Shown here piece by piece: positions 1 through 54,567 of a stretch of 54,567 bases of DNA. How positions within the stretch are numbered: position 1 is the first letter of the stretch; each line of letters begins with the position of its first letter. Source of the stretch: a virus (lineage: Duplodnaviria; Caudoviricetes). Under the pieces are notes generated by a model. That model did not search any database and had not been told where the DNA came from. It worked only from the letters and a program-made list of their open reading frames with translations. The stretch covers positions 1-54,567 of IMG/VR virus record IMGVR_UViG_3300045141_000365. The stretch is one strand, 5' to 3'. The position numbers and the translations under genes were made by a program.

Positions 1-127
1 TCGATTGTTCGGCCCCCAATACCGGCGCGGGCTCTCCCAAAAAGCTCACCCCCCAAATGCTCCAGCGCCGGTTCCAGCCGCTCATGCGCATTGGTTACGC
101 CGGCAAGAATCCATTCAAGGAAACAGC
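1..127. repeat. Terminal direct repeat (circular assembly overlap), identical to 54441-54567
   Basis: Exact 127-nt identity of the two window ends; 127 is a common assembler k-mer size. Confidence 0.97.
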
Positions 128-1109
128 ACCATGGATCGAGTTGGTCACCGACATCGATACTTGCTGGGAACTCGATCACCTCGGGGGACAGCAAGGCATT
201 GGCGGTGTGCCGTCTGTTTCGGGCAATTGGCGCTTCACTGAATGGGGCGCGGCCAATGAGTATTGGCGCTATGGGTTTTCGGGCTCCATTGGAAACTTCA
301 TGGTGCGCACCGATCCCAACGGCCTTCGCTTCAATTTCGTGCGCGACTTGGGCGCGGCTGCTGCCCCCAACCGTTTCCGTTACCAGGTGGTGCTGCCATA
401 CGTCAACCAGATAACCTCCGGTGCGGGAGGCGCTCCCGGCCTGGGTCGCGCCAGCAATCCAGCCTTCGACAATGCGCTCTATCGCATTTCCTACATCTGG
501 CACAAAAAGGGCATGGAAGCCCTGGTGGCTGATGCCACTCCGGTCAACAAGGAGATGCCATTTAGCTCCCGAAACTTCGGTGGCCGCTGGCAGTTCGTCA
601 TGGACAACCTGGGCGAAGACGCCAATGGCCGGGCCATTGAGAACTTCCTTCGCAACAAAGGCATGTTCGTGGCTGACTTCAAACTGGCCATCCGGCCCAT
701 GTACACGGAATTTGTGGAAGCCATCTTCCATAAGTCCGAGCCCCAGTGTGTTGTGGAAATCGATACCTGCTCCAGTGATCCTGGATACCCGACGCAGAGC
801 TACAACAGCGCGAACGAGAACTGCGGTGACACACCTGTCAACATGCTGTTCACGCCGATTCTAGCCACCCATGCTGATGGAACCTCTGGCACCTACGAGA
901 TCCTTGCGAACACAATCACGTGCGATGGTGATCCCATTTCGCACGCAGCCATCACGGGCAGCTCCTCGCTCCCGGTGCTTGTGGCCCAGCTTAACGCCGC
1001 CGTTCAGCTCGGAGCAGGCGCGGGAAGCTGGACAGTGCAAGGCAGCCAAGTGCAACTTCAAGCGACAAACTGTCAAAATGTTGTGCTTCCTTGGCTTGAG
1101 AACGTATAA
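1..1109 (+). CDS. Major capsid protein, 3' part, with probable C-terminal accessory domain
   Basis: Continuation of the 53879 ORF; position after portal and scaffold; followed by a strong hairpin. Confidence 0.75.
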   Translation, partial: DCSAPNTGAGSPKKLTPQMLQRRFQPLMRIGYAGKNPFKETAPWIELVTDIDTCWELDHLGGQQGIGGVPSVSGNWRFTEWGAANEYWRYGFSGSIGNFMVRTDPNGLRFNFVRDLGAAAAPNRFRYQVVLPYVNQITSGAGGAPGLGRASNPAFDNALYRISYIWHKKGMEALVADATPVNKEMPFSSRNFGGRWQFVMDNLGEDANGRAIENFLRNKGMFVADFKLAIRPMYTEFVEAIFHKSEPQCVVEIDTCSSDPGYPTQSYNSANENCGDTPVNMLFTPILATHADGTSGTYEILANTITCDGDPISHAAITGSSSLPVLVAQLNAAVQLGAGAGSWTVQGSQVQLQATNCQNVVLPWLENV

Positions 1110-1122
1110 CCTTAGTACAGTA

Positions 1123-1155
1123 ATTGAGGGGGTTGATTATGTCAACCTCCTCAAT
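1123..1155. terminator. Hairpin between convergent capsid and HNH genes
   Basis: attgagggggttga / tcaacctcctcaat 14-bp stem (one G-U), 5-nt loop. Confidence 0.6.
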
Positions 1156-1738
1156 GAAATACCTCGTTCATTGGCCAACCCTTGTTGAGTCGATAGCGGG
1201 TTCTGGCATAAGGAACACTGAAATGACGACACAACTCCGAAAGGCAGGCGGTAATTCCGTCCACCGTCAGGATGCGGGTGTCGGAGCGATTTCGGTTTTG
1301 CTCCGCTTTTGTGGCCCAGCGGCAGTTTTCCTTGTAGTAGCCCTTATCGTTATCGATGCGTTCAATGGATTTCCCAACAGGGCGTTCTCCCATATCGTCA
1401 AAAAAGCCAACAAAGGTCATCCATCTTTTACAGACAGTGATCCCTCTGGCTCCGTAATTTTTAAAGCAGTCCGATTTCGTGTTGACACATCTGTCGCGCA
1501 TTTTTGCCCAAGTTGTGTACGTGCCGGATCGTGCCATTCCATGCTTTTTTGGTCTGCATTTAATGCACGATCTACCGATTCCTTTCAGCAAGTTGTAATT
1601 GGAAGCGGTGAGCTGTCGGCCGCATTCACACAGGCAAATACTGCACGCGTTTCGGTTCGATTTGCTTCGTGGTCCTTCTTGGATCACAAGAAGCTTGCCG
1701 AATCGTTGTCCGATGATGGATTGTCTTTTTCGTGGCAT
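1151..1738 (-). CDS. HNH homing endonuclease
   Basis: CECG, RC..T...FKNYGARGITVCKRW, SIERIDNDKGYYKENCRWAT motifs. Confidence 0.9.
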   Translation of the reverse strand: MPRKRQSIIGQRFGKLLVIQEGPRSKSNRNACSICLCECGRQLTASNYNLLKGIGRSCIKCRPKKHGMARSGTYTTWAKMRDRCVNTKSDCFKNYGARGITVCKRWMTFVGFFDDMGERPVGKSIERIDNDKGYYKENCRWATKAEQNRNRSDTRILTVDGITACLSELCRHFSVPYARTRYRLNKGWPMNEVFH

Positions 1739-1740
1739 AA

Positions 1741-1815
1741 CATTGCTGACTCATTGTTGTGTTTCCGTGGCGGGTCTGGGTGTCGATCCCTAGATCCGCT
1801 GCGCCTCCAGTATGA
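1741..1815. promoter_or_regulatory. Conserved structured leader of HNH gene, copy 1
   Basis: Similar in sequence and stem-loop to 2992-3067; minus-strand TTTAAA-17-CATACT promoter-like motif at its upstream end. Confidence 0.55.
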
Positions 1816-1846
1816 ACCTCTCGATTCAGTTTTTAAAGGTTAAAGT

Positions 1847-2146
1847 ATGGATGCACCGAGTTATTCAGATTCCGCCTCGCCATCAATGGCGCAGGACACC
1901 GGGGACGCCGACCCCAGTGAGGATCAGGAACACGAAACCTCAGCCCTACTGCCCAAGTCGATCCTGGCGGGCAAGGACTTCAAGGTGGGAGAGGAAGTGG
2001 TCCTCAAGATCGATGCCATCCACGATGATGAAATCGAGGTGTCGTACGCAACCGGCAAATCCAAGGAACCCGACGCTGACGAGTCCGCGATGGACACCGC
2101 CAAGGGTGGTCTTGACTCCTACGCAAAAACACCCGAACAGATGTAA
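1847..2146 (+). CDS. Acidic hypothetical protein (head module)
   Basis: D/E-rich 99-aa ORF, TAATG-coupled to the next gene. Confidence 0.7.
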   Translation: MDAPSYSDSASPSMAQDTGDADPSEDQEHETSALLPKSILAGKDFKVGEEVVLKIDAIHDDEIEVSYATGKSKEPDADESAMDTAKGGLDSYAKTPEQM

Positions 2147-2547
2147 TGGCTATGAGTGTTGCCTGTGATTCAACCAGCTTGCTGAATAATGCGAAATGTA
2201 TTTTTGGCTGTGTGCCTCCAGGAATGGCCAAAGCGATTCAAATTGCTTTGCTCTGTAATATTGTAAATGGGACCGTTATGACTGACTGCTCTGCACAAAA
2301 CTTAGTAACCCAAGCCGCTTGCTTCCTGCCTTGCATAGCTGCTGGAGCAGCGGACTCCATAATTATTTACTTACTTTGCCAAATCGCCAGTGGCTCCAGT
2401 GGTGGTGGTGGTGGGAGTGGGAGTGTGCTTTGCGGTACGGTAGATCCTACTACTGGACCAACTGGTTCGTGCGGAATTTATTATCGCAGCGACACCGGAG
2501 GATTCTGGTACTGGAATGGATCAGCATGGATTCAATTTATTGTTTAA
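2146..2547 (+). CDS. Cys-rich putative virion/decoration protein
   Basis: Two Cys-patterned repeats, a Gly linker, and C-terminal IYYRSDTGGFWYWNGSAW typical of phage fibre/decoration domains. Confidence 0.6.
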   Translation: MAMSVACDSTSLLNNAKCIFGCVPPGMAKAIQIALLCNIVNGTVMTDCSAQNLVTQAACFLPCIAAGAADSIIIYLLCQIASGSSGGGGGSGSVLCGTVDPTTGPTGSCGIYYRSDTGGFWYWNGSAWIQFIV

Positions 2548-2989
2548 ACTTTTTGGAACCTTGGCACCACGGCTCAAGAAAAGCTGATTCAGGTGGCCAG
2601 CCACGGTCCAAGCGTGTTCGTACTCGGCTGTAGGGGATTTTTAAATGAATACACAAATCAGTAATGCATGCGGTCATTCCGTTTATGGTAAAAACTCGGT
2701 TGGATCGTCTGTTTCTGGATTGGTCCTTGCGTGTCGCCCATCGCACATTTTCAGGACAATAGCCCAAGGAATTATCCTTCCGCTCAATGCTCATTCCAGG
2801 CAATGGCTCCCCAACATCTTCGACAAAATTTTTAAATTCCATCCATCGATCACAAACCGTAATCCCCCTGCCTCCGTAATCTTTAAACGCTTTATGGTTT
2901 GGGCGAGTGCATCGGCGAATCATGTTGAGCCAGACCGTATAAATTCGTGGCACAAACCCCCGCTTTGTGTAACCGTGCTTTTTAGGCAT
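2537..2989 (-). CDS. HNH homing endonuclease
   Basis: FKDYGGRGITVCDRW, SIERKDNSLGYCPENVRWAT. Confidence 0.9.
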   Translation of the reverse strand: MPKKHGYTKRGFVPRIYTVWLNMIRRCTRPNHKAFKDYGGRGITVCDRWMEFKNFVEDVGEPLPGMSIERKDNSLGYCPENVRWATRKDQSRNRRSNRVFTINGMTACITDLCIHLKIPYSRVRTRLDRGWPPESAFLEPWCQGSKKFKQ

Positions 2990-2991
2990 TG

Positions 2992-3067
2992 CATTGCTTT
3001 CTCAATGTTTTGTCAGTGGCGGGATTCGGACTGCAATCCGTTCCCGCTGCGATTCTCCGCATTATGA
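2992..3067. promoter_or_regulatory. Conserved structured leader of HNH gene, copy 2
   Basis: Similar to 1741-1815; minus-strand CATAAT -10-like box overlaps the ATG at 3064. Confidence 0.55.
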
Positions 3068-4290
3068 GAACAAAAAACAACATCCTTTTCCTCGTTGCCA
3101 GCCTGTTCATTGGCGCTCTGCTGGCATTTCTGTTTATGGCGGCTGCTCCTCCCGCTCCGGTCTATCGCAATGCTTGGACCACTAACGCTGGCGTGGGGCC
3201 CGTGCAGGGGGCCAGCAATCTTCAGGTCACAAACGCCAACGACGTGATCTGGAATTTCTTTAGTGGTAGCACCAGCACAGTGGCCAGAATTGCTGATGTT
3301 AATGGAGCCACCAACACAGTCGTTACTAATTCACTGGAGCGCGGTTGGTTTGGGGACGGTTCCGATGGTCAGGCAATATTTGACGGCACGTCCACTGTGC
3401 TCGGCATGGCCCCAACCGCCAGCACCTACGTAATGACTAACAATCTATTCCTTTCCACTGCTGTTATCTCCAATGGTGCCACTTTGGTTACCACCGGATT
3501 CGTGGTGTGGTGCAGTGGAATATTAACCAATAATGGAACGATCCAGAACAATGGATCCCCAGGTGTAGCTGGTGCTTCGGCCACTACCGGGGGTGCTGCT
3601 GGTGCGGCCATTGCTCCCAAGGAATTAGGAGGTGGCCCTGCTGGAAGAACAGGTGGGACTGGCAATAATGGTGCAGGGAGCACGGGTGGCGCTCCTTCAG
3701 CAGCACAAGATGGTGCTGCTGGGGGCATTGGAGGAATAGGTGGATTCGGTGGATCGGCAGCAGGTGGAGCGGGAGGAACAGCTTCTGCGGTTCCTGCTTC
3801 TTTAAATAAGCGGCCAATAAGGTTTTTAACCCCAAGACTTATGGTGCAACTTTCGGGTGGTGGAGTCTTACAGCCACAAATTGTCCTTGGCGCTCAAAAT
3901 TCCGGCGGTCCCGGAGGTGGCGGCGCTGGGACTGGAGCCGCTCCAGGGGCTGGTGGTGGTGGGGCTGGTGGAGGAGCAGGAGCGCTTGCGATTTACGCCT
4001 TCGGTATCACAAATGTTGGAACCATTTCAACCACCGGAGGAAGAGGTGGTGACGGAGGAAGCGCTTCCAATGCCGGCGCTGCTGGTGGCGGAGGTGGTGG
4101 CGGAGGTGGTGGCGGATTGACTTATCTGGTATACGGATCACTTGCCAACTCGGGCACCATTGGTGCTGCTGGAGGTGCAGGTGGAAATGGAGGTTCAGGC
4201 AACGGCGCTGGAAATCCTGGCACAAATGGAAGCCCTGGTAACAATGGATTGGTGATAAAGTACAATTTAGCTACTCACAACTTTGAATGA
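3064..4290 (+). CDS. Gly-rich fibre-like protein with N-terminal signal peptide
   Basis: Likely start MRTKNNILFLV at 3064; hydrophobic h-region; FGDGSDG motif and long Gly/Ala runs as in phage Gly-rich tail proteins. Confidence 0.65.
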   Translation: MRTKNNILFLVASLFIGALLAFLFMAAAPPAPVYRNAWTTNAGVGPVQGASNLQVTNANDVIWNFFSGSTSTVARIADVNGATNTVVTNSLERGWFGDGSDGQAIFDGTSTVLGMAPTASTYVMTNNLFLSTAVISNGATLVTTGFVVWCSGILTNNGTIQNNGSPGVAGASATTGGAAGAAIAPKELGGGPAGRTGGTGNNGAGSTGGAPSAAQDGAAGGIGGIGGFGGSAAGGAGGTASAVPASLNKRPIRFLTPRLMVQLSGGGVLQPQIVLGAQNSGGPGGGGAGTGAAPGAGGGGAGGGAGALAIYAFGITNVGTISTTGGRGGDGGSASNAGAAGGGGGGGGGGGLTYLVYGSLANSGTIGAAGGAGGNGGSGNGAGNPGTNGSPGNNGLVIKYNLATHNFE

Positions 4291-5117
4291 AGAAATTCCT
4301 TCCTGCTATATGTGGCGCTTTTCTTGCAATGTTCGTGATGTGGCTGGTGTTGGGCGCGGCAGCCCCAGCTCCGCTTTATCGCAACCAGTGGACCACTAAC
4401 GTCCCAGGCCAGCCCGTCATTGGGAGCTTCATCTACAGTAATTCCGTAGCAGGCGCGGAGACCAATTTCGTTATTGCCAATTCCCAAGGGTTCCTGGAGT
4501 TGAACGGTGGAGGGAGGCAGCTCTGGAAGCTTTATGGCTGGTTCGGCACGGATAAGGCATTCGATTGGAATGGTAGCCAGTCCAAGCTGATGACCAATGG
4601 TGGGGCAGTGCTGTCCTTGAGTGATCCGACCCAAGTTGGCTTGCTCGTTACCGGCGCAGCAGCGCAAGCGGGAGACCTATTTAACGGCAACAATTCCGCA
4701 GGTGGAACCGTGTTCGCTGTCCATCCCGCTGGCACTATTTACTCTTCGGTGCTCTCTTCCAACCTGGCCACCTACACTGACAGCAATACCAACTTGGCCA
4801 GCGCCTCAGTGGCTGCAATCACGTACGCCGCAAACACGAACACGGTTAATTTTGGCGCATCCACCATGCCGTACTTTACTACCGTGATCACCAACGACAC
4901 GGTGTTTACGAATCGGCTTCAGTCCGCTGGCAAATCAGTAGCCATAAGGCTTACCGGCAATATCACCAACAGTAATTTAAGCTTTCCGGCTGGCTGGATC
5001 TTTTTGGGTGGGGGCGCTCCCACGAGCATCGCTTCCAACAAAGTGGCAGTACTTTCGCTCACGGCTTTCGGCACAGACCCAACCAATATTACAGCGGTCT
5101 ATTCCGTTCAGCCATGA
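4287..5117 (+). CDS. Fibre-like protein with signal peptide
   Basis: MKKFLPAICGAFLAM... signal; C-terminal LSFPAGWIFLGGGAPTSIASNKVAVLSL resembles phage fibre C-terminal domains; ATGA-coupled. Confidence 0.6.
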   Translation: MKKFLPAICGAFLAMFVMWLVLGAAAPAPLYRNQWTTNVPGQPVIGSFIYSNSVAGAETNFVIANSQGFLELNGGGRQLWKLYGWFGTDKAFDWNGSQSKLMTNGGAVLSLSDPTQVGLLVTGAAAQAGDLFNGNNSAGGTVFAVHPAGTIYSSVLSSNLATYTDSNTNLASASVAAITYAANTNTVNFGASTMPYFTTVITNDTVFTNRLQSAGKSVAIRLTGNITNSNLSFPAGWIFLGGGAPTSIASNKVAVLSLTAFGTDPTNITAVYSVQP

Positions 5118-5920
5118 CAAGATCCCTGCTCCTCATCCTTCTGTTCTGCCTGGGCGCCCACGCTCAGGACTTGAGCTTCCTGAATCTCCCGCTCCTGGCG
5201 CAATCCCAGGCGGCGCAATTGCCCCTCACGGGGATGCTCGCATGGTTCAAGGCTGATTCCTTTCCCACCACTACCACGAACCTGACCCCAGTGGGAAACA
5301 CCACGAATAATACGCAATGGATCGATTCAGCGCCGGGCCACATTTACACGCTGATGCAGCGGACAGCGGCCGATCGGCCCCTCTACAATCTGACGAACAA
5401 TTTGCAGAACAACCTGTTTCAGGCCATGCCCTGCATTTTCTTCCAGGGCAACTGGCTCTCCAATACCACCACGCCCATTACGCTCTCCACCAACTTCACG
5501 ATCTTCGTGGTGCTGAAGCAGAATGCCACTGTGGACAATTGCATTTTGGGATCCAGCACGGCAAACCGACAGCTTCGGGCCAATCGTCTCAATGCCAATA
5601 CATGGAGCTTCTTTGACGGTGCCTCCGAAGTGGTCAGTTCGGCCTACACCTCCAGCCAAACCACGAACCGGCTTTCGACGTGCCGTCGAACAAGTGGCAA
5701 CGTGGAGTTTTTCGACGGCATCATAAACAAGGGGCCGAACACTGCTTCGGCCGCAACCACTGTGTTCGATCAGGTCTGCGCCTCCTCGGGTGGGAGCGGG
5801 GTAGCCAACTACAATGGAACAGTCCAGGAGATCGTCATTTACACCAATGCCCTGAATGATGTAACGATTGGCTCATTGTATACCAATTACTTCAAGCCCA
5901 GATGGACCATTGCACCTTAA
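5114..5920 (+). CDS. LamG/concanavalin-like lectin domain protein with signal peptide (putative receptor binding)
   Basis: AHA|Q cleavage site; LAWFKAD, FTIFVV, YNGTVQEIVIYTNAL motifs. Confidence 0.7.
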   Translation: MTRSLLLILLFCLGAHAQDLSFLNLPLLAQSQAAQLPLTGMLAWFKADSFPTTTTNLTPVGNTTNNTQWIDSAPGHIYTLMQRTAADRPLYNLTNNLQNNLFQAMPCIFFQGNWLSNTTTPITLSTNFTIFVVLKQNATVDNCILGSSTANRQLRANRLNANTWSFFDGASEVVSSAYTSSQTTNRLSTCRRTSGNVEFFDGIINKGPNTASAATTVFDQVCASSGGSGVANYNGTVQEIVIYTNALNDVTIGSLYTNYFKPRWTIAP

Positions 5921-5927
5921 ACGAGCT

Positions 5928-6143
5928 ATGAGCGACATTGTTCTGGTGGCCATCATCGCCACTGTGCCAGGAGTGCTGACTGCTGCTGTAGGGTATTGCG
6001 CGGTCCACAAAAAGACCAATGACCTGAAGGTCCATATTAATTCCCGCATGGATCAGTTGCTGGCAGTCTCGAATGCCGCCAAATTCGCGGAAGGTAAAAT
6101 CGAAGGCCGATCGGAAGCCACCATCAAAGCGCCGGTATCATGA
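5928..6143 (+). CDS. Small membrane protein, holin-like
   Basis: One N-terminal TM helix; lysis-cassette position. Confidence 0.5.
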   Translation: MSDIVLVAIIATVPGVLTAAVGYCAVHKKTNDLKVHINSRMDQLLAVSNAAKFAEGKIEGRSEATIKAPVS

Positions 6144-6146
6144 ACT

Positions 6147-6431
6147 ATGGCAAACGGAACACCACCCAAAAAAGGGTTGCGGTTTTCACCAGAAATAAAC
6201 GCGGGGCACATCCTGACGGCCGTTATGTTGCTGTTCGGAATTGTTGGTGGTTATGCCGCCTTTCACACCCGGCTTTCGGTGCTTGAATTCCGACAGGCGC
6301 AGACAGATCAGGTCGTCAATGAACTGAAGAACAATAATGTTAAACTGGCCCAATCCATCGAAGAATTGAAGACAATCAGCATCAGGCTGACTGTGTTTGT
6401 GGAGGAAAGCCGAAAATCGAAAAGGGAATGA
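6147..6431 (+). CDS. TM plus coiled-coil protein (holin- or spanin-like)
   Basis: Single TM followed by heptad-rich tail. Confidence 0.5.
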   Translation: MANGTPPKKGLRFSPEINAGHILTAVMLLFGIVGGYAAFHTRLSVLEFRQAQTDQVVNELKNNNVKLAQSIEELKTISIRLTVFVEESRKSKRE

Positions 6432-6432
6432 T

Positions 6433-6819
6433 ATGCCGGACATGGATTACTTCTCCAAGGAGTTGACCCAGATCTTTCACTCGTCCCCGCCGATCTTCCT
6501 GTGTGTGGCCATCATCGCTCTCGGCTACGCGATTAAACTGATCCCGTCCATTCCGAACCGGATCATCCCGATGGTGACCTATAGCGTGGCCATCGTGGCA
6601 TACCCGATCATTTCTGTGCCCAACCCTGGGAGCCTGCCGCAGAATTACTCAACAGTGGCCGGCATCGTGCGGGACATGCTGGGTGGGGTTATTATTGCGT
6701 CCATTGCCTGGATTGCGCATCTTGTGGTCCTGAAAAAGCTGATCGACAAATACATGCCGGTAAACGATCGGGGAGATACCAAGTTTATGACCAAGCCACC
6801 AGAGGAGCCAAAACCATGA
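6433..6819 (+). CDS. Putative holin (3 TM)
   Basis: Three hydrophobic segments, charged C-terminus; start MPDMDY. Confidence 0.6.
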   Translation: MPDMDYFSKELTQIFHSSPPIFLCVAIIALGYAIKLIPSIPNRIIPMVTYSVAIVAYPIISVPNPGSLPQNYSTVAGIVRDMLGGVIIASIAWIAHLVVLKKLIDKYMPVNDRGDTKFMTKPPEEPKP

Positions 6820-7148
6820 AGCGCCTGCTCTTTTTATTCCCACTGCTGCTCTGGGGATGCGCCCTGAACAACGGGGTTCCAGCCAACAAGATCAACATCG
6901 TCACACCTCAAGGGTCGTACAACATCTTCACCCCAAAGAACGTCACCATTGACGCATTTGTGGCCACGGTGGAAACCAACGGCATCGTCAAGGTGAGCTT
7001 CACCAAGTGGCAAAGCGCCAACGATCCACTGGTGATCGACAAGGCGGCTGCGGGCCAGGTGTCGATCATAAACGCCTGGAATAATCTGGTCAGTCAGGCT
7101 GTGTTTTCGGCTGCCAATGGCGCCGTGCAAGGAGCGGTAAAGCCATGA
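6816..7148 (+). CDS. Lipoprotein (possible o-spanin)
   Basis: MKRLLFLFPLLLWG|C lipobox. Confidence 0.6.
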   Translation: MKRLLFLFPLLLWGCALNNGVPANKINIVTPQGSYNIFTPKNVTIDAFVATVETNGIVKVSFTKWQSANDPLVIDKAAAGQVSIINAWNNLVSQAVFSAANGAVQGAVKP

Positions 7149-7900
7149 GAAGCATTCAACGTTACGGCTGGCGCCCTGATTTGGGTGATGTCCGGGATCT
7201 CATATTTCGGCCTACATTAGATGCCGCACAGCTTCCGCCCAAGGTGGATCTCCGTGCTTTATGTCCACCGGTCTATGACCAATGGCAATTAGGTTCCTGC
7301 ACTGGCAATGCTTCCGAAGCTCTCTTCCGCTTCCAGCACAAGAAACAGACTGGCACTGACTTTGAAGGTTCGCGCCTGTTCGCTTATTACGGGGGGCGGG
7401 AAGCTGAAGGCAGTACGGATACCGATTCCGGGGCTATGATCCGGGATGTGATCAAAGCCATACGCAAGGAAGGCATTTGTTCAGAGCAATGTTGGCCGTA
7501 CGATATTGCGCGGTTCGCTGATCGTGCTCCACAATCCTGTTACGACGAAGCCCTAAAGCACCAATCGCTCAAGTATCATCGCATCAATGGATTGCACAGC
7601 ATGAAGTCATGCTTGGCTCAAGGCTATCCATTTGTGTTTGGATTTTCAGTGTACGAAAGCTTTGAAAGCCCCGAGGTCGCTCGCACCGGGATGATGCCAA
7701 TGCCAGATCCAAGTGAAGCACTGCTTGGTGGTCATGCTGTGATGGCTGTGGGTTATGACGATACGCTCAAGATGATGATAGTCCGTAACTCATGGTCGGA
7801 TTCTTGGGGGGTCGGAGGATATTTTTGGATGCCACAGGATTATGTTTCAAATCCTGCACTGTCAGACGATGCATGGACAATTACGCTGGAAGAAATTTAA
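7145..7900 (+). CDS. Papain-family (C1A) cysteine protease
   Basis: QWQLGSCTGNA (Gln/Cys), GHAV (His), RNSWSDSWG (Asn). Confidence 0.92.
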   Translation: MRSIQRYGWRPDLGDVRDLIFRPTLDAAQLPPKVDLRALCPPVYDQWQLGSCTGNASEALFRFQHKKQTGTDFEGSRLFAYYGGREAEGSTDTDSGAMIRDVIKAIRKEGICSEQCWPYDIARFADRAPQSCYDEALKHQSLKYHRINGLHSMKSCLAQGYPFVFGFSVYESFESPEVARTGMMPMPDPSEALLGGHAVMAVGYDDTLKMMIVRNSWSDSWGVGGYFWMPQDYVSNPALSDDAWTITLEEI

Positions 7901-7901
7901 C

Positions 7902-8432
7902 TTAAATATGCCTCCAAGTGTGTCTCGCCAAGATGGCCTTAATATTGGCTTCTGAAACTGAAAATGCGGTAGCAATTTCTTTTCTTGGCACTTTCCCCCT
8001 GAGTGATCGAATTGAGATCACCTCCTTTTCGGTCAACTTTGCCAATGCATGAGATTCTCCGCGTGGTCTGCATTCTGGCCGTCGCCTTGAACTATGCTCG
8101 CCCCCTCTTTGGATTTGCTCCGGATGCGTTGCGCTTCCGTGGCGTCCCTTTTTCACAGCATCTAAAATATTGTCGGAATTTGTTCCAGCGAACAAATGGT
8201 TGGGGTTAACACAGGAAGGATTGTCGCAATGGTGGCACACGTAAAGCCCAGATGGGATCACGCCATAATGCATTTCATAGCTGATACGATGGGCTGATAC
8301 AGACTTTCCTCTCCCCATTATAATCATTCCGTAACCAGACTTCGTTTTGGCTCCGATCCACAACCAGCAGGAATCGGTCTTTTTGACCTTATCCCAAAAC
8401 CTAGTATGTGCTGGAGTGACTTTTTTAGGCAT
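7902..8432 (-). CDS. HNH endonuclease (HNH_3 type) with C-terminal HTH
   Basis: CWLWIG, AHRISY, VCHHCDNPSCVNPNHL; own promoter-like TTGGTA-17-TAAGAT at 8470-8442. Confidence 0.9.
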   Translation of the reverse strand: MPKKVTPAHTRFWDKVKKTDSCWLWIGAKTKSGYGMIIMGRGKSVSAHRISYEMHYGVIPSGLYVCHHCDNPSCVNPNHLFAGTNSDNILDAVKKGRHGSATHPEQIQRGGEHSSRRRPECRPRGESHALAKLTEKEVISIRSLRGKVPRKEIATAFSVSEANIKAILARHTWRHI

Positions 8433-8492
8433 CTCATGGCTATCTTAATTAATTCTTTGACATATACCAAATAAAATTGTTTAAGCTTGGCA

Positions 8493-8750
8493 ATGTGGGA
8501 ATACTGCAAGAACCTCGTCAGTGCGATACGTGAACACACGAAGGAACTAAAGAATATGTCACAAGCTCTCTCGAATCTGAATGCGGCCATCACAGACCTT
8601 AGCGCCACCGTGGACAAGGCCATTGCGGCTGGTATTGGTGGCTCCACGGGCGTACCCGAAGCTGAGGTGCAGGCTGCGGCTGACAACATTGCCACGCTCA
8701 ACAGCAAGCTCACAGCGGCTATCCCTGTGCCACCTCCCCCAACTCCCTAA
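8493..8750 (+). CDS. Coiled-coil hypothetical protein
   Basis: Amphipathic Ala/Leu-rich ORF with Pro-rich end. Confidence 0.55.
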   Translation: MWEYCKNLVSAIREHTKELKNMSQALSNLNAAITDLSATVDKAIAAGIGGSTGVPEAEVQAAADNIATLNSKLTAAIPVPPPPTP

Positions 8751-9113
8751 GTGCAAGTCGTCGCTCAGATATACACGGTCAGCACCGTCTCCATTCCAGA
8801 GACGGTGATCTACACTGTCCCGGAGGATGGCCTTTACGAGCTGTCAGCGGTCCTGGAGTCCAGGACCCCTTACCCATCGATGGTGAGCGGGGACAGCGTG
8901 GTCTCGCTGCTGTTCCGGGCGGAGGGCTACATCGGCCGCAAGAAGTTCTCCCTGGTGCCGTCTCTGCATGTCGATCAGCCGCATGATGCTGCCGGGTTTA
9001 TAGTTCTGGCACTCAAGGGAGGGACCACCGTCACCTTCTCGGCCACGTTGTTCGCCTCCGGCGCCGAAGCCACCTTTGCTGTCATCGCCGCCCTGAAGCA
9101 GTTGACTCCTTAA
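8751..9113 (+). CDS. Hypothetical beta-rich protein
   Basis: GTG start abutting the previous stop codon. Confidence 0.5.
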   Translation: MQVVAQIYTVSTVSIPETVIYTVPEDGLYELSAVLESRTPYPSMVSGDSVVSLLFRAEGYIGRKKFSLVPSLHVDQPHDAAGFIVLALKGGTTVTFSATLFASGAEATFAVIAALKQLTP

Positions 9114-10918
9114 GTCAGCACCCAATTCTCCCGGATCTTTGCGGCCCGGCGTTTCAGGTCGTCTTTCCAGCGGTCATCACGTTTGGGTGATTGCGTGGAA
9201 AGTTTGGAGATCGAGAACCCCAGGCGTCTGGCGCCTTCACAGGCAGTGGCCAGCCAATCCATCAAGTCAGGGCTGCGGTTGGTGCGCTTCCTGGTTTCCT
9301 CCTTTGGCTCGATTTCAATTTTGTCCCCACGAACCATGTACCACTCCCGGGAGCAGGCGTCATCAATCACTTCCATGGGCATGTTTCGCATTTGCCATGA
9401 CTCAATGATGTAGCGCACAGAGAACCAGATTTCCGTGACGAACTTGCTGAAATGTTCATCAGCTCTTTTGGGACGCATCTGGCCCGAGTCCTTGTCCCGA
9501 ATCATGAGATCAGCCACAGGCCGACCCGTAGGTGATCCCCCAAACTCCACAGGGTTGACCATTGGGCTCCACAGCCTGGCGAATGCAGTGCCCAAAGATC
9601 CCCGGCCGGTGGAGTCGTAAAACACATTTTCCGGAGGAATGCCCTGGCGTTCACAGTCCTCCTTGACGAACTGGGCGATTTGATCCTCCGGAACTTTGTC
9701 GCTGCGTGGGGAGATCGGGATGATCACTGGCTGGTTGACGTTCAGGATTGTTTCCTTTCCATCCACGCCCCGGCCAAATTCCACTACTCCACCCACGCAC
9801 CGATCCCCACCAATGCTACCGTAGGCGGCATCCACGGCGTAAACTTTGGTCTGCCTGGTATCGAACCAGACAGCTTTTTCCATGGCGTCAAATTGCTTGC
9901 ATAGTGTGAGGGTGATGACCCTCCTGGCGTAGAGCCCTGTTTTCCTGATCCCAAGAACCTGGGAGTAGTATTGCAGCGAATTCCTGCCGTAAAAGTTCTC
10001 CACCTTTTGGATCTCCTTTTGGTGGATCATGTACGGGTACTTTGGCTTTACGTCCTGGGGGAAATCGAAGTTCGGGCTGTCTGTGCCCACCAGATTAATG
10101 GAAGTGCCCCCGAATTTGTTTTCCCACGTGGTGGTCTTCTCTGGCTCGTTGATTGAATTCCACCCGTCCTTGGGCTCAGAGATCTTGTCCAGGGGATCAC
10201 CTTCCCCTAATGGGTTTCCCACAAAGACACCCTTGAAGTCTCCACTGTTCAGATTCGCCAAGCTGTCCAAAAAGGCCGGGCGCATGAATTGGCACTCATC
10301 ACTGAGCAGCCTCCGGCGTTTTTGCTTCAGTCCCACGTACTTCCCCAGCCCCACAAATTGGCCATTGGAGCTGATGCAGGGAATGCAAACAATGCCCTTG
10401 CGCATGTCCCGGACATCCTCCTCTTGCAAGTTGTCAGTGCAAATGGCGTGCTTGGAATCGATCAGGTGACCTCCCAGGAAATCCCATCTAGCCTTGGCTC
10501 GCTGGTAAAGTCCCTTGAGATCACCCCAGATCCTGTACTCCAGCCCGCGCATGTCCGTGGAGGAAATCAGGATCAATGTGGTGTGCGGAAAGCACCAGTA
10601 ATCCATCAGGCCAAACTTGGCCATGCAGTGAGTCTTCCCGCTATCCTTCGGGCCAAGGATCGGAGTGATCGGGCTTTCGAGGATTGTCTTCAGGCATAAT
10701 TGCCACCAGCGATGGTCGTCCTCTTCCGGCCAAAGCAGCTTGGCCAGCTCGGAATAATGGAAGTAAAGCCCCTCCCCAGCCATCTGCCCGTTGGCCTTTT
10801 TCCACTGGCCCCCTTTGCGAATAATGTCCATGTGAACATGGATGGGTGCTACCAGAGGAGAGAGCCAGACACCGTACCGATTCACCTTCTGATTGGGGTC
10901 TTGCTGTTCTTCCGGCAT
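9110..10918 (-). CDS. terL: Terminase large subunit
   Basis: Walker A GPKDSGKT, Walker B LLSDE, coupling motif VGNP, RNase H-like VDAAYG...YDSTG...RSPDLMD. Confidence 0.88.
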   Translation of the reverse strand: MPEEQQDPNQKVNRYGVWLSPLVAPIHVHMDIIRKGGQWKKANGQMAGEGLYFHYSELAKLLWPEEDDHRWWQLCLKTILESPITPILGPKDSGKTHCMAKFGLMDYWCFPHTTLILISSTDMRGLEYRIWGDLKGLYQRAKARWDFLGGHLIDSKHAICTDNLQEEDVRDMRKGIVCIPCISSNGQFVGLGKYVGLKQKRRRLLSDECQFMRPAFLDSLANLNSGDFKGVFVGNPLGEGDPLDKISEPKDGWNSINEPEKTTTWENKFGGTSINLVGTDSPNFDFPQDVKPKYPYMIHQKEIQKVENFYGRNSLQYYSQVLGIRKTGLYARRVITLTLCKQFDAMEKAVWFDTRQTKVYAVDAAYGSIGGDRCVGGVVEFGRGVDGKETILNVNQPVIIPISPRSDKVPEDQIAQFVKEDCERQGIPPENVFYDSTGRGSLGTAFARLWSPMVNPVEFGGSPTGRPVADLMIRDKDSGQMRPKRADEHFSKFVTEIWFSVRYIIESWQMRNMPMEVIDDACSREWYMVRGDKIEIEPKEETRKRTNRSPDLMDWLATACEGARRLGFSISKLSTQSPKRDDRWKDDLKRRAAKIRENWVLT

Positions 10919-10953
10919 GGATGCATTGTGCGGGACAGCATGGCCAATAGCAA
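10901..10953. promoter_or_regulatory. Overlapping divergent sigma70-like promoters
   Basis: Plus strand: TTGCTG-17-CATTGT; minus strand: TTGCTA-17-CACAAT, 6 nt before the terL ATG. Confidence 0.45.
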
Positions 10954-12724
10954 TTCAGGCCCCATATGGGAAGTGGACGGTCAGACTGAATGGTCTGCCG
11001 GGGTCAACAGCGGCCAAACGCCCACCATTGCCTCAGACAACTTCCCCCATGGTCTTAAGCGCAATGCTTTGGCCTTTTTAGGCAACGGCACAGTGCGGGG
11101 AGGGCAGATCTCCCCACGGAATGGCTTTCAGCCTCTGGTTCAAGGTGTCAATTGGTCCGGCCTGTTTCAAGGCGCGTACATGTATGAGCCGGATGGTGGT
11201 GACCCCTATATCATGATGGGAGTCGGGGGCCGCACGTATCAGGTCAGAGTGGACCTGGACAATTCAGTCAAGGATGTCACCACGGCGGCCACGTTGCGAA
11301 GCTTGAGCCAGCCACAATGGTGGATGAAGCAGGGCGAACAGTTCCTGGTGATTCAGGATAATTTCGCTGAGCCCAATGTCTGGGATGGCAGCAAGCTTCA
11401 GAAAATCTCAGCGATGATCAACACGCTCGGGGTTCCAACGCTGCCCCGTGGAACCGCCATGGATTATTTCATGGGCCGTTTCTGGGTTTGCACTGGCACC
11501 CGGGAATACATAGGTGGGGACATCGTGCGTGGTCCCAGCGGGACAGCAGCCTACGGGTTCCGGGACTCGATTCTTTTCCAAAGCGAGAACACCTACCTGG
11601 CCGGTGGTGGCGCCTTTGTGGTGCCTACCAATGCCGGGATCATTCGCGCCATAGCGCATACCGCTGAACTGGACACTGCCTTGGGACAAGGAAGGCTTTA
11701 CGTTTTTACCCGCAATTCCATTTACGCCCTCAACGTTCCTGTGGATCGAACCACATGGGCTGCTGCCACGATCAACAAGCTCCCCCTGCAAACTGTTGCC
11801 CAGATAAAGTTCGGCGCGGTTGGGGACAGGAGCGTAGTTGCTGTCAATGGTGACTTATTCTACCAAACACTGGAACCAGGAATACGGTCCCTGACATTGG
11901 CTGTGCGTTACTTCACGCAATGGGGCAACGTGGGCATCAGCCGCAATGAGAACCGTGTGCTTCAGCTTAATGACCGGTCCCTATTGCGCCTTTCGTCTGG
12001 CATTGAATTCAACAATCGCCTGTTGCAAACCTGCCTGCCATTCCAGACTGCCGTAGGGGTGGCGCATCGGGGGATTATTCCACTCGACTTCGATATTATC
12101 AGCAGCCTGGACGAGAAGCTTCCGCCAGCCTGGGAAGGCATGATGGAGGGACTCCAGTTCCTGCAATTGGTGGAAGGGGATTTTGGCGGCCGGCAACGGG
12201 CATTTGCCATTGTGCTCGGGGAAGTCTCCGGACAGATCGAGGTGTGGGAAATAACCAGCACTGAGATCGGGGACAATGGGGACAATCGGATCACCTATTG
12301 GTTTGAGACCCCCGCTTACACTTGGGGTGATATGTTCCAATTGAAGAAGCTAGTCAGCGCCGAACTTTGGGCCGATCAGATCTTTGGCACTGTGGACTTC
12401 ACGGTGGAGTACCGCGTGGATCAGTCCCCTTGCTGGATCCTGTGGCACAAGTGGCAGGTCTGTGCGGCCCGGGATTGTCGCGAAGATCCTGACGTGCCCT
12501 GTGGTTACCCCATCCAGCCTTTCTGCCCTCAGAATCGTTCTTCAATGGCACTGCCAGTGCCCCCATCTCAATGTGATCCGAACAATATCCGGCCATCAGA
12601 CATCGGGTATCAGTTTCAATGCCGAATCACGATCAAAGGCACAGCGACGGTGAGAGGTTTTCTCATCTACGCTGAAAAACGTGTGAGGGAGCCATATGAA
12701 GGTATAGTCTGCGCGAAAGTATGA
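10940..12724 (+). CDS. Tail nozzle / DNA stabilisation protein (tail tubular B-like)
   Basis: Likely start MANSNSG at 10940 (the longer ORF overlaps terL); beta-propeller-like repeats; size and position. Confidence 0.55.
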   Translation: MANSNSGPIWEVDGQTEWSAGVNSGQTPTIASDNFPHGLKRNALAFLGNGTVRGGQISPRNGFQPLVQGVNWSGLFQGAYMYEPDGGDPYIMMGVGGRTYQVRVDLDNSVKDVTTAATLRSLSQPQWWMKQGEQFLVIQDNFAEPNVWDGSKLQKISAMINTLGVPTLPRGTAMDYFMGRFWVCTGTREYIGGDIVRGPSGTAAYGFRDSILFQSENTYLAGGGAFVVPTNAGIIRAIAHTAELDTALGQGRLYVFTRNSIYALNVPVDRTTWAAATINKLPLQTVAQIKFGAVGDRSVVAVNGDLFYQTLEPGIRSLTLAVRYFTQWGNVGISRNENRVLQLNDRSLLRLSSGIEFNNRLLQTCLPFQTAVGVAHRGIIPLDFDIISSLDEKLPPAWEGMMEGLQFLQLVEGDFGGRQRAFAIVLGEVSGQIEVWEITSTEIGDNGDNRITYWFETPAYTWGDMFQLKKLVSAELWADQIFGTVDFTVEYRVDQSPCWILWHKWQVCAARDCREDPDVPCGYPIQPFCPQNRSSMALPVPPSQCDPNNIRPSDIGYQFQCRITIKGTATVRGFLIYAEKRVREPYEGIVCAKV

Positions 12725-14331
12725 ACAACCCATGTGATCGAGCATTGCTGTGTGATTGTTCCCCGACACCCTTCCGGAACTTCAGTTCGGAAGCCCCGGA
12801 CCCTGCTGAATTCTTTGCCATTTCGTTTTTCGCCGGCAGCCCCCCGCTGAACTCACCCCCATCCTTCTTCGGCTTTGGCGGCTCGCAGCTTGGCACCTGT
12901 GAGTCAGTGGTGTCCCAAGTGGACGCACAGGATTGCGCCACGCGGGGAGCGGAAAGCAAGGTCTGGGATACGTGGGTCGATGGAAGCCCCCCTGTTCCGG
13001 TTCGTCAATTTGGCAACACTGAGCAGGTCTGTGAGATCCCGTGCCCCAACGGTGAGGATCCATTCATTTACACGCTGGCGGCCGGCACGGTGATTGCACT
13101 ATCCCAGGCCGAAGCTGACGAACTGGCGGCAAGCATCTGCCTGTTCCGGGCTAGACTGGCCCAGGTCTGCGTACCGGTGAACCCAATAACGCCACCCAGC
13201 ATTACGCTGGTGCCGGATTTGGTCTTCCTGACCAATCTGGCCACCAACACTCCGAATTTAGTGGGCCAGGTTTTGTCCGGCGCGGCGGGGCTGTTTAATG
13301 GCTCGGCCACGATCCTGCCAGCAGGGGCAGGATTCGGGGTGGCCAATGCTGCCAACGATCTTGGACGGGTGGCTGGAAACTTCTTTGTCGCATTCAATCA
13401 GGATGGCTTTTGGTACGATGGAGTGAACCGGGATCTTGGTCCCGGCACGAGCGGGACCGTGGATATGTTGGGCATGTCTACTGACGGGTTTTCGATCTAC
13501 AGGGACCAGGATGTTGGCATCACCAGCAAGCTCTACAACCCAACGCTTGCCACATTGACCAGTCTTGGGTTTTTGCCCGGTGGCTCCTTTACTATTCCGG
13601 GGGCCTTTGGGCTCGGTAATGCTCCCACTACGATTATCACCACTCCAAGGAGAGTCATCAACACACTCCACCAGATGGCCGTTAGTGCTGACGATGGGGT
13701 CAATTTCTGGGCCTGCCGATATACTGGCGGGGTTTTGGTGCAGATTTCCCCACTCTTTGCGGACCTCCCGCCTTTTGGAAACAATGGCAATGGCTCCGTA
13801 GCAATTGACCAAGCTGGTGCCGTGCTTGGGGTTTGGAGGCAAGCGGCCCCCGTTCGGAACAGGGCATTTATCAATATGGCTGGTGGTCGGGCCGCTTCGT
13901 TTGATCTTGGCGGGGTTGGGGCAGGGCAAGTCACGCCAGTGGCTTTAAGTGATCACAACCAAATTGCCTGTGGCACCTGTGATGATGGGGGTGGTTTTGG
14001 AAACGACGCAGCATGGCGTTGGAATATCATGGAAGGCTTTAAGTTGATTCCACGGCTGACTGCCGGTGTTTCCATGATCACTGGAGATTGCAACAGCTTT
14101 GGAGACGTGGTGGGATACGATAACAACCTTGTCGCATGGATTTGCAGGAATGGCGTGACGTACAAAATTATCGACATCCTCAACGCCTGGGCTACTGATC
14201 CAGCCTGGACTTCGATCAGGACAGCCGAGCTGTGCAATGACCAGCGTCAGGTGGCCGGGTTTGGTATTCACTCCGGGGTGCAAAAGTGCTATCTCTTAAC
14301 TCTGCCGGCTGGTTCTGAACTTGGGCCATAA
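12721..14331 (+). CDS. Tail protein with Cys-rich N-terminus and HAF-repeat-like propeller
   Basis: Repeats ANAANDLGRVAG / AIDQAGAVLG / ALSDHNQIACG / DCNSFGDVVG / LCNDQRQVAG. Confidence 0.55.
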   Translation: MNNPCDRALLCDCSPTPFRNFSSEAPDPAEFFAISFFAGSPPLNSPPSFFGFGGSQLGTCESVVSQVDAQDCATRGAESKVWDTWVDGSPPVPVRQFGNTEQVCEIPCPNGEDPFIYTLAAGTVIALSQAEADELAASICLFRARLAQVCVPVNPITPPSITLVPDLVFLTNLATNTPNLVGQVLSGAAGLFNGSATILPAGAGFGVANAANDLGRVAGNFFVAFNQDGFWYDGVNRDLGPGTSGTVDMLGMSTDGFSIYRDQDVGITSKLYNPTLATLTSLGFLPGGSFTIPGAFGLGNAPTTIITTPRRVINTLHQMAVSADDGVNFWACRYTGGVLVQISPLFADLPPFGNNGNGSVAIDQAGAVLGVWRQAAPVRNRAFINMAGGRAASFDLGGVGAGQVTPVALSDHNQIACGTCDDGGGFGNDAAWRWNIMEGFKLIPRLTAGVSMITGDCNSFGDVVGYDNNLVAWICRNGVTYKIIDILNAWATDPAWTSIRTAELCNDQRQVAGFGIHSGVQKCYLLTLPAGSELGP

Positions 14332-14336
14332 ATGCT

Positions 14337-15368
14337 ATGAAACTTTCTGTTCACGATGTTCAAATGTCCTCGCTGCCCAAGGCAGTGGGGCTCTGCGCTT
14401 CTGACCTGCCATCCATCCTGTCCGGGCTCAACGAAGTGATCCAGCGGTTGCTGGTGGCCCAGGAGATGGGTGACACCGGTTGGTACGGCACCAATCGTGA
14501 GGTGGTGTTTTCGGTCAATCCGCTCAACCCGTATGTGACCACTCCCCGGGAAGTGGCTCGCCTTAGCGACATCGATATTTGTGGCCAACCGATCAAGGTT
14601 CAGAATCAGTACTTTGAATACCTGCTGTTCGGGGATGGCCATCGTCCGCGTTGCCGCTCCTCCATCTGTCAGGCCACAGCCGCCTACGATCGGGGCACGG
14701 TCGTTACATGGGTCGATATTCCGCTGGGGAATACTGTGCGAGTCTACCCCACCAATGCGGCTGACAAAAACAAGCGGGTTTTCATCCAGGGGTCAGACAG
14801 TAACGGCAATCCGATCTACACGATCGACGATGGCGTTCAGGTCAATGGCTTCTTCATCTCGCTCGACACTCCGTTTGCTGATTCGCTTTACACGATGGCA
14901 GCAGGCGGGATCACCGGCATTGAGAAGGACACCACACTGGGGCCGGTCCTGATTTATGGCGTGGACCCTGTAACGTCAGTTCAAACCTTGCTGGTCACAC
15001 TGGCTCCCAATGAAAACGCTCCGGCTTTCCGTCGTTACTTTCTGGACAGGCTGCCCCGGCAATGCACTGACTGCCCTCCGCCATTGGCTCCCATCCAAAT
15101 GACGGCCATGGCTCAGTTGGAATTCGTGCCCCTGACCTGTGACACTGACATCCTGCTGATTGGCAATCTCCCAGCCATCAAGTCGGAATGGATGTCTCTT
15201 CGCTTTGAGGGGATGGATGAACCATCAGCCCAACAGCAAGCCGTCAAGCATCACAAGGATGCCATTCGCTATCTCCAGGGAGAGATCGTAAAATATACGG
15301 GAAAACAGCTTCCTGCCCTCGGATTTAAACCGTTTGGCAAGCATCCTGTATCATTGAATATGCGATGA
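14337..15368 (+). CDS. Head-tail adaptor (tail tubular A-like)
   Basis: N-terminal LSGLNEVIQRLL helix, helical C-terminus, position. Confidence 0.5.
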   Translation: MKLSVHDVQMSSLPKAVGLCASDLPSILSGLNEVIQRLLVAQEMGDTGWYGTNREVVFSVNPLNPYVTTPREVARLSDIDICGQPIKVQNQYFEYLLFGDGHRPRCRSSICQATAAYDRGTVVTWVDIPLGNTVRVYPTNAADKNKRVFIQGSDSNGNPIYTIDDGVQVNGFFISLDTPFADSLYTMAAGGITGIEKDTTLGPVLIYGVDPVTSVQTLLVTLAPNENAPAFRRYFLDRLPRQCTDCPPPLAPIQMTAMAQLEFVPLTCDTDILLIGNLPAIKSEWMSLRFEGMDEPSAQQQAVKHHKDAIRYLQGEIVKYTGKQLPALGFKPFGKHPVSLNMR

Positions 15369-16078
15369 CTATGACAGCCAAACAGATTTACATGAAGGCT
15401 TATTACGCCAAGCACGGTGTCAGGCTTCGCGAGATGGAGCGACAACGAAGGCTTGTGGATGTCGAACTCTCGCGATTGAAGGATCGTCAAAACTATCAAC
15501 GGAACAGGCTTCAAAAATTGAATTCAAAGAAGCTTTACCACATTAATAATCGACAGAAACGAAACGCTTATAGTCGCTCTTATTGGGCTTCAAATCGAAA
15601 CAAGTTAACCGCGAATTGCCGGAAGCGGTATTTGGCAAACCGAAAACAGGCTATTAAAAACTCCACGGATTACATTCGCGCAAACCCTGAAAAGCACAAA
15701 CTTTACAGGAATAGATGGCGAAAGCGAAACCCAGAGAAATGGCAGGCTGGCGAAGCCCGCAGGAGAGCGCTTGAGAAAGGTGTTGCTACCGATAAAAAAT
15801 CTGTCCAGTGGTTTTTTACCGCTATACGCAACCAGCATTCAGTCACCTGCTCGTATTGCCAAGCAAGCATTGATGCTCTGAAGGCCCACGTGGATCACAT
15901 CGTTCCAATTTCATGCGGTGGAGACGATCTGCCTGATAATTTTGCGGTTTCGTGTCCTAGTTGCAATCTCAGCAAGCACGACCATTTGTTGCACGAATGG
16001 AAGCGATGTCCGGAACGTATACGGCGGCTCTGGTTGGAATATTTCAGCAAACACGCAGTCGCTCTAAATATGAGGTAA
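15365..16078 (+). CDS. HNH endonuclease with basic helical N-terminus
   Basis: CSYC...HVDHIVPISCGG...NFAVSCPSCNLSK. Confidence 0.9.
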   Translation: MTMTAKQIYMKAYYAKHGVRLREMERQRRLVDVELSRLKDRQNYQRNRLQKLNSKKLYHINNRQKRNAYSRSYWASNRNKLTANCRKRYLANRKQAIKNSTDYIRANPEKHKLYRNRWRKRNPEKWQAGEARRRALEKGVATDKKSVQWFFTAIRNQHSVTCSYCQASIDALKAHVDHIVPISCGGDDLPDNFAVSCPSCNLSKHDHLLHEWKRCPERIRRLWLEYFSKHAVALNMR

Positions 16079-16081
16079 TCT

Positions 16082-16885
16082 ATGCTACCGCAATTCAGTC
16101 TTTATAATGATCCAGCCAATCCAGCCCCTGTAGCAGCCCCAGCAGTGCCCGCCTACACCGGGCCCAACCTGCCCGAGCAATTGGTGAACAATCTCTCTGG
16201 CGCACTTAAGGGTGAGCTGCCCGAGGACGTTAAGCAGATGTTGCAACAGAAGGCTGCTCAGGATGCAGTCAGTAGTGGAACCTCTGGCTCCCAGTTCGCC
16301 AATTACCAGGGCCTTCGCACGCTGGGATTAACCTCTTTGGACCGGATGCAGCACGCTGAAGATTCGTTGATCAATCCGCTGCTGAATTATCATCCTCCAT
16401 TTTTCCAGCCACAACGCCCCTACAGCCCGCCAGCCAGAGGGTACGAAGGTGGTGGTGGCGGATTTGAGAGCACCACGCCCCACTACAATGTGGGACCAAT
16501 TCAAGGTGGTGGCGGGCGTCCCACGTTGCCAACGTATCAGCAGCCAGGACCAACAGCTCCGTCAGTAGGAGCCACCGGCACCGGCAATATCCTGAATGAC
16601 TTGCTGTCAAAGTACGGGCCCATTGGGAATTCGGGATCTTCCCCCATGGGCAGTGGCACCACAGCAACAAACAGTGTCAGTCCTTGGGCAGGAATGAGTG
16701 GTGCCAACAATTGGAATAGTGGAGGGATTACTGACGAAGATAGAGCAATGGCACAGGAGCAGCAGAACCTGATTGATGTAGGACTTAACCCTGCGGATTT
16801 TGGATATGGGCAATCCTCGTTGGATCTTAGCTATTTTGACCAGCCTTCCCCTCAGGTTTTAGCCGAACAATCGATTTACGAATGA
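16082..16885 (+). CDS. Putative internal virion/ejection protein
   Basis: Low-complexity G/P/Q/S-rich; position. Confidence 0.5.
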   Translation: MLPQFSLYNDPANPAPVAAPAVPAYTGPNLPEQLVNNLSGALKGELPEDVKQMLQQKAAQDAVSSGTSGSQFANYQGLRTLGLTSLDRMQHAEDSLINPLLNYHPPFFQPQRPYSPPARGYEGGGGGFESTTPHYNVGPIQGGGGRPTLPTYQQPGPTAPSVGATGTGNILNDLLSKYGPIGNSGSSPMGSGTTATNSVSPWAGMSGANNWNSGGITDEDRAMAQEQQNLIDVGLNPADFGYGQSSLDLSYFDQPSPQVLAEQSIYE

Positions 16886-17061
16886 CCTTCAAGGAACTGA
16901 TTGCCATTACACCTGAGGACCAGCGCTACGAGCTGGAAGAAAGGGCGGCGATCCACGAGTTTGACGGTGGCCTGTCTCGCACGGAAGCGGAGATCAGGAC
17001 TACAAAATCGCATCAAAAAAGCTTCTGGGACAGACTGCGCCATGAGGCGGACTTACTGTAG
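16882..17061 (+). CDS. 59-aa protein with EERAAIxEFDGGLSRxEAE motif (below ORF-track cutoff)
   Basis: ATGA-coupled; MTFKELIAITPEDQRYELEERAAIHEFDGGLSRTEAE...; recurrent small phage motif. Confidence 0.65.
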   Translation: MTFKELIAITPEDQRYELEERAAIHEFDGGLSRTEAEIRTTKSHQKSFWDRLRHEADLL

Positions 17062-17067
17062 GAATTT

Positions 17068-17853
17068 ATGGACACTGGAATTGACCAACAAGCGCCTCCA
17101 ATTCCCAATCAGGGGAACACTGACATTTCGCAAGGGCCAACCTCTCTGCCGCTGCCAGCGCCTTATCAGCCGCCAAGTGACATTGTGCAACCAAGTGAAG
17201 GAGGAGCACTTCCGCCTGATTGGTGGATAGCGCGTCCCCCACAGCAAAAACCATGGAGCGCGTTGCCTTTTGCGCGAGCAGCCTTTTCCCAGCTTCCCCC
17301 CAACGTGGCAGGCCCGGCCATCACCCAAGCCTTGCGCCTGGAGGGACTGCTTGGGTTCGATGCAGACCGAAAGGCCGGCGTGCCGGTGGCTGAAGCGATG
17401 GCGAAATGGGCGAGCAAACTATATGCGGATCATCCCAGCGTGGCGGCAGCATTGAGCAAGAAGCCACCGACGCCATTCAGTCCCACTGAAACCCAGGTTG
17501 GTGGACAGTCATTGATCCAGATGTCCCCGAATCGCTTTTCGTTCAAGCCCAAGGCCACCGGAGAAGCAGCCTTGAAGCCCTCAGATGTTCTTCACGCCAC
17601 CACGGCGGAATTGGCCCAGCTTTCCAAGGCGATCGATCAGGCGGCCGAAGCCCGGGACCAGACTGCTGTTCGCGCTCTGCGCTTGCGCCACAATGAAGTC
17701 CTGAACCGGCTTCATGACATGACTGCCGGCGCTCCCGCTACCGCGAAGAAAAAAGCTCGACCCGCGAAAGGGTTTGTGGAGAGCGGCCATCGCTTCAAGG
17801 ATTTGTCCGGAGTGCCGGCCAACGATCCCAGCAATTGGGAACCTGTGGAGTAA
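17068..17853 (+). CDS. Putative ejection protein
   Basis: Pro/Ala-rich; C-terminal GHRFK...DPSNWEPVE. Confidence 0.5.
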   Translation: MDTGIDQQAPPIPNQGNTDISQGPTSLPLPAPYQPPSDIVQPSEGGALPPDWWIARPPQQKPWSALPFARAAFSQLPPNVAGPAITQALRLEGLLGFDADRKAGVPVAEAMAKWASKLYADHPSVAAALSKKPPTPFSPTETQVGGQSLIQMSPNRFSFKPKATGEAALKPSDVLHATTAELAQLSKAIDQAAEARDQTAVRALRLRHNEVLNRLHDMTAGAPATAKKKARPAKGFVESGHRFKDLSGVPANDPSNWEPVE

Positions 17854-17855
17854 TT

Positions 17856-20800
17856 ATGGCGGAGGCTCCCTGGGAAAACTACGGTGACGATACGGCTGTG
17901 GCTGATGGCCCGTGGAGCAGCTACGAACCTGATGCGCCTCCATTAACCCCGCCATCGTTGTGGACCGATGAAGACCAGCAGTACGCCCGCAGTATTCTTC
18001 GACCACCTGAAGGAACCATCCGTGGAGACAACACGCCTTCATGGTGGCAACGGTTTCGAGCTGGAGATATTGGCCACAAGCTTTTTGGCCCAACTGACAT
18101 AGAGCGCGAAGCCGCTGGCCCTGATTCAACATTAATTCCTGGTGGTGGACCTGGGGTGGTTCCACTTGCCTCAACGATGCTGAAATTCACAAGCGTGCCT
18201 CCACCAATTGCCAGCGAGATCCGCACCGTCACTGATCCTTTTCTGGAAACCCCATTGATTGGCGATGTGGGGCAAGGCATTACCAAGGGCATTCGGGAAC
18301 TGGCCCTGACCACCCCAATTGCTCCACTGCCCGCTGCTGGCACTGCATTAGGGAAGGCCACACTGGGAGCATTTGCTGGAGAATTCGCCGCTAATCTGCC
18401 AGAAATAAAACGCGCCTACGATGAAGCTATAGCGCGTGGTGATACGGTGGAAGCTGCCAAGATTGCCGCTGAAACAGTTGGCGGAGGATTGCTTATCGGA
18501 GCAGGTGCGACTCATGCGTTACGCGGAAAACCATCAACCCCAAGGGAACCTATAGAAACCGAAGTGAGTCGTCAATCAACACTGACTGATCCAGAGTCCC
18601 AGTTGGTTAAAGCCGCTTCTGACTTCAATAAACAGTTGGGCTTGCTGTCTGATCACGAAGCTGTGGCGGAAACAGCAAAGGAAGGAGCCACTCCTGACAT
18701 TGCTTACGTGGAGGGTGGAAAGTTTAAGATCAATGTGCCGGAATTTCGTGACTGGTTGTCGCGCATTCCGGAAGATCGACGCGCCGAAGCTGTTAAATCA
18801 TTGTTTAACGAAGAGGGGCTGCACGCAAAAGTGCAGGAGACTCTTGGCGACTCACTGATGGAACAGCTTTGGGATGGCCTTTCCAAGCCGGAGCAGGCCC
18901 TTTTAAAACGCTCCTACTTTGGCAAGGAATGGCGGAGCGCGGAAGACTTGGGACCAGCCCGGCTGGGGCATGAGTACATGCGGCGGGTCTTGCAATGGGC
19001 GATGAAGGTCGATCCCCGGGAGCTTTCAGCCTCTCGCGGCCGCCTTCCGGAATTCCTGACCCAGAAAGCCATTGACCTGGGGCTCCGGGGTATTGCCAAG
19101 GTGCGCGAGGTTTTACCTGGAGAAACTGGCCGGACCCTAAAATGGATGCTGGACCGGGTTCAAAACAATCTGGCCACAGCTAAAGCTTCAGCGCCGGAGC
19201 GGTTGTCTGCCAAGGTGGAAGCCAAACCCGTGGAGCCAATGAAGCTGGAGGATTTCAAGGAGCCGATGCCGAACGCTCCCCATTACCCCATTCTGATCGA
19301 GCGTCCGGACGGAAGCCGTTATGAAGCCTACATGAATGGAATCTACGACATGCCTGGCACCAAGTTCCATGGGGCTCTTTCGATCGGGAAGGTGATGCCT
19401 TCCGGGAGTGAAGGGAAACCTGGGCTTTCCCATGGAATGCTTTTACCGCCTGAGAAAGTGGTGGCCGGAGATTACCCCAAGACAGCGACCGAATACGACG
19501 CAGCCAAGGCAGCGGGAGTAAAGCCACCCAGAACACTGGAAACCGAAAAGCTCTCCGCCAAGAACCCTGTCACCAAAGCCATTCAGGACGTGAACCGCAA
19601 ACGCAAGGCTTTCGGCACGTTGTTCCGGGCTGGCGGCAATCGCAAGGTCATGGACCAGACGTTCGATGCGGCAGAGAACATGGCCAATATTGCGGGAGAG
19701 CAGATGCGAAACAGGGTCAGCATCGGCACAAAGCCAATTGAGCGCGAGGCAGCCCTGGCTGTGATCGAAGCCAACGGTGATCCTGCCAAGCTGGCTGAAT
19801 TCGAGCGGCAAGCGGTGGCTGGCGGCAACAAGGACGCCCATAAGGCTGTGCAATACGCCCGGAACAACTGGCAGGGATTGCAGGACCTGGCCACCCGGAT
19901 GAAGGGCATCATGGATGCCCAGGTGGCTGACGAAAACGCCAACGGGATTAGCACTGAATACCATGAAGCTTATGTGCCACACATTTACGACAAGGATTTG
20001 TGGATGGGTGCTGGCAGGCCATTTGTCATTGGTGGCGGTGGTGGCGGGGGCGCAAGCACCGGATTCAAGAAGGGCCGCACGTTCCCGACGATCTTTGACG
20101 CCATCGAAGCCGGGTATGTCCCTGAGTCCCTTGATGTGGGAAAGCTGGCAGAGCATCGGGTTAAAAATGGGCAGAAGCTCATCAATCGAAAGCAGTGGGG
20201 CGAGAGCCTTGCTTCGGTCGCTGACCCGACAGACGGCAAACCGCTGGCCACGGCGATGGTCCGCAAAGCGCGGGGGCCGGGCCAGCCGGGCTACGAGGTG
20301 GCGCCGATAGGCTATACCCCCAGGGAGATCATTCCCGGGGTCAGGGTGGCCATCCATGAGGGGTATTCGGACCTGTTTGACGCCATGACCGGGACCAGTC
20401 GCATCTCTGGCAGCCCGGTGGGAAAGATGCTTCTGGAGACCGAAGGCGCTATCAAGCATGGGCTTCTGATGTTTGATACCTTCCATGCCTCCAGGATCAT
20501 GCAGAAGCAGGCGCTTCTCACGGGCGAACTGAATGCCGGTAAGCGTGGGCAAACCTTGCTCGAGTACGCCGATGCGGACTTGGGGCGGGCAGTTGCAGCC
20601 AAGCTGATCACCCCTGAAATGGCGGCGTGGGTGCGCCAGAACCGGCCCGTTGCCAATCTTCTGATCAGGAATGGCCTGAACGTAGGGCGCATCTCTGAGG
20701 CGCTCTACACGTCATTTGTGCGCGAATTGCCGGTGATTGGGACATTCAACAAATGGGTGTTCGAGAAGCTGACCCGGGGCGCCATGCTTCAGAGCGGTTT

Positions 20801-21971
20801 GATAGAGTTTGAGCGGATCAGCAAGGCCATGCCAAACCTGACCCCAGAGCAGGTGGCCCAAAAGGTGGCGCGGGATCTCAACATCTACTTCGGCAATCTT
20901 GGCCGGCAAGGATTGTTCAAGTCTGGCACCGCCCAGGATTTGGCCCGGTTGACCTTCCTGGCGCCTCAATGGGTCGAATCGATGGCCCGCACCGAGATCC
21001 AGGGAGCGGCGCAAGCTGCCAAGGGCCTGACGATCGATCCAATCATTCATAAAACGATCCTGACAGGCAGCATTGGCAAAGGAGTGGCCCAAGGGCTTCT
21101 GGCCTACTTCGTGGGCACCCAGCTCCTAAACCTGGTCACTCGCGGTCATCCCACATGGCAGAACCCGGAGGACAAACATAAGCTGGATGCCTGGATTCCC
21201 GACCTGTCAGGAAAAGGAGGACACGGGTTTTTCATCAGCCCGTTCTCAGTGGTGGCGGAATTGACCCATGACATGTTGCGCTACACCAAAAGCGAGGGGA
21301 CAGCCCTGAAAGCTGCGGCGAAGATCCTGGTGAACAAGCTCAGCCCTCCAGGCCGCGCACTCAAGGTGCTGCTAACGGGCAAAGACTTCGACAAGACCCA
21401 GATCGACAGCACGTGGGGCCGGGCGAAGGCAGCAGCAGTAGCTCTGGCTCCCGCACCCATTCCGCTCTCCCCCATCATCAAAGGCACCCAATATCCAGGG
21501 CAGACCCAGCGCCAGATTACTGCATCCCTTGGCTTTAAGACTGAGCCTGCTGAAAGCCCTACGCAGCAAATTGCTGACAAAGCTCGCGATTTCCTGACAA
21601 AACAAGGGAAAGGCCGGGCATTCAACTTTGAGCCCACTGAGGACCCTTCCTACGCCAAGCTTCGCGCCATCATGCGCCGTGGCGATGAAGCGGGAGCGGT
21701 GAAAATGCTCAATGAGCTGGAAGCCCAGCACACCGGTAAGCAGGTGCTCACTGCCATGCGCAACCATGTTCGGCACCCATTTACGGGATCAAAAGCCGCT
21801 GAACGCACCTTCCTAAACAGCTTGAGCGATAAAGATGCCGCGTTGTACGATAAAGCCAGGGAGGAACAGAAGGCCGAATATGACAATTTCCTAAAGCTCT
21901 GGTACTCAAGGGATGCTGCTTCCGCTCCGCCGGTCGCCCCGGCCGCTGGTAAGCCGTGGCTAAACTACTGA
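17856..21971 (+). CDS. Large internal virion (ejection) protein, about 1371 aa
   Basis: Start MAEAPWENYG; helical Ala-rich; last gene of the structural operon; PWxxY motifs at both ends. Confidence 0.6.
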   Translation: MAEAPWENYGDDTAVADGPWSSYEPDAPPLTPPSLWTDEDQQYARSILRPPEGTIRGDNTPSWWQRFRAGDIGHKLFGPTDIEREAAGPDSTLIPGGGPGVVPLASTMLKFTSVPPPIASEIRTVTDPFLETPLIGDVGQGITKGIRELALTTPIAPLPAAGTALGKATLGAFAGEFAANLPEIKRAYDEAIARGDTVEAAKIAAETVGGGLLIGAGATHALRGKPSTPREPIETEVSRQSTLTDPESQLVKAASDFNKQLGLLSDHEAVAETAKEGATPDIAYVEGGKFKINVPEFRDWLSRIPEDRRAEAVKSLFNEEGLHAKVQETLGDSLMEQLWDGLSKPEQALLKRSYFGKEWRSAEDLGPARLGHEYMRRVLQWAMKVDPRELSASRGRLPEFLTQKAIDLGLRGIAKVREVLPGETGRTLKWMLDRVQNNLATAKASAPERLSAKVEAKPVEPMKLEDFKEPMPNAPHYPILIERPDGSRYEAYMNGIYDMPGTKFHGALSIGKVMPSGSEGKPGLSHGMLLPPEKVVAGDYPKTATEYDAAKAAGVKPPRTLETEKLSAKNPVTKAIQDVNRKRKAFGTLFRAGGNRKVMDQTFDAAENMANIAGEQMRNRVSIGTKPIEREAALAVIEANGDPAKLAEFERQAVAGGNKDAHKAVQYARNNWQGLQDLATRMKGIMDAQVADENANGISTEYHEAYVPHIYDKDLWMGAGRPFVIGGGGGGGASTGFKKGRTFPTIFDAIEAGYVPESLDVGKLAEHRVKNGQKLINRKQWGESLASVADPTDGKPLATAMVRKARGPGQPGYEVAPIGYTPREIIPGVRVAIHEGYSDLFDAMTGTSRISGSPVGKMLLETEGAIKHGLLMFDTFHASRIMQKQALLTGELNAGKRGQTLLEYADADLGRAVAAKLITPEMAAWVRQNRPVANLLIRNGLNVGRISEALYTSFVRELPVIGTFNKWVFEKLTRGAMLQSGLIEFERISKAMPNLTPEQVAQKVARDLNIYFGNLGRQGLFKSGTAQDLARLTFLAPQWVESMARTEIQGAAQAAKGLTIDPIIHKTILTGSIGKGVAQGLLAYFVGTQLLNLVTRGHPTWQNPEDKHKLDAWIPDLSGKGGHGFFISPFSVVAELTHDMLRYTKSEGTALKAAAKILVNKLSPPGRALKVLLTGKDFDKTQIDSTWGRAKAAAVALAPAPIPLSPIIKGTQYPGQTQRQITASLGFKTEPAESPTQQIADKARDFLTKQGKGRAFNFEPTEDPSYAKLRAIMRRGDEAGAVKMLNELEAQHTGKQVLTAMRNHVRHPFTGSKAAERTFLNSLSDKDAALYDKAREEQKAEYDNFLKLWYSRDAASAPPVAPAAGKPWLNY

Positions 21972-21988
21972 TCTTCGGTCCAAAACAA

Positions 21989-22041
21989 AGCCCGGTATGC
22001 CGAACAGCATGGTCCTGCTGCAAGGCTACCGGGCTCTCTTT
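21989..22041. terminator. Stem-loop between convergent operons
   Basis: agcccggta / taccgggct stem with inner stems, followed by ctcttt. Confidence 0.6.
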
Positions 22042-22146
22042 GATCCCCCGACCAAAAGGAAGACACGGACTCCTGCCGTTAACGTTACGCCTGCCACGTA
22101 ATGGGCCCAAAGTCAAGTTGATCGATATGTGCCAACCATAGTGTTT

Positions 22147-23019
22147 TTATACTCCGCACATTCCTTCGCATTCATTGTTGAACAGATTTAGTGTTGGATC
22201 ATTGCTGCCAAATTGAGCTTCGGACAATGAGACCAAACTTGAGTGTAAATATGGCACTTTCTGTGATCCGCCGTCGCTGCATACCTTTTGGAACGCCAAT
22301 TCGTAATCCACAGCCCGCTTGAAGTCATTTGGCGATTTGAGCTTCATTTCCGACCACAGGGAGTCGTTGTGATACGGACAAAAGACGCAGGCACTCTTGG
22401 GTGGTTCAGGGTAGCCATGCTGGCGCATCCACTTAAGACACGATTGACGCGACATGCCGTGCTCAACAAGCGGGAATCTGTGGGCAATCCATGGTTCTCG
22501 ACTAGGTTTCATGCGGCTGGCCTCGTCGGTTGATATTCCAATCCATTGAATCACCAATGGCGGCGGCTTTTGTCCACTATCCGCAAGCTGTAAAATGACC
22601 TTCTTTGGATACTGTTTCCTCCACTGCTTCAGGCGGTCACCAGCAATCCGCCGGGCAGCTTTTACAAGTTCAAGCACCTTGAAGTCATAGGTGCATTTCC
22701 GGTGCAGCATCCCACGACCCGTGTCAGTTTTGACAAATGCCGGAATATAGGTTGAATAATAGGGTTTGCCGGTTGTCTGGTTTACCCTTTTTCGTAGCGA
22801 TTCAGCCATCAAATCGCCCTTACTAACGCGATGCACTGGGTATGGCAGTTGTTTTTCCAGCCAATCCAACCAAACGTAAACCTTTTCAGGCTCGGCTTTC
22901 GTGTCGGCAAAAACGCCGCATGTCGGGATCGGAGTTATCTCTCCATGAGATGCCATCAAGGCAAGCGTGGAGGATTGGACACCAGCACCGAGGCTCAAAA
23001 TATGTATTGGTTCGATCAT
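22147..23019 (-). CDS. PAPS reductase-like (adenine nucleotide alpha-hydrolase) protein
   Basis: PP-loop SLGAGVQS, FADT, IGISTDE, SACVFCPYH, terminal CEGMCGV. Confidence 0.8.
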   Translation of the reverse strand: MIEPIHILSLGAGVQSSTLALMASHGEITPIPTCGVFADTKAEPEKVYVWLDWLEKQLPYPVHRVSKGDLMAESLRKRVNQTTGKPYYSTYIPAFVKTDTGRGMLHRKCTYDFKVLELVKAARRIAGDRLKQWRKQYPKKVILQLADSGQKPPPLVIQWIGISTDEASRMKPSREPWIAHRFPLVEHGMSRQSCLKWMRQHGYPEPPKSACVFCPYHNDSLWSEMKLKSPNDFKRAVDYELAFQKVCSDGGSQKVPYLHSSLVSLSEAQFGSNDPTLNLFNNECEGMCGV

Positions 23020-23048
23020 TTTAGTAGTGTTTTAACGAAAGCAGACTG

Positions 23049-23435
23049 TCATTGGTATCGGACATCCAGCATCACGCGGAAGAAGAGGGACCCTTCTGAC
23101 CCGCCATTGGTGATGGAATGGCTTGCGATATTTGTCCATCCACCCACCACGGTTGTTGAGCATTGGAGCTTGTAGCCCACCACTACGGGCTGCGGGTAGA
23201 CCATCTCAGCGCTGAAGTCTGCTTCCATGCCGTTGGTGTCGTAGGGGGCGATCACCGCGTAGAAGGGCCTGGGTGAAGCAGGGAGGGGGATGGAGAACAC
23301 CATGCCAGCATCGATGAAGTTGGTATAGGTAAGCGGTACGGACCCGTAATAGGCTTTGTAGCCAGCCACAGGACCGGAGTTGGGCGGCCATACCAGGGAA
23401 AGCCCTGCCGCCATGAGGCATAGGAGTGACTTCAT
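23049..23435 (-). CDS. Secreted FN3-like protein with Verrucomicrobia-type C-terminal motif
   Basis: Signal peptide; LVWPP..VAGYKAYYG..YDTNGMEADFS; YKLQCSTT..GWTNI...LFFRV. Confidence 0.6.
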   Translation of the reverse strand: MKSLLCLMAAGLSLVWPPNSGPVAGYKAYYGSVPLTYTNFIDAGMVFSIPLPASPRPFYAVIAPYDTNGMEADFSAEMVYPQPVVVGYKLQCSTTVVGGWTNIASHSITNGGSEGSLFFRVMLDVRYQ

Positions 23436-23469
23436 ACGCGAAACCTGTCCAAGTGGTGCCAGTCTTTTC

Positions 23470-23724
23470 TCATGCGCTCAAGGCTCGTACTTCGGGGTCA
23501 TGAATTTCAAAGAGAGCTTTGGGCAGGTAGCCGGGACGGCGGGGGTCGCCGATGCGTTTAACGAACAGGCCGGTGAGCATCTGCTTTTGGCCACAAGCAC
23601 CACAGACGTAAGAAAAGCCCTCCAGCTCCCCCATGGCTTCGTATTCGGTGCCAATGGTCACAGTGTCATTGCAGACCGGGAAGCCACAAGGGCAACAGCT
23701 CAGATGGGCGACGGTGGCTTTCAC
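23470..23724 (-). CDS. Small Zn-finger protein
   Basis: CPCG and CGACG motifs. Confidence 0.55.
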   Translation of the reverse strand: MKATVAHLSCCPCGFPVCNDTVTIGTEYEAMGELEGFSYVCGACGQKQMLTGLFVKRIGDPRRPGYLPKALFEIHDPEVRALSA

Positions 23725-23963
23725 TGCTTATTGCCTTTGGCCAAGTGGTAAATGTTGTCTGCGTCAGTGTAGCTAATGCAGGGCTTTCGCCGGTTTCGAC
23801 AGCATTCAATGATCTCCGCAATTTTGGCCAACCGTTCACCCTGGTTGGCAGTGCGTTCCTGTAGCCGCCCAAGCTCTATCTGATCCTTCGCTTCACGCCG
23901 TAGGGACTTGAGCGCTGCCCTAGCGGCCTTGGGGTCGTTCTTCTTTTGGGGTTTACGTTTCAC
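23721..23963 (-). CDS. Hypothetical protein
   Basis: Coupled basic ORF. Confidence 0.5.
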   Translation of the reverse strand: MKRKPQKKNDPKAARAALKSLRREAKDQIELGRLQERTANQGERLAKIAEIIECCRNRRKPCISYTDADNIYHLAKGNKQ

Positions 23964-24367
23964 TGTGCTGCCTCCCGTAGTTTCTTAACCAGCTCCAGGT
24001 CTGCGGCCGATCGGGCTTCGGAGCTGGGGATCTGGTCACTGCGCCCGGTTTGGCGGAGCACCGAGGAGCGGTTTGGGTCCATGACCTTGACCCGGCCTAG
24101 TGCTTGGAGGTGGTGGAACTCATCAATGACGTAGGCGGCATCTTCGCCAAAAATGTGTTGGATGTGGGTGCCCTTGACGAATCGGCCTTCACGTTTGCCG
24201 CGCTTCCTGGAGGCTATAACAGCAAAGATCATGTCTGGGGTGAGACCCATCTGCATTGCTTCGTACACGAGACGCTCGTAAAGGCAATTCATTGGCAACA
24301 AGGGCAAATTGTTCGCATCCCGATAGGCTTGGAACAGGTTGGTTATGTCAGAATTCGCGGATTCCAT
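23960..24367 (-). CDS. Hypothetical protein resembling the C-terminal domain of the adjacent replication initiator
   Basis: Shared pattern AY...G.t...v..v...rK...i.G....dE. Confidence 0.5.
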   Translation of the reverse strand: MESANSDITNLFQAYRDANNLPLLPMNCLYERLVYEAMQMGLTPDMIFAVIASRKRGKREGRFVKGTHIQHIFGEDAAYVIDEFHHLQALGRVKVMDPNRSSVLRQTGRSDQIPSSEARSAADLELVKKLREAAQ

Positions 24368-24369
24368 GG

Positions 24370-25143
24370 TTACTCGATAGCCTTTCGCATCTGACTGATC
24401 CCAGCCTTGAATTCTGCAACAGGTGGAAGGTTGACTCGCTCCTGAGTGATGCGTTGCTGGACGGTCTTCACATAAGACACTTGCCGATGAAACTTGGCCA
24501 ACTCCTCATCGAACTTGGACAAGTCACCAATCAATTTGGAGATGTCGAGGCTCTTGGGGCAATCTGGGCGTTTACTGTTCCATGCCTTTTTGGCCGAAAC
24601 CACGTCACGAACATTTTGCGCGGAATATCCGGCCTGATCAAAAACTCTCCAAAGCTTTAAATGAAGATCATAACGGACCTGATGCCCAGTGGCCTTAACG
24701 TAAGCCTCATGGCATTCTCGTTGCCTTTTTTCCCCTTCGGCTTGCGAAGCATTTGAGAGAGATTTCCTTCTCTCTTTCTTAAGTGATGGTTCCTTATGAT
24801 GATTCGGGTCAACCGCGTTGACCCTCCCCCCTACACCCGGTTGACCCTCCCCCTCCACGCCGTTGACCCTCCCCACATGCAGGTGCAACCGGTAAAAATT
24901 GCTGGTTTGTCTGCCTTCTTTGGTGAATCGGTGCTCAAGGGTGAGCAGGCCAAGTTCTTCAAGGCGATCGATCTGATCCCGGACCCCCTGGGGCGATAGG
25001 TTACACTTTTTGGCTATGGTGCCGATGGCAGGCCAACAGCCGCTTTCGTCATTGGCATTATCCGCCAAGGCCAGAAGGACCAGTTTTTGGGTGTGGGTTT
25101 CCGTCTGCAAATCCCAGACGGTGGACATTAACTTAACACTCAT
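24370..25143 (-). CDS. Replication initiator with winged HTH (HTH_36 type)
   Basis: Likely start MSVKLMS at 25143; KLVLLALADNAND...CWPAIGTIAKKC...SNFYRL; internal iterons. Confidence 0.8.
   Translation of the reverse strand: MSVKLMSTVWDLQTETHTQKLVLLALADNANDESGCWPAIGTIAKKCNLSPQGVRDQIDRLEELGLLTLEHRFTKEGRQTSNFYRLHLHVGRVNGVEGEGQPGVGGRVNAVDPNHHKEPSLKKERRKSLSNASQAEGEKRQRECHEAYVKATGHQVRYDLHLKLWRVFDQAGYSAQNVRDVVSAKKAWNSKRPDCPKSLDISKLIGDLSKFDEELAKFHRQVSYVKTVQQRITQERVNLPPVAEFKAGISQMRKAIE
24806..24874. repeat. Iterons (putative origin inside the initiator gene)
   Basis: GTTGACCCTCCCC at 24817, 24840 and 24862, plus inverted GGGTCAAC at 24806. Confidence 0.7.
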
Positions 25144-25161
25144 CCATGAAGCCTCAGAAGT

Positions 25162-25240
25162 CCCAAGTCTCTCTCGGCTCTCGTAGGCCGCGCAATTCGT
25201 GGGGCGAACCACTGGAAAGGCCAACCGAGAGAGACTTGGG
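25162..25240 (-). promoter_or_regulatory. Structured leader of the initiator gene
   Basis: Perfect 16-bp inverted repeat cccaagtctctctcgg / ccgagagagacttggg. Confidence 0.6.
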
Positions 25241-25321
25241 TATTCTGCGGATTCATTGTCTGCGCTATTTACGAGATGCGCAAATACATGGGGGAAAGAC
25301 CCCACGGTGTCAACCCCTCTT

Positions 25322-25341
25322 TTGTTCACAGGTTATTCACA
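25322..25341. promoter_or_regulatory. DnaA-box-like pair
   Basis: TTATTCACA (fits TTWTNCACA) at 25333 and TTGTTCACA at 25322. Confidence 0.4.
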
Positions 25342-25454
25342 GGCTGCCCCCATGGAAATGGCCATCAGAATATCGCATGTCAGGTCATCCAGCTCCGCTT
25401 GGGTGAGGTGGGGGCAGCGCACTGCCAGCAGGGCTTTGATGCGGTCGAAGTCGT

Positions 25455-25634
25455 TCATTGGTGGTGATTGAAACAATAGAAAATAGCCCAAGCAGCCCAG
25501 AGAATCCAAAGCTCAGCAAACAAGACCCACGCAATCATGGTGACGCACACAGGCAGGAAGATACGGAAAGGGGTGCGGTGGCGTTTCCGAGGGGCCATGC
25601 GCCGGTAATCGAGTTGGATGGGGTCAAGGCTCAT
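25455..25634 (-). CDS. Small membrane protein
   Basis: Hydrophobic C-terminal half; ATGA-coupled. Confidence 0.45.
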   Translation of the reverse strand: MSLDPIQLDYRRMAPRKRHRTPFRIFLPVCVTMIAWVLFAELWILWAAWAIFYCFNHHQ

Positions 25635-26389
25635 ATGCTCTGATTCCATTGTTGGCAGACCCCAGCCCGGCCGGGTCCGCAATATTGTTCACATCGGATG
25701 GATATGGCTCCCCGAAGCCAGCGCTCCTCGTCAGAGCACTCCAGGAGCCCGGTGTCCGGGGCTTGGATGTATTCCTTAATCAGGGCAAGGCGTTGCACAA
25801 TCCAGTCCTGAGCCCTCTCCAGCTCCCAGACCGGTATGTCCACCACCTCACAAGGCCGGAGCCCTTCCCGGGGGGATTTGGTGGCGCTGTAGTCCCGGAG
25901 GAGAAGCACGATTTGCAGCTTCTTGGCCAGGGTCCCGGTTTCCTTCCAGAACAGCCAGCGTAGGAGGTTGGTCTGGATTTCCCAGTCCTCTTTGTCCCCA
26001 GCCTTGGCCCGCTTGGCCGCATAGGAGCCCACGAATTTGTAATCGCTCAGGGTTTCCTCCTGTCGGTCGTACAGGTCAAAAGCGCCAGACACCAGCCAGC
26101 CCTCCACTATGGCTTTGCTTCGGATCTCCACTTGGTAACGGGCAGCCAGCTCCGGGGAAGCCTTCACCACGCGCTCCAGGAGGGTGGACATCAATTGTCC
26201 ATAGGTCGCCCAGAGCCGTTCTGAGCAGTCCTCTGCGTTGTCCACTGCTTCCTTGTGCCGGCTTTCCAAGATCCACATTTGAATCGGCTTCAAGAGTGAA
26301 GTGACACTGATGTCAGCGCCCCCGTTGTGGTAAGGGTCTGCGGCCACAGCAGTGAAGAGTGGTAACGGTAAGTTGTAAATGTTCTTCAT
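25631..26389 (-). CDS. Cas4-like PD-(D/E)XK exonuclease
   Basis: ISVTSLL, SGAFDLY, LSDYK, QTNL, C-terminal RCEQYC...C. Confidence 0.75.
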   Translation of the reverse strand: MKNIYNLPLPLFTAVAADPYHNGGADISVTSLLKPIQMWILESRHKEAVDNAEDCSERLWATYGQLMSTLLERVVKASPELAARYQVEIRSKAIVEGWLVSGAFDLYDRQEETLSDYKFVGSYAAKRAKAGDKEDWEIQTNLLRWLFWKETGTLAKKLQIVLLLRDYSATKSPREGLRPCEVVDIPVWELERAQDWIVQRLALIKEYIQAPDTGLLECSDEERWLRGAISIRCEQYCGPGRAGVCQQWNQSI

Positions 26390-26453
26390 TTGTTTTTCTG
26401 TCTCTCCAGTGCCACGCATTGTTTGGGTCCGCGTTCACCACTGCCCCGAGGGG

Positions 26454-26720
26454 CTAATTCTTTTCTGGCTTCTCCGGCCCCATTAGCACGTAGCCCTGAT
26501 CAGTCAGCCACGCTTCTGCATCGCGCAAGTTTGTCTTCAAGCCCTGCCCTCCAATCCCGTGGGCGCCTTCATCGTGCCCCAGACACCAGCAAAGCGCATC
26601 CAATGTGGCAATGCACAGCTTGGCTGTTTCGGGCTCCGGCCCGAAGGGATTAGGCACGTCTCCCAACACAATGGCCGCAAAGGTGTCATGGGCTCGCTGG
26701 ATCTCGTCTTGGGGTTTCAT
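26454..26720 (-). CDS. Hypothetical protein
   Basis: IQRAHD...DALCWCLGH. Confidence 0.55.
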   Translation of the reverse strand: MKPQDEIQRAHDTFAAIVLGDVPNPFGPEPETAKLCIATLDALCWCLGHDEGAHGIGGQGLKTNLRDAEAWLTDQGYVLMGPEKPEKN

Positions 26721-26778
26721 TTTGGTTTTTCCTTCTGGCACTTTCTGCAAAATGCAAAATCCTTATCCATGGGGGGTT

Positions 26779-27375
26779 TTAAAATGGAATATCTGGGTCT
26801 TCCGGGCTTGAATCACTGGGGCTTGTTGGCGGGGTTTCTTCAATCCTTGTCGTATCCCACTCAATGCAAGCATCGCAAAGCTTGCGTAGCCATTCGGGCA
26901 GATTCTTGTAGATTTGGTTCTTTCCATCATGGATGGAGTATTCAACAAGTGGATTGGTGATCCCAGGGACTTGGGTCCCTTTCATTAAAGCCACGATGCC
27001 GTCAACCTTGGATTTGCCGTGTTCGGTTACAACTACAGACACTTGACAGGCTTTGCCCAATATGTTTTTAAGCTCAAAGCCTTCGAGTTCTTCTTTCGTA
27101 AATTCCCTGCCGCGCCAAGCCACCAAATCCTTTCTGAGATTGGCTTTTTTGCTCAATGACTTGCCGTAAAAACTGCTGATGGCTAAAGGCTTTTCAACAC
27201 CGTCGAATGTGGCTCGTTCGGTCGGAAGCTCGAACATTATAATGATCTTCTGCTTCTCCCCGAAGCCGGTGTCCGGCTGGGTTCCGATGTCAACAATGGC
27301 GTAGCAGATCGCAAGGTATGTTCCTGCTGCCACCTGTGGGGCGCTGTTTTCTTTAATTAAAATTCCCATAATCAA
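26779..27375 (-). CDS. SSB-like / phage replication protein
   Basis: GTYLAICYAIVDIGTQ, SLSKKANLRKDL..WRG, acidic DIPF tail. Confidence 0.7.
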   Translation of the reverse strand: MIMGILIKENSAPQVAAGTYLAICYAIVDIGTQPDTGFGEKQKIIIMFELPTERATFDGVEKPLAISSFYGKSLSKKANLRKDLVAWRGREFTKEELEGFELKNILGKACQVSVVVTEHGKSKVDGIVALMKGTQVPGITNPLVEYSIHDGKNQIYKNLPEWLRKLCDACIEWDTTRIEETPPTSPSDSSPEDPDIPF

Positions 27376-27566
27376 TAAGGGTTGCTTACTGCGCTTTTGG
27401 CTGGGTTGTCAGCCACTGGCACAGTTTTGGTTTTGGTGGTTCGGGGTTTGCGTTCTTTGGTGCCCGCCTTCTTGCCCAATTGGTAGATGGGCGCTTCCAA
27501 GCCGGGTTCAATTAACGTGGCACGGTGGACACTGCCGTCAGGCAGCACCAGGATCGTATCTTTCAT
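27372..27566 (-). CDS. Hypothetical protein
   Basis: Coupled ORF; weak similarity to 27609-27869. Confidence 0.5.
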   Translation of the reverse strand: MKDTILVLPDGSVHRATLIEPGLEAPIYQLGKKAGTKERKPRTTKTKTVPVADNPAKSAVSNPY

Positions 27567-27608
27567 GGTTTTGTGGGGGATTGCTGTTTTTTCACTCTTG
27601 GTATGGCT

Positions 27609-27869
27609 CTAGGAGCGATTTTGTTTAGGGGGCCTTGGTGGTTTGGTGGTCCCGGTCGTCGGACGCGTTAAAAGGGCGTACTGGCTGGCAAGAATGGTAA
27701 GGCGGTCCTTGGAGGCTTGCATGCACCCTGCCGCAAAGGTCTGATAGGGTGTCCGCTCCACCGCATACACTGGCAGGCCATTGACCGGCCATTGGAGCAG
27801 CACAGCCTTGGCTTTGGTGCCGTTAGGTTGTTGCACTAAAATCTCTGGAGGTAAGGGCTCGCTGTTCAT
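27609..27869 (-). CDS. Hypothetical protein
   Basis: ATGA-coupled. Confidence 0.5.
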   Translation of the reverse strand: MNSEPLPPEILVQQPNGTKAKAVLLQWPVNGLPVYAVERTPYQTFAAGCMQASKDRLTILASQYALLTRPTTGTTKPPRPPKQNRS

Positions 27870-28318
27870 GTGGTCAAATGTTCCCGAACATTTTCCGTGA
27901 CGTGCCGCCGCTTGATTTTACGTCCACGACCAGTTTCGGCATGATTCCGTGGTGTAGTGCTGTAGCCTAATCGGTCATGGACCGTAGGAGCATTGAGTTT
28001 ATAAAATCCCTCCTCGAATCCTGCTTTACGATCAAAAGAGACGATCTCACGGCTTACGGACGGAGGCACTTTGTAGCGAATCGCTTGGTTTCCTTTAATT
28101 AAGTAAGCGGTGGCAATGGAGATAATGACTCCATCCACATCCTTTTTGCGTTCACATGCGACAGCCAAGGCGCACTTTTTATGGTTTTTGACCGCAGAGT
28201 TTTGGTTGTCACGTTTGGTGACTTCAATATTCAACGGTTCAGTGGCATCCACAACACTCTCAATGTTGGGATAGAATTTACGCACTACGGCGAGTGCATG
28301 GGTAGGTATATGTTTCAT
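27866..28318 (-). CDS. Hypothetical protein (probably inserted gene)
   Basis: Basic 150-aa ORF flanked by a duplicated MNSEPL-coding segment. Confidence 0.6.
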   Translation of the reverse strand: MKHIPTHALAVVRKFYPNIESVVDATEPLNIEVTKRDNQNSAVKNHKKCALAVACERKKDVDGVIISIATAYLIKGNQAIRYKVPPSVSREIVSFDRKAGFEEGFYKLNAPTVHDRLGYSTTPRNHAETGRGRKIKRRHVTENVREHLTT

Positions 28319-28323
28319 TGTGT

Positions 28324-28596
28324 TTATTGCTCCAATAGGGGTTCGCTGTTCATATTGGTGGCTCCATCCTCGAAATATCTTCGATACTCTGCGGCAATTC
28401 TGTTAGTGACGTTGCGCTTTCCGGCTTCCACATCGGACAGGTAAGGCGCTGAATACTTAAGGCGTTTAGCCATTTGCCGAAGGCTCACCCCGTAGAGCTG
28501 GCGCATTTTGCGAAGCTCATTACCATCAAAAAACTCCTTGATCCCGCTGCCTCCACAATAGGGACACGGCTTGGATTTAAGTTTAAGGGGTTTCAT
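28324..28596 (-). CDS. XRE-type HTH regulator with N-terminal CxxCxGxG
   Basis: LRKMRQLYGVSLRQMAKRLKYSAPYLSDVEAGKR. Confidence 0.8.
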   Translation of the reverse strand: MKPLKLKSKPCPYCGGSGIKEFFDGNELRKMRQLYGVSLRQMAKRLKYSAPYLSDVEAGKRNVTNRIAAEYRRYFEDGATNMNSEPLLEQ

Positions 28597-28625
28597 GACA
28601 ATCGTTCGGAGATCTTTGGAGTGGT

Positions 28626-28916
28626 TTAAGTTGCTGTTGGGAAAGCCTCGCGGAGCAGTTGACTCATTCCGTCGGCCAGATCTTTGCGGCGTTTCAAGTG
28701 AGCTTCCCATGAAAGCACGTTGCCGGTCCTTTTGCCCAACTGGTAGCCATGGAGTGCTGCTATTATGTCTTCGAGATCCTGTTTTGAAAACAGTGCGGCC
28801 ACCGTGTTATTGTCTTCCAGTGCGGTCAGTAACTTATTTTCAATTACACTGCGCCGCGTTCGTTCGACCACACAGGGCGCTGGTTTTGGGGTGGTTTTCA
28901 TGGATTGGCTTTTCAT
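28626..28916 (-). CDS. Hypothetical protein
   Basis: Coupled ORF. Confidence 0.5.
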   Translation of the reverse strand: MKSQSMKTTPKPAPCVVERTRRSVIENKLLTALEDNNTVAALFSKQDLEDIIAALHGYQLGKRTGNVLSWEAHLKRRKDLADGMSQLLREAFPTAT

Positions 28917-29251
28917 GGTTCCTCCAATCGTTCGGAGATCTTTGGGCTGGGGGTTAGTCCCATGATGTGCTCCACGTCCACCACATCCCCGTCCTTGAGG
29001 GTGTCAAAGTGCTGCTCAATGTGGGCGTGGGCCACCTGCATAGTGCGGCAGCCAGCAGGCCACTGGTATGGGTCATACTCAGCGCCACCTGTGGCCAGCT
29101 TGATCACGTAAATGCACTCAGGGCTACGGAAGCCTGCCCGGCGTAGGAGCCAAGCTCCAGCTTCTGATTGTGCCATGTGTGGATCAGCCCGGAAGGCGGC
29201 TACCGGGATAAAGGTGGCAGTGTCACGCACCTCCAAGCACTTCAAGGTCAT
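28913..29251 (-). CDS. Hypothetical phage protein
   Basis: LEVRDTATFIP...YDPYQW...DGDVVDVE. Confidence 0.6.
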   Translation of the reverse strand: MTLKCLEVRDTATFIPVAAFRADPHMAQSEAGAWLLRRAGFRSPECIYVIKLATGGAEYDPYQWPAGCRTMQVAHAHIEQHFDTLKDGDVVDVEHIMGLTPSPKISERLEEP

Positions 29252-29259
29252 TGGCTCGC

Positions 29260-29742
29260 TCACTCCACACCCCCGGGGCAGACCAATCGCCGCACCGTTT
29301 CCCACCGCTCAGGCACCCACCGCTCAGGCACCAGCACCTTTTCCTCAACGATCTGGCAGGAGGGGGGCGCTTCACCGGCCCAGCACCGGACAGTGACGCC
29401 GTCAAAGTGGCCGATGTAGTTAACAGTTTCACCCATTGATTCTTTGAGCCAGTGGCCACAAGGAAAGGCCAATATCACTTGAACCACTTCGGTGTGTTTA
29501 AGTGAGTCATAATCGCAAAACCCATTCCAAAACCTTGGGGCAAATGGAAGACTGTCCAGCTTGGCCGCATTGCGCCGAACCCAATCTAAAACTTTCCGCC
29601 GCTGAGCCATCTCGGCTTCCATGTCCAGAATGGTGTTCTCGCTGGTGGTCAACGGTGGGGCGCTCTCTGTCATTTGCTCTGGTTCTTCGTTCATGGTTTT
29701 GCGTTCAGGTTTAACCGTCATTTGCTCTGGTTCTTCGTTCAT
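29260..29742 (-). CDS. Hypothetical protein with duplicated N-terminus
   Basis: ATGA-coupled start MNEEPEQ. Confidence 0.55.
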   Translation of the reverse strand: MNEEPEQMTVKPERKTMNEEPEQMTESAPPLTTSENTILDMEAEMAQRRKVLDWVRRNAAKLDSLPFAPRFWNGFCDYDSLKHTEVVQVILAFPCGHWLKESMGETVNYIGHFDGVTVRCWAGEAPPSCQIVEEKVLVPERWVPERWETVRRLVCPGGVE

Positions 29743-29764
29743 GGTTTTGCGTTCAGGTTTAACC
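29669..29764. repeat. Perfect 48-bp tandem duplication
   Basis: gtcatttgctctggttcttcgttcatggttttgcgttcaggtttaacc, two copies. Confidence 0.95.
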
Positions 29765-30074
29765 AGCAATGCTGTCCAATTGTGTAGAACTTGCCGCCTA
29801 TCAGAACTTGACCATGGATCTCAGTCAGCACTTCTATCGGAGTTCCATTGTAATCCCTTTTTACACAACTGAGTTTTACACAACTGAGCATTACCTCTTC
29901 GTGTTGAACATCTGCCATTTCATGTCGTTGGTTGTATTCAGCGCAAAGCCCTTGCGCTTCTTCCAATGTTGGTGGCCATGCAACCTCCTCATTGCCTACC
30001 AGAACGTTAAATGCCATAGACCCGTCGCTCAACGTTTCCGCTGCGACCCGTGCTTTTAATTTGGTGGTGTTCAT
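29739..30074 (-). CDS. Hypothetical protein
   Basis: AETLSDGSMAFNV; internal 15-bp duplication. Confidence 0.55.
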   Translation of the reverse strand: MNTTKLKARVAAETLSDGSMAFNVLVGNEEVAWPPTLEEAQGLCAEYNQRHEMADVQHEEVMLSCVKLSCVKRDYNGTPIEVLTEIHGQVLIGGKFYTIGQHCWLNLNAKP

Positions 30075-30084
30075 AATCTGAAAA

Positions 30085-30148
30085 CACCCAGCCAGGAAGC
30101 AGGGGACTTAATCCTGTCCAACCCGGGAGGGATGGAGCTGGCTGGGTG
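30085..30148 (-). promoter_or_regulatory. Structured intergenic element
   Basis: 11-bp closing stem cacccagccag / ctggctgggtg; U-tract then ATG on the minus strand. Confidence 0.5.
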
Positions 30149-30155
30149 CAAAGGT

Positions 30156-30572
30156 TCATTGTTTGCGTGCATCCCATTCGTGATCACAGTTCGCGCACCA
30201 CAGGTCCGGTGTGTGGAGGTCACTTACTTCACTGCTGCCGCACTTCGGGCAGGTGTGCTCCGAAGGCGGGCCGTCAGTGTCTTGTGTGGTGGCACCAGGG
30301 GGCAGGTGTGAATCGCCGGGCAAATCGCGATGGTCACTCATGGCTTGTGTCTTCCCAACGATAAGCTCTCCGGCCTCTACTGGTTTGGCTTTCTTTGGAA
30401 TGGCGGCAAATTGGTTGCAGCCGAAATCCTCACGGGTGCGTAGCCAGCCATGGACAAACTGCATCCCGGCCCATTCGCGAGGCATAAGGCAATCAGCCCA
30501 CCGCTCCGGGCCTTGAAGCTTAATGTCCCATTGTGTCCGCTTCCAGAACTTGCACGCCTTGCAGTGTCTCAT
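30156..30572 (-). CDS. Cys-rich protein with C-terminal Zn ribbon
   Basis: CKACKFW...C...FGC; CPKCG...CANC. Confidence 0.55.
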   Translation of the reverse strand: MRHCKACKFWKRTQWDIKLQGPERWADCLMPREWAGMQFVHGWLRTREDFGCNQFAAIPKKAKPVEAGELIVGKTQAMSDHRDLPGDSHLPPGATTQDTDGPPSEHTCPKCGSSEVSDLHTPDLWCANCDHEWDARKQ

Positions 30573-30733
30573 GGCTTTTCCTCCACTCCGGCCGCCTCCA
30601 ATAATTCCGTATCGCCCGGTTCAATGTGTGGGGCCAGGGCTTGCAGTTCGTGAAGCTCCTCGTAGCTAATCCGCTCAGCCCTCAGCTCCCCGCGCAGGTA
30701 TTCCAGGCGCTCTTTGATGGTTTGGCTTTTCAT
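30569..30733 (-). CDS. 54-aa hypothetical protein (below ORF-track cutoff)
   Basis: MKSQTIKERLEYLRGELRAERISYEEL...; ATGA-coupled on both sides. Confidence 0.65.
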   Translation of the reverse strand: MKSQTIKERLEYLRGELRAERISYEELHELQALAPHIEPGDTELLEAAGVEEKP

Positions 30734-31092
30734 GGCTTGGGCCTCACACTGATCTCCATAGCATCGGCTTGGGCCTGAAAGACTACCGCCAGCGTTTCCG
30801 GGGTGTCGTCTACGGCGTTTTGTTTCAGCGCGTCCAGCAGCTTTTGCAGAGCGCTTTGCAAGTCCTCCACCATGGCCTCCAAGGCTCCGATCTGTTCCTC
30901 CATGGTGTCCAATTCCTTGGTGGGAAGCTTCAGGTCAATATCCAAATCGCGATTGATAGACAGGCTTAGCTCCATGTCGGTGGTACTCGGCTCGTTTCCG
31001 GTCCGCTCTTTCCCGCTATTCAGCAGGTAAACGGTCACCTCTCCGCTCGGGTCTCGCCCCTTCAACTGCTCCATTAATTCCCAGACTCTCAT
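30730..31092 (-). CDS. Coiled-coil hypothetical protein
   Basis: Start MRVWELMEQL, coupled. Confidence 0.55.
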   Translation of the reverse strand: MRVWELMEQLKGRDPSGEVTVYLLNSGKERTGNEPSTTDMELSLSINRDLDIDLKLPTKELDTMEEQIGALEAMVEDLQSALQKLLDALKQNAVDDTPETLAVVFQAQADAMEISVRPKP

Positions 31093-31346
31093 TCGCACCC
31101 CGCTTTGGTAATGGCCACCTCCCAAGCAACCCCCAATGGGGCATGGGACACAATCCCGATGCGCACGATGGAAAGCGGAGTGGCTTTGCCTTCGGCCAGA
31201 AAGCCTTCAAAGGATTTCAGGTTGTAATACGAGCCATAGTTTCGGCCTTGTTCGTCTATCACCGAAACGTTTCCGTTGCCATCCTTGAAGGCGAGAAAGG
31301 ACACTCCATTGCGTTTGAATGCGTGAAACAATTGGTCCGGGTTCAC
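31089..31346 (-). CDS. Hypothetical protein
   Basis: Coupled ORF. Confidence 0.5.
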   Translation of the reverse strand: MNPDQLFHAFKRNGVSFLAFKDGNGNVSVIDEQGRNYGSYYNLKSFEGFLAEGKATPLSIVRIGIVSHAPLGVAWEVAITKAGCE

Positions 31347-31579
31347 TTGGCACCCCCTTGCGCTTTCAGGATGGCTGCCGCTTTGCAGCGATACATTTGG
31401 CAGGTATCGGGATGCAACTCCGGTGTTTCAAAATCCAGCAAAGCGTAAGCGTGACTTTGCAAATAATGATCGGCATTGTTGATGCGATCAGAGCCAAAGC
31501 GGTAGAGTGTGGATGCATTTTGCAACACCCTGACAAATTCTTCGTGAACTCCAGCGTATTGGTGAGTCGTTTGCTTCAT
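31343..31579 (-). CDS. Hypothetical protein (first gene of the leftward operon)
   Basis: Downstream of a promoter-like motif; start uncertain. Confidence 0.45.
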   Translation of the reverse strand: MKQTTHQYAGVHEEFVRVLQNASTLYRFGSDRINNADHYLQSHAYALLDFETPELHPDTCQMYRCKAAAILKAQGGAK

Positions 31580-31620
31580 AGGCTTTGTGTTTGCATAGTC
31601 TTTTGCTTCATTGTGTCCCC

Positions 31621-31703
31621 AGTAGAACACAAGGCCGGGAAGGAGTCAACACAAAAACGTCTAGTAGTTTTTGCTTGCAATGGGAAGCGGGTTGTGCGAC
31701 AGT
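31621..31703. promoter_or_regulatory. Back-to-back divergent promoters
   Basis: Minus strand: TTGACT-17-TCTACT; plus strand: TTGCAA-17-GACAGT; caaaaac / gtttttg inverted repeat between them. Confidence 0.5.
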
Positions 31704-31728
31704 GGAGGGACAAAGAAGAAACAGACTT

Positions 31729-32121
31729 ATGAAAAAAGAACATACTGCGAGCACTGAAACCAAACACACGCCTGGACCGTGGTCGGCCATGCCGTTTTGG
31801 GGGGATTCCATAACGGGTAACAAGGGGATTGTGATTTATGGCCCGATTGGGAACGACAAGCGAATTGCGGAGATTCAATTCACAGGTTTTCGTGGTGAGT
31901 TGGAACATGAAGCCAACGCGGCCTTAATCGTGGAAGCGGTCAACGCCTACGCCACGCTCAAGGCGCACAACGCGGCGTTGCTGGCAGCACTTGAGGCTTT
32001 AATTGACTCAGCATCATGGACCCCAACGGACAATTGGAGAATTGGTCCGATGGATAGCAGCAAAGGCGGAAAGATGGACATGGCCCGCGCCGCCATCGCT
32101 CAAGCCAAGGGGGCCAAGTGA
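31729..32121 (+). CDS. HTPGPW-type early phage protein
   Basis: HTPGPW...EANAALIV...LLAALE...ARAAIAQAKG. Confidence 0.7.
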   Translation: MKKEHTASTETKHTPGPWSAMPFWGDSITGNKGIVIYGPIGNDKRIAEIQFTGFRGELEHEANAALIVEAVNAYATLKAHNAALLAALEALIDSASWTPTDNWRIGPMDSSKGGKMDMARAAIAQAKGAK

Positions 32122-32197
32122 AGACACCAAGCGGAATGCAGATACTCAAGGGCAGGACCAAGAAGCCCAGCTAAAGCTTCCCCAGCTATTCTCCACC

Positions 32198-32229
32198 AAG
32201 GGTCAATCTCGCAAGGGATTGGCCCTTTT
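32198..32229 (+). terminator. Rho-independent terminator
   Basis: aagggtcaatctc-GCAA-gggattggccctt followed by T run. Confidence 0.7.
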
Positions 32230-32373
32230 GCCTTGTCCCACGCAATCCCCCACCACATGACCAAGGGCAGGCAATCAAAACGCCGTACAGGTCAAATGTG
32301 GAGGAAGAATTAAGCAACAAATGGCCAAAAGGGGCTTTACCAATGGGAAATGGGGGCTTAGGGTCAAAAGACC

Positions 32374-32673
32374 ATGTCAGGTCACGTTACGTCCGCAGAT
32401 ACCCCTTGCACCATCCGACCCGAACAAATGCGCCCAGGGCGTCACAGGGCACTAGCTCAAGCGCTTAGAATGCAGGAGGTTCTTTACTTGACGGTGCTGA
32501 GCGATGAGGCGAGTGGACAAGAGAAGGCTCAAGCAGCAAGGGCTTGGGAAGCATTGGAAGAACGCAAGCGCATCCTGCGTGGTAGACCCCTCCCAGGGAG
32601 CAAACGTCCAGCTCCTGATAAGCCTAAGCCCCACAAGGCCGCTGCCGTACCCTCATTCACAGAGGAGCCTTAA
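32374..32673 (+). CDS. Hypothetical protein (possible small terminase)
   Basis: Helical 99 aa, followed by a long GC-patchy noncoding region; function is a guess. Confidence 0.45.
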   Translation: MSGHVTSADTPCTIRPEQMRPGRHRALAQALRMQEVLYLTVLSDEASGQEKAQAARAWEALEERKRILRGRPLPGSKRPAPDKPKPHKAAAVPSFTEEP

Positions 32674-32903
32674 GCCCACGTACCATCTACGCAGCTACAC
32701 GGGAAGGCTAAGGAATCTCTTGGTACAGGGCAACCGTCCCCACAGGCCCAGGGGGTGAGGGCGCGGGCGTGTTGGTGTTGGAGATGGGAGGACCCCGCCC
32801 CTTGTGTTTAAACGCTGATCCCTGCCGTCCCTTGTGTTTAAGGACCGATGCCTGAATCCTTGCGCCCTTCTGCGCTTAGCTTTTTGTGCACTTGGATCTT
32901 GTG

Positions 32904-32919
32904 TGTTCCACGTGGAACA
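32904..32919. promoter_or_regulatory. parS: parS site
   Basis: Perfect palindrome TGTTCCACGTGGAACA, matching the chromosomal parS consensus. Confidence 0.75.
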
Positions 32920-33026
32920 TTGGGCGCCGGAATGACGAAACCCCCCGTACCCCCTATCTGTATCTGTATCTGTATGCGATTGTCTTGCATTTTGTCTGGA
33001 CATTTTGACAATGGTCCAAGACAGTA

Positions 33027-33218
33027 TTGGACATGTCGGAAACCACTGATCGGTTGATGGAGAAGCTTGAGAAAGGGATGGATCATTACGCGGGTCTTTG
33101 CATGACTGCGTGTGGTCATGAAGAGAACCTGGTTAAGGTGGATAAGTTCAAGTTTAAGTTTTTATCCGGGATGGCCAGGGAACTTGACGAACTTGTGCGG
33201 AAAGCAGGTTTGCCATGA
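33027..33218 (+). CDS. Hypothetical protein
   Basis: Coupled to the next gene. Confidence 0.5.
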   Translation: MDMSETTDRLMEKLEKGMDHYAGLCMTACGHEENLVKVDKFKFKFLSGMARELDELVRKAGLP

Positions 33219-33676
33219 GTGGGTTTTCATTGCTTTGGAGCAAGATCCTGGACTCCAGTTTGTGGGTTACGGGCAGCAAGGAGGACCGGCTGGTTTTTAT
33301 CACCTTGCTGGCGATGAAGGATTCCAACGGGATCATTCAGGCTTCGGTGGTGGGATTGGCCGATCGGGCCAAAGTGACACCGGCTGAATGCCGCATCGCC
33401 TTGAAGTTTCTGCTTTCTCCGGACCCTGATGACAGCAGCAAGGTGGAGGAGGGCAAACGAATACGGGTGGTTCCCGGGGGGTGGCAGATCGTGAACCATG
33501 ATCTCTACCGGTTTTCGACCGAAGCTAAACGGGAGTTCTGGAGACAGACCAAGGCAGATCAGCGGGAGAAGGAAAAGCTGGGTTTGGCCAGAAAGCACCG
33601 CTTGAAACAGCGTGGTGGCCCCACCCGGGCGGAGCGAAGTTTTGTGAGCAGGGTGGAAAACGAACCAGAACACTAA
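33215..33676 (+). CDS. Replication-initiator-like N-terminal domain protein
   Basis: LWSKILDSSLW...RLVFITLLAMKD..G...PDPDD...GWQIVNHDLYR, a recurrent phage replisome-organiser N-terminus. Confidence 0.65.
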   Translation: MSGFSLLWSKILDSSLWVTGSKEDRLVFITLLAMKDSNGIIQASVVGLADRAKVTPAECRIALKFLLSPDPDDSSKVEEGKRIRVVPGGWQIVNHDLYRFSTEAKREFWRQTKADQREKEKLGLARKHRLKQRGGPTRAERSFVSRVENEPEH

Positions 33677-33682
33677 AGCTCT

Positions 33683-33997
33683 ATGCCTGTTCGGGATTGG
33701 GATAAGTTTCGTCGGCAACTTCGGGCCAAAGCGCCGGAATGGCATCCCACTAAACGGCCCAAGCGTCTCAAGCTGGTTCGGCAGGAAAAGCTTGGGACTC
33801 ATCAACGGTTGCTTAAGGTGACCCGGCCTGATGGCTTCTCAGCTACAGCGATTTGGTCTTATTGCAACCACCAGTGGATCTGCACCTCCTGTGACCCGGC
33901 ACTGAACTGGATGAAGCCCCTGTCTGCTGCCATGGCTGGAACCATTCTGAAGGAACGGATTTTTGATTACCGGTGGTTCAAGGCGACCCGTTCATAA
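33683..33997 (+). CDS. Hypothetical protein
   Basis: 104-aa ORF in operon. Confidence 0.5.
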   Translation: MPVRDWDKFRRQLRAKAPEWHPTKRPKRLKLVRQEKLGTHQRLLKVTRPDGFSATAIWSYCNHQWICTSCDPALNWMKPLSAAMAGTILKERIFDYRWFKATRS

Positions 33998-34047
33998 CCG
34001 GCTCAAACCTCCCCGCCCAATAGCCCGCTCATTCCTTCTTCTCTTCG

Positions 34048-34251
34048 TTAAAAAACGCAATCGCATCCGTCAGCCTCTGGCGTAGTGTCACCAGCGCTAC
34101 CTCCCGGGGCATCCCCTCCGCCACCAAGGGCAGCCACCGAGACGCGCAGAAGTGTGGCCGCAGTGTGCCGGGCCGAAAGCTTGCCCTGGGCCACCAGATC
34201 CACCACTGACTTCTCCAGCGCCCTGACCAGCTTAAGTTCTGTCTTGCTCAT
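34048..34251 (-). CDS. Hypothetical protein
   Basis: Coupled ORF. Confidence 0.45.
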   Translation of the reverse strand: MSKTELKLVRALEKSVVDLVAQGKLSARHTAATLLRVSVAALGGGGDAPGGSAGDTTPEADGCDCVF

Positions 34252-34766
34252 TCAATCGTGGCTCTGTCAGCGCGAGCCAGCCAACCTGAGCGACTGTCGC
34301 CAAGACGAAGATCCATCTCTTTCTCGGATTCAGGGCGAAGGTGCAGGTCATTCACTAAACGCTCATACACACTTCGCCACCACAGGCTGATACGGGGATC
34401 GGGGTGCTTGTAACCCAGGATCTCAACTGCGTGCATGAAGTGCATTTGAAAATGATGGGGGATGGCGTCCGATTCGCGGAGGTACTGGTCAACGTGCTCG
34501 TTCATATACATCTCCCATGTTTCCATTTCCTTTGGCCTGCCAATAGATGGTCCTGTAAATGATCCACCGTTGTTCTCCCATGGATCAGTGAGAGCCCTGC
34601 CATCCATGGCGGATAAGAGTACGCACCGCCGATACCAGCGGAGCAGCATCTTGACAGCTCCATACTTCGGCACTCCGTCCGGTCCACGAATCGCCGTGAG
34701 CAAAACAGTTTGCTGCATCATGGGCAGGGCAAAGATCCATTCCTGAAGAACTGATTTAGGTGTCAT
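34248..34766 (-). CDS. Hypothetical phage protein
   Basis: SVLQEW...QQTVLLTAIRGPDG...PHHFQMHFMHAVEILGYKHP. Confidence 0.7.
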   Translation of the reverse strand: MTPKSVLQEWIFALPMMQQTVLLTAIRGPDGVPKYGAVKMLLRWYRRCVLLSAMDGRALTDPWENNGGSFTGPSIGRPKEMETWEMYMNEHVDQYLRESDAIPHHFQMHFMHAVEILGYKHPDPRISLWWRSVYERLVNDLHLRPESEKEMDLRLGDSRSGWLARADRATIE

Positions 34767-34939
34767 ATTTCGTAATCCAACACAGGTGGCTGCTCGTTAA
34801 AGAAACTCTCCTCCACTGTGTCACCTGTGGTGATCCGGTGAATGAAAGCAAACAGGATGGCCTGCACTAAACCGATGGGAAGCTTGTCCCAGCACTTCAC
34901 TTCTTCGCTGGCCACTCGGAATAAATGCTTGCGGCTCAT
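34763..34939 (-). CDS. Hypothetical protein
   Basis: Likely start MSRKHL, ATGA-coupled. Confidence 0.45.
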   Translation of the reverse strand: MSRKHLFRVASEEVKCWDKLPIGLVQAILFAFIHRITTGDTVEESFFNEQPPVLDYEI

Positions 34940-35097
34940 TTTTTCAAACAATTGTAAATCAATACCGAATACGTAAATCCAACTGCTATGGTCCAACCCA
35001 ACCCAAACCAAAGCAGTCTTTCGTTTTTAACAATTAATCCAAATAGCAATAGGAGGATTGCTACCGGCATAGCCAACAGGTCAAATAATCGTTCCAT
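34936..35097 (-). CDS. 53-aa two-TM membrane protein (below ORF-track cutoff)
   Basis: MERLFDLLAMPVAILLLLFGLIVKNERLLWFGLGWTIAVGFTYSVLIYNCLKK. Confidence 0.55.
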   Translation of the reverse strand: MERLFDLLAMPVAILLLLFGLIVKNERLLWFGLGWTIAVGFTYSVLIYNCLKK

Positions 35098-35105
35098 AAA
35101 TTAAA

Positions 35106-35192
35106 TACGTGGAGGACCTGGCGCGGTCCTTCGTTAATCCCAGGCTGTTCGTGCACTATCGACTGCCGGACGTTTCCATCCCACTCCACGTA
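35106..35192 (-). promoter_or_regulatory. Structured intergenic element
   Basis: 9-bp closing stem tacgtggag / ctccacgta enclosing smaller hairpins. Confidence 0.45.
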
Positions 35193-35241
35193 AATCTACA
35201 GGGGCCATCCGTGGCACCCTGGGCGCAGTACGCGCCAAAAT

Positions 35242-35442
35242 TCATTCAGAACACCTGGGCTTAATGACAACATGGATGTGGTCCCGGCCTGCTTCCAACT
35301 TCTTGCGGCATGACTCGCACATGTCGAATTCGCGCAAGTGCTGCGCTACACCATCTTTGTACATAAGGTAATCAACTTTTAAGATCTCTACTCTGACTGG
35401 AGGGATTTCCTCGCCACATAAATCACAGTGAATTGTCACCAT
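35242..35442 (-). CDS. Small Zn-finger protein
   Basis: CDLCG...DMCESC. Confidence 0.6.
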   Translation of the reverse strand: MVTIHCDLCGEEIPPVRVEILKVDYLMYKDGVAQHLREFDMCESCRKKLEAGRDHIHVVIKPRCSE

Positions 35443-35445
35443 GGT

Positions 35446-35697
35446 TTATTTCTCCTGGAGCGAGTGGGGCAGATCCTTCCGCACCTGCTCCACCATCTTC
35501 CAGAACTTTCCCACCTGCTCCCCTGTCAGCAGCACTGTTTCGTATCTGATGGTGGCTTCAATCGCCGTGGTGCCCGGGACTCGGCGCAAGACCAAAGGCA
35601 AGGGTGGTGACGGGATAAATCTGGTGAAGGGAATATCCTGGTATCCCGCACAGACATGAGGCTTTTCGTTAAATGATTTCTTGTTGTCGTTGCTCAT
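35446..35697 (-). CDS. Hypothetical protein
   Basis: Coupled ORF. Confidence 0.5.
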   Translation of the reverse strand: MSNDNKKSFNEKPHVCAGYQDIPFTRFIPSPPLPLVLRRVPGTTAIEATIRYETVLLTGEQVGKFWKMVEQVRKDLPHSLQEK

Positions 35698-36020
35698 TTC
35701 ACCACGCTCCGATCTGTCATAAAGGGCATCACTTCAGTACGCATCTGGGCCAGCTTCACCCTAAGCTTGGGCAGTCTCTTGGCCGTTAAGTTCTCAGCCT
35801 GTCGGCCCAGCGTGTCAGCTTTTTCCAGCGCTGACTTGCCATTGGAGCGCAGCAGCTCCGCTGAGCCCGGGTCCATGGCAGGATCGGCGGCCGCCTTGAT
35901 CCAGGCATTGCCTTCCTGCTTCAGCCGCTCCGCTTCCCAGATCTTGGCCTTGATCAATTCGCGCACATTGTCGATGTGCTTCAGGATCTGGGCCTCGCAG
36001 GAATAACGCTGCTGCTTCAC
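35694..36020 (-). CDS. Helical hypothetical protein
   Basis: Likely GTG start at 36020, coupled to the upstream stop. Confidence 0.55.
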   Translation of the reverse strand: MKQQRYSCEAQILKHIDNVRELIKAKIWEAERLKQEGNAWIKAAADPAMDPGSAELLRSNGKSALEKADTLGRQAENLTAKRLPKLRVKLAQMRTEVMPFMTDRSVVK

Positions 36021-36343
36021 GCTGCCTTTTTTCCTTGTGGTAAAAGCCCCAGGCGTTTTGCCTTGTTTCGGAAGCAGGCAATGGACATACCGTAAAGCGT
36101 GGCGCTCCTGGTGATATTTCCATGGGTGAGGCTGAGCAATTCCGCCATGCGGCTCTTTTCCCGGGCCAGCCATGGCCAGAGGCCGAATTCCATGGCCTTC
36201 TTTTTTACTTGCTCCCGGGAAACGCCCAGGGTTCGCGCTGTCTTCAGGATGTTGCCACGATTGGCCGCCAGCACTGACTCCAGTTTCTCTTTGGTTAAAC
36301 TCACAACCCCACTCTGCCACATTGAGTCTTGACTTACAAGCAA
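36017..36343 (-). CDS. Tandem Fis-type HTH protein
   Basis: L..NRGNILKTARTLGVSREQV..K...FGL and L..THGNITRSATLYGMS...FRNK..RLGL. Confidence 0.7.
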   Translation of the reverse strand: MLVSQDSMWQSGVVSLTKEKLESVLAANRGNILKTARTLGVSREQVKKKAMEFGLWPWLAREKSRMAELLSLTHGNITRSATLYGMSIACFRNKAKRLGLLPQGKKAA

Positions 36344-36648
36344 AAACTACTAGTCTGGATTGCGTGCCCCGGACCATTGAACAACAGTCGCGCTTCCAAA
36401 AAGATCTCAAGGCGTTGCTCAACCGCTATTCCATGGAGAACGAGAGCGACACCCCGGACTACATACTGGCCACTTACCTTGCTCAATGCCTGGAAGCCTT
36501 TGAGTTTGCGGTGCGAACCCGGGAGGTTTGGTATGGGCGGCCCAAGCCCAGAAGAAAAGACAAGTGGAACCTCGCGCCACCAACGGAAATCGGTGATCCG
36601 TACAAAGTTCCGGATTCACCATCGCAACGAAAGGAAAGCAGCACATGA
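36322..36648 (+). CDS. Hypothetical phage protein (start uncertain)
   Basis: LLNRYSMENESDTPDYILATYL...REVWYGR motif. Confidence 0.6.
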   Translation: MSLDLQAKTTSLDCVPRTIEQQSRFQKDLKALLNRYSMENESDTPDYILATYLAQCLEAFEFAVRTREVWYGRPKPRRKDKWNLAPPTEIGDPYKVPDSPSQRKESST

Positions 36649-37577
36649 AGAAATCGATTCAGGAATTCTGCAATTGGGTGAAGGCCCACCCTTACACCGC
36701 CTGCCTGTTCTCCGCCCTCACAGCCGCCCTGGCTGCTTGGGACGGAACCAGACCGTACTTGGTGGTTTCTGATTTATGGGCCTGGGCCATCCTGCTGGCG
36801 GGGGTGGCGCTTGTCATTTACATCGACACCTCGCGGCTGTTTCGCCTGCTCATGGTCTCGCTCACCATTGGCTCTCTTCTCTTCCAGCCCAAAGCTCGCG
36901 CCGTAGAACGTCAGCCCGCCGCAGCCGGAGCCATCGTGGCGATCGTGGTGGTGGTGGTGGGTGGCATCATTGTGTTCCGGGTCATTCGCTTTTGTGATCG
37001 TGTCTTTCCCCGTACTCCGCCAGCTCAGAACACGAACAACCCCCCTGAGTTTGCCTTTGGTCCCGCGCATAGCTACGCCATGGCCACCACCTGCACAACA
37101 TTCGGTTCCTGCTACACAGCCCCGAGCCTGTTGGCCGAAAACAATGATCCAACAGTGGTGGAGCTGTCTGGAGCCATTGAGGAAACGAGCCAGGGGACGC
37201 TCGCCTTCCGGATGCAGACAACGACAAAGCTCAATTCCACCAACGATACGGTGAGCCTGTCTGAATTCGAGCGGGGCATGGCTGAGTGGGGAGTGCGCTT
37301 TGGTTCCGCTGGTGAAGTGTTCTACGGTCTTGACGGCCAACCCAGCAGCCCGGATCTAGTACCCATCACGGCGCAACTCAATGGGTTCAACAGTGCCGTG
37401 AATGCCTGTGACCCAGCGTGGGAGCATCTACCAGTTGTGTTTGAGCGATCAGCGGACCTGCTGCATTGGGAGCCCATTCTGACGGTCACGGTCAACGTGG
37501 GGCAGCAGATCAGCTTCTCGGACGCCACCTACGAGGGGCAGATGTTCTACCGGGGGAGAACAGTGGTGGGGGATTGA
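36645..37577 (+). CDS. Membrane protein with Verrucomicrobia-type C-terminal motif
   Basis: About four TM segments; ends FERSADLLHWEPI...FSD...QMFYRG. Confidence 0.65.
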   Translation: MKKSIQEFCNWVKAHPYTACLFSALTAALAAWDGTRPYLVVSDLWAWAILLAGVALVIYIDTSRLFRLLMVSLTIGSLLFQPKARAVERQPAAAGAIVAIVVVVVGGIIVFRVIRFCDRVFPRTPPAQNTNNPPEFAFGPAHSYAMATTCTTFGSCYTAPSLLAENNDPTVVELSGAIEETSQGTLAFRMQTTTKLNSTNDTVSLSEFERGMAEWGVRFGSAGEVFYGLDGQPSSPDLVPITAQLNGFNSAVNACDPAWEHLPVVFERSADLLHWEPILTVTVNVGQQISFSDATYEGQMFYRGRTVVGD

Positions 37578-37578
37578 C

Positions 37579-37983
37579 TTGAAGCCGTCTGACTTTGAAC
37601 TCATCGCCCGAAAGCTCCCCATCAGTGAAGCCACCAGAAGGCGCAATCAGGCTGGTCCTGTGGGGCCACCTGCCACCGACGCGCAATCGCCTCAAAGGAG
37701 CGCACTGGAGCGTGTTCACCAGGGAGAAAAGGAGAGTGGCGATGGCAATGTCCAAAGCGATCAACCTTGTCGTTATAGAGTCGTCATTACGGTCTACTCA
37801 GTCAGGCCAGCCGATTGGGACGGATGGCACTGCAAGGAGATTCTCGATTGCGTCTGCAAAGCTGGTTTCATGGATGACGACGATTGGCGTATTTGCCCAA
37901 CAGGGACAGTCACCTCCCGTAAGGTTTGCACGAAAGAAGAGGAAAGGACTGTCGTAGAGGTGATTCCGATATGGGAACCTTGA
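37579..37983 (+). CDS. RusA-like Holliday junction resolvase (catalytic half)
   Basis: DWDG..CKEILD.V.KAGFMDDDD matches the RusA D-D..K..D...D pattern. Confidence 0.6.
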   Translation: MKPSDFELIARKLPISEATRRRNQAGPVGPPATDAQSPQRSALERVHQGEKESGDGNVQSDQPCRYRVVITVYSVRPADWDGWHCKEILDCVCKAGFMDDDDWRICPTGTVTSRKVCTKEEERTVVEVIPIWEP

Positions 37984-38639
37984 TTAATTTAACTGGGAAA
38001 AGATTCGGCAGATGGGAGGTGCTGGGGCGCGGCACATTTGTTGGTGCGATTCTTTGGAATTGCAAATGTGATTGTGGAGTTGAGGCGCTTGTTCCTGGAC
38101 CTTCATTGAGAGATGGGGAAAGCAGATCGTGCGGGTGCCTTCAGCGAGAGCTAACCTCCAAGAGAAGCAAACTTCAAAAACCTCGGCCGGTATCGCGCAG
38201 AGCCTCGGAGTTTTGGAGCAAGGTGTCCAAGAAGTACGTTGGCGGAAATTGCTGGATATGGACGGGGCTTAAAAACAACATGGGCTACGGTCGGTTTCAT
38301 TACAATACCAAGGCAATACTGGCTCATCGCTTTTCGTGGTTTCTCCATACTGGCAAAATGCCATCTAAATTCGTGCTTCATAAATGTGATACGCCGCTTT
38401 GTGTGAACCCGTGTCATTTATTTGAAGGCACAGCCATGGACAACACTCATGACAAAATGGCTAAGGGGAGACAGCCTAAAACTTTACCCGGGGCCTGCAA
38501 GACCAATGACAACATGGTGCGCTTGCTTCGCAGGCTGTGGGTGCCTTATAAAGTGTCCATGGCAACACTTGCTCAACAGTTCAACCTCAATGTCTCAACA
38601 GTGGAAAGCGCTATCTATAAGCGAAAGGGAGTGATTTAA
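37971..38639 (+). CDS. HNH endonuclease
   Basis: LTGKRFGRW, CKCDCG, SCGC, CWIWTG, HKCDTPLCVNPCHL. Confidence 0.9.
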   Translation: MGTLINLTGKRFGRWEVLGRGTFVGAILWNCKCDCGVEALVPGPSLRDGESRSCGCLQRELTSKRSKLQKPRPVSRRASEFWSKVSKKYVGGNCWIWTGLKNNMGYGRFHYNTKAILAHRFSWFLHTGKMPSKFVLHKCDTPLCVNPCHLFEGTAMDNTHDKMAKGRQPKTLPGACKTNDNMVRLLRRLWVPYKVSMATLAQQFNLNVSTVESAIYKRKGVI

Positions 38640-38640
38640 A

Positions 38641-39333
38641 GTGAGAATGAAATCTCGCACTGATTTTCCGCCCGGCCAGTGGTGCTACCTCCAGCCACAA
38701 ACTGGATGGAATGCTATTCCAGGATCATTTGATGCCGTGGTGCGTCAAGTCATCGGGCACCGGGCCGGAAATCGCGCCATTACCAAACAATACAATTTGC
38801 CCACTGATTACGAAGCAGTTGGAAATGAAGTAGACGAGTTTAACGCCTTGCGATGTGTAGCCGCTGGCTGGAACAACTTTGTGATCGAGGCTCCCCCACC
38901 GTCTTTTCGAGCGCCCACACCGTTCAAGCGCCTGTCAAACGCTGTTGTGGGAGGTAGCCGCAGAATTGTGGCAGGAGTCAAGGCAATCGCGCTTTGGCTG
39001 GGAGACGGACTGAAACCGGTGTCACAGGAGCTGGCAGAGCGGAGGGCTGCTGTTTGCGCCGTGTGCCCAGCCAATGTAGATCCGAACTTCGTAGAAAAAC
39101 TTTCAGCAGTGGGTGCGGCGGAAGTCAAAACCATGATGGCCATCAAGCATGATCTTACCTTGAAAACGCCTCACGATGACAAACTTTACAGTTGCCGTGC
39201 GTGCGGGTGCTGGAACCCATTGTCTGTGTGGTGCAAGCTCGACCATATCACTGCTACGATGTCACCAGAGGTTCGATCCAAGTTGGACCCAAGTTGCTGG
39301 AAAACCGCTGAGCTTAGACCGCAAGACGAATGA
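38641..39333 (+). CDS. Cys-rich Zn-binding hypothetical protein
   Basis: RAAVCAVCPAN, CRACGC, SCW. Confidence 0.65.
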   Translation: MRMKSRTDFPPGQWCYLQPQTGWNAIPGSFDAVVRQVIGHRAGNRAITKQYNLPTDYEAVGNEVDEFNALRCVAAGWNNFVIEAPPPSFRAPTPFKRLSNAVVGGSRRIVAGVKAIALWLGDGLKPVSQELAERRAAVCAVCPANVDPNFVEKLSAVGAAEVKTMMAIKHDLTLKTPHDDKLYSCRACGCWNPLSVWCKLDHITATMSPEVRSKLDPSCWKTAELRPQDE

Positions 39334-40073
39334 AGACGCACGGGTTTTACGGAACTCCAACGTATAATTCATGGCGGTCTATGCATGATCGTTGTGAGCG
39401 TCCGGAAACAAACGGTTATCACAATTACGGAGGCCGTGGCATTTCGGTGTGTCCAGAATGGAAAACATTCACGGCATTCCTGAAGGACATGGGGAAGCGG
39501 CCAGAAGGAATGGTGATCGACAGGATTGACAACAATGGGAATTACTCTGCTTCCAATTGCAGGTGGGTAACACGTTCCCAAAGCTCACGCAATCGAAGGT
39601 GTGTTCGGATTATTTATGTTCCCGGTGAGACGGGAGGGCAACGTAAAAATCGGGTCCATAAGGATTGGATTTTCAGAAACAGGGAGCGCCGAAATGCCTA
39701 CATGAAGGCATACATACAGAAAAATCATGCGCATCACACGATAACGCATCGAGCATGGAGGCTTAAAAATTTAGACCGTCGCAATGCCAGTGCCAGAAAA
39801 TACCGTGCTTCCCATAAGGAGTTAATAGCACAGCGATGTAGGGACTGGTATAGAAAAAACCGGAAGCGGGTTATTAAAAAAGCCAAGGAATACCGACTCA
39901 AAAACGCAGACCACGTTAAGGCCAGAATGCGTGAGTACCACAAGAATGTATACTACCCTAAAAACAGAAGCAGGCTTCTGGCCCAAACCAAGGCATACGC
40001 TCTTTCTCATCCAGAAATCCGACTCAAATGCCGACTCAATCGAGAAGCTAAACTTAAGGCCCAAACTCAATGA
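39330..40073 (+). CDS. HNH endonuclease with basic helical C-terminal repeats
   Basis: YHNYGGRGISVC, IDRIDNNGNYSASNCRW. Confidence 0.85.
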   Translation: MKTHGFYGTPTYNSWRSMHDRCERPETNGYHNYGGRGISVCPEWKTFTAFLKDMGKRPEGMVIDRIDNNGNYSASNCRWVTRSQSSRNRRCVRIIYVPGETGGQRKNRVHKDWIFRNRERRNAYMKAYIQKNHAHHTITHRAWRLKNLDRRNASARKYRASHKELIAQRCRDWYRKNRKRVIKKAKEYRLKNADHVKARMREYHKNVYYPKNRSRLLAQTKAYALSHPEIRLKCRLNREAKLKAQTQ

Positions 40074-40450
40074 AACTCAACCTGCCGTTCTTTAAGAAAC
40101 AACTCCCGGAGCAACCCCGCATGATGACTCAGATCGAAGTGGAGCAAGTCCATGCAATGCTGGTGGCCATCGTGACGGGCCAGACTCCCATCAAGTTTTC
40201 CAAGCTCAAGGCTGGGGAGCCGAATCCCCTCCAAATGATGGCGGAAGTGTTTGCGTACATATTGCGCCATCCCCACGGCAAGCAGGTGGCCGCTGTGATT
40301 GAGGATCTGCGTTCCAAGCTGGACCAATGGGCCAAAGAGAACGCGCATGATGAAGCCCAGGAGAAGATCATCGACATGATCCAGCAGAATTACGCCACGC
40401 CTCCTTCGGACATAATTCCGCCACCCACCAACCGGCATGGGGCCGCGTGA
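40070..40450 (+). CDS. Hypothetical protein
   Basis: Coupled on both sides. Confidence 0.6.
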   Translation: MKLNLPFFKKQLPEQPRMMTQIEVEQVHAMLVAIVTGQTPIKFSKLKAGEPNPLQMMAEVFAYILRHPHGKQVAAVIEDLRSKLDQWAKENAHDEAQEKIIDMIQQNYATPPSDIIPPPTNRHGAA

Positions 40451-41973
40451 GTCTAATTTGCGTCCTGGCCTTCTTTGACGGGGATGTGGGGCTCGCCAAA
40501 GAGCTTCTGACGTGGTGTGAGGAATTAGGCAGGTGCCACAACCATGATGCTCTGCTGGTCGTGGACGATGCTACCCAATGGGATCAGGCGTCTGAAGCTA
40601 TCACTCTTGCTGGAAAAGTATTTCGCTCCGTCACCACGATCTTTGTGCCTTCCGTGCAGGGCTGGATACCTGGATCGGTGGCGCTCTGGTCTGCGGCCGC
40701 GCAGTGGTGCGAGAAGAAAGGCCAGCCATGGTTCTTCCTCGAACCGGACGCCGTGCCCCTGGAGTCGGGTTGGCTCGACAAGATCGACGAGGTTTACAAG
40801 CTGGTCGGAAAGCCATTCATGGGTGCCATCATTAAAGGCACCGATCCACGGCATCCACCTTGGTTCCTCGAAGGTGTGTGCTGTTATCCCGCCGATGCGT
40901 GGAGCCGCATGAAGGATTGCGTTACTTCAAAAGAATCATGGGTGACATCGTGCGCGGCCATTGTTGCACCACAGGCGGCCAATACGCCCCTCATTCATCA
41001 GTTCTGGGGCTCCGAAGGCATCCCCCCTCGTTTCGTCGCTGTGCGAACCGCCAGCTCAGCGCCACAAGACTGGACCCTGGATTATCTACGCAAAGGCGCT
41101 GTGATCTTTCACCGGGAAAAAACTGGAGAATTGATTTGGCTTCTGCGCCGAAGGCTTAATCCTGACGCCTTGGATTACACTCGGCCACCTGCTTTCGTTC
41201 AGATGGGGCGCATCGGTGACCTGATCCTCCTGATGCCGGCATGGCAGGCGTGGGCGGAGCGCAGTGGCCGCAAGACTGTGGTGGTTACCAGCAAGGAATT
41301 CGGACAGGTGCTGGAGGGTGGAAGCTACATCCAGCCGATCCTCCTGCCATTCTCATGGTATGAGGCCGGCAAGGCCCGGCAATGGGCCCAGGTGCGTTAC
41401 GGCAGCGTGATTGTGACTCAGCTTCATGGCACCGGCCTTCACACCCCTCCGGACGATCTGCCCAGCTTCAGCCTGACCATGTGGCGAAGGACGGGGCTCG
41501 CGGAGGAGTATCACAACCTGCCACTGGTGTTCGATCAGCGTAACCCAAACCGGGAGGCGAACCTGATTGCTCGAACGTTGACGAATGCGAAGCCGTTTGT
41601 GCTGATAAAAACTGATGGTTGGACCTCCCCATTTGACCACGCCAACGAAGTCAGAGCCATTATGCGGGATGTGTTCCGGGACGAGGTGCAGGTCATCAAT
41701 CTGGACAAGATTGTGGCGCACCGTGTCTTTGATCTGTTGGGCCTTTTTGACAAAGCTGTGGGAGTCGTCACAACCGACACGATGACCCTTCACCTAGCTT
41801 CTGCGTCCCCCACTGAGTACGTGGCCTTCACTCGCGACGATGGCCAGTCTGGGTCCATCCCTAAAGGGAATTGCTGTCTGCAAATTGGCTACTCGCAATG
41901 GCACCACCAGCAGTACGCGTTTGAGCTTCAAATGAAGCTGTGGCTGGCCAAGGCGTATCGAACAGCAGGCTAA
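40447..41973 (+). CDS. Two-domain glycosyltransferase (GT-A-like plus GT9 heptosyltransferase-like)
   Basis: FFLEPDAVP DxD-like motif; GRIGDLILLMPA and VTTDTMTLHLASA (GT9 signatures). Confidence 0.7.
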   Translation: MSLICVLAFFDGDVGLAKELLTWCEELGRCHNHDALLVVDDATQWDQASEAITLAGKVFRSVTTIFVPSVQGWIPGSVALWSAAAQWCEKKGQPWFFLEPDAVPLESGWLDKIDEVYKLVGKPFMGAIIKGTDPRHPPWFLEGVCCYPADAWSRMKDCVTSKESWVTSCAAIVAPQAANTPLIHQFWGSEGIPPRFVAVRTASSAPQDWTLDYLRKGAVIFHREKTGELIWLLRRRLNPDALDYTRPPAFVQMGRIGDLILLMPAWQAWAERSGRKTVVVTSKEFGQVLEGGSYIQPILLPFSWYEAGKARQWAQVRYGSVIVTQLHGTGLHTPPDDLPSFSLTMWRRTGLAEEYHNLPLVFDQRNPNREANLIARTLTNAKPFVLIKTDGWTSPFDHANEVRAIMRDVFRDEVQVINLDKIVAHRVFDLLGLFDKAVGVVTTDTMTLHLASASPTEYVAFTRDDGQSGSIPKGNCCLQIGYSQWHHQQYAFELQMKLWLAKAYRTAG

Positions 41974-43178
41974 AGAAGCTTGGCGATGGCTGACGCTTCA
42001 GCCTCGAAGGAAACGGTTTCACAAAATCTTTGGTGCAAGGTCTGGGCCATGCGCTGGTTGTTCTCGACCTCCATCGCCCAGCGAAGATTGGCTCTGTCGG
42101 TGTCTTCGTGGCCACTCACGAACAGGCAGGTTTCCCGGTGTTGCAGGAACTTATAGGCTGACAGCTTTTCGTAGGCGGTTTGCTCCACGATCGGTGGCCG
42201 TCCCATGGCCGCCAAGCAGTGAACCACAAATCCGTATCCTTCTGGTGGGGAGCGCTTGATGTGAACCGCCATGTTGCAAAGGCGCATCAGCTCGGCAATT
42301 TGCTTATGTGACCCCGGCTCGCCTTGGTTCCATCGCAAATCAGGCCACTTGCTCCGGTCCTTTAGTTCTGGTCGCCCCATGCGGTCAAAGCAGGTGTCCA
42401 GGATTACGTCCATTTCCACATGCACGTCTGGCGGAGGAGTCCCCAAGCCATGGCAGAGAGCGATGTAACCAAACCCGTTACAATAGCCATGGTATCGGTT
42501 CCACGTTTCCCACGGGCTCCCGCGCTCCCTGTGGTGATGGATAAAGTTCAAGAAGGTTCGCAGCACGGCCTTGGTGCCACAGATGTTTCCCATTTGTCCG
42601 GGCCACCACGTTAATGGTTCACTGTACTTGTAAAGCTCTAGGTCGAATTCAGGATGAAAAAGGATACAGGGCTTTGAGTCTTTGAACTGATCGTAGTAAA
42701 CCTGCGTGGCCATGAGCCCAATGTCCCAGTTGGCGGGATCGGTACATTCTAGCCCATTTCCAATGTAGCGAATGATCTTGGCCTTGGGACAAACATCGCG
42801 TCTCAGGCTGGCGAATCGCTGTTCGTTTCGGTCGGTTGTGCAAACCAGGTAATCCACCTCGTTCACACGATCGAAGGGCAGCCAGCGAAACTTGAGATTG
42901 TCCTGATCGAAGTAGGAGAGTCCCGCGTCACTCTTCTGCCAGGAAAATTCATGGGGCACCTGGGCCGCCAGATCTGTTTCGATGTCCGGACCCTTGCAGA
43001 GGTTGCCTAGCGCTTCAGCCTCAATGGGATGGTAGTAGTAGCCACGATCGTACCATTCCCGGCCTTCCGGCCTGTAGAGGTTGATCCCCAATCGTCGCTC
43101 GAAAAGGTAAACCAGAGCCTGGGATAACTGTGAATGATGTGGATCGTGAAGGGCTTTCAGCATTAGATCTTCATCCAC
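41970..43178 (-). CDS. GT-B glycosyltransferase
   Basis: AVHIK...EGYGFVVHCLAAMGRPPI. Confidence 0.65.
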   Translation of the reverse strand: MDEDLMLKALHDPHHSQLSQALVYLFERRLGINLYRPEGREWYDRGYYYHPIEAEALGNLCKGPDIETDLAAQVPHEFSWQKSDAGLSYFDQDNLKFRWLPFDRVNEVDYLVCTTDRNEQRFASLRRDVCPKAKIIRYIGNGLECTDPANWDIGLMATQVYYDQFKDSKPCILFHPEFDLELYKYSEPLTWWPGQMGNICGTKAVLRTFLNFIHHHRERGSPWETWNRYHGYCNGFGYIALCHGLGTPPPDVHVEMDVILDTCFDRMGRPELKDRSKWPDLRWNQGEPGSHKQIAELMRLCNMAVHIKRSPPEGYGFVVHCLAAMGRPPIVEQTAYEKLSAYKFLQHRETCLFVSGHEDTDRANLRWAMEVENNQRMAQTLHQRFCETVSFEAEASAIAKLL

Positions 43179-43825
43179 GAACAGACGGCCACGGTTTGCT
43201 GCTCAATGGCGGGGTCAAGGGGGACTTGGGCTGCTTCCTCCCGGGAGATGGCCTTCCATGGTTTGCCCTGCTGGGGGTGATCGTTGTAATAAAAGTCTAA
43301 GGCCAGACAACGAAAGTCCAAGGAGTCAGCCAGCCGATTAAATTCATACAGATCAGCGCCAGTGATATTGGCGTACTGGTTTTCCACCAACCCACCCAGT
43401 CCGAATGGAAACGTAAGGAACACAAACTGGGTGGCCCGGCAGAACATCTGCCTGGCTATGAAGTATCGTTCCTCCCGATAGTTCGGAGCCTTGTAGGTGG
43501 AGATCCCACAGTGTTCCAGTGCTGATATGGAGAAAACCAGATCGTACCCGGGAAGCAGGATTCTACGGAAATTACCGACATGGTATTCATCCAGAAGCAA
43601 AGCCGTGTCGGGGTCCTCCAGCACATCAATGCCCTCGTATCTGCCGGGAAAAATAGCCTTGGCCTGCCGGGCGTAGTGGGCATGGCTGTGATGTGCCCCC
43701 ACGTCCAGCATGGAACTGGATTTATCAAAGCGGCTGGAGAACATGCGCAGAAAGTCACACAGCGCCACATCCTCCACGTCGTGTGCGTTTTTTTTCTTCA
43801 GTTCGATGGCGGAAAGATCGATCAC
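43163..43825 (-). CDS. Class I SAM-dependent methyltransferase
   Basis: MLDVGA, YDLVFSISALEHCG, FLTFPFG. Confidence 0.8.
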   Translation of the reverse strand: MIDLSAIELKKKNAHDVEDVALCDFLRMFSSRFDKSSSMLDVGAHHSHAHYARQAKAIFPGRYEGIDVLEDPDTALLLDEYHVGNFRRILLPGYDLVFSISALEHCGISTYKAPNYREERYFIARQMFCRATQFVFLTFPFGLGGLVENQYANITGADLYEFNRLADSLDFRCLALDFYYNDHPQQGKPWKAISREEAAQVPLDPAIEQQTVAVCSWMKI

Positions 43826-44508
43826 AAAACCCTAAACGGAAGCGGATTCTCGAAGCAAAAGTAACCTTGCGGTGATGGGTGTTCATTGAAGATAATTCTC
43901 AGGACATTTCGGATCGGTTCAATGCCTCGGTGGTGTTCGCCTATGATCCACTTGATGCTTCGCAACAGCTCCGGGTCTGATTCTTCAAACATCGGATACT
44001 CATTGTTTTCGCCGTCTGACTTTAAGCACCACACCTTGGGGACGCCTTCCATAACGTCTTTGAGGCTCATACTTCTGGCCACCACATGCTGGGTGTGGCT
44101 TTGTGGCATTCCGGTCACATTTCCGATCCACCGATGTATTCGACCGGATTCAGTGGACTCGTCCCCGTACGGAATAACAACTGTTGGTTCGGATTTTTTC
44201 CACACAGCTCCGCGTAGCAATGTGACACGATCCTGAAGCCCGTTCAGCTCGACATTCTTCATGAACTGAACTTGATTTTCTGGGATAGGTTCAACCGCAA
44301 TGACACGGCATTGGTGGTATTTCTGTAGTGCCCACAAACTGAAGCCTCCGATATGGCTCCCGATGTCCAGCACGAAGCTTCCCGGCTCGTAGCCATCCAT
44401 GTTGGGCAGCATGTATTCAGTGCGACAGGAGCGCACTACATCCGAGTCGTTGGTGGAATCCCTGACGAAGAACTTCTGTCCTTCGATTTCCAGAAGTGAT
44501 TCGGTCAT
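43822..44508 (-). CDS. FkbM-family methyltransferase
   Basis: VLDIGSHIGGFS, VIAVEP, LKSDGENNEY, IIGEHH. Confidence 0.85.
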   Translation of the reverse strand: MTESLLEIEGQKFFVRDSTNDSDVVRSCRTEYMLPNMDGYEPGSFVLDIGSHIGGFSLWALQKYHQCRVIAVEPIPENQVQFMKNVELNGLQDRVTLLRGAVWKKSEPTVVIPYGDESTESGRIHRWIGNVTGMPQSHTQHVVARSMSLKDVMEGVPKVWCLKSDGENNEYPMFEESDPELLRSIKWIIGEHHRGIEPIRNVLRIIFNEHPSPQGYFCFENPLPFRVL

Positions 44509-44834
44509 GCTGCCACCGCCGTTGGCGCTTTAGGCCATGCTTTCTTCGCACGCAACCAGGCTTCCGCGTGATCCCGGGGTGTGGCGCCCAGCAGGGTGCC
44601 TCCCAGCTTGGTCAGGAAGCTTCGGTAGGCATCCAGTTCGTGCTGGCTGAAGCCCTGCCGCGCTTCATACGTGGCGTTTAAGTCCTTGTGGAATTTGGGC
44701 ACAATCAGCGCCATGGAGCCGCTCATGACGGTGCCATGCTTGTCCGGGGGCCGGCTCCAAATATTATTCGGGGTCACTTTGTAACCAAGCGCCAAAGCGA
44801 TGCGCTTGTCGATTTCAGGACCAGTCATTTCCAT
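44505..44834 (-). CDS. Hypothetical protein
   Basis: EIDKRIALALGY...PKFHKDLNA...ATPRDHAEAWL. Confidence 0.6.
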   Translation of the reverse strand: MEMTGPEIDKRIALALGYKVTPNNIWSRPPDKHGTVMSGSMALIVPKFHKDLNATYEARQGFSQHELDAYRSFLTKLGGTLLGATPRDHAEAWLRAKKAWPKAPTAVAA

Positions 44835-45816
44835 AAGCCAACTGTGCGTTGCGGACCATTTCTTTGACAAGATTATTGAAGTCCTGCTGGGTTGGATCGT
44901 ACCCCAGGTCCTGCTTGGCCTTCGAGGGGTCTGCCAGCAGCATGTTGACTTCGGCGGGCCGGACAAATTCGGCGGAAGTCTTTACGTAATCCTTGTAGTC
45001 ATCGATCCCTACCGCTGCAAAAGCCAGGGTCAAAAAATCAGAGATGCTATGGGCCACCCCGGAGCCAATCACGTAGTCCTCTGGCTTTTCCCGGGCCAGG
45101 ATCTTCGGGAGCATTGTGACAGAATAGCGGGCATCGTTCCAGTCCCGCTTGGCCTGAAGGTTCCCCAGCACCAAAGGCTCCGGCGTTAATCCTTTCTTCA
45201 AGTCGCGAGCAATGCGGGCCACACCCTGGGCGATCTTTTGCGTGACAAAGGCTGAGCCACGGCGCGGGGATTCCATGTTGAAGAGAATCGCGTTGCAGCA
45301 AAAAAGATCGTAGGACTCCCGGTAGTTGATGGTCATCCAATACCCGAACAACTTTGAGACACCGTACGGGGATCGTGGGTAGAACGGGGTGGCTTCATTC
45401 TGGGGGGTCTCCCGGACCATACCGAATAATTCAGAACTGGAGAACTGAAGGAATTTGCAATAAGGCACCACCTTCCGAATGATTTCCAGGCAATGGAGCA
45501 CCCCTTTGGCGGTTGCGTCCACGGTGGCGATGGGGTATTCCCACGATTCCCCAACGTGGCTTTGAGCGGCCGCGTTATACAACTCGTCTGGATGGATTTC
45601 ATTGGCCAATCGCTCCAATGAATAAGGGTCCGTGACATCACCCTTGACCAAGTGAAAATTGGGATGGGTGAGGCATCTCTTGAGCAATGACTTTTCCGGG
45701 GTGAAGCAGGTGTTACGGCGAACCATGGCGTAAACCTGATATCCCAAATCCAACAGGTGTTCGGAAAGATAGCTTCCGCATTGCCCAGTGGCTCCTGTGA
45801 TCAGTGCGCGTTTCAT
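44815..45816 (-). CDS. gmd: GDP-mannose 4,6-dehydratase
   Basis: ALITGATGQCGSYL, YNAAAQSHV, SSELFG, PRSPYGVSK, GNLQAKRDW, RPAEV. Confidence 0.93.
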   Translation of the reverse strand: MKRALITGATGQCGSYLSEHLLDLGYQVYAMVRRNTCFTPEKSLLKRCLTHPNFHLVKGDVTDPYSLERLANEIHPDELYNAAAQSHVGESWEYPIATVDATAKGVLHCLEIIRKVVPYCKFLQFSSSELFGMVRETPQNEATPFYPRSPYGVSKLFGYWMTINYRESYDLFCCNAILFNMESPRRGSAFVTQKIAQGVARIARDLKKGLTPEPLVLGNLQAKRDWNDARYSVTMLPKILAREKPEDYVIGSGVAHSISDFLTLAFAAVGIDDYKDYVKTSAEFVRPAEVNMLLADPSKAKQDLGYDPTQQDFNNLVKEMVRNAQLAYGNDWS

Positions 45817-46859
45817 ACCCAGTATTTGCTCATCTCGTCAAATAGCTCCACCCATTGCCCAATGTTGCGGTTGAAGTCGTAAAACTCACAGGCCCGAGCG
45901 TGACAGAGCCTCGACTGATCTTCACGAAATGATTTGTCGCTCAAGGCTCGCTGGCAGTAGCTCCTCAAGCCTTCCGGGTTGCTGGACAGACAGCCTACGC
46001 CATTATCAAATAATCCCTCTTCAGCCGCTCCACGCTGGTTGTCGTAGAAAGCCGTGGGAGCCCCGGACATCATGGCTTCCATCACATTCATAACCAGGGG
46101 GGCAGGCCATGCCGGGAATGTAATGTACGCCGAACACAGCCGAAACAAGCGCCTCAATTCATCGAAGCTGATCCGGCCCATGCCGGCCACAGCTTCAGTT
46201 TCATGGCCACTCAGGAGATGGGGAAACTTGGTCCGGAGATCCTTGAGGATTGGCCAGCCGCATTGATCCCCACGGTTCTGGATGGAGTTGGATGAAGTGT
46301 AAACGAACGGCAGGCGGTACTCGGCCGGAATTTGTTCGTAGTGCTCCAGGCGCTTGGCGAAGCGAATGTAATACAAGTGGTGTTTGACCTGACTGTAAAG
46401 CCGGGCAGCCAGGTAATCATGCTCCCGCTTCCCGTACGTTACGGTGAAGATGTTGGGATTCACCTTGCGGTCAATCTGGTTGTTCATCTTGCCCGCGTAC
46501 TCGTCCAATTGCAGATCGGTGTGTTGCCCGAACAGGTAAAGGATCACCGGCCTGAAGGTGGCGTAATAAGCAATGCGGTGCTGAAAGTCCGCAGTGTTCA
46601 TGGCGAAGATGAAATTGCAGCCGTCGAAATCTTCAGGCCGGCACGTCATCGACATCAGGCGCCCTCGGATCTCCTCCCCGAAGTCCATGTCGTTGTAGCC
46701 AGGAATGCAGGGCCGCTCAATGTGGGACCGGTCGTTATTGGCTTTGATGACCTTCAAGCCCAAGGTGCGAAAGATGTCTGCCAGATCATGCTCTAGGCTC
46801 GCGTGACAGGAATGGAAGAACATGCGGCCTTGAGGGAATTGCTTAATGGTGGCGCTCAT
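45813..46859 (-). CDS. GT-B (GT4-like) glycosyltransferase
   Basis: VMEAMMSGAP motif; C-terminal helical pattern. Confidence 0.7.
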   Translation of the reverse strand: MSATIKQFPQGRMFFHSCHASLEHDLADIFRTLGLKVIKANNDRSHIERPCIPGYNDMDFGEEIRGRLMSMTCRPEDFDGCNFIFAMNTADFQHRIAYYATFRPVILYLFGQHTDLQLDEYAGKMNNQIDRKVNPNIFTVTYGKREHDYLAARLYSQVKHHLYYIRFAKRLEHYEQIPAEYRLPFVYTSSNSIQNRGDQCGWPILKDLRTKFPHLLSGHETEAVAGMGRISFDELRRLFRLCSAYITFPAWPAPLVMNVMEAMMSGAPTAFYDNQRGAAEEGLFDNGVGCLSSNPEGLRSYCQRALSDKSFREDQSRLCHARACEFYDFNRNIGQWVELFDEMSKYWV

Positions 46860-46934
46860 CTGGCGGTTGAGGGTGGGGTATGCAGGGCTAACAAATCAAG
46901 AGGGGAAAAGCTTTTTGTGGCAATTTCTTGGTGA

Positions 46935-47558
46935 TTGTGGTGCAATATGGATGGAATGCCCAAGACCGTGCTTAAATCCAAAACCCCGGAGTATCGGAAG
47001 CAACTTCGACTGAATAGGACGCCAGAACAAAGGGAGCATTACCGAAAGTATACAAATCGATGGCACGCAAAAAATGCCACTCGCCTTTGCCAAAAAAGAC
47101 TAAGATTACGTGAACATTTCAACGATCTTCAGCGGATAAATTACCACAAAAGCAGAGCCTCCAGACTTCTAACCAGAAGAGCCTACGAGGACCAAAGGCG
47201 AGAGAAAATCAACAGTCAACGTCGAATTCATTACGCGAAAAATAAACACAAAAATCGTGCTCAAATAGCAGCAGCGAGCGCAAGGCGGCGCGCTCTCAAG
47301 AAGGGCTGCAAACTGGATTTAAGATGTATCAAAAAGTGGATGGTAGATATTAAATCCCGTGTTGCTTTTCGGTGTTATTATTGTCAACGGATGTTTTCAA
47401 CGATGGACGTTTGCTTTGATCATGTTTTTCCGCTCTCAAAAGGGTACCCGCATCGCATTGAAAACCTTTGCGCATCGTGCGAACCGTGTAATTCAAGAAA
47501 ACACGATAAACTTATTTCCGAATGGAGAACACAAGGGCAATTGCTTTTTGAATTATGA
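46935..47558 (+). CDS. HNH endonuclease with basic helical N-terminus
   Basis: CYYC...FDHVFPLSKG...NLCASCEPCNSRK; start uncertain. Confidence 0.9.
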   Translation: MWCNMDGMPKTVLKSKTPEYRKQLRLNRTPEQREHYRKYTNRWHAKNATRLCQKRLRLREHFNDLQRINYHKSRASRLLTRRAYEDQRREKINSQRRIHYAKNKHKNRAQIAAASARRRALKKGCKLDLRCIKKWMVDIKSRVAFRCYYCQRMFSTMDVCFDHVFPLSKGYPHRIENLCASCEPCNSRKHDKLISEWRTQGQLLFEL

Positions 47559-49873
47559 GTCTTTTTGAAACCGCAGCAGAGGTCGAAGAGATCACGTGGC
47601 AGCTTAGACTAGCCGACTTTCCGCGCAGTAGAAATAGGGCCAAAATTAACGACCTGTTCAATGGAGGCGCGCCTTATAGCCAGCAACAGGCTGACGAGAT
47701 GAATTTGAGTTGTAATTACAATGACCTTTCGGCCCCCCGCATGGGCCACGATGCCCGGCGCCAGTTTACCTCCGCCTTCCAGAAGCCAGCCAATTTCTTC
47801 AAGGTCCAGATCGATAGTGGTCCGGTTCACAAGCGGGAGGCACGCTCCACCATCATCACCAAGGAGCTGAACAAACGGCTCAAGAAGTCGCTGCCTTACT
47901 TTGAGACCCTCCGTAGCACATTCGCCAACGTGGTTCTGCACGGCATCGGGCCTTCTGTCTGGCATGATCCAGAGCGGTGGTACCCCAAAGCCAAGGGGGT
48001 TGAGGACATCATGGTTCCCGGTAACGCCACCCTGGATCTGGACAACCTTTCAATGTTCGCTGTGTTCGAGCCCTACACAGCCATGCAGATGCGCAAACTG
48101 ACCCAGGGGCCGAACCGTGACAAAGCGTGGAACATGGAACTGGTGGACAAGCTCATTGCCCAGGCGAACAAGGAAGTCTTGGATTTCGGCATTCCTAATG
48201 CTGAAGTCATGTCACCGGAAAAGCAGGCGGAGCGGTTCCAGCGGGACAGCGGGATCTTCGCGGCGGATTCATTGACCACGATCGACACGTGGAGCTTTTA
48301 CTTCTGGGATGACGAGGGCAAGGAGGCTGGATGGCGCAAACGGGTTATTCTGGATGCCGATTGGGCTATGGGCTCCGGGGGTGTGCCCACCATGCCGAAG
48401 GACACCAAAAACTTGAAGACACGAACCGGGGATCGTGGTGCCTTCCTGTTTAATCCCGGCAATCGAGTCTATGCCCAAAAGATCAGCGAGCTGATTCACT
48501 TCCAATTCGGAGACCTTTCCGCTGTAGCGCCATTCCACTACCACTCCATTCGATCCCTTGGGTGGTTGCTCTACGCTGTGTGCCACCTCCAGAACCGACT
48601 TCGTTGCAAGTTCATGGACTCAGTGTTTGAGCAGCTCATGCAGTATTTCCGGGTCAAATCCCAGGAAGAGGCGGAGCGGGCATTGAAGATAAACCTGATC
48701 GACAAGGGGTACATTGACGAATCGGTTCAGTTCATCCCCCCAAACGAGCGCTGGCAGATCAATCAGGCCCTGGCGGAGATGGCCCTGCAACAGAATGATT
48801 CGCTCATTGGCCAGAATGCCGCTATTTATCGCTCAGAGACTGACTACGGTGGCGGAAAAGAAAAAACGGCTACACAGGTCATGGCTGAAGTCAACGCCTC
48901 CACGGCCCTTGTAGGCGCAGCATTGCAGCAAGCCTACCAGTATCAGGAATTTCAGTATCAGGAAATCGCCCGCCGCTTCACCATCAAGAACTCCAAAGAC
49001 ATCGATGTCAGAAGCTTTCGAGCCTCCTGCCTTAAGCGGGGAGTGCCGGAGAGCGTCCTGAACGACATCGAAGCATGGGAAGTGACTTCCGAGCGGGTCA
49101 TGGGAGGCGGGAACAAGACCCAGGAAATGGCTCTGGCCAACCAATTGATGCAGTGGCGGCCCATGTTCGATCCCCAGCCGCAACGCGAGATTCTTTACAG
49201 TGCCGTCCTGGCCTACACCGATGATGCCGATATGGCCCAGCGGTTGGTTCCGGATGACCCCAACAAGGTCAGTAATTCCAAGCACGATGCCCAGCTTACG
49301 GCCGGCGCTCTGCTTCAGGGTCTGCATGTGGATCTTCAGACTGGCCAGAACCATATCGAGATCGTGGAAGCGCTCCTGCACGAATTTACGCTGGTGGTGC
49401 AAAAGATCGAGCAGTCAGGCGGGATGGCCACCAAGGATCAAATTGTGGGCTTCGGCAACATGGCCCAATACATCGGGCAGCAGATTCAGATCATTGCCCA
49501 GAACCCAGAGGAGAAAGGCCGGGTGAAAGAGTATGGGGATGACCTTGGGAAGCTGATGAATCTGGTCAAGGCTTACGCGCAACGACTCGCTGAACAGCAG
49601 AAGAAGGCGGCTCAGGCCAATGGCCAGCAGGTCGATCCGAAGGACATCGCCAAGCTTAAGGGCATGGAATTGATCAATCAGGCCAAAGCGGCGAACACCC
49701 GTGAAAGCCATGCGCAGCGCAGTGCTCAGCGCCAAACTCAATTCGAGTTGAAGGCGCAACAGGAAACCCAGAAGCACGCTCAGGATCTGGCGTTTGAGGC
49801 CGACAAGGCCAGGTTGGATATTGTGAAGGATGCCGTGAAGCATCGGAACAAAATGAAGTCGCTCAAGGAATGA
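47555..49873 (+). CDS. Portal protein
   Basis: 772 aa; EKTATQV motif; Q/K-rich coiled-coil barrel C-terminus (P22-like); upstream of scaffold and capsid genes. Confidence 0.75.
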   Translation: MSLFETAAEVEEITWQLRLADFPRSRNRAKINDLFNGGAPYSQQQADEMNLSCNYNDLSAPRMGHDARRQFTSAFQKPANFFKVQIDSGPVHKREARSTIITKELNKRLKKSLPYFETLRSTFANVVLHGIGPSVWHDPERWYPKAKGVEDIMVPGNATLDLDNLSMFAVFEPYTAMQMRKLTQGPNRDKAWNMELVDKLIAQANKEVLDFGIPNAEVMSPEKQAERFQRDSGIFAADSLTTIDTWSFYFWDDEGKEAGWRKRVILDADWAMGSGGVPTMPKDTKNLKTRTGDRGAFLFNPGNRVYAQKISELIHFQFGDLSAVAPFHYHSIRSLGWLLYAVCHLQNRLRCKFMDSVFEQLMQYFRVKSQEEAERALKINLIDKGYIDESVQFIPPNERWQINQALAEMALQQNDSLIGQNAAIYRSETDYGGGKEKTATQVMAEVNASTALVGAALQQAYQYQEFQYQEIARRFTIKNSKDIDVRSFRASCLKRGVPESVLNDIEAWEVTSERVMGGGNKTQEMALANQLMQWRPMFDPQPQREILYSAVLAYTDDADMAQRLVPDDPNKVSNSKHDAQLTAGALLQGLHVDLQTGQNHIEIVEALLHEFTLVVQKIEQSGGMATKDQIVGFGNMAQYIGQQIQIIAQNPEEKGRVKEYGDDLGKLMNLVKAYAQRLAEQQKKAAQANGQQVDPKDIAKLKGMELINQAKAANTRESHAQRSAQRQTQFELKAQQETQKHAQDLAFEADKARLDIVKDAVKHRNKMKSLKE

Positions 49874-49989
49874 TGCCCGAGGGCCACGTAGACACTGATG
49901 AGGGGGACGGATTGCCCGAGGACCAATCGGACGCCCATTTTGCCACCGACGAAGGATCAGCACAGGAGGATCACGATGAAAGAGACTAG
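49870..49989 (+). CDS. 39-aa acidic micro-ORF (below ORF-track cutoff)
   Basis: MMPEGHVDTDEGDGLPEDQSDAHFATDEGSAQEDHDERD; ATGA overlap with the portal stop. Confidence 0.45.
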   Translation: MMPEGHVDTDEGDGLPEDQSDAHFATDEGSAQEDHDERD

Positions 49990-51262
49990 CCAGATCAGCG
50001 CTCTCGTTTTGGACAATGGTTTGTTCTTGCCTCTTGCCCTCAAGCTTGGGCCATCCTTTAAACGTGTGCTTTACTTCACTCCATCGGAGCGAGCCTTCAG
50101 CGTGATCAATGATGCCGCGCTCGGGGATGGCTTTGACGACTGGAACGTGGAGCGGTGCGACGATTTTTGGGAGGAACTCAAAGACATCGATCTGGTGATT
50201 GTTCCGGACATTGGCAATTCCGGGATTCAGCAGCACCTGGAATCCATTGGCAAACTGGTGTGGGGCTCAAGGATGGGTGACAACCTGGAACTCAAACGCG
50301 GTCTGCTCAAGAAAGTCCAAAAAGAAGTCGGGCTCCCGGTGCCTGAACACAAATCCATTATCGGCCTGGATGACCTCCGCGATTTCCTGAAAGGGGAGCA
50401 GGAGGTTTACGTGAAGGTCTCCCGGTTCCGGGGAACGACTGAGACATTTCACCACATCGATTATGCGCACTCCCTACCGTTGCTTGATCACCTTGCGGTA
50501 CTCCTGGGACCACTCCAGAACGATTTCCCATTTATGGTCGAATGGCCGATCGAAACGAAAGTTGAGCTGGGGTATGACGGCTACTGCATTGACGGGAAGT
50601 ACCCCAAGCTCGGCATTCAGGGCATCGAATGCAAGGACCGTGGCCTGATAGCGTCAGTCCAGAGTTACGATGAATTGCCCAAGGAGGTGACGGAGATCAA
50701 TGACGCCATGGCGCCGGTCTTCGCGAAGTACAAATACCGCAACTTCCTTTCCACTGAGATCCGGGAAGGCACCATGATCGACATTACTTGTCGCGCCGGG
50801 GTGCCAAGCATTGAAAGCCAAATGGAGCTGTGGAGCAACCTGCCTGAGATTATCATGGCGGGGGCTGCCGGTGAAGTGGTGGACCCGATTCCAGCCGCTA
50901 AATTCGCGGTCGAATGCATCATCCATCACAGCGATGACGAAGCCCGCTGGCGGGTGATGGAGGTGCCTGAAGAGGCTCGGGATGCGGTCAAGCCGTACTT
51001 CGCCTGCTACCATGACGGGCTCTACTGCTTCCCCCCTTTCCCGCACTCGTCGGAAATTGTTGCGTCCATCGTGGTAATTGGTGATGATCTGGCTGAAGCC
51101 ATTGGCGATTTGAAGGAAATGGCGGGGCTCCTCGACGATCAGCCAGTGACTGTAAAGATCGATGCAATCAGCGACATGCTCAAAACCATCCATGAATCCG
51201 AGAAGGAAGGTGTTGAGTTTTCCCCCGACGAAGTTCCACAACCAGAGGAGGTCATCACATGA
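49976..51262 (+). CDS. ATP-grasp ligase (PurD-like fold, probably not a true PurD)
   Basis: AGGAGG before ATG 49976; DLVIV, LELKR...GLPVP, YVKVS..RG, IDITCRAGVP; lacks the PurD GGREHA and TGGMG motifs. Confidence 0.75.
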   Translation: MKETSQISALVLDNGLFLPLALKLGPSFKRVLYFTPSERAFSVINDAALGDGFDDWNVERCDDFWEELKDIDLVIVPDIGNSGIQQHLESIGKLVWGSRMGDNLELKRGLLKKVQKEVGLPVPEHKSIIGLDDLRDFLKGEQEVYVKVSRFRGTTETFHHIDYAHSLPLLDHLAVLLGPLQNDFPFMVEWPIETKVELGYDGYCIDGKYPKLGIQGIECKDRGLIASVQSYDELPKEVTEINDAMAPVFAKYKYRNFLSTEIREGTMIDITCRAGVPSIESQMELWSNLPEIIMAGAAGEVVDPIPAAKFAVECIIHHSDDEARWRVMEVPEEARDAVKPYFACYHDGLYCFPPFPHSSEIVASIVVIGDDLAEAIGDLKEMAGLLDDQPVTVKIDAISDMLKTIHESEKEGVEFSPDEVPQPEEVIT

Positions 51263-51306
51263 AACGCAAAGGCAAAAAGAAAACTAAAATGAAAAAGGGC
51301 TACTGA
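51259..51306 (+). CDS. 15-aa Lys-rich micro-ORF (below ORF-track cutoff)
   Basis: MKRKGKKKTKMKKGY; GAGGAGG SD; ATGA and TGATG overlaps at the two ends. Confidence 0.6.
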   Translation: MKRKGKKKTKMKKGY

Positions 51307-51590
51307 TGACCAGGAGCCCCAAGGCGCGGTTTCAGGATAATCCTGCCGCCGTCTCCAAACACGCGGAACTCATGGCTGATCCCGGGTTCCTTCATGCAGT
51401 TGACATGGCTATGTGCCAAATGATTCACACCCAGCCCATGGTGAAGGATGCGCATGGTTCCATGGCGATGGCGCACCGGATCGAGGGAGCCAACAGCTTC
51501 ATTGAGGTACTGAAATCGCTGTCAGAGAAAGGGGAGGTTGTGTCCCGTAAATCAATCGGAAACTTGGAAGGGAGTGTCAGCCCAAAATGA
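51306..51590 (+). CDS. Small helical protein between portal and scaffold
   Basis: HRIEGANSFIEVL; position. Confidence 0.6.
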   Translation: MTRSPKARFQDNPAAVSKHAELMADPGFLHAVDMAMCQMIHTQPMVKDAHGSMAMAHRIEGANSFIEVLKSLSEKGEVVSRKSIGNLEGSVSPK

Positions 51591-51961
51591 ATAAGCGCAA
51601 TTTCTTCAAAGGATTGGTGGCACTGCTGGCGATGCCGTCAACCATTTACGCCAGGATTGTCAGTAAGCCCAAGCCAGCGCCGTTTCATTACTTCTTCAAA
51701 AGGGAAGAGGGCTTTGTGGTGCAGGTCGATGTCCGAAGCCCGCAAGACGTTCGGGAGGGGATGCTGGTGGAGTACGGGAGCCAGTTGCTGAAGATCGTCA
51801 AAAAGGCTCCTGCATCGTTTTTATACAAGGGTCAAGTGGCTGAAAATCTTAGGCAGGACAAGTTTTTCGTTAAGAATCTATACGCGCAACGGGATCAGTT
51901 GCTTGTGCTGTTTGGGGTTGTTTTCCCCAATGATGCGATAAAGTTCTATGTCCGCGCTTGA
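51587..51961 (+). CDS. Hypothetical protein with Tat-like signal
   Basis: MNKRNFFKGLVALLAMP. Confidence 0.55.
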   Translation: MNKRNFFKGLVALLAMPSTIYARIVSKPKPAPFHYFFKREEGFVVQVDVRSPQDVREGMLVEYGSQLLKIVKKAPASFLYKGQVAENLRQDKFFVKNLYAQRDQLLVLFGVVFPNDAIKFYVRA

Positions 51962-52157
51962 GTTTAGCAGCCCCCACGCCACCCTGCATGTCATCGGTCC
52001 CAACGGTGAGCCCAGCAGCTACGATCAGACGAAGGGGCATACCGCGATGGACACAAAGCTGTCGCGTAAGATTATGAAGCTGGCCCTGCAAAATTCCAAA
52101 TTCAAGCATCCATTCAAGACCCGAGTCCGAAAAGTTCGAGCCCCGAAATATTACTGA
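51948..52157 (+). CDS. Small basic hypothetical protein
   Basis: Fills the gap before the scaffold gene. Confidence 0.45.
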   Translation: MSALEFSSPHATLHVIGPNGEPSSYDQTKGHTAMDTKLSRKIMKLALQNSKFKHPFKTRVRKVRAPKYY

Positions 52158-52158
52158 T

Positions 52159-53496
52159 ATGCCAGAAGCCCCAGTAGCCCCCGGTCCTCCGCCACCTTCC
52201 GCCCCTGTAGCGCCGGCTGCTCCGCCACCCCCAGGGACACTGGATTCCGCCAAGAGCGGGCTGGACCGGTTTGCCCGGGAGCCCTCAACCGATGGGGGTA
52301 TACGACCGGATCACCCCGCAGAGATTGCACGCAAAAAGAACGAAGCCAGCAAGGCGCCACCTAAAGCGCCGGCCAAGGAACCAGATGCCAAACCAACTGA
52401 CCGGACCGATAGCGACACTGACGAAGTGCCTGGAGATAGCGAAGAGGCTGGCAGCACTAAAGCAGCAGGTGCTAAAGATGCGCCAAAACCTGGCGAACCA
52501 CAAAGACCCAAAAAGCCGTCTGATTTTCTTCGCGAAGAACTCGCCAAGCAGAAAGCGAGAGTGGAGGCTTACGAAAAAGAACTTACGGCGCTCAAGGCCC
52601 CAAAGGAAGACCCGGAAAAGCTCCAGTTGACCGAGAAGCTCACGGCGGCCGAGAAACGCGCCCAGGAGCGCGAGGACGAGCTGCGCTTTGCGAATTACGA
52701 ACGGAGCGAGGAGTACCAGCAGAAGTATTTCAAGCCTTACGTCGATGCGTTTAACGTGGCCCGGAACAAGATCACTTCCCTAGATGTGGTGGAACGCAAG
52801 CAGGTGGACCCGGCAACAGGCGAGGAGCGTATCACCCAAAAGGGCAGACAGGCCACCCCGGAGGACTTTGACCAAATCGCTCTGATGCCTTCCGATCGGG
52901 AGGCGCGATTGCTGGCTAAGCAGCTTTTTGGTGAGGATTACGCTGTCGCCATTCAGCACCGGGAAAAGGTCCATGAACTCAACATGGCCCGGACCAATGC
53001 CCTGAACGAGCAGCGGACCAAGGGCGCGGAGCGCGAGAAGCTGCAAGCCGAACAGCGGACCAAGGCTCAGGTCGAAACGCAGAAGCGAAATGCTGAACTT
53101 TGGACGGCAGCCAACAAGGAGTTTGCCGAAAAGCATCCGGACTGGTTTGCCGATGTGGAGGGCGATGAAGAGGCCAATGCGATGCTGAAAAAGGACATCA
53201 CCACCACCGATGCCTTGTTCGGCGATGTCAGCCAGTTGCCACCGGAGAAGGTGGTGAAGCTTCACAGTGAGATGCGCAACCGGGCAGCGGCAGCCGGGCG
53301 CTTGTCGCATCTGCTCACCAAGGCCAGGGCTGAACTCGCTGAAGTGAAGAAGAAGCTTCAGGGCTACGAGGGATCTGAGCCTAAGGACGGGAACGGAGTC
53401 GCTGAAAAGCCCAGTGGTGATGCTCCGCCAGACACAATGGCTGGGGTCATGGCTTCTCTCGACAAATACGGGAAAGAGAAGACAATGTTTTACTAA
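52159..53496 (+). CDS. Capsid scaffolding protein
   Basis: Pro/acidic disordered N-terminus, long E/K/A coiled coils, directly upstream of the capsid gene. Confidence 0.7.
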   Translation: MPEAPVAPGPPPPSAPVAPAAPPPPGTLDSAKSGLDRFAREPSTDGGIRPDHPAEIARKKNEASKAPPKAPAKEPDAKPTDRTDSDTDEVPGDSEEAGSTKAAGAKDAPKPGEPQRPKKPSDFLREELAKQKARVEAYEKELTALKAPKEDPEKLQLTEKLTAAEKRAQEREDELRFANYERSEEYQQKYFKPYVDAFNVARNKITSLDVVERKQVDPATGEERITQKGRQATPEDFDQIALMPSDREARLLAKQLFGEDYAVAIQHREKVHELNMARTNALNEQRTKGAEREKLQAEQRTKAQVETQKRNAELWTAANKEFAEKHPDWFADVEGDEEANAMLKKDITTTDALFGDVSQLPPEKVVKLHSEMRNRAAAAGRLSHLLTKARAELAEVKKKLQGYEGSEPKDGNGVAEKPSGDAPPDTMAGVMASLDKYGKEKTMFY

Positions 53497-53520
53497 GGGG
53501 GAGATTACTGTGGTGTGACA

Positions 53521-53552
53521 AAGCCCCTGACCCGCGATGGCAGGGGCTTTTT
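53521..53552 (+). terminator. Rho-independent terminator
   Basis: aagcccctg / caggggctt followed by T run. Confidence 0.7.
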
Positions 53553-53554
53553 AG

Positions 53555-53583
53555 TTGACTTTCAAAGGGGTTTCTGGTGTAAT
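53555..53583 (+). promoter_or_regulatory. Sigma70-like promoter upstream of the capsid gene
   Basis: TTGACT-17-TGTAAT with extended TG. Confidence 0.5.
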
Positions 53584-53620
53584 CGGACCTGAGCATTGAG
53601 CTGCTTAACGTAACCCAATT

Positions 53621-53676
53621 TGCTCCATCCGGTGTCAGTGTCCTCCCCGGTCGCTGAGCTCACGCCGGGTGGAGCA
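53621..53676 (+). ncRNA. Long hairpin: small RNA or capsid mRNA leader
   Basis: tgctccatccggtgt / acgccgggtggagca 15-bp stem; its G-U pairs favour the plus strand. Confidence 0.4.
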
Positions 53677-53878
53677 TTCACCGTGATTAAAATTTAAGTT
53701 GACGATCTGTTTTTTGTAGCATAGTCCTCACGGTAGGTTGTGTGTAGTCGCCGCCTCAACCCGGCCTCCGAGCGTCCTTCGATCCGCTCGCTAAATCTTC
53801 TTCGATGAAATTCCAACGTCCGTAAACCCGAGCGCCATGCCTTGAGCAAAGAGCGCACAAGAAAGAAAGAATTTCATT

Positions 53879-54567
53879 ATGAGTTGTCCTGCAGCGACTG
53901 TGATTCGAGGATGTGACTTCGTCCAAAATTTGGTCGACCAGCAGCCCGTGTATGATAAGCTGATCCTCCAAGACATTACCCCTGTCGATGGTTGGATTGG
54001 CAATATGACCATGGGGTCATTTGAAGCATACTCCGGCGTGGAACACACCCTGGACCGCTTTACCGATGTCTGGCCTGACACTACCAAGACCTGGTCCCGG
54101 GTCCAGTCCGGATCGTGCCTGGGTGCTCCCTGTGATCAGACACGGTACACCCTTGGATGGGGTGCCAAGCGCCTTTCGTATTTCCTGGAGCAGCAATCAT
54201 GGAAGACTCCGCTGCTCTGCTACGACCAGGAGATGCACATCACCCATGCCAAAGAGCACTTGGGCCAGATCATCTCCGACATCCTGAAGCCCGCCACTTC
54301 GGCCATTATGTCCGAATTCATGCGCAAACGGGCGCTGTTCCATGCCAGCAAGAAGTGGGTGGCGGCAACCAATCAGCCGGATTTCACCTTCGTATTCTCC
54401 CTGGGAACGGCTGCGGGACAAACAGACGCGGAAATCTTCTTCGATTGTTCGGCCCCCAATACCGGCGCGGGCTCTCCCAAAAAGCTCACCCCCCAAATGC
54501 TCCAGCGCCGGTTCCAGCCGCTCATGCGCATTGGTTACGCCGGCAAGAATCCATTCAAGGAAACAGC
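53879..54567 (+). CDS. Major capsid protein, 5' part (continues across the junction to 1109; about 556 aa in total)
   Basis: ATG at 53879 (MSCPAATVIRGCDFVQNL...) is open to the window end and in frame with ORF 57-1109; directly follows the scaffold gene; absent from the ORF track. Confidence 0.75.
   Translation, partial: MSCPAATVIRGCDFVQNLVDQQPVYDKLILQDITPVDGWIGNMTMGSFEAYSGVEHTLDRFTDVWPDTTKTWSRVQSGSCLGAPCDQTRYTLGWGAKRLSYFLEQQSWKTPLLCYDQEMHITHAKEHLGQIISDILKPATSAIMSEFMRKRALFHASKKWVAATNQPDFTFVFSLGTAAGQTDAEIFFDCSAPNTGAGSPKKLTPQMLQRRFQPLMRIGYAGKNPFKET
54441..54567. repeat. Second copy of terminal overlap
   Basis: Identical to 1-127. Confidence 0.97.

Follow-up and report, generated by a model that had tools for sequence, protein, structure and literature searches.

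Three consecutive genes of the window, by which we mean the whole 54,567-nucleotide stretch of phage DNA analysed, open with Sec-type leaders, and the first two, A and B, carry the same conserved element directly behind the leader on otherwise unrelated bodies. Bearing secretion signals, these host-recognition-type proteins probably leave the cytoplasm: there is good sequence-level support for export, or failing that for insertion into the membrane with an extracytoplasmic body, because the leaders are kept in kind across diverged homologues, glutamine follows the cut site in many of them and the motif is conserved. The reading that we prefer, and that we hold tentatively at close to but short of an even chance, is that all three are late proteins of fibre or lectin type that are exported through Sec and dock onto particles once the lysis cassette opens the envelope. 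The three genes are flanked by the capsid gene and the lysis cassette, and the features discussed below are as follows (arrows mark cut sites).

2146–2547, + strand: cysteine-rich 133-aa protein with the C-terminal end YYRSDTGGFWYWNGSAW
3064–4290, + strand: gene A, 408 aa, comprising a leader, an N-terminal module, a GDGSDG-type region and a C-terminal part of 25% glycine
3064–3147, + strand: leader of A, residues 1–28, with MRTKNN, a 22-residue hydrophobic stretch and an AAA end, then PP
3145–3336, + strand: conserved N-terminal module of A, residues 28–91, containing PAPVYRNAWTTN at 3151–3186
3346–4287, + strand: body of A, a WFGDGSDG...TNNGTI region leading into glycine-rich repeats
4287–5117, + strand: gene B, 276 aa, comprising a leader, the shared N-terminal element, a predicted intertwined trimeric shaft and a C-terminal β-sandwich tip
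4287–4361, + strand: leader of B, residues 1–25, with MKK, a 23-residue hydrophobic stretch and a GAAA end
4359–4427, + strand: shared element in B, residues 25–47, containing PAPLYRNQWTTN at 4365–4400
4809–5114, + strand: C-terminal domain of B, residues 175–276
5114–5920, + strand: gene C, 268 aa, comprising a putatively cleavable leader (residues 1–17, AHA↓Q), a conserved LxLxNxPLLAQ stretch and a putative lectin-like jelly roll
5868–7900, + strand: lysis cassette directly 3′ of A–C, encoding two small membrane proteins, a holin-like protein, a lipoprotein (LLWGC) and a papain-family peptidase

Each protein begins with positive charges ahead of a hydrophobic stretch, and all three show the n/h/c organisation when assessed by hand rules. 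Translation of A starts at ATG 3064 and continues after the hydrophobic stretch with PPAPVYRNAWTTN, whereas B starts at ATG 4287 with PAPLYRNQWTTN after its leader and C starts at ATG 5114 and reads MTRSLLLILLFCLGAHA↓QD, with an h-region LLLILLFCLG after MTR. The first-pass annotation had described three consecutive genes opening with signal peptides, and its coordinates and sequences are borne out. The starts of B and C overlap the preceding stop codon as ATGA, so that they are not located 3′ of the hydrophobic segments, and no other in-frame start occurs between the hydrophobic stretch and the conserved motif. Hydrophobic segments beginning within the first 40 residues were found in 6 of the 85 ORFs of a crude set, namely A, B, C and three ORFs of the lysis cassette. 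We rejected a membrane-containing virion on the basis of this restricted distribution.

The three leaders differ in how they might be processed. By its sequence, the leader of C is of the textbook Sec/signal peptidase I type, and B offers three possible small-x-small cut sites (VLG↓A, LGA↓A and GAA↓A). The sole site of this type in A is AAA↓P. Signal peptidase I disfavours proline at +1, and A may stay membrane-anchored with its leader uncut because its only site has this unfavourable residue. Among homologues of all three proteins the leader is kept in kind and not in sequence: the close homologues of A (P0019, P0020, P0022 and P0024) retain a K/R tip and a hydrophobic stretch of 19–22 residues; all 10 homologues of B carry a hydrophobic stretch or part of one at the N-terminus (shortened in P0004, P0010 and P0011), three of them with AxA↓QVPP; and 5 of 6 homologues of C, which are all five that bear a leader, have glutamine behind it, the sixth (P0018) beginning at most two residues from the predicted cut site. 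Glutamine after the cut site, the Q-rule, is described as Bacteroidetes-specific and as applying to a mean of 71% of substrates (PMC5837995).

The observation that A and B carry one motif directly after the signal stands: the genome contains the YRNxWTTN codon pattern at exactly two places, one in each of these genes. Residues 15–50 of A and 12–47 of B are 47% identical (BLASTP E 5e-8, one comparison) with no likeness elsewhere, in keeping with the earlier view that the two proteins are otherwise unrelated. The consensus reads (A/Q)-P-x-P-x-x-R-N-x-W-T-T-N-x-x-G-x-P-V-x-G. A leader-free profile of the A module recovers residues 28–91 of A (E 3e-25), residues 25–47 of B (E 5e-7) and 10 of 10 B homologues (E 1e-7 to 4e-4), and homologues keep the motif, with A25, P29, N33, T37 and N38 as invariant columns in the B family. 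Judged from these comparisons, the shared motif is no chance event. The first-pass annotation proposed docking via the conserved N-terminal peptide. The profile places the motif within a larger unit: it is the first ~23 residues of a conserved domain of ~65 residues and no free-standing docking peptide.

An exhaustive phmmer search with the A module against 1.84 billion representatives returned 45 hits in proteins of 109–1554 aa, and in 44 of them the module lies directly behind a hydrophobic stretch of 11–22 residues. Of the 42 hits that were parsed, 19 have glutamine immediately behind the leader, A and B themselves having none there. In 8 of the 45 hits a coiled-coil protein of 70–190 residues is fused ahead of the hydrophobic segment, and at locus L016 the same protein is encoded by a separate upstream gene with an ATGA overlap with the fibre gene; a copy of this partner within the window was looked for and not found. 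The proteins P0022 and P0024 contain a stretch resembling the motif (NQFTTNFPGQPV) ~90 residues into the chain, and leaders are shortened or missing in P0004, P0010, P0011 and P0021, showing that start calling varies. The module alignment A4 found no match in IMG/VR and, like P0025, no relatives in 185,579 species genomes. The alignment A3 retrieved a single IMG/VR locus, L014, and one metagenome scan yielded just two short loci. Three DNA-pattern matches to YRNxWTTN in IMG/VR were all out of frame and were discarded as chance.

The earlier label of fibre or receptor-binding proteins finds support for B, in its tip domain and trimer prediction, and for C, in its putative lectin-type fold. Predicted as a complex of three copies, B residues 26–276 reach an ipSAE of 0.89 against 0.00 for the best control, with a partner pLDDT of at least 77 and a contact agreement between runs of at least 82%. 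Proteins solved as one-chain pairs reach this mark in 20 of 30 cases and those solved as single chains in 1 of 23, a calibration made with two copies that holds only roughly for three. B is thus predicted to form an intertwined trimer. Its C-terminal domain is 34% identical (E 4e-15) to that of a leaderless collagen-like fibre at locus L007 (9587–10501) and also ends a leaderless protein of L006 and a leader-bearing protein of L008; its best solved match is the capsid spike of phage Pa223 (VIA Z 7.5, rmsd 3.0, 91 residues). AF2 monomer models are of low confidence for B (pLDDT 50.5) and C (pLDDT 48.5). With the latter model, Foldseek places C next to trans-sialidase lectin domains (E 3e-6), with additional pentraxin matches, and Pfam Laminin_G_3 is found in 3 of 8 members of the C family at just E 0.42. 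The WFGDGSDG...TNNGTI region of A recurs in 14 longer or leaderless proteins (P0025–P0038).

Pfam and PHROGs gave no match for A, B, C and most structural genes. In the cultured-phage collection A has one match, a metagenomic Caudoviricetes record, and B and C have none, nor did the B alignment find relatives in the 185,579 species genomes. Homology of C to L006 9095–10000 or L008 10288–11232 is unsupported (BLASTP E 5.5, hhalign probability 7.9%). What is left of that comparison is genome position and a short N-terminal likeness.

A comparable arrangement exists in cultured phages of Cellulophaga baltica, which likewise carry consecutive fibre- or enzyme-type late genes with Sec leaders directly upstream of the lysis cassette, their remaining head and tail proteins being leaderless. 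In phage phi10:1 (KC821618), gp091–094 lie just before the lysis genes, have a leader followed by glutamine in 4 of 4 cases and are annotated as 'structural protein, experimental MS/MS', a record note on virion association that has to be read with the fact that MS/MS of purified particles can detect co-purifying envelope material. The phi46:3 (KC821622) proteins gp079–083 show the same pattern, with a leader, then glutamine and a place just before the lysis genes, their virion association likewise being a matter of record notes; its gp081 and gp082 are identical over the first 22 residues and, like A and B, are two different proteins with one N-terminus. The likeness is one of organisation: A, B and C show no detectable sequence relation to the Cellulophaga proteins which, unlike A and B, lack the PxPxxRNxWTTN module.

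Leaders, leader conservation, a module common to A and B and bodies of the fibre type are what we observe; from these we infer the following course of export, cleavage and docking. A, B and C would be synthesised with a Sec-type leader that carries the body across the inner membrane to its periplasmic face. Signal peptidase I would cut C and most members of the three families, often right before glutamine, B could be cut within GAAA, and A would perhaps remain tethered through an uncut leader. A and B would then expose the common N-terminal element, which begins a conserved N-terminal domain that recurs on many fibre bodies of different kinds and which we read as a common anchoring part. Rupture of the envelope by the lysis cassette encoded just downstream would allow A, B and C to meet finished particles for the first time and to dock onto them.

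Tailed-phage assembly is, in the textbook view, entirely cytoplasmic. P22 gp9 and T7 gp17 are trimers with a conserved N-terminal particle-binding domain and variable distal parts that can join finished particles late, and in model phages finished particles accept tail fibres and spikes in vitro. A and B resemble such podovirus tail fibres and tailspikes in placing a conserved N-terminal anchoring part on variable distal parts; unlike A, B and C, however, those proteins have no leader, and their folding and assembly are cytoplasmic. The first-pass annotation had proposed that the proteins are exported and either dock in the periplasm or at lysis or are displayed on the infected cell. Export gains support from the leaders, the glutamine and the motif conserved in homologues. 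Since capsids are cytoplasmic, docking before the periplasm is breached is unlikely, which makes docking at lysis the workable form. We found no periplasm-specific rationale for A and B: paired cysteines were rejected, mature A having one cysteine and B none, as was an enrichment of glycosylation motifs, A having no D[ST][AILVMT] site and B and C one each, at chance level. In the literature, covered mostly through titles and abstracts, we found no description of Sec export of tailed-phage fibres.

More broadly, and more doubtfully than for this locus, phages of Bacteroidota-like hosts may combine heads and tails assembled in the cytoplasm with Sec-exported, periplasm-matured fibres or lectins that join at lysis through the N-terminal module; in some members of the family, the fused coiled-coil partner would span the inner membrane and connect fibre to particle ahead of lysis. 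If so, fibre attachment would be a post-lysis step, annotation and receptor-binding-protein mining filters that discard signal-peptide proteins would lose the very proteins sought, and making such fibres for host-range work would require periplasmic expression. The cultured Cellulophaga phages offer a system for a direct test of the export route. The family can be searched with a leader followed by (A/Q)PxPxxRNxW(S/T)TN...TVARLxD, a handle accompanied by bodies of 109–1554 residues, a conserved cysteine-rich upstream neighbour and sometimes a fused coiled-coil partner.

A competing explanation, less probable than docking at lysis but deserving of weight, is that A, B and C are exported yet never become parts of particles, acting instead on the envelope of the infected cell. 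They could mask or bind the receptor that the phage itself uses, sparing progeny from loss on debris, block superinfection, or be displayed as adhesive fibres held by the N-terminal domain. T5 Llp, Cor and lambda Lom and Bor are phage-encoded proteins with a signal sequence that work in the envelope and whose genes neighbour those for host recognition; as small lipoproteins or proteins of the outer membrane, they are not of the fibre or lectin type. A, B and C, likewise phage-encoded with a signal, differ from them in having fibre- or lectin-type bodies, a size of 268–408 aa and no lipobox cysteine ending the leader. The combination of leaders with such bodies would suit action on the envelope, and leaderless tail-module proteins are available as true receptor binders, a leaderless 536-aa protein (12721–14331) being a candidate for the phage's real one. 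The architecture of a leader, an invariant N-terminal domain and variable tips is also that of the Bdellovibrio bacteriovorus MAT fibres, which Caulton et al. (2024) describe as trimers resembling phage fibres, equipped with a signal peptide, swappable tips and an N-terminal domain proposed to keep the fibre on a surface (PMC10769870); this comparison concerns architecture only, since MAT fibres are encoded by the cell for its own surface and have an N-terminal domain of ~130 aa versus ~65 aa. Porphyromonas gingivalis phages have predicted leaders followed by glutamine, read as an adaptation to host Sec for proteins of unknown function, and a modification of the host outer membrane is proposed for them; the passage on these genes does not present them as fibre-type (PMC10367356). 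Against action on the envelope, the leader-bearing proteins of the cultured analogues are recorded as structural proteins detected by MS/MS, the tip domain of B is found on ordinary leaderless fibres of related phages, A, B and C show neither a lipobox nor an outer-membrane anchor, and at least three such genes stand in a row where relatives keep their fibres.

The long hydrophobic stretches of A and B, each followed by proline, fit uncleaved anchors as well as they fit signals. It is nevertheless improbable, in our judgement, that both are type II membrane proteins, with the N-terminus inside and a periplasmic body, that stay tethered to the inner membrane until lysis and that in some relatives are coupled to a cytoplasmic coiled-coil partner. 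Support for such anchors comes from the 22- and 23-residue stretches before proline-rich PPAP/PAP, the lone AAA↓P site of A, Arg/Lys on the N-side of the segment and the coiled-coil protein, fused in 8 of 45 hits and separate but ATGA-overlapping in L016. On the other side, the leaders of most members of the family are short and end in the AxA↓Q site that typifies cleaved signals, B has usable cut sites and the partner gene is absent from the window.

We give still less credit to the idea that the hydrophobic N-termini are no export signals but parts retained in the virion, inserting into membranes during infection, for example. Some virion proteins of other phages do carry hydrophobic membrane-active segments, and the forms with a fused coiled coil look like an attachment domain, a shaft and a distal part. 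The segments, however, vary freely in sequence while keeping n/h/c organisation, small-x-small sites and glutamine at +1, the mark of a signal peptidase I substrate (PMC5837995), and the leaderless homologue P0018 begins almost exactly at the predicted cut site. Miscalled starts, with the hydrophobic stretches untranslated or in other frames, are hinted at by the shortened or missing leaders of P0004, P0010, P0011 and P0021 but are scarcely credible given the ATGA coupling of A to B and of B to C, the protein-level conservation of leaders in dozens of diverged clusters and the lack of an in-frame start between hydrophobic stretch and motif.

The phage is novel, uncultured, tailed and probably short-tailed. 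Its host probably belongs to the Bacteroidota or to another lineage with the Q-rule and without Shine–Dalgarno sites, as far as sequence features can indicate; GGAG/GAGG precedes 8 of 58 genes against a 9% background. No tRNA genes were found in the phage, and its sugar dehydratase gene, whose best relatives are 45–49% identical and spread over several phyla, gives no pointer to the host. A PDB sequence search with the portal-like, capsid-like and 1378-aa proteins returned nothing usable, the portal-like protein has no match in the cultured-phage collection, and an atlas look-up with the window's capsid-like fragment scored below 0.9, a lead only. A 571-aa protein of L014 resembles crAss/SU10-type capsid clusters (0.98) and shows no BLASTP similarity to the window's capsid-like protein. 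The lysis cassette is identified by matches to Peptidase_C1 (E 2e-14), a holin (E 0.006) and phrog_1129 (E 8.5e-4). Upstream of A, the cysteine-rich 2146–2547 protein is 35% identical to L016 368–760 (E 1e-21), and its C-terminal motif recurs in L014, L015 and L016, each time ahead of the fibre gene, which marks it, by sequence and position, as a conserved upstream neighbour of leader-bearing fibre genes.

Three consecutive late genes of the window, A, B and C, code for proteins of fibre or lectin type whose N-termini are Sec-type (leaders). They and the other genes considered here are as follows, the head and tail labels being putative and drawn from size, order and weak homology:

47555-49873: portal-like gene, with 19% full-length identity to a 782-residue protein of the distantly related viral locus L006 (E = 1e-10)
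after the portal-like gene: scaffold-like genes, assigned from size, order and weak homology
53879-54567 joined in frame to 128-1109: capsid-like ORF spanning the 127-bp repeat junction (frame by arithmetic)
between the capsid-like ORF and the Cys-rich gene: small acidic protein
2146-2547: Cys-rich protein of 133 residues, followed by the A, B, C gene group
3064-4290 (+): A
4287-5117 (+): B
5114-5920 (+): C
5868-7900: lysis cassette with membrane proteins, a holin-like protein, a lipoprotein with LLWGC and a papain-family peptidase
9110-10918 (-): 602-residue protein with Walker A GPKDSGKT and Walker B LLSDECQ, found by eye
10.9-22 kb: tail-like module
1151-1738, 2537-2989, 7902-8432 (-): HNH-like genes, by eye only
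15365-16078, 37926-38639, 39330-40073, 46935-47558 (+): HNH-like genes with PHROG or Pfam support

The first-pass annotation had assigned hydrophobic, signal-type N-termini to all three proteins, and this is borne out. Crude ORF calling of the window yielded 85 ORFs, six of which have an N-terminal hydrophobic segment starting within 40 residues: A, B, C and three ORFs of the lysis cassette. B and C each start in an ATGA overlap with the stop codon of the gene before, which places the hydrophobic stretches inside these proteins and not upstream of later true starts. Conservation of the leaders, and of the element that follows them, extends over large, diverged families.

A and B resemble each other at the N-terminus alone (36 residues, 47% identity, E = 5e-8) and are otherwise unrelated, as described before, and the YRNxWTTN codon pattern has two occurrences in the whole genome and none besides. 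A phmmer search of 1.84 billion representative proteins with the first 100 residues of A (E up to 0.001) returned 45 matches, 44 of which retain (A/Q)PxPxxRNxW(S/T)TN...NLSVTN...W.F...TVARLxD (43 detected by pattern, P0054 by eye); the motif is thus present in the homologues. This module directly follows an 11-22-residue hydrophobic stretch with Lys/Arg before it in all 44, and the carriers range from 109 to 1554 residues with differing bodies. Gln stands directly behind the leader in 19 of 42 parsed matches. The 45th match, P0070, looks unrelated.

A leader-free profile of the module matches A (E = 3e-25), B (E = 5e-7, residues 25-47 only) and every B homologue; A and B are its only matches among the window ORFs. 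What the two proteins have in common is therefore the opening ~23 residues of a domain about 65 residues long. A stretch resembling it, NQFTTNFPGQPV, occurs ~90 residues into the homologues P0022 and P0024, which indicates that the shared element is the start of a domain and not only a terminal tag. The N-terminal peptide proposed earlier is conserved in homologues. The ten homologues of B (lowest identity 41%) keep A25, P29, N33, T37 and N38 invariant, and three of them read MNRILLLLFLTAFSAFA followed by QVPPVLRNKFSTN or similar, that is, a short classical leader and then Gln. Five of the six C homologues retain the leader, then Gln, then a conserved LxLxNxPLLAQ stretch; the sixth, P0018, with a start defined at the protein level only, is leaderless and begins at most two residues from the predicted cut site.

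B is predicted to trimerize. The AF2 model of its monomer is poor (pLDDT 50.5). Three copies of residues 26-276 gave an ipSAE of 0.89 versus 0.00 for the best control, with a partner pLDDT of at least 77 and runs agreeing in at least 82% of contacts. Of proteins solved as one-chain pairs, 20 of 30 attained this value, as did 1 of 23 solved as single chains; these counts derive from two copies and hold only roughly for three. Confident contacts begin at residue 69, which places the shared N-terminal element outside the confident interface. The last 100 residues of B recur at the C-terminal end of three proteins from related viruses (a leaderless collagen-like protein in L007, a leaderless 148-residue protein in L006 and a leader-bearing 367-residue protein in L008). 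The best solved match of this tip is the phage capsid spike 9ny6_C, a middling one (Z 7.5, below 8; r.m.s.d. 3.0 over 91 residues), followed by tailspike domains; in BFVD the tip matches proteins of tail fibres and collagen repeats, at low TM-scores. C may be a lectin-type jelly roll: its weak model (pLDDT 48.5, pTM 0.51) consistently matches such folds (E = 3e-6). The Pfam Laminin_G_3 match is insignificant. The middle region of A, WFGDGSDG...TNNGTI, is common to 14 other proteins, 13 of which have no N-terminal hydrophobic stretch, the remaining one (P0037) carrying a different one; the C-terminal part of A is 25% glycine.

Related viral loci differ in their use of leaders. L006 has the gene order of the window but no leaders, and two of its leaderless post-capsid proteins (9095-10000 and 10399-11502) begin with MPSA(N/S)SLSLNNVAFL, a leaderless parallel to the two fibres with one N-terminal peptide seen in A and B. 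L008 encodes at least six leader-bearing proteins behind its capsid gene, most with Gln next. The A-type module also occurs in L014, L015 and L016, and a Cys-rich protein is encoded just upstream of the leader-bearing fibre gene in 4/4 loci (window, 2146-2547; L016, 145-760; L014, 6160-7191; L015, 2-835). It contains repeated C..SLL..A.CF.C...LLC units and a C-terminal YY..TG.FWYW.G..W motif, and the window and L016 copies are 35% identical (E = 1e-21). The 571-residue capsid-like protein of L014 resembles crAss/SU10-type capsid clusters.

In 8 of the 45 A matches (P0044, P0051, P0056, P0060, P0063, P0065, P0069, P0075), the hydrophobic segment is preceded by an in-frame fusion of a coiled-coil protein (70-190 residues), so that the fibre leader becomes an internal hydrophobic segment. 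L016 has the coiled-coil protein as a separate upstream gene (762-1298) overlapping the fibre gene by ATGA; a coiled-coil partner gene was sought in the window and none was found. The fusion tentatively suggests that a cytoplasmic protein is functionally connected to the fibre at its leader end.

No cultured phage related to the window was found, and the Cellulophaga phages offer a parallel whose leader-bearing proteins have no detectable relation to A, B or C. In phi10:1, gp091-094 carry the GenBank note 'structural protein, annotation based on experimental MS/MS proteomics analysis', and all four begin with a leader and then Gln, as does gp095 (pectate lyase), downstream of which lie membrane proteins and a glycosyl hydrolase. 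In phi46:3 (L018, KC821622), gp079-083 likewise have a leader and then Gln; gp081 (744 residues) and gp082 (312 residues), at 11514-14691, are identical over their first 22 residues, the leader plus QT, and the remaining structural proteins are leaderless.

We infer that the bodies of A, B and C are moved across the inner membrane, with C cut between AHA and Q and B within GAAA; for A, cleavage may be inefficient, or the protein may remain anchored, because AAA followed by P is unfavourable. The conserved module would then fix different bodies to one common site, and contact with particles would follow once the envelope is breached through the adjoining lysis genes. Neither paired cysteines nor glycosylation motifs account for the export of A and B: mature A has one cysteine and B none, and D[ST][AILVMT] is at chance level in A, B and C. 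The main rival explanation keeps export but assigns the proteins a role at the envelope, in receptor masking, debris binding or surface display. It would follow the pattern of the MAT fibres of Bdellovibrio, in which, as described in PMC10769870, a signal peptide is likewise combined with an invariant N-domain and tips that vary. The window contributes a defined N-terminal module common to two fibres and spread across 44 clusters, a conserved Cys-rich neighbour gene, coiled-coil proteins fused before the fibre leader, and export unexplained by cysteine pairing or glycosylation motifs. The literature, mostly titles and abstracts, yielded no paper on Sec export of tailed-phage fibres; PMC10367356 notes leaders with Gln directly after the signal peptidase I cut site (the Q-rule) on unknown genes of Porphyromonas phages.

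The Q-rule is typical of Bacteroidetes, where according to PMC5837995 71% of signal peptidase I substrates follow it on average; in the other groups tested there the share is mostly <20%, with exceptions. Shine-Dalgarno-like motifs are not enriched (8/58 genes against a 9% background), and the lysis cassette, with its lipoprotein and membrane proteins, suggests a double-membrane host. Together these features place the host probably in Bacteroidota. The window contained no tRNA genes, and no close cellular relatives were found.

The virus record is complete: the window spans 54,567 bp and is flanked by exact direct terminal repeats of 127 bp; since the capsid-like ORF crosses the repeat, the record ends are cut inside a gene. 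Its structural half has almost no match in Pfam or PHROG, and the 602-residue Walker-motif protein, encoded leftward and probably the large terminase, has none. The gene for the latter overlaps a long TTG-started ORF (10700-12724), the true start of which probably lies further downstream. The lysis-cassette enzyme at 7145-7900 is a papain-family cysteine peptidase (Pfam Peptidase_C1, E = 2e-14), not a muramidase or amidase. A leaderless 536-residue protein of the tail-like module (12721-14331) has 16 cysteines and the adjoining protein 10. The seven HNH/homing-endonuclease-like genes are dispersed over the window, several wedged among structural genes. A sugar-modification cluster (41970-46859 and 22147-23019, both -) includes a GDP-mannose 4,6-dehydratase (E = 4e-101) and an FkbM-type methyltransferase, and a PAPS-reductase-like gene (phrog_424) is also present.
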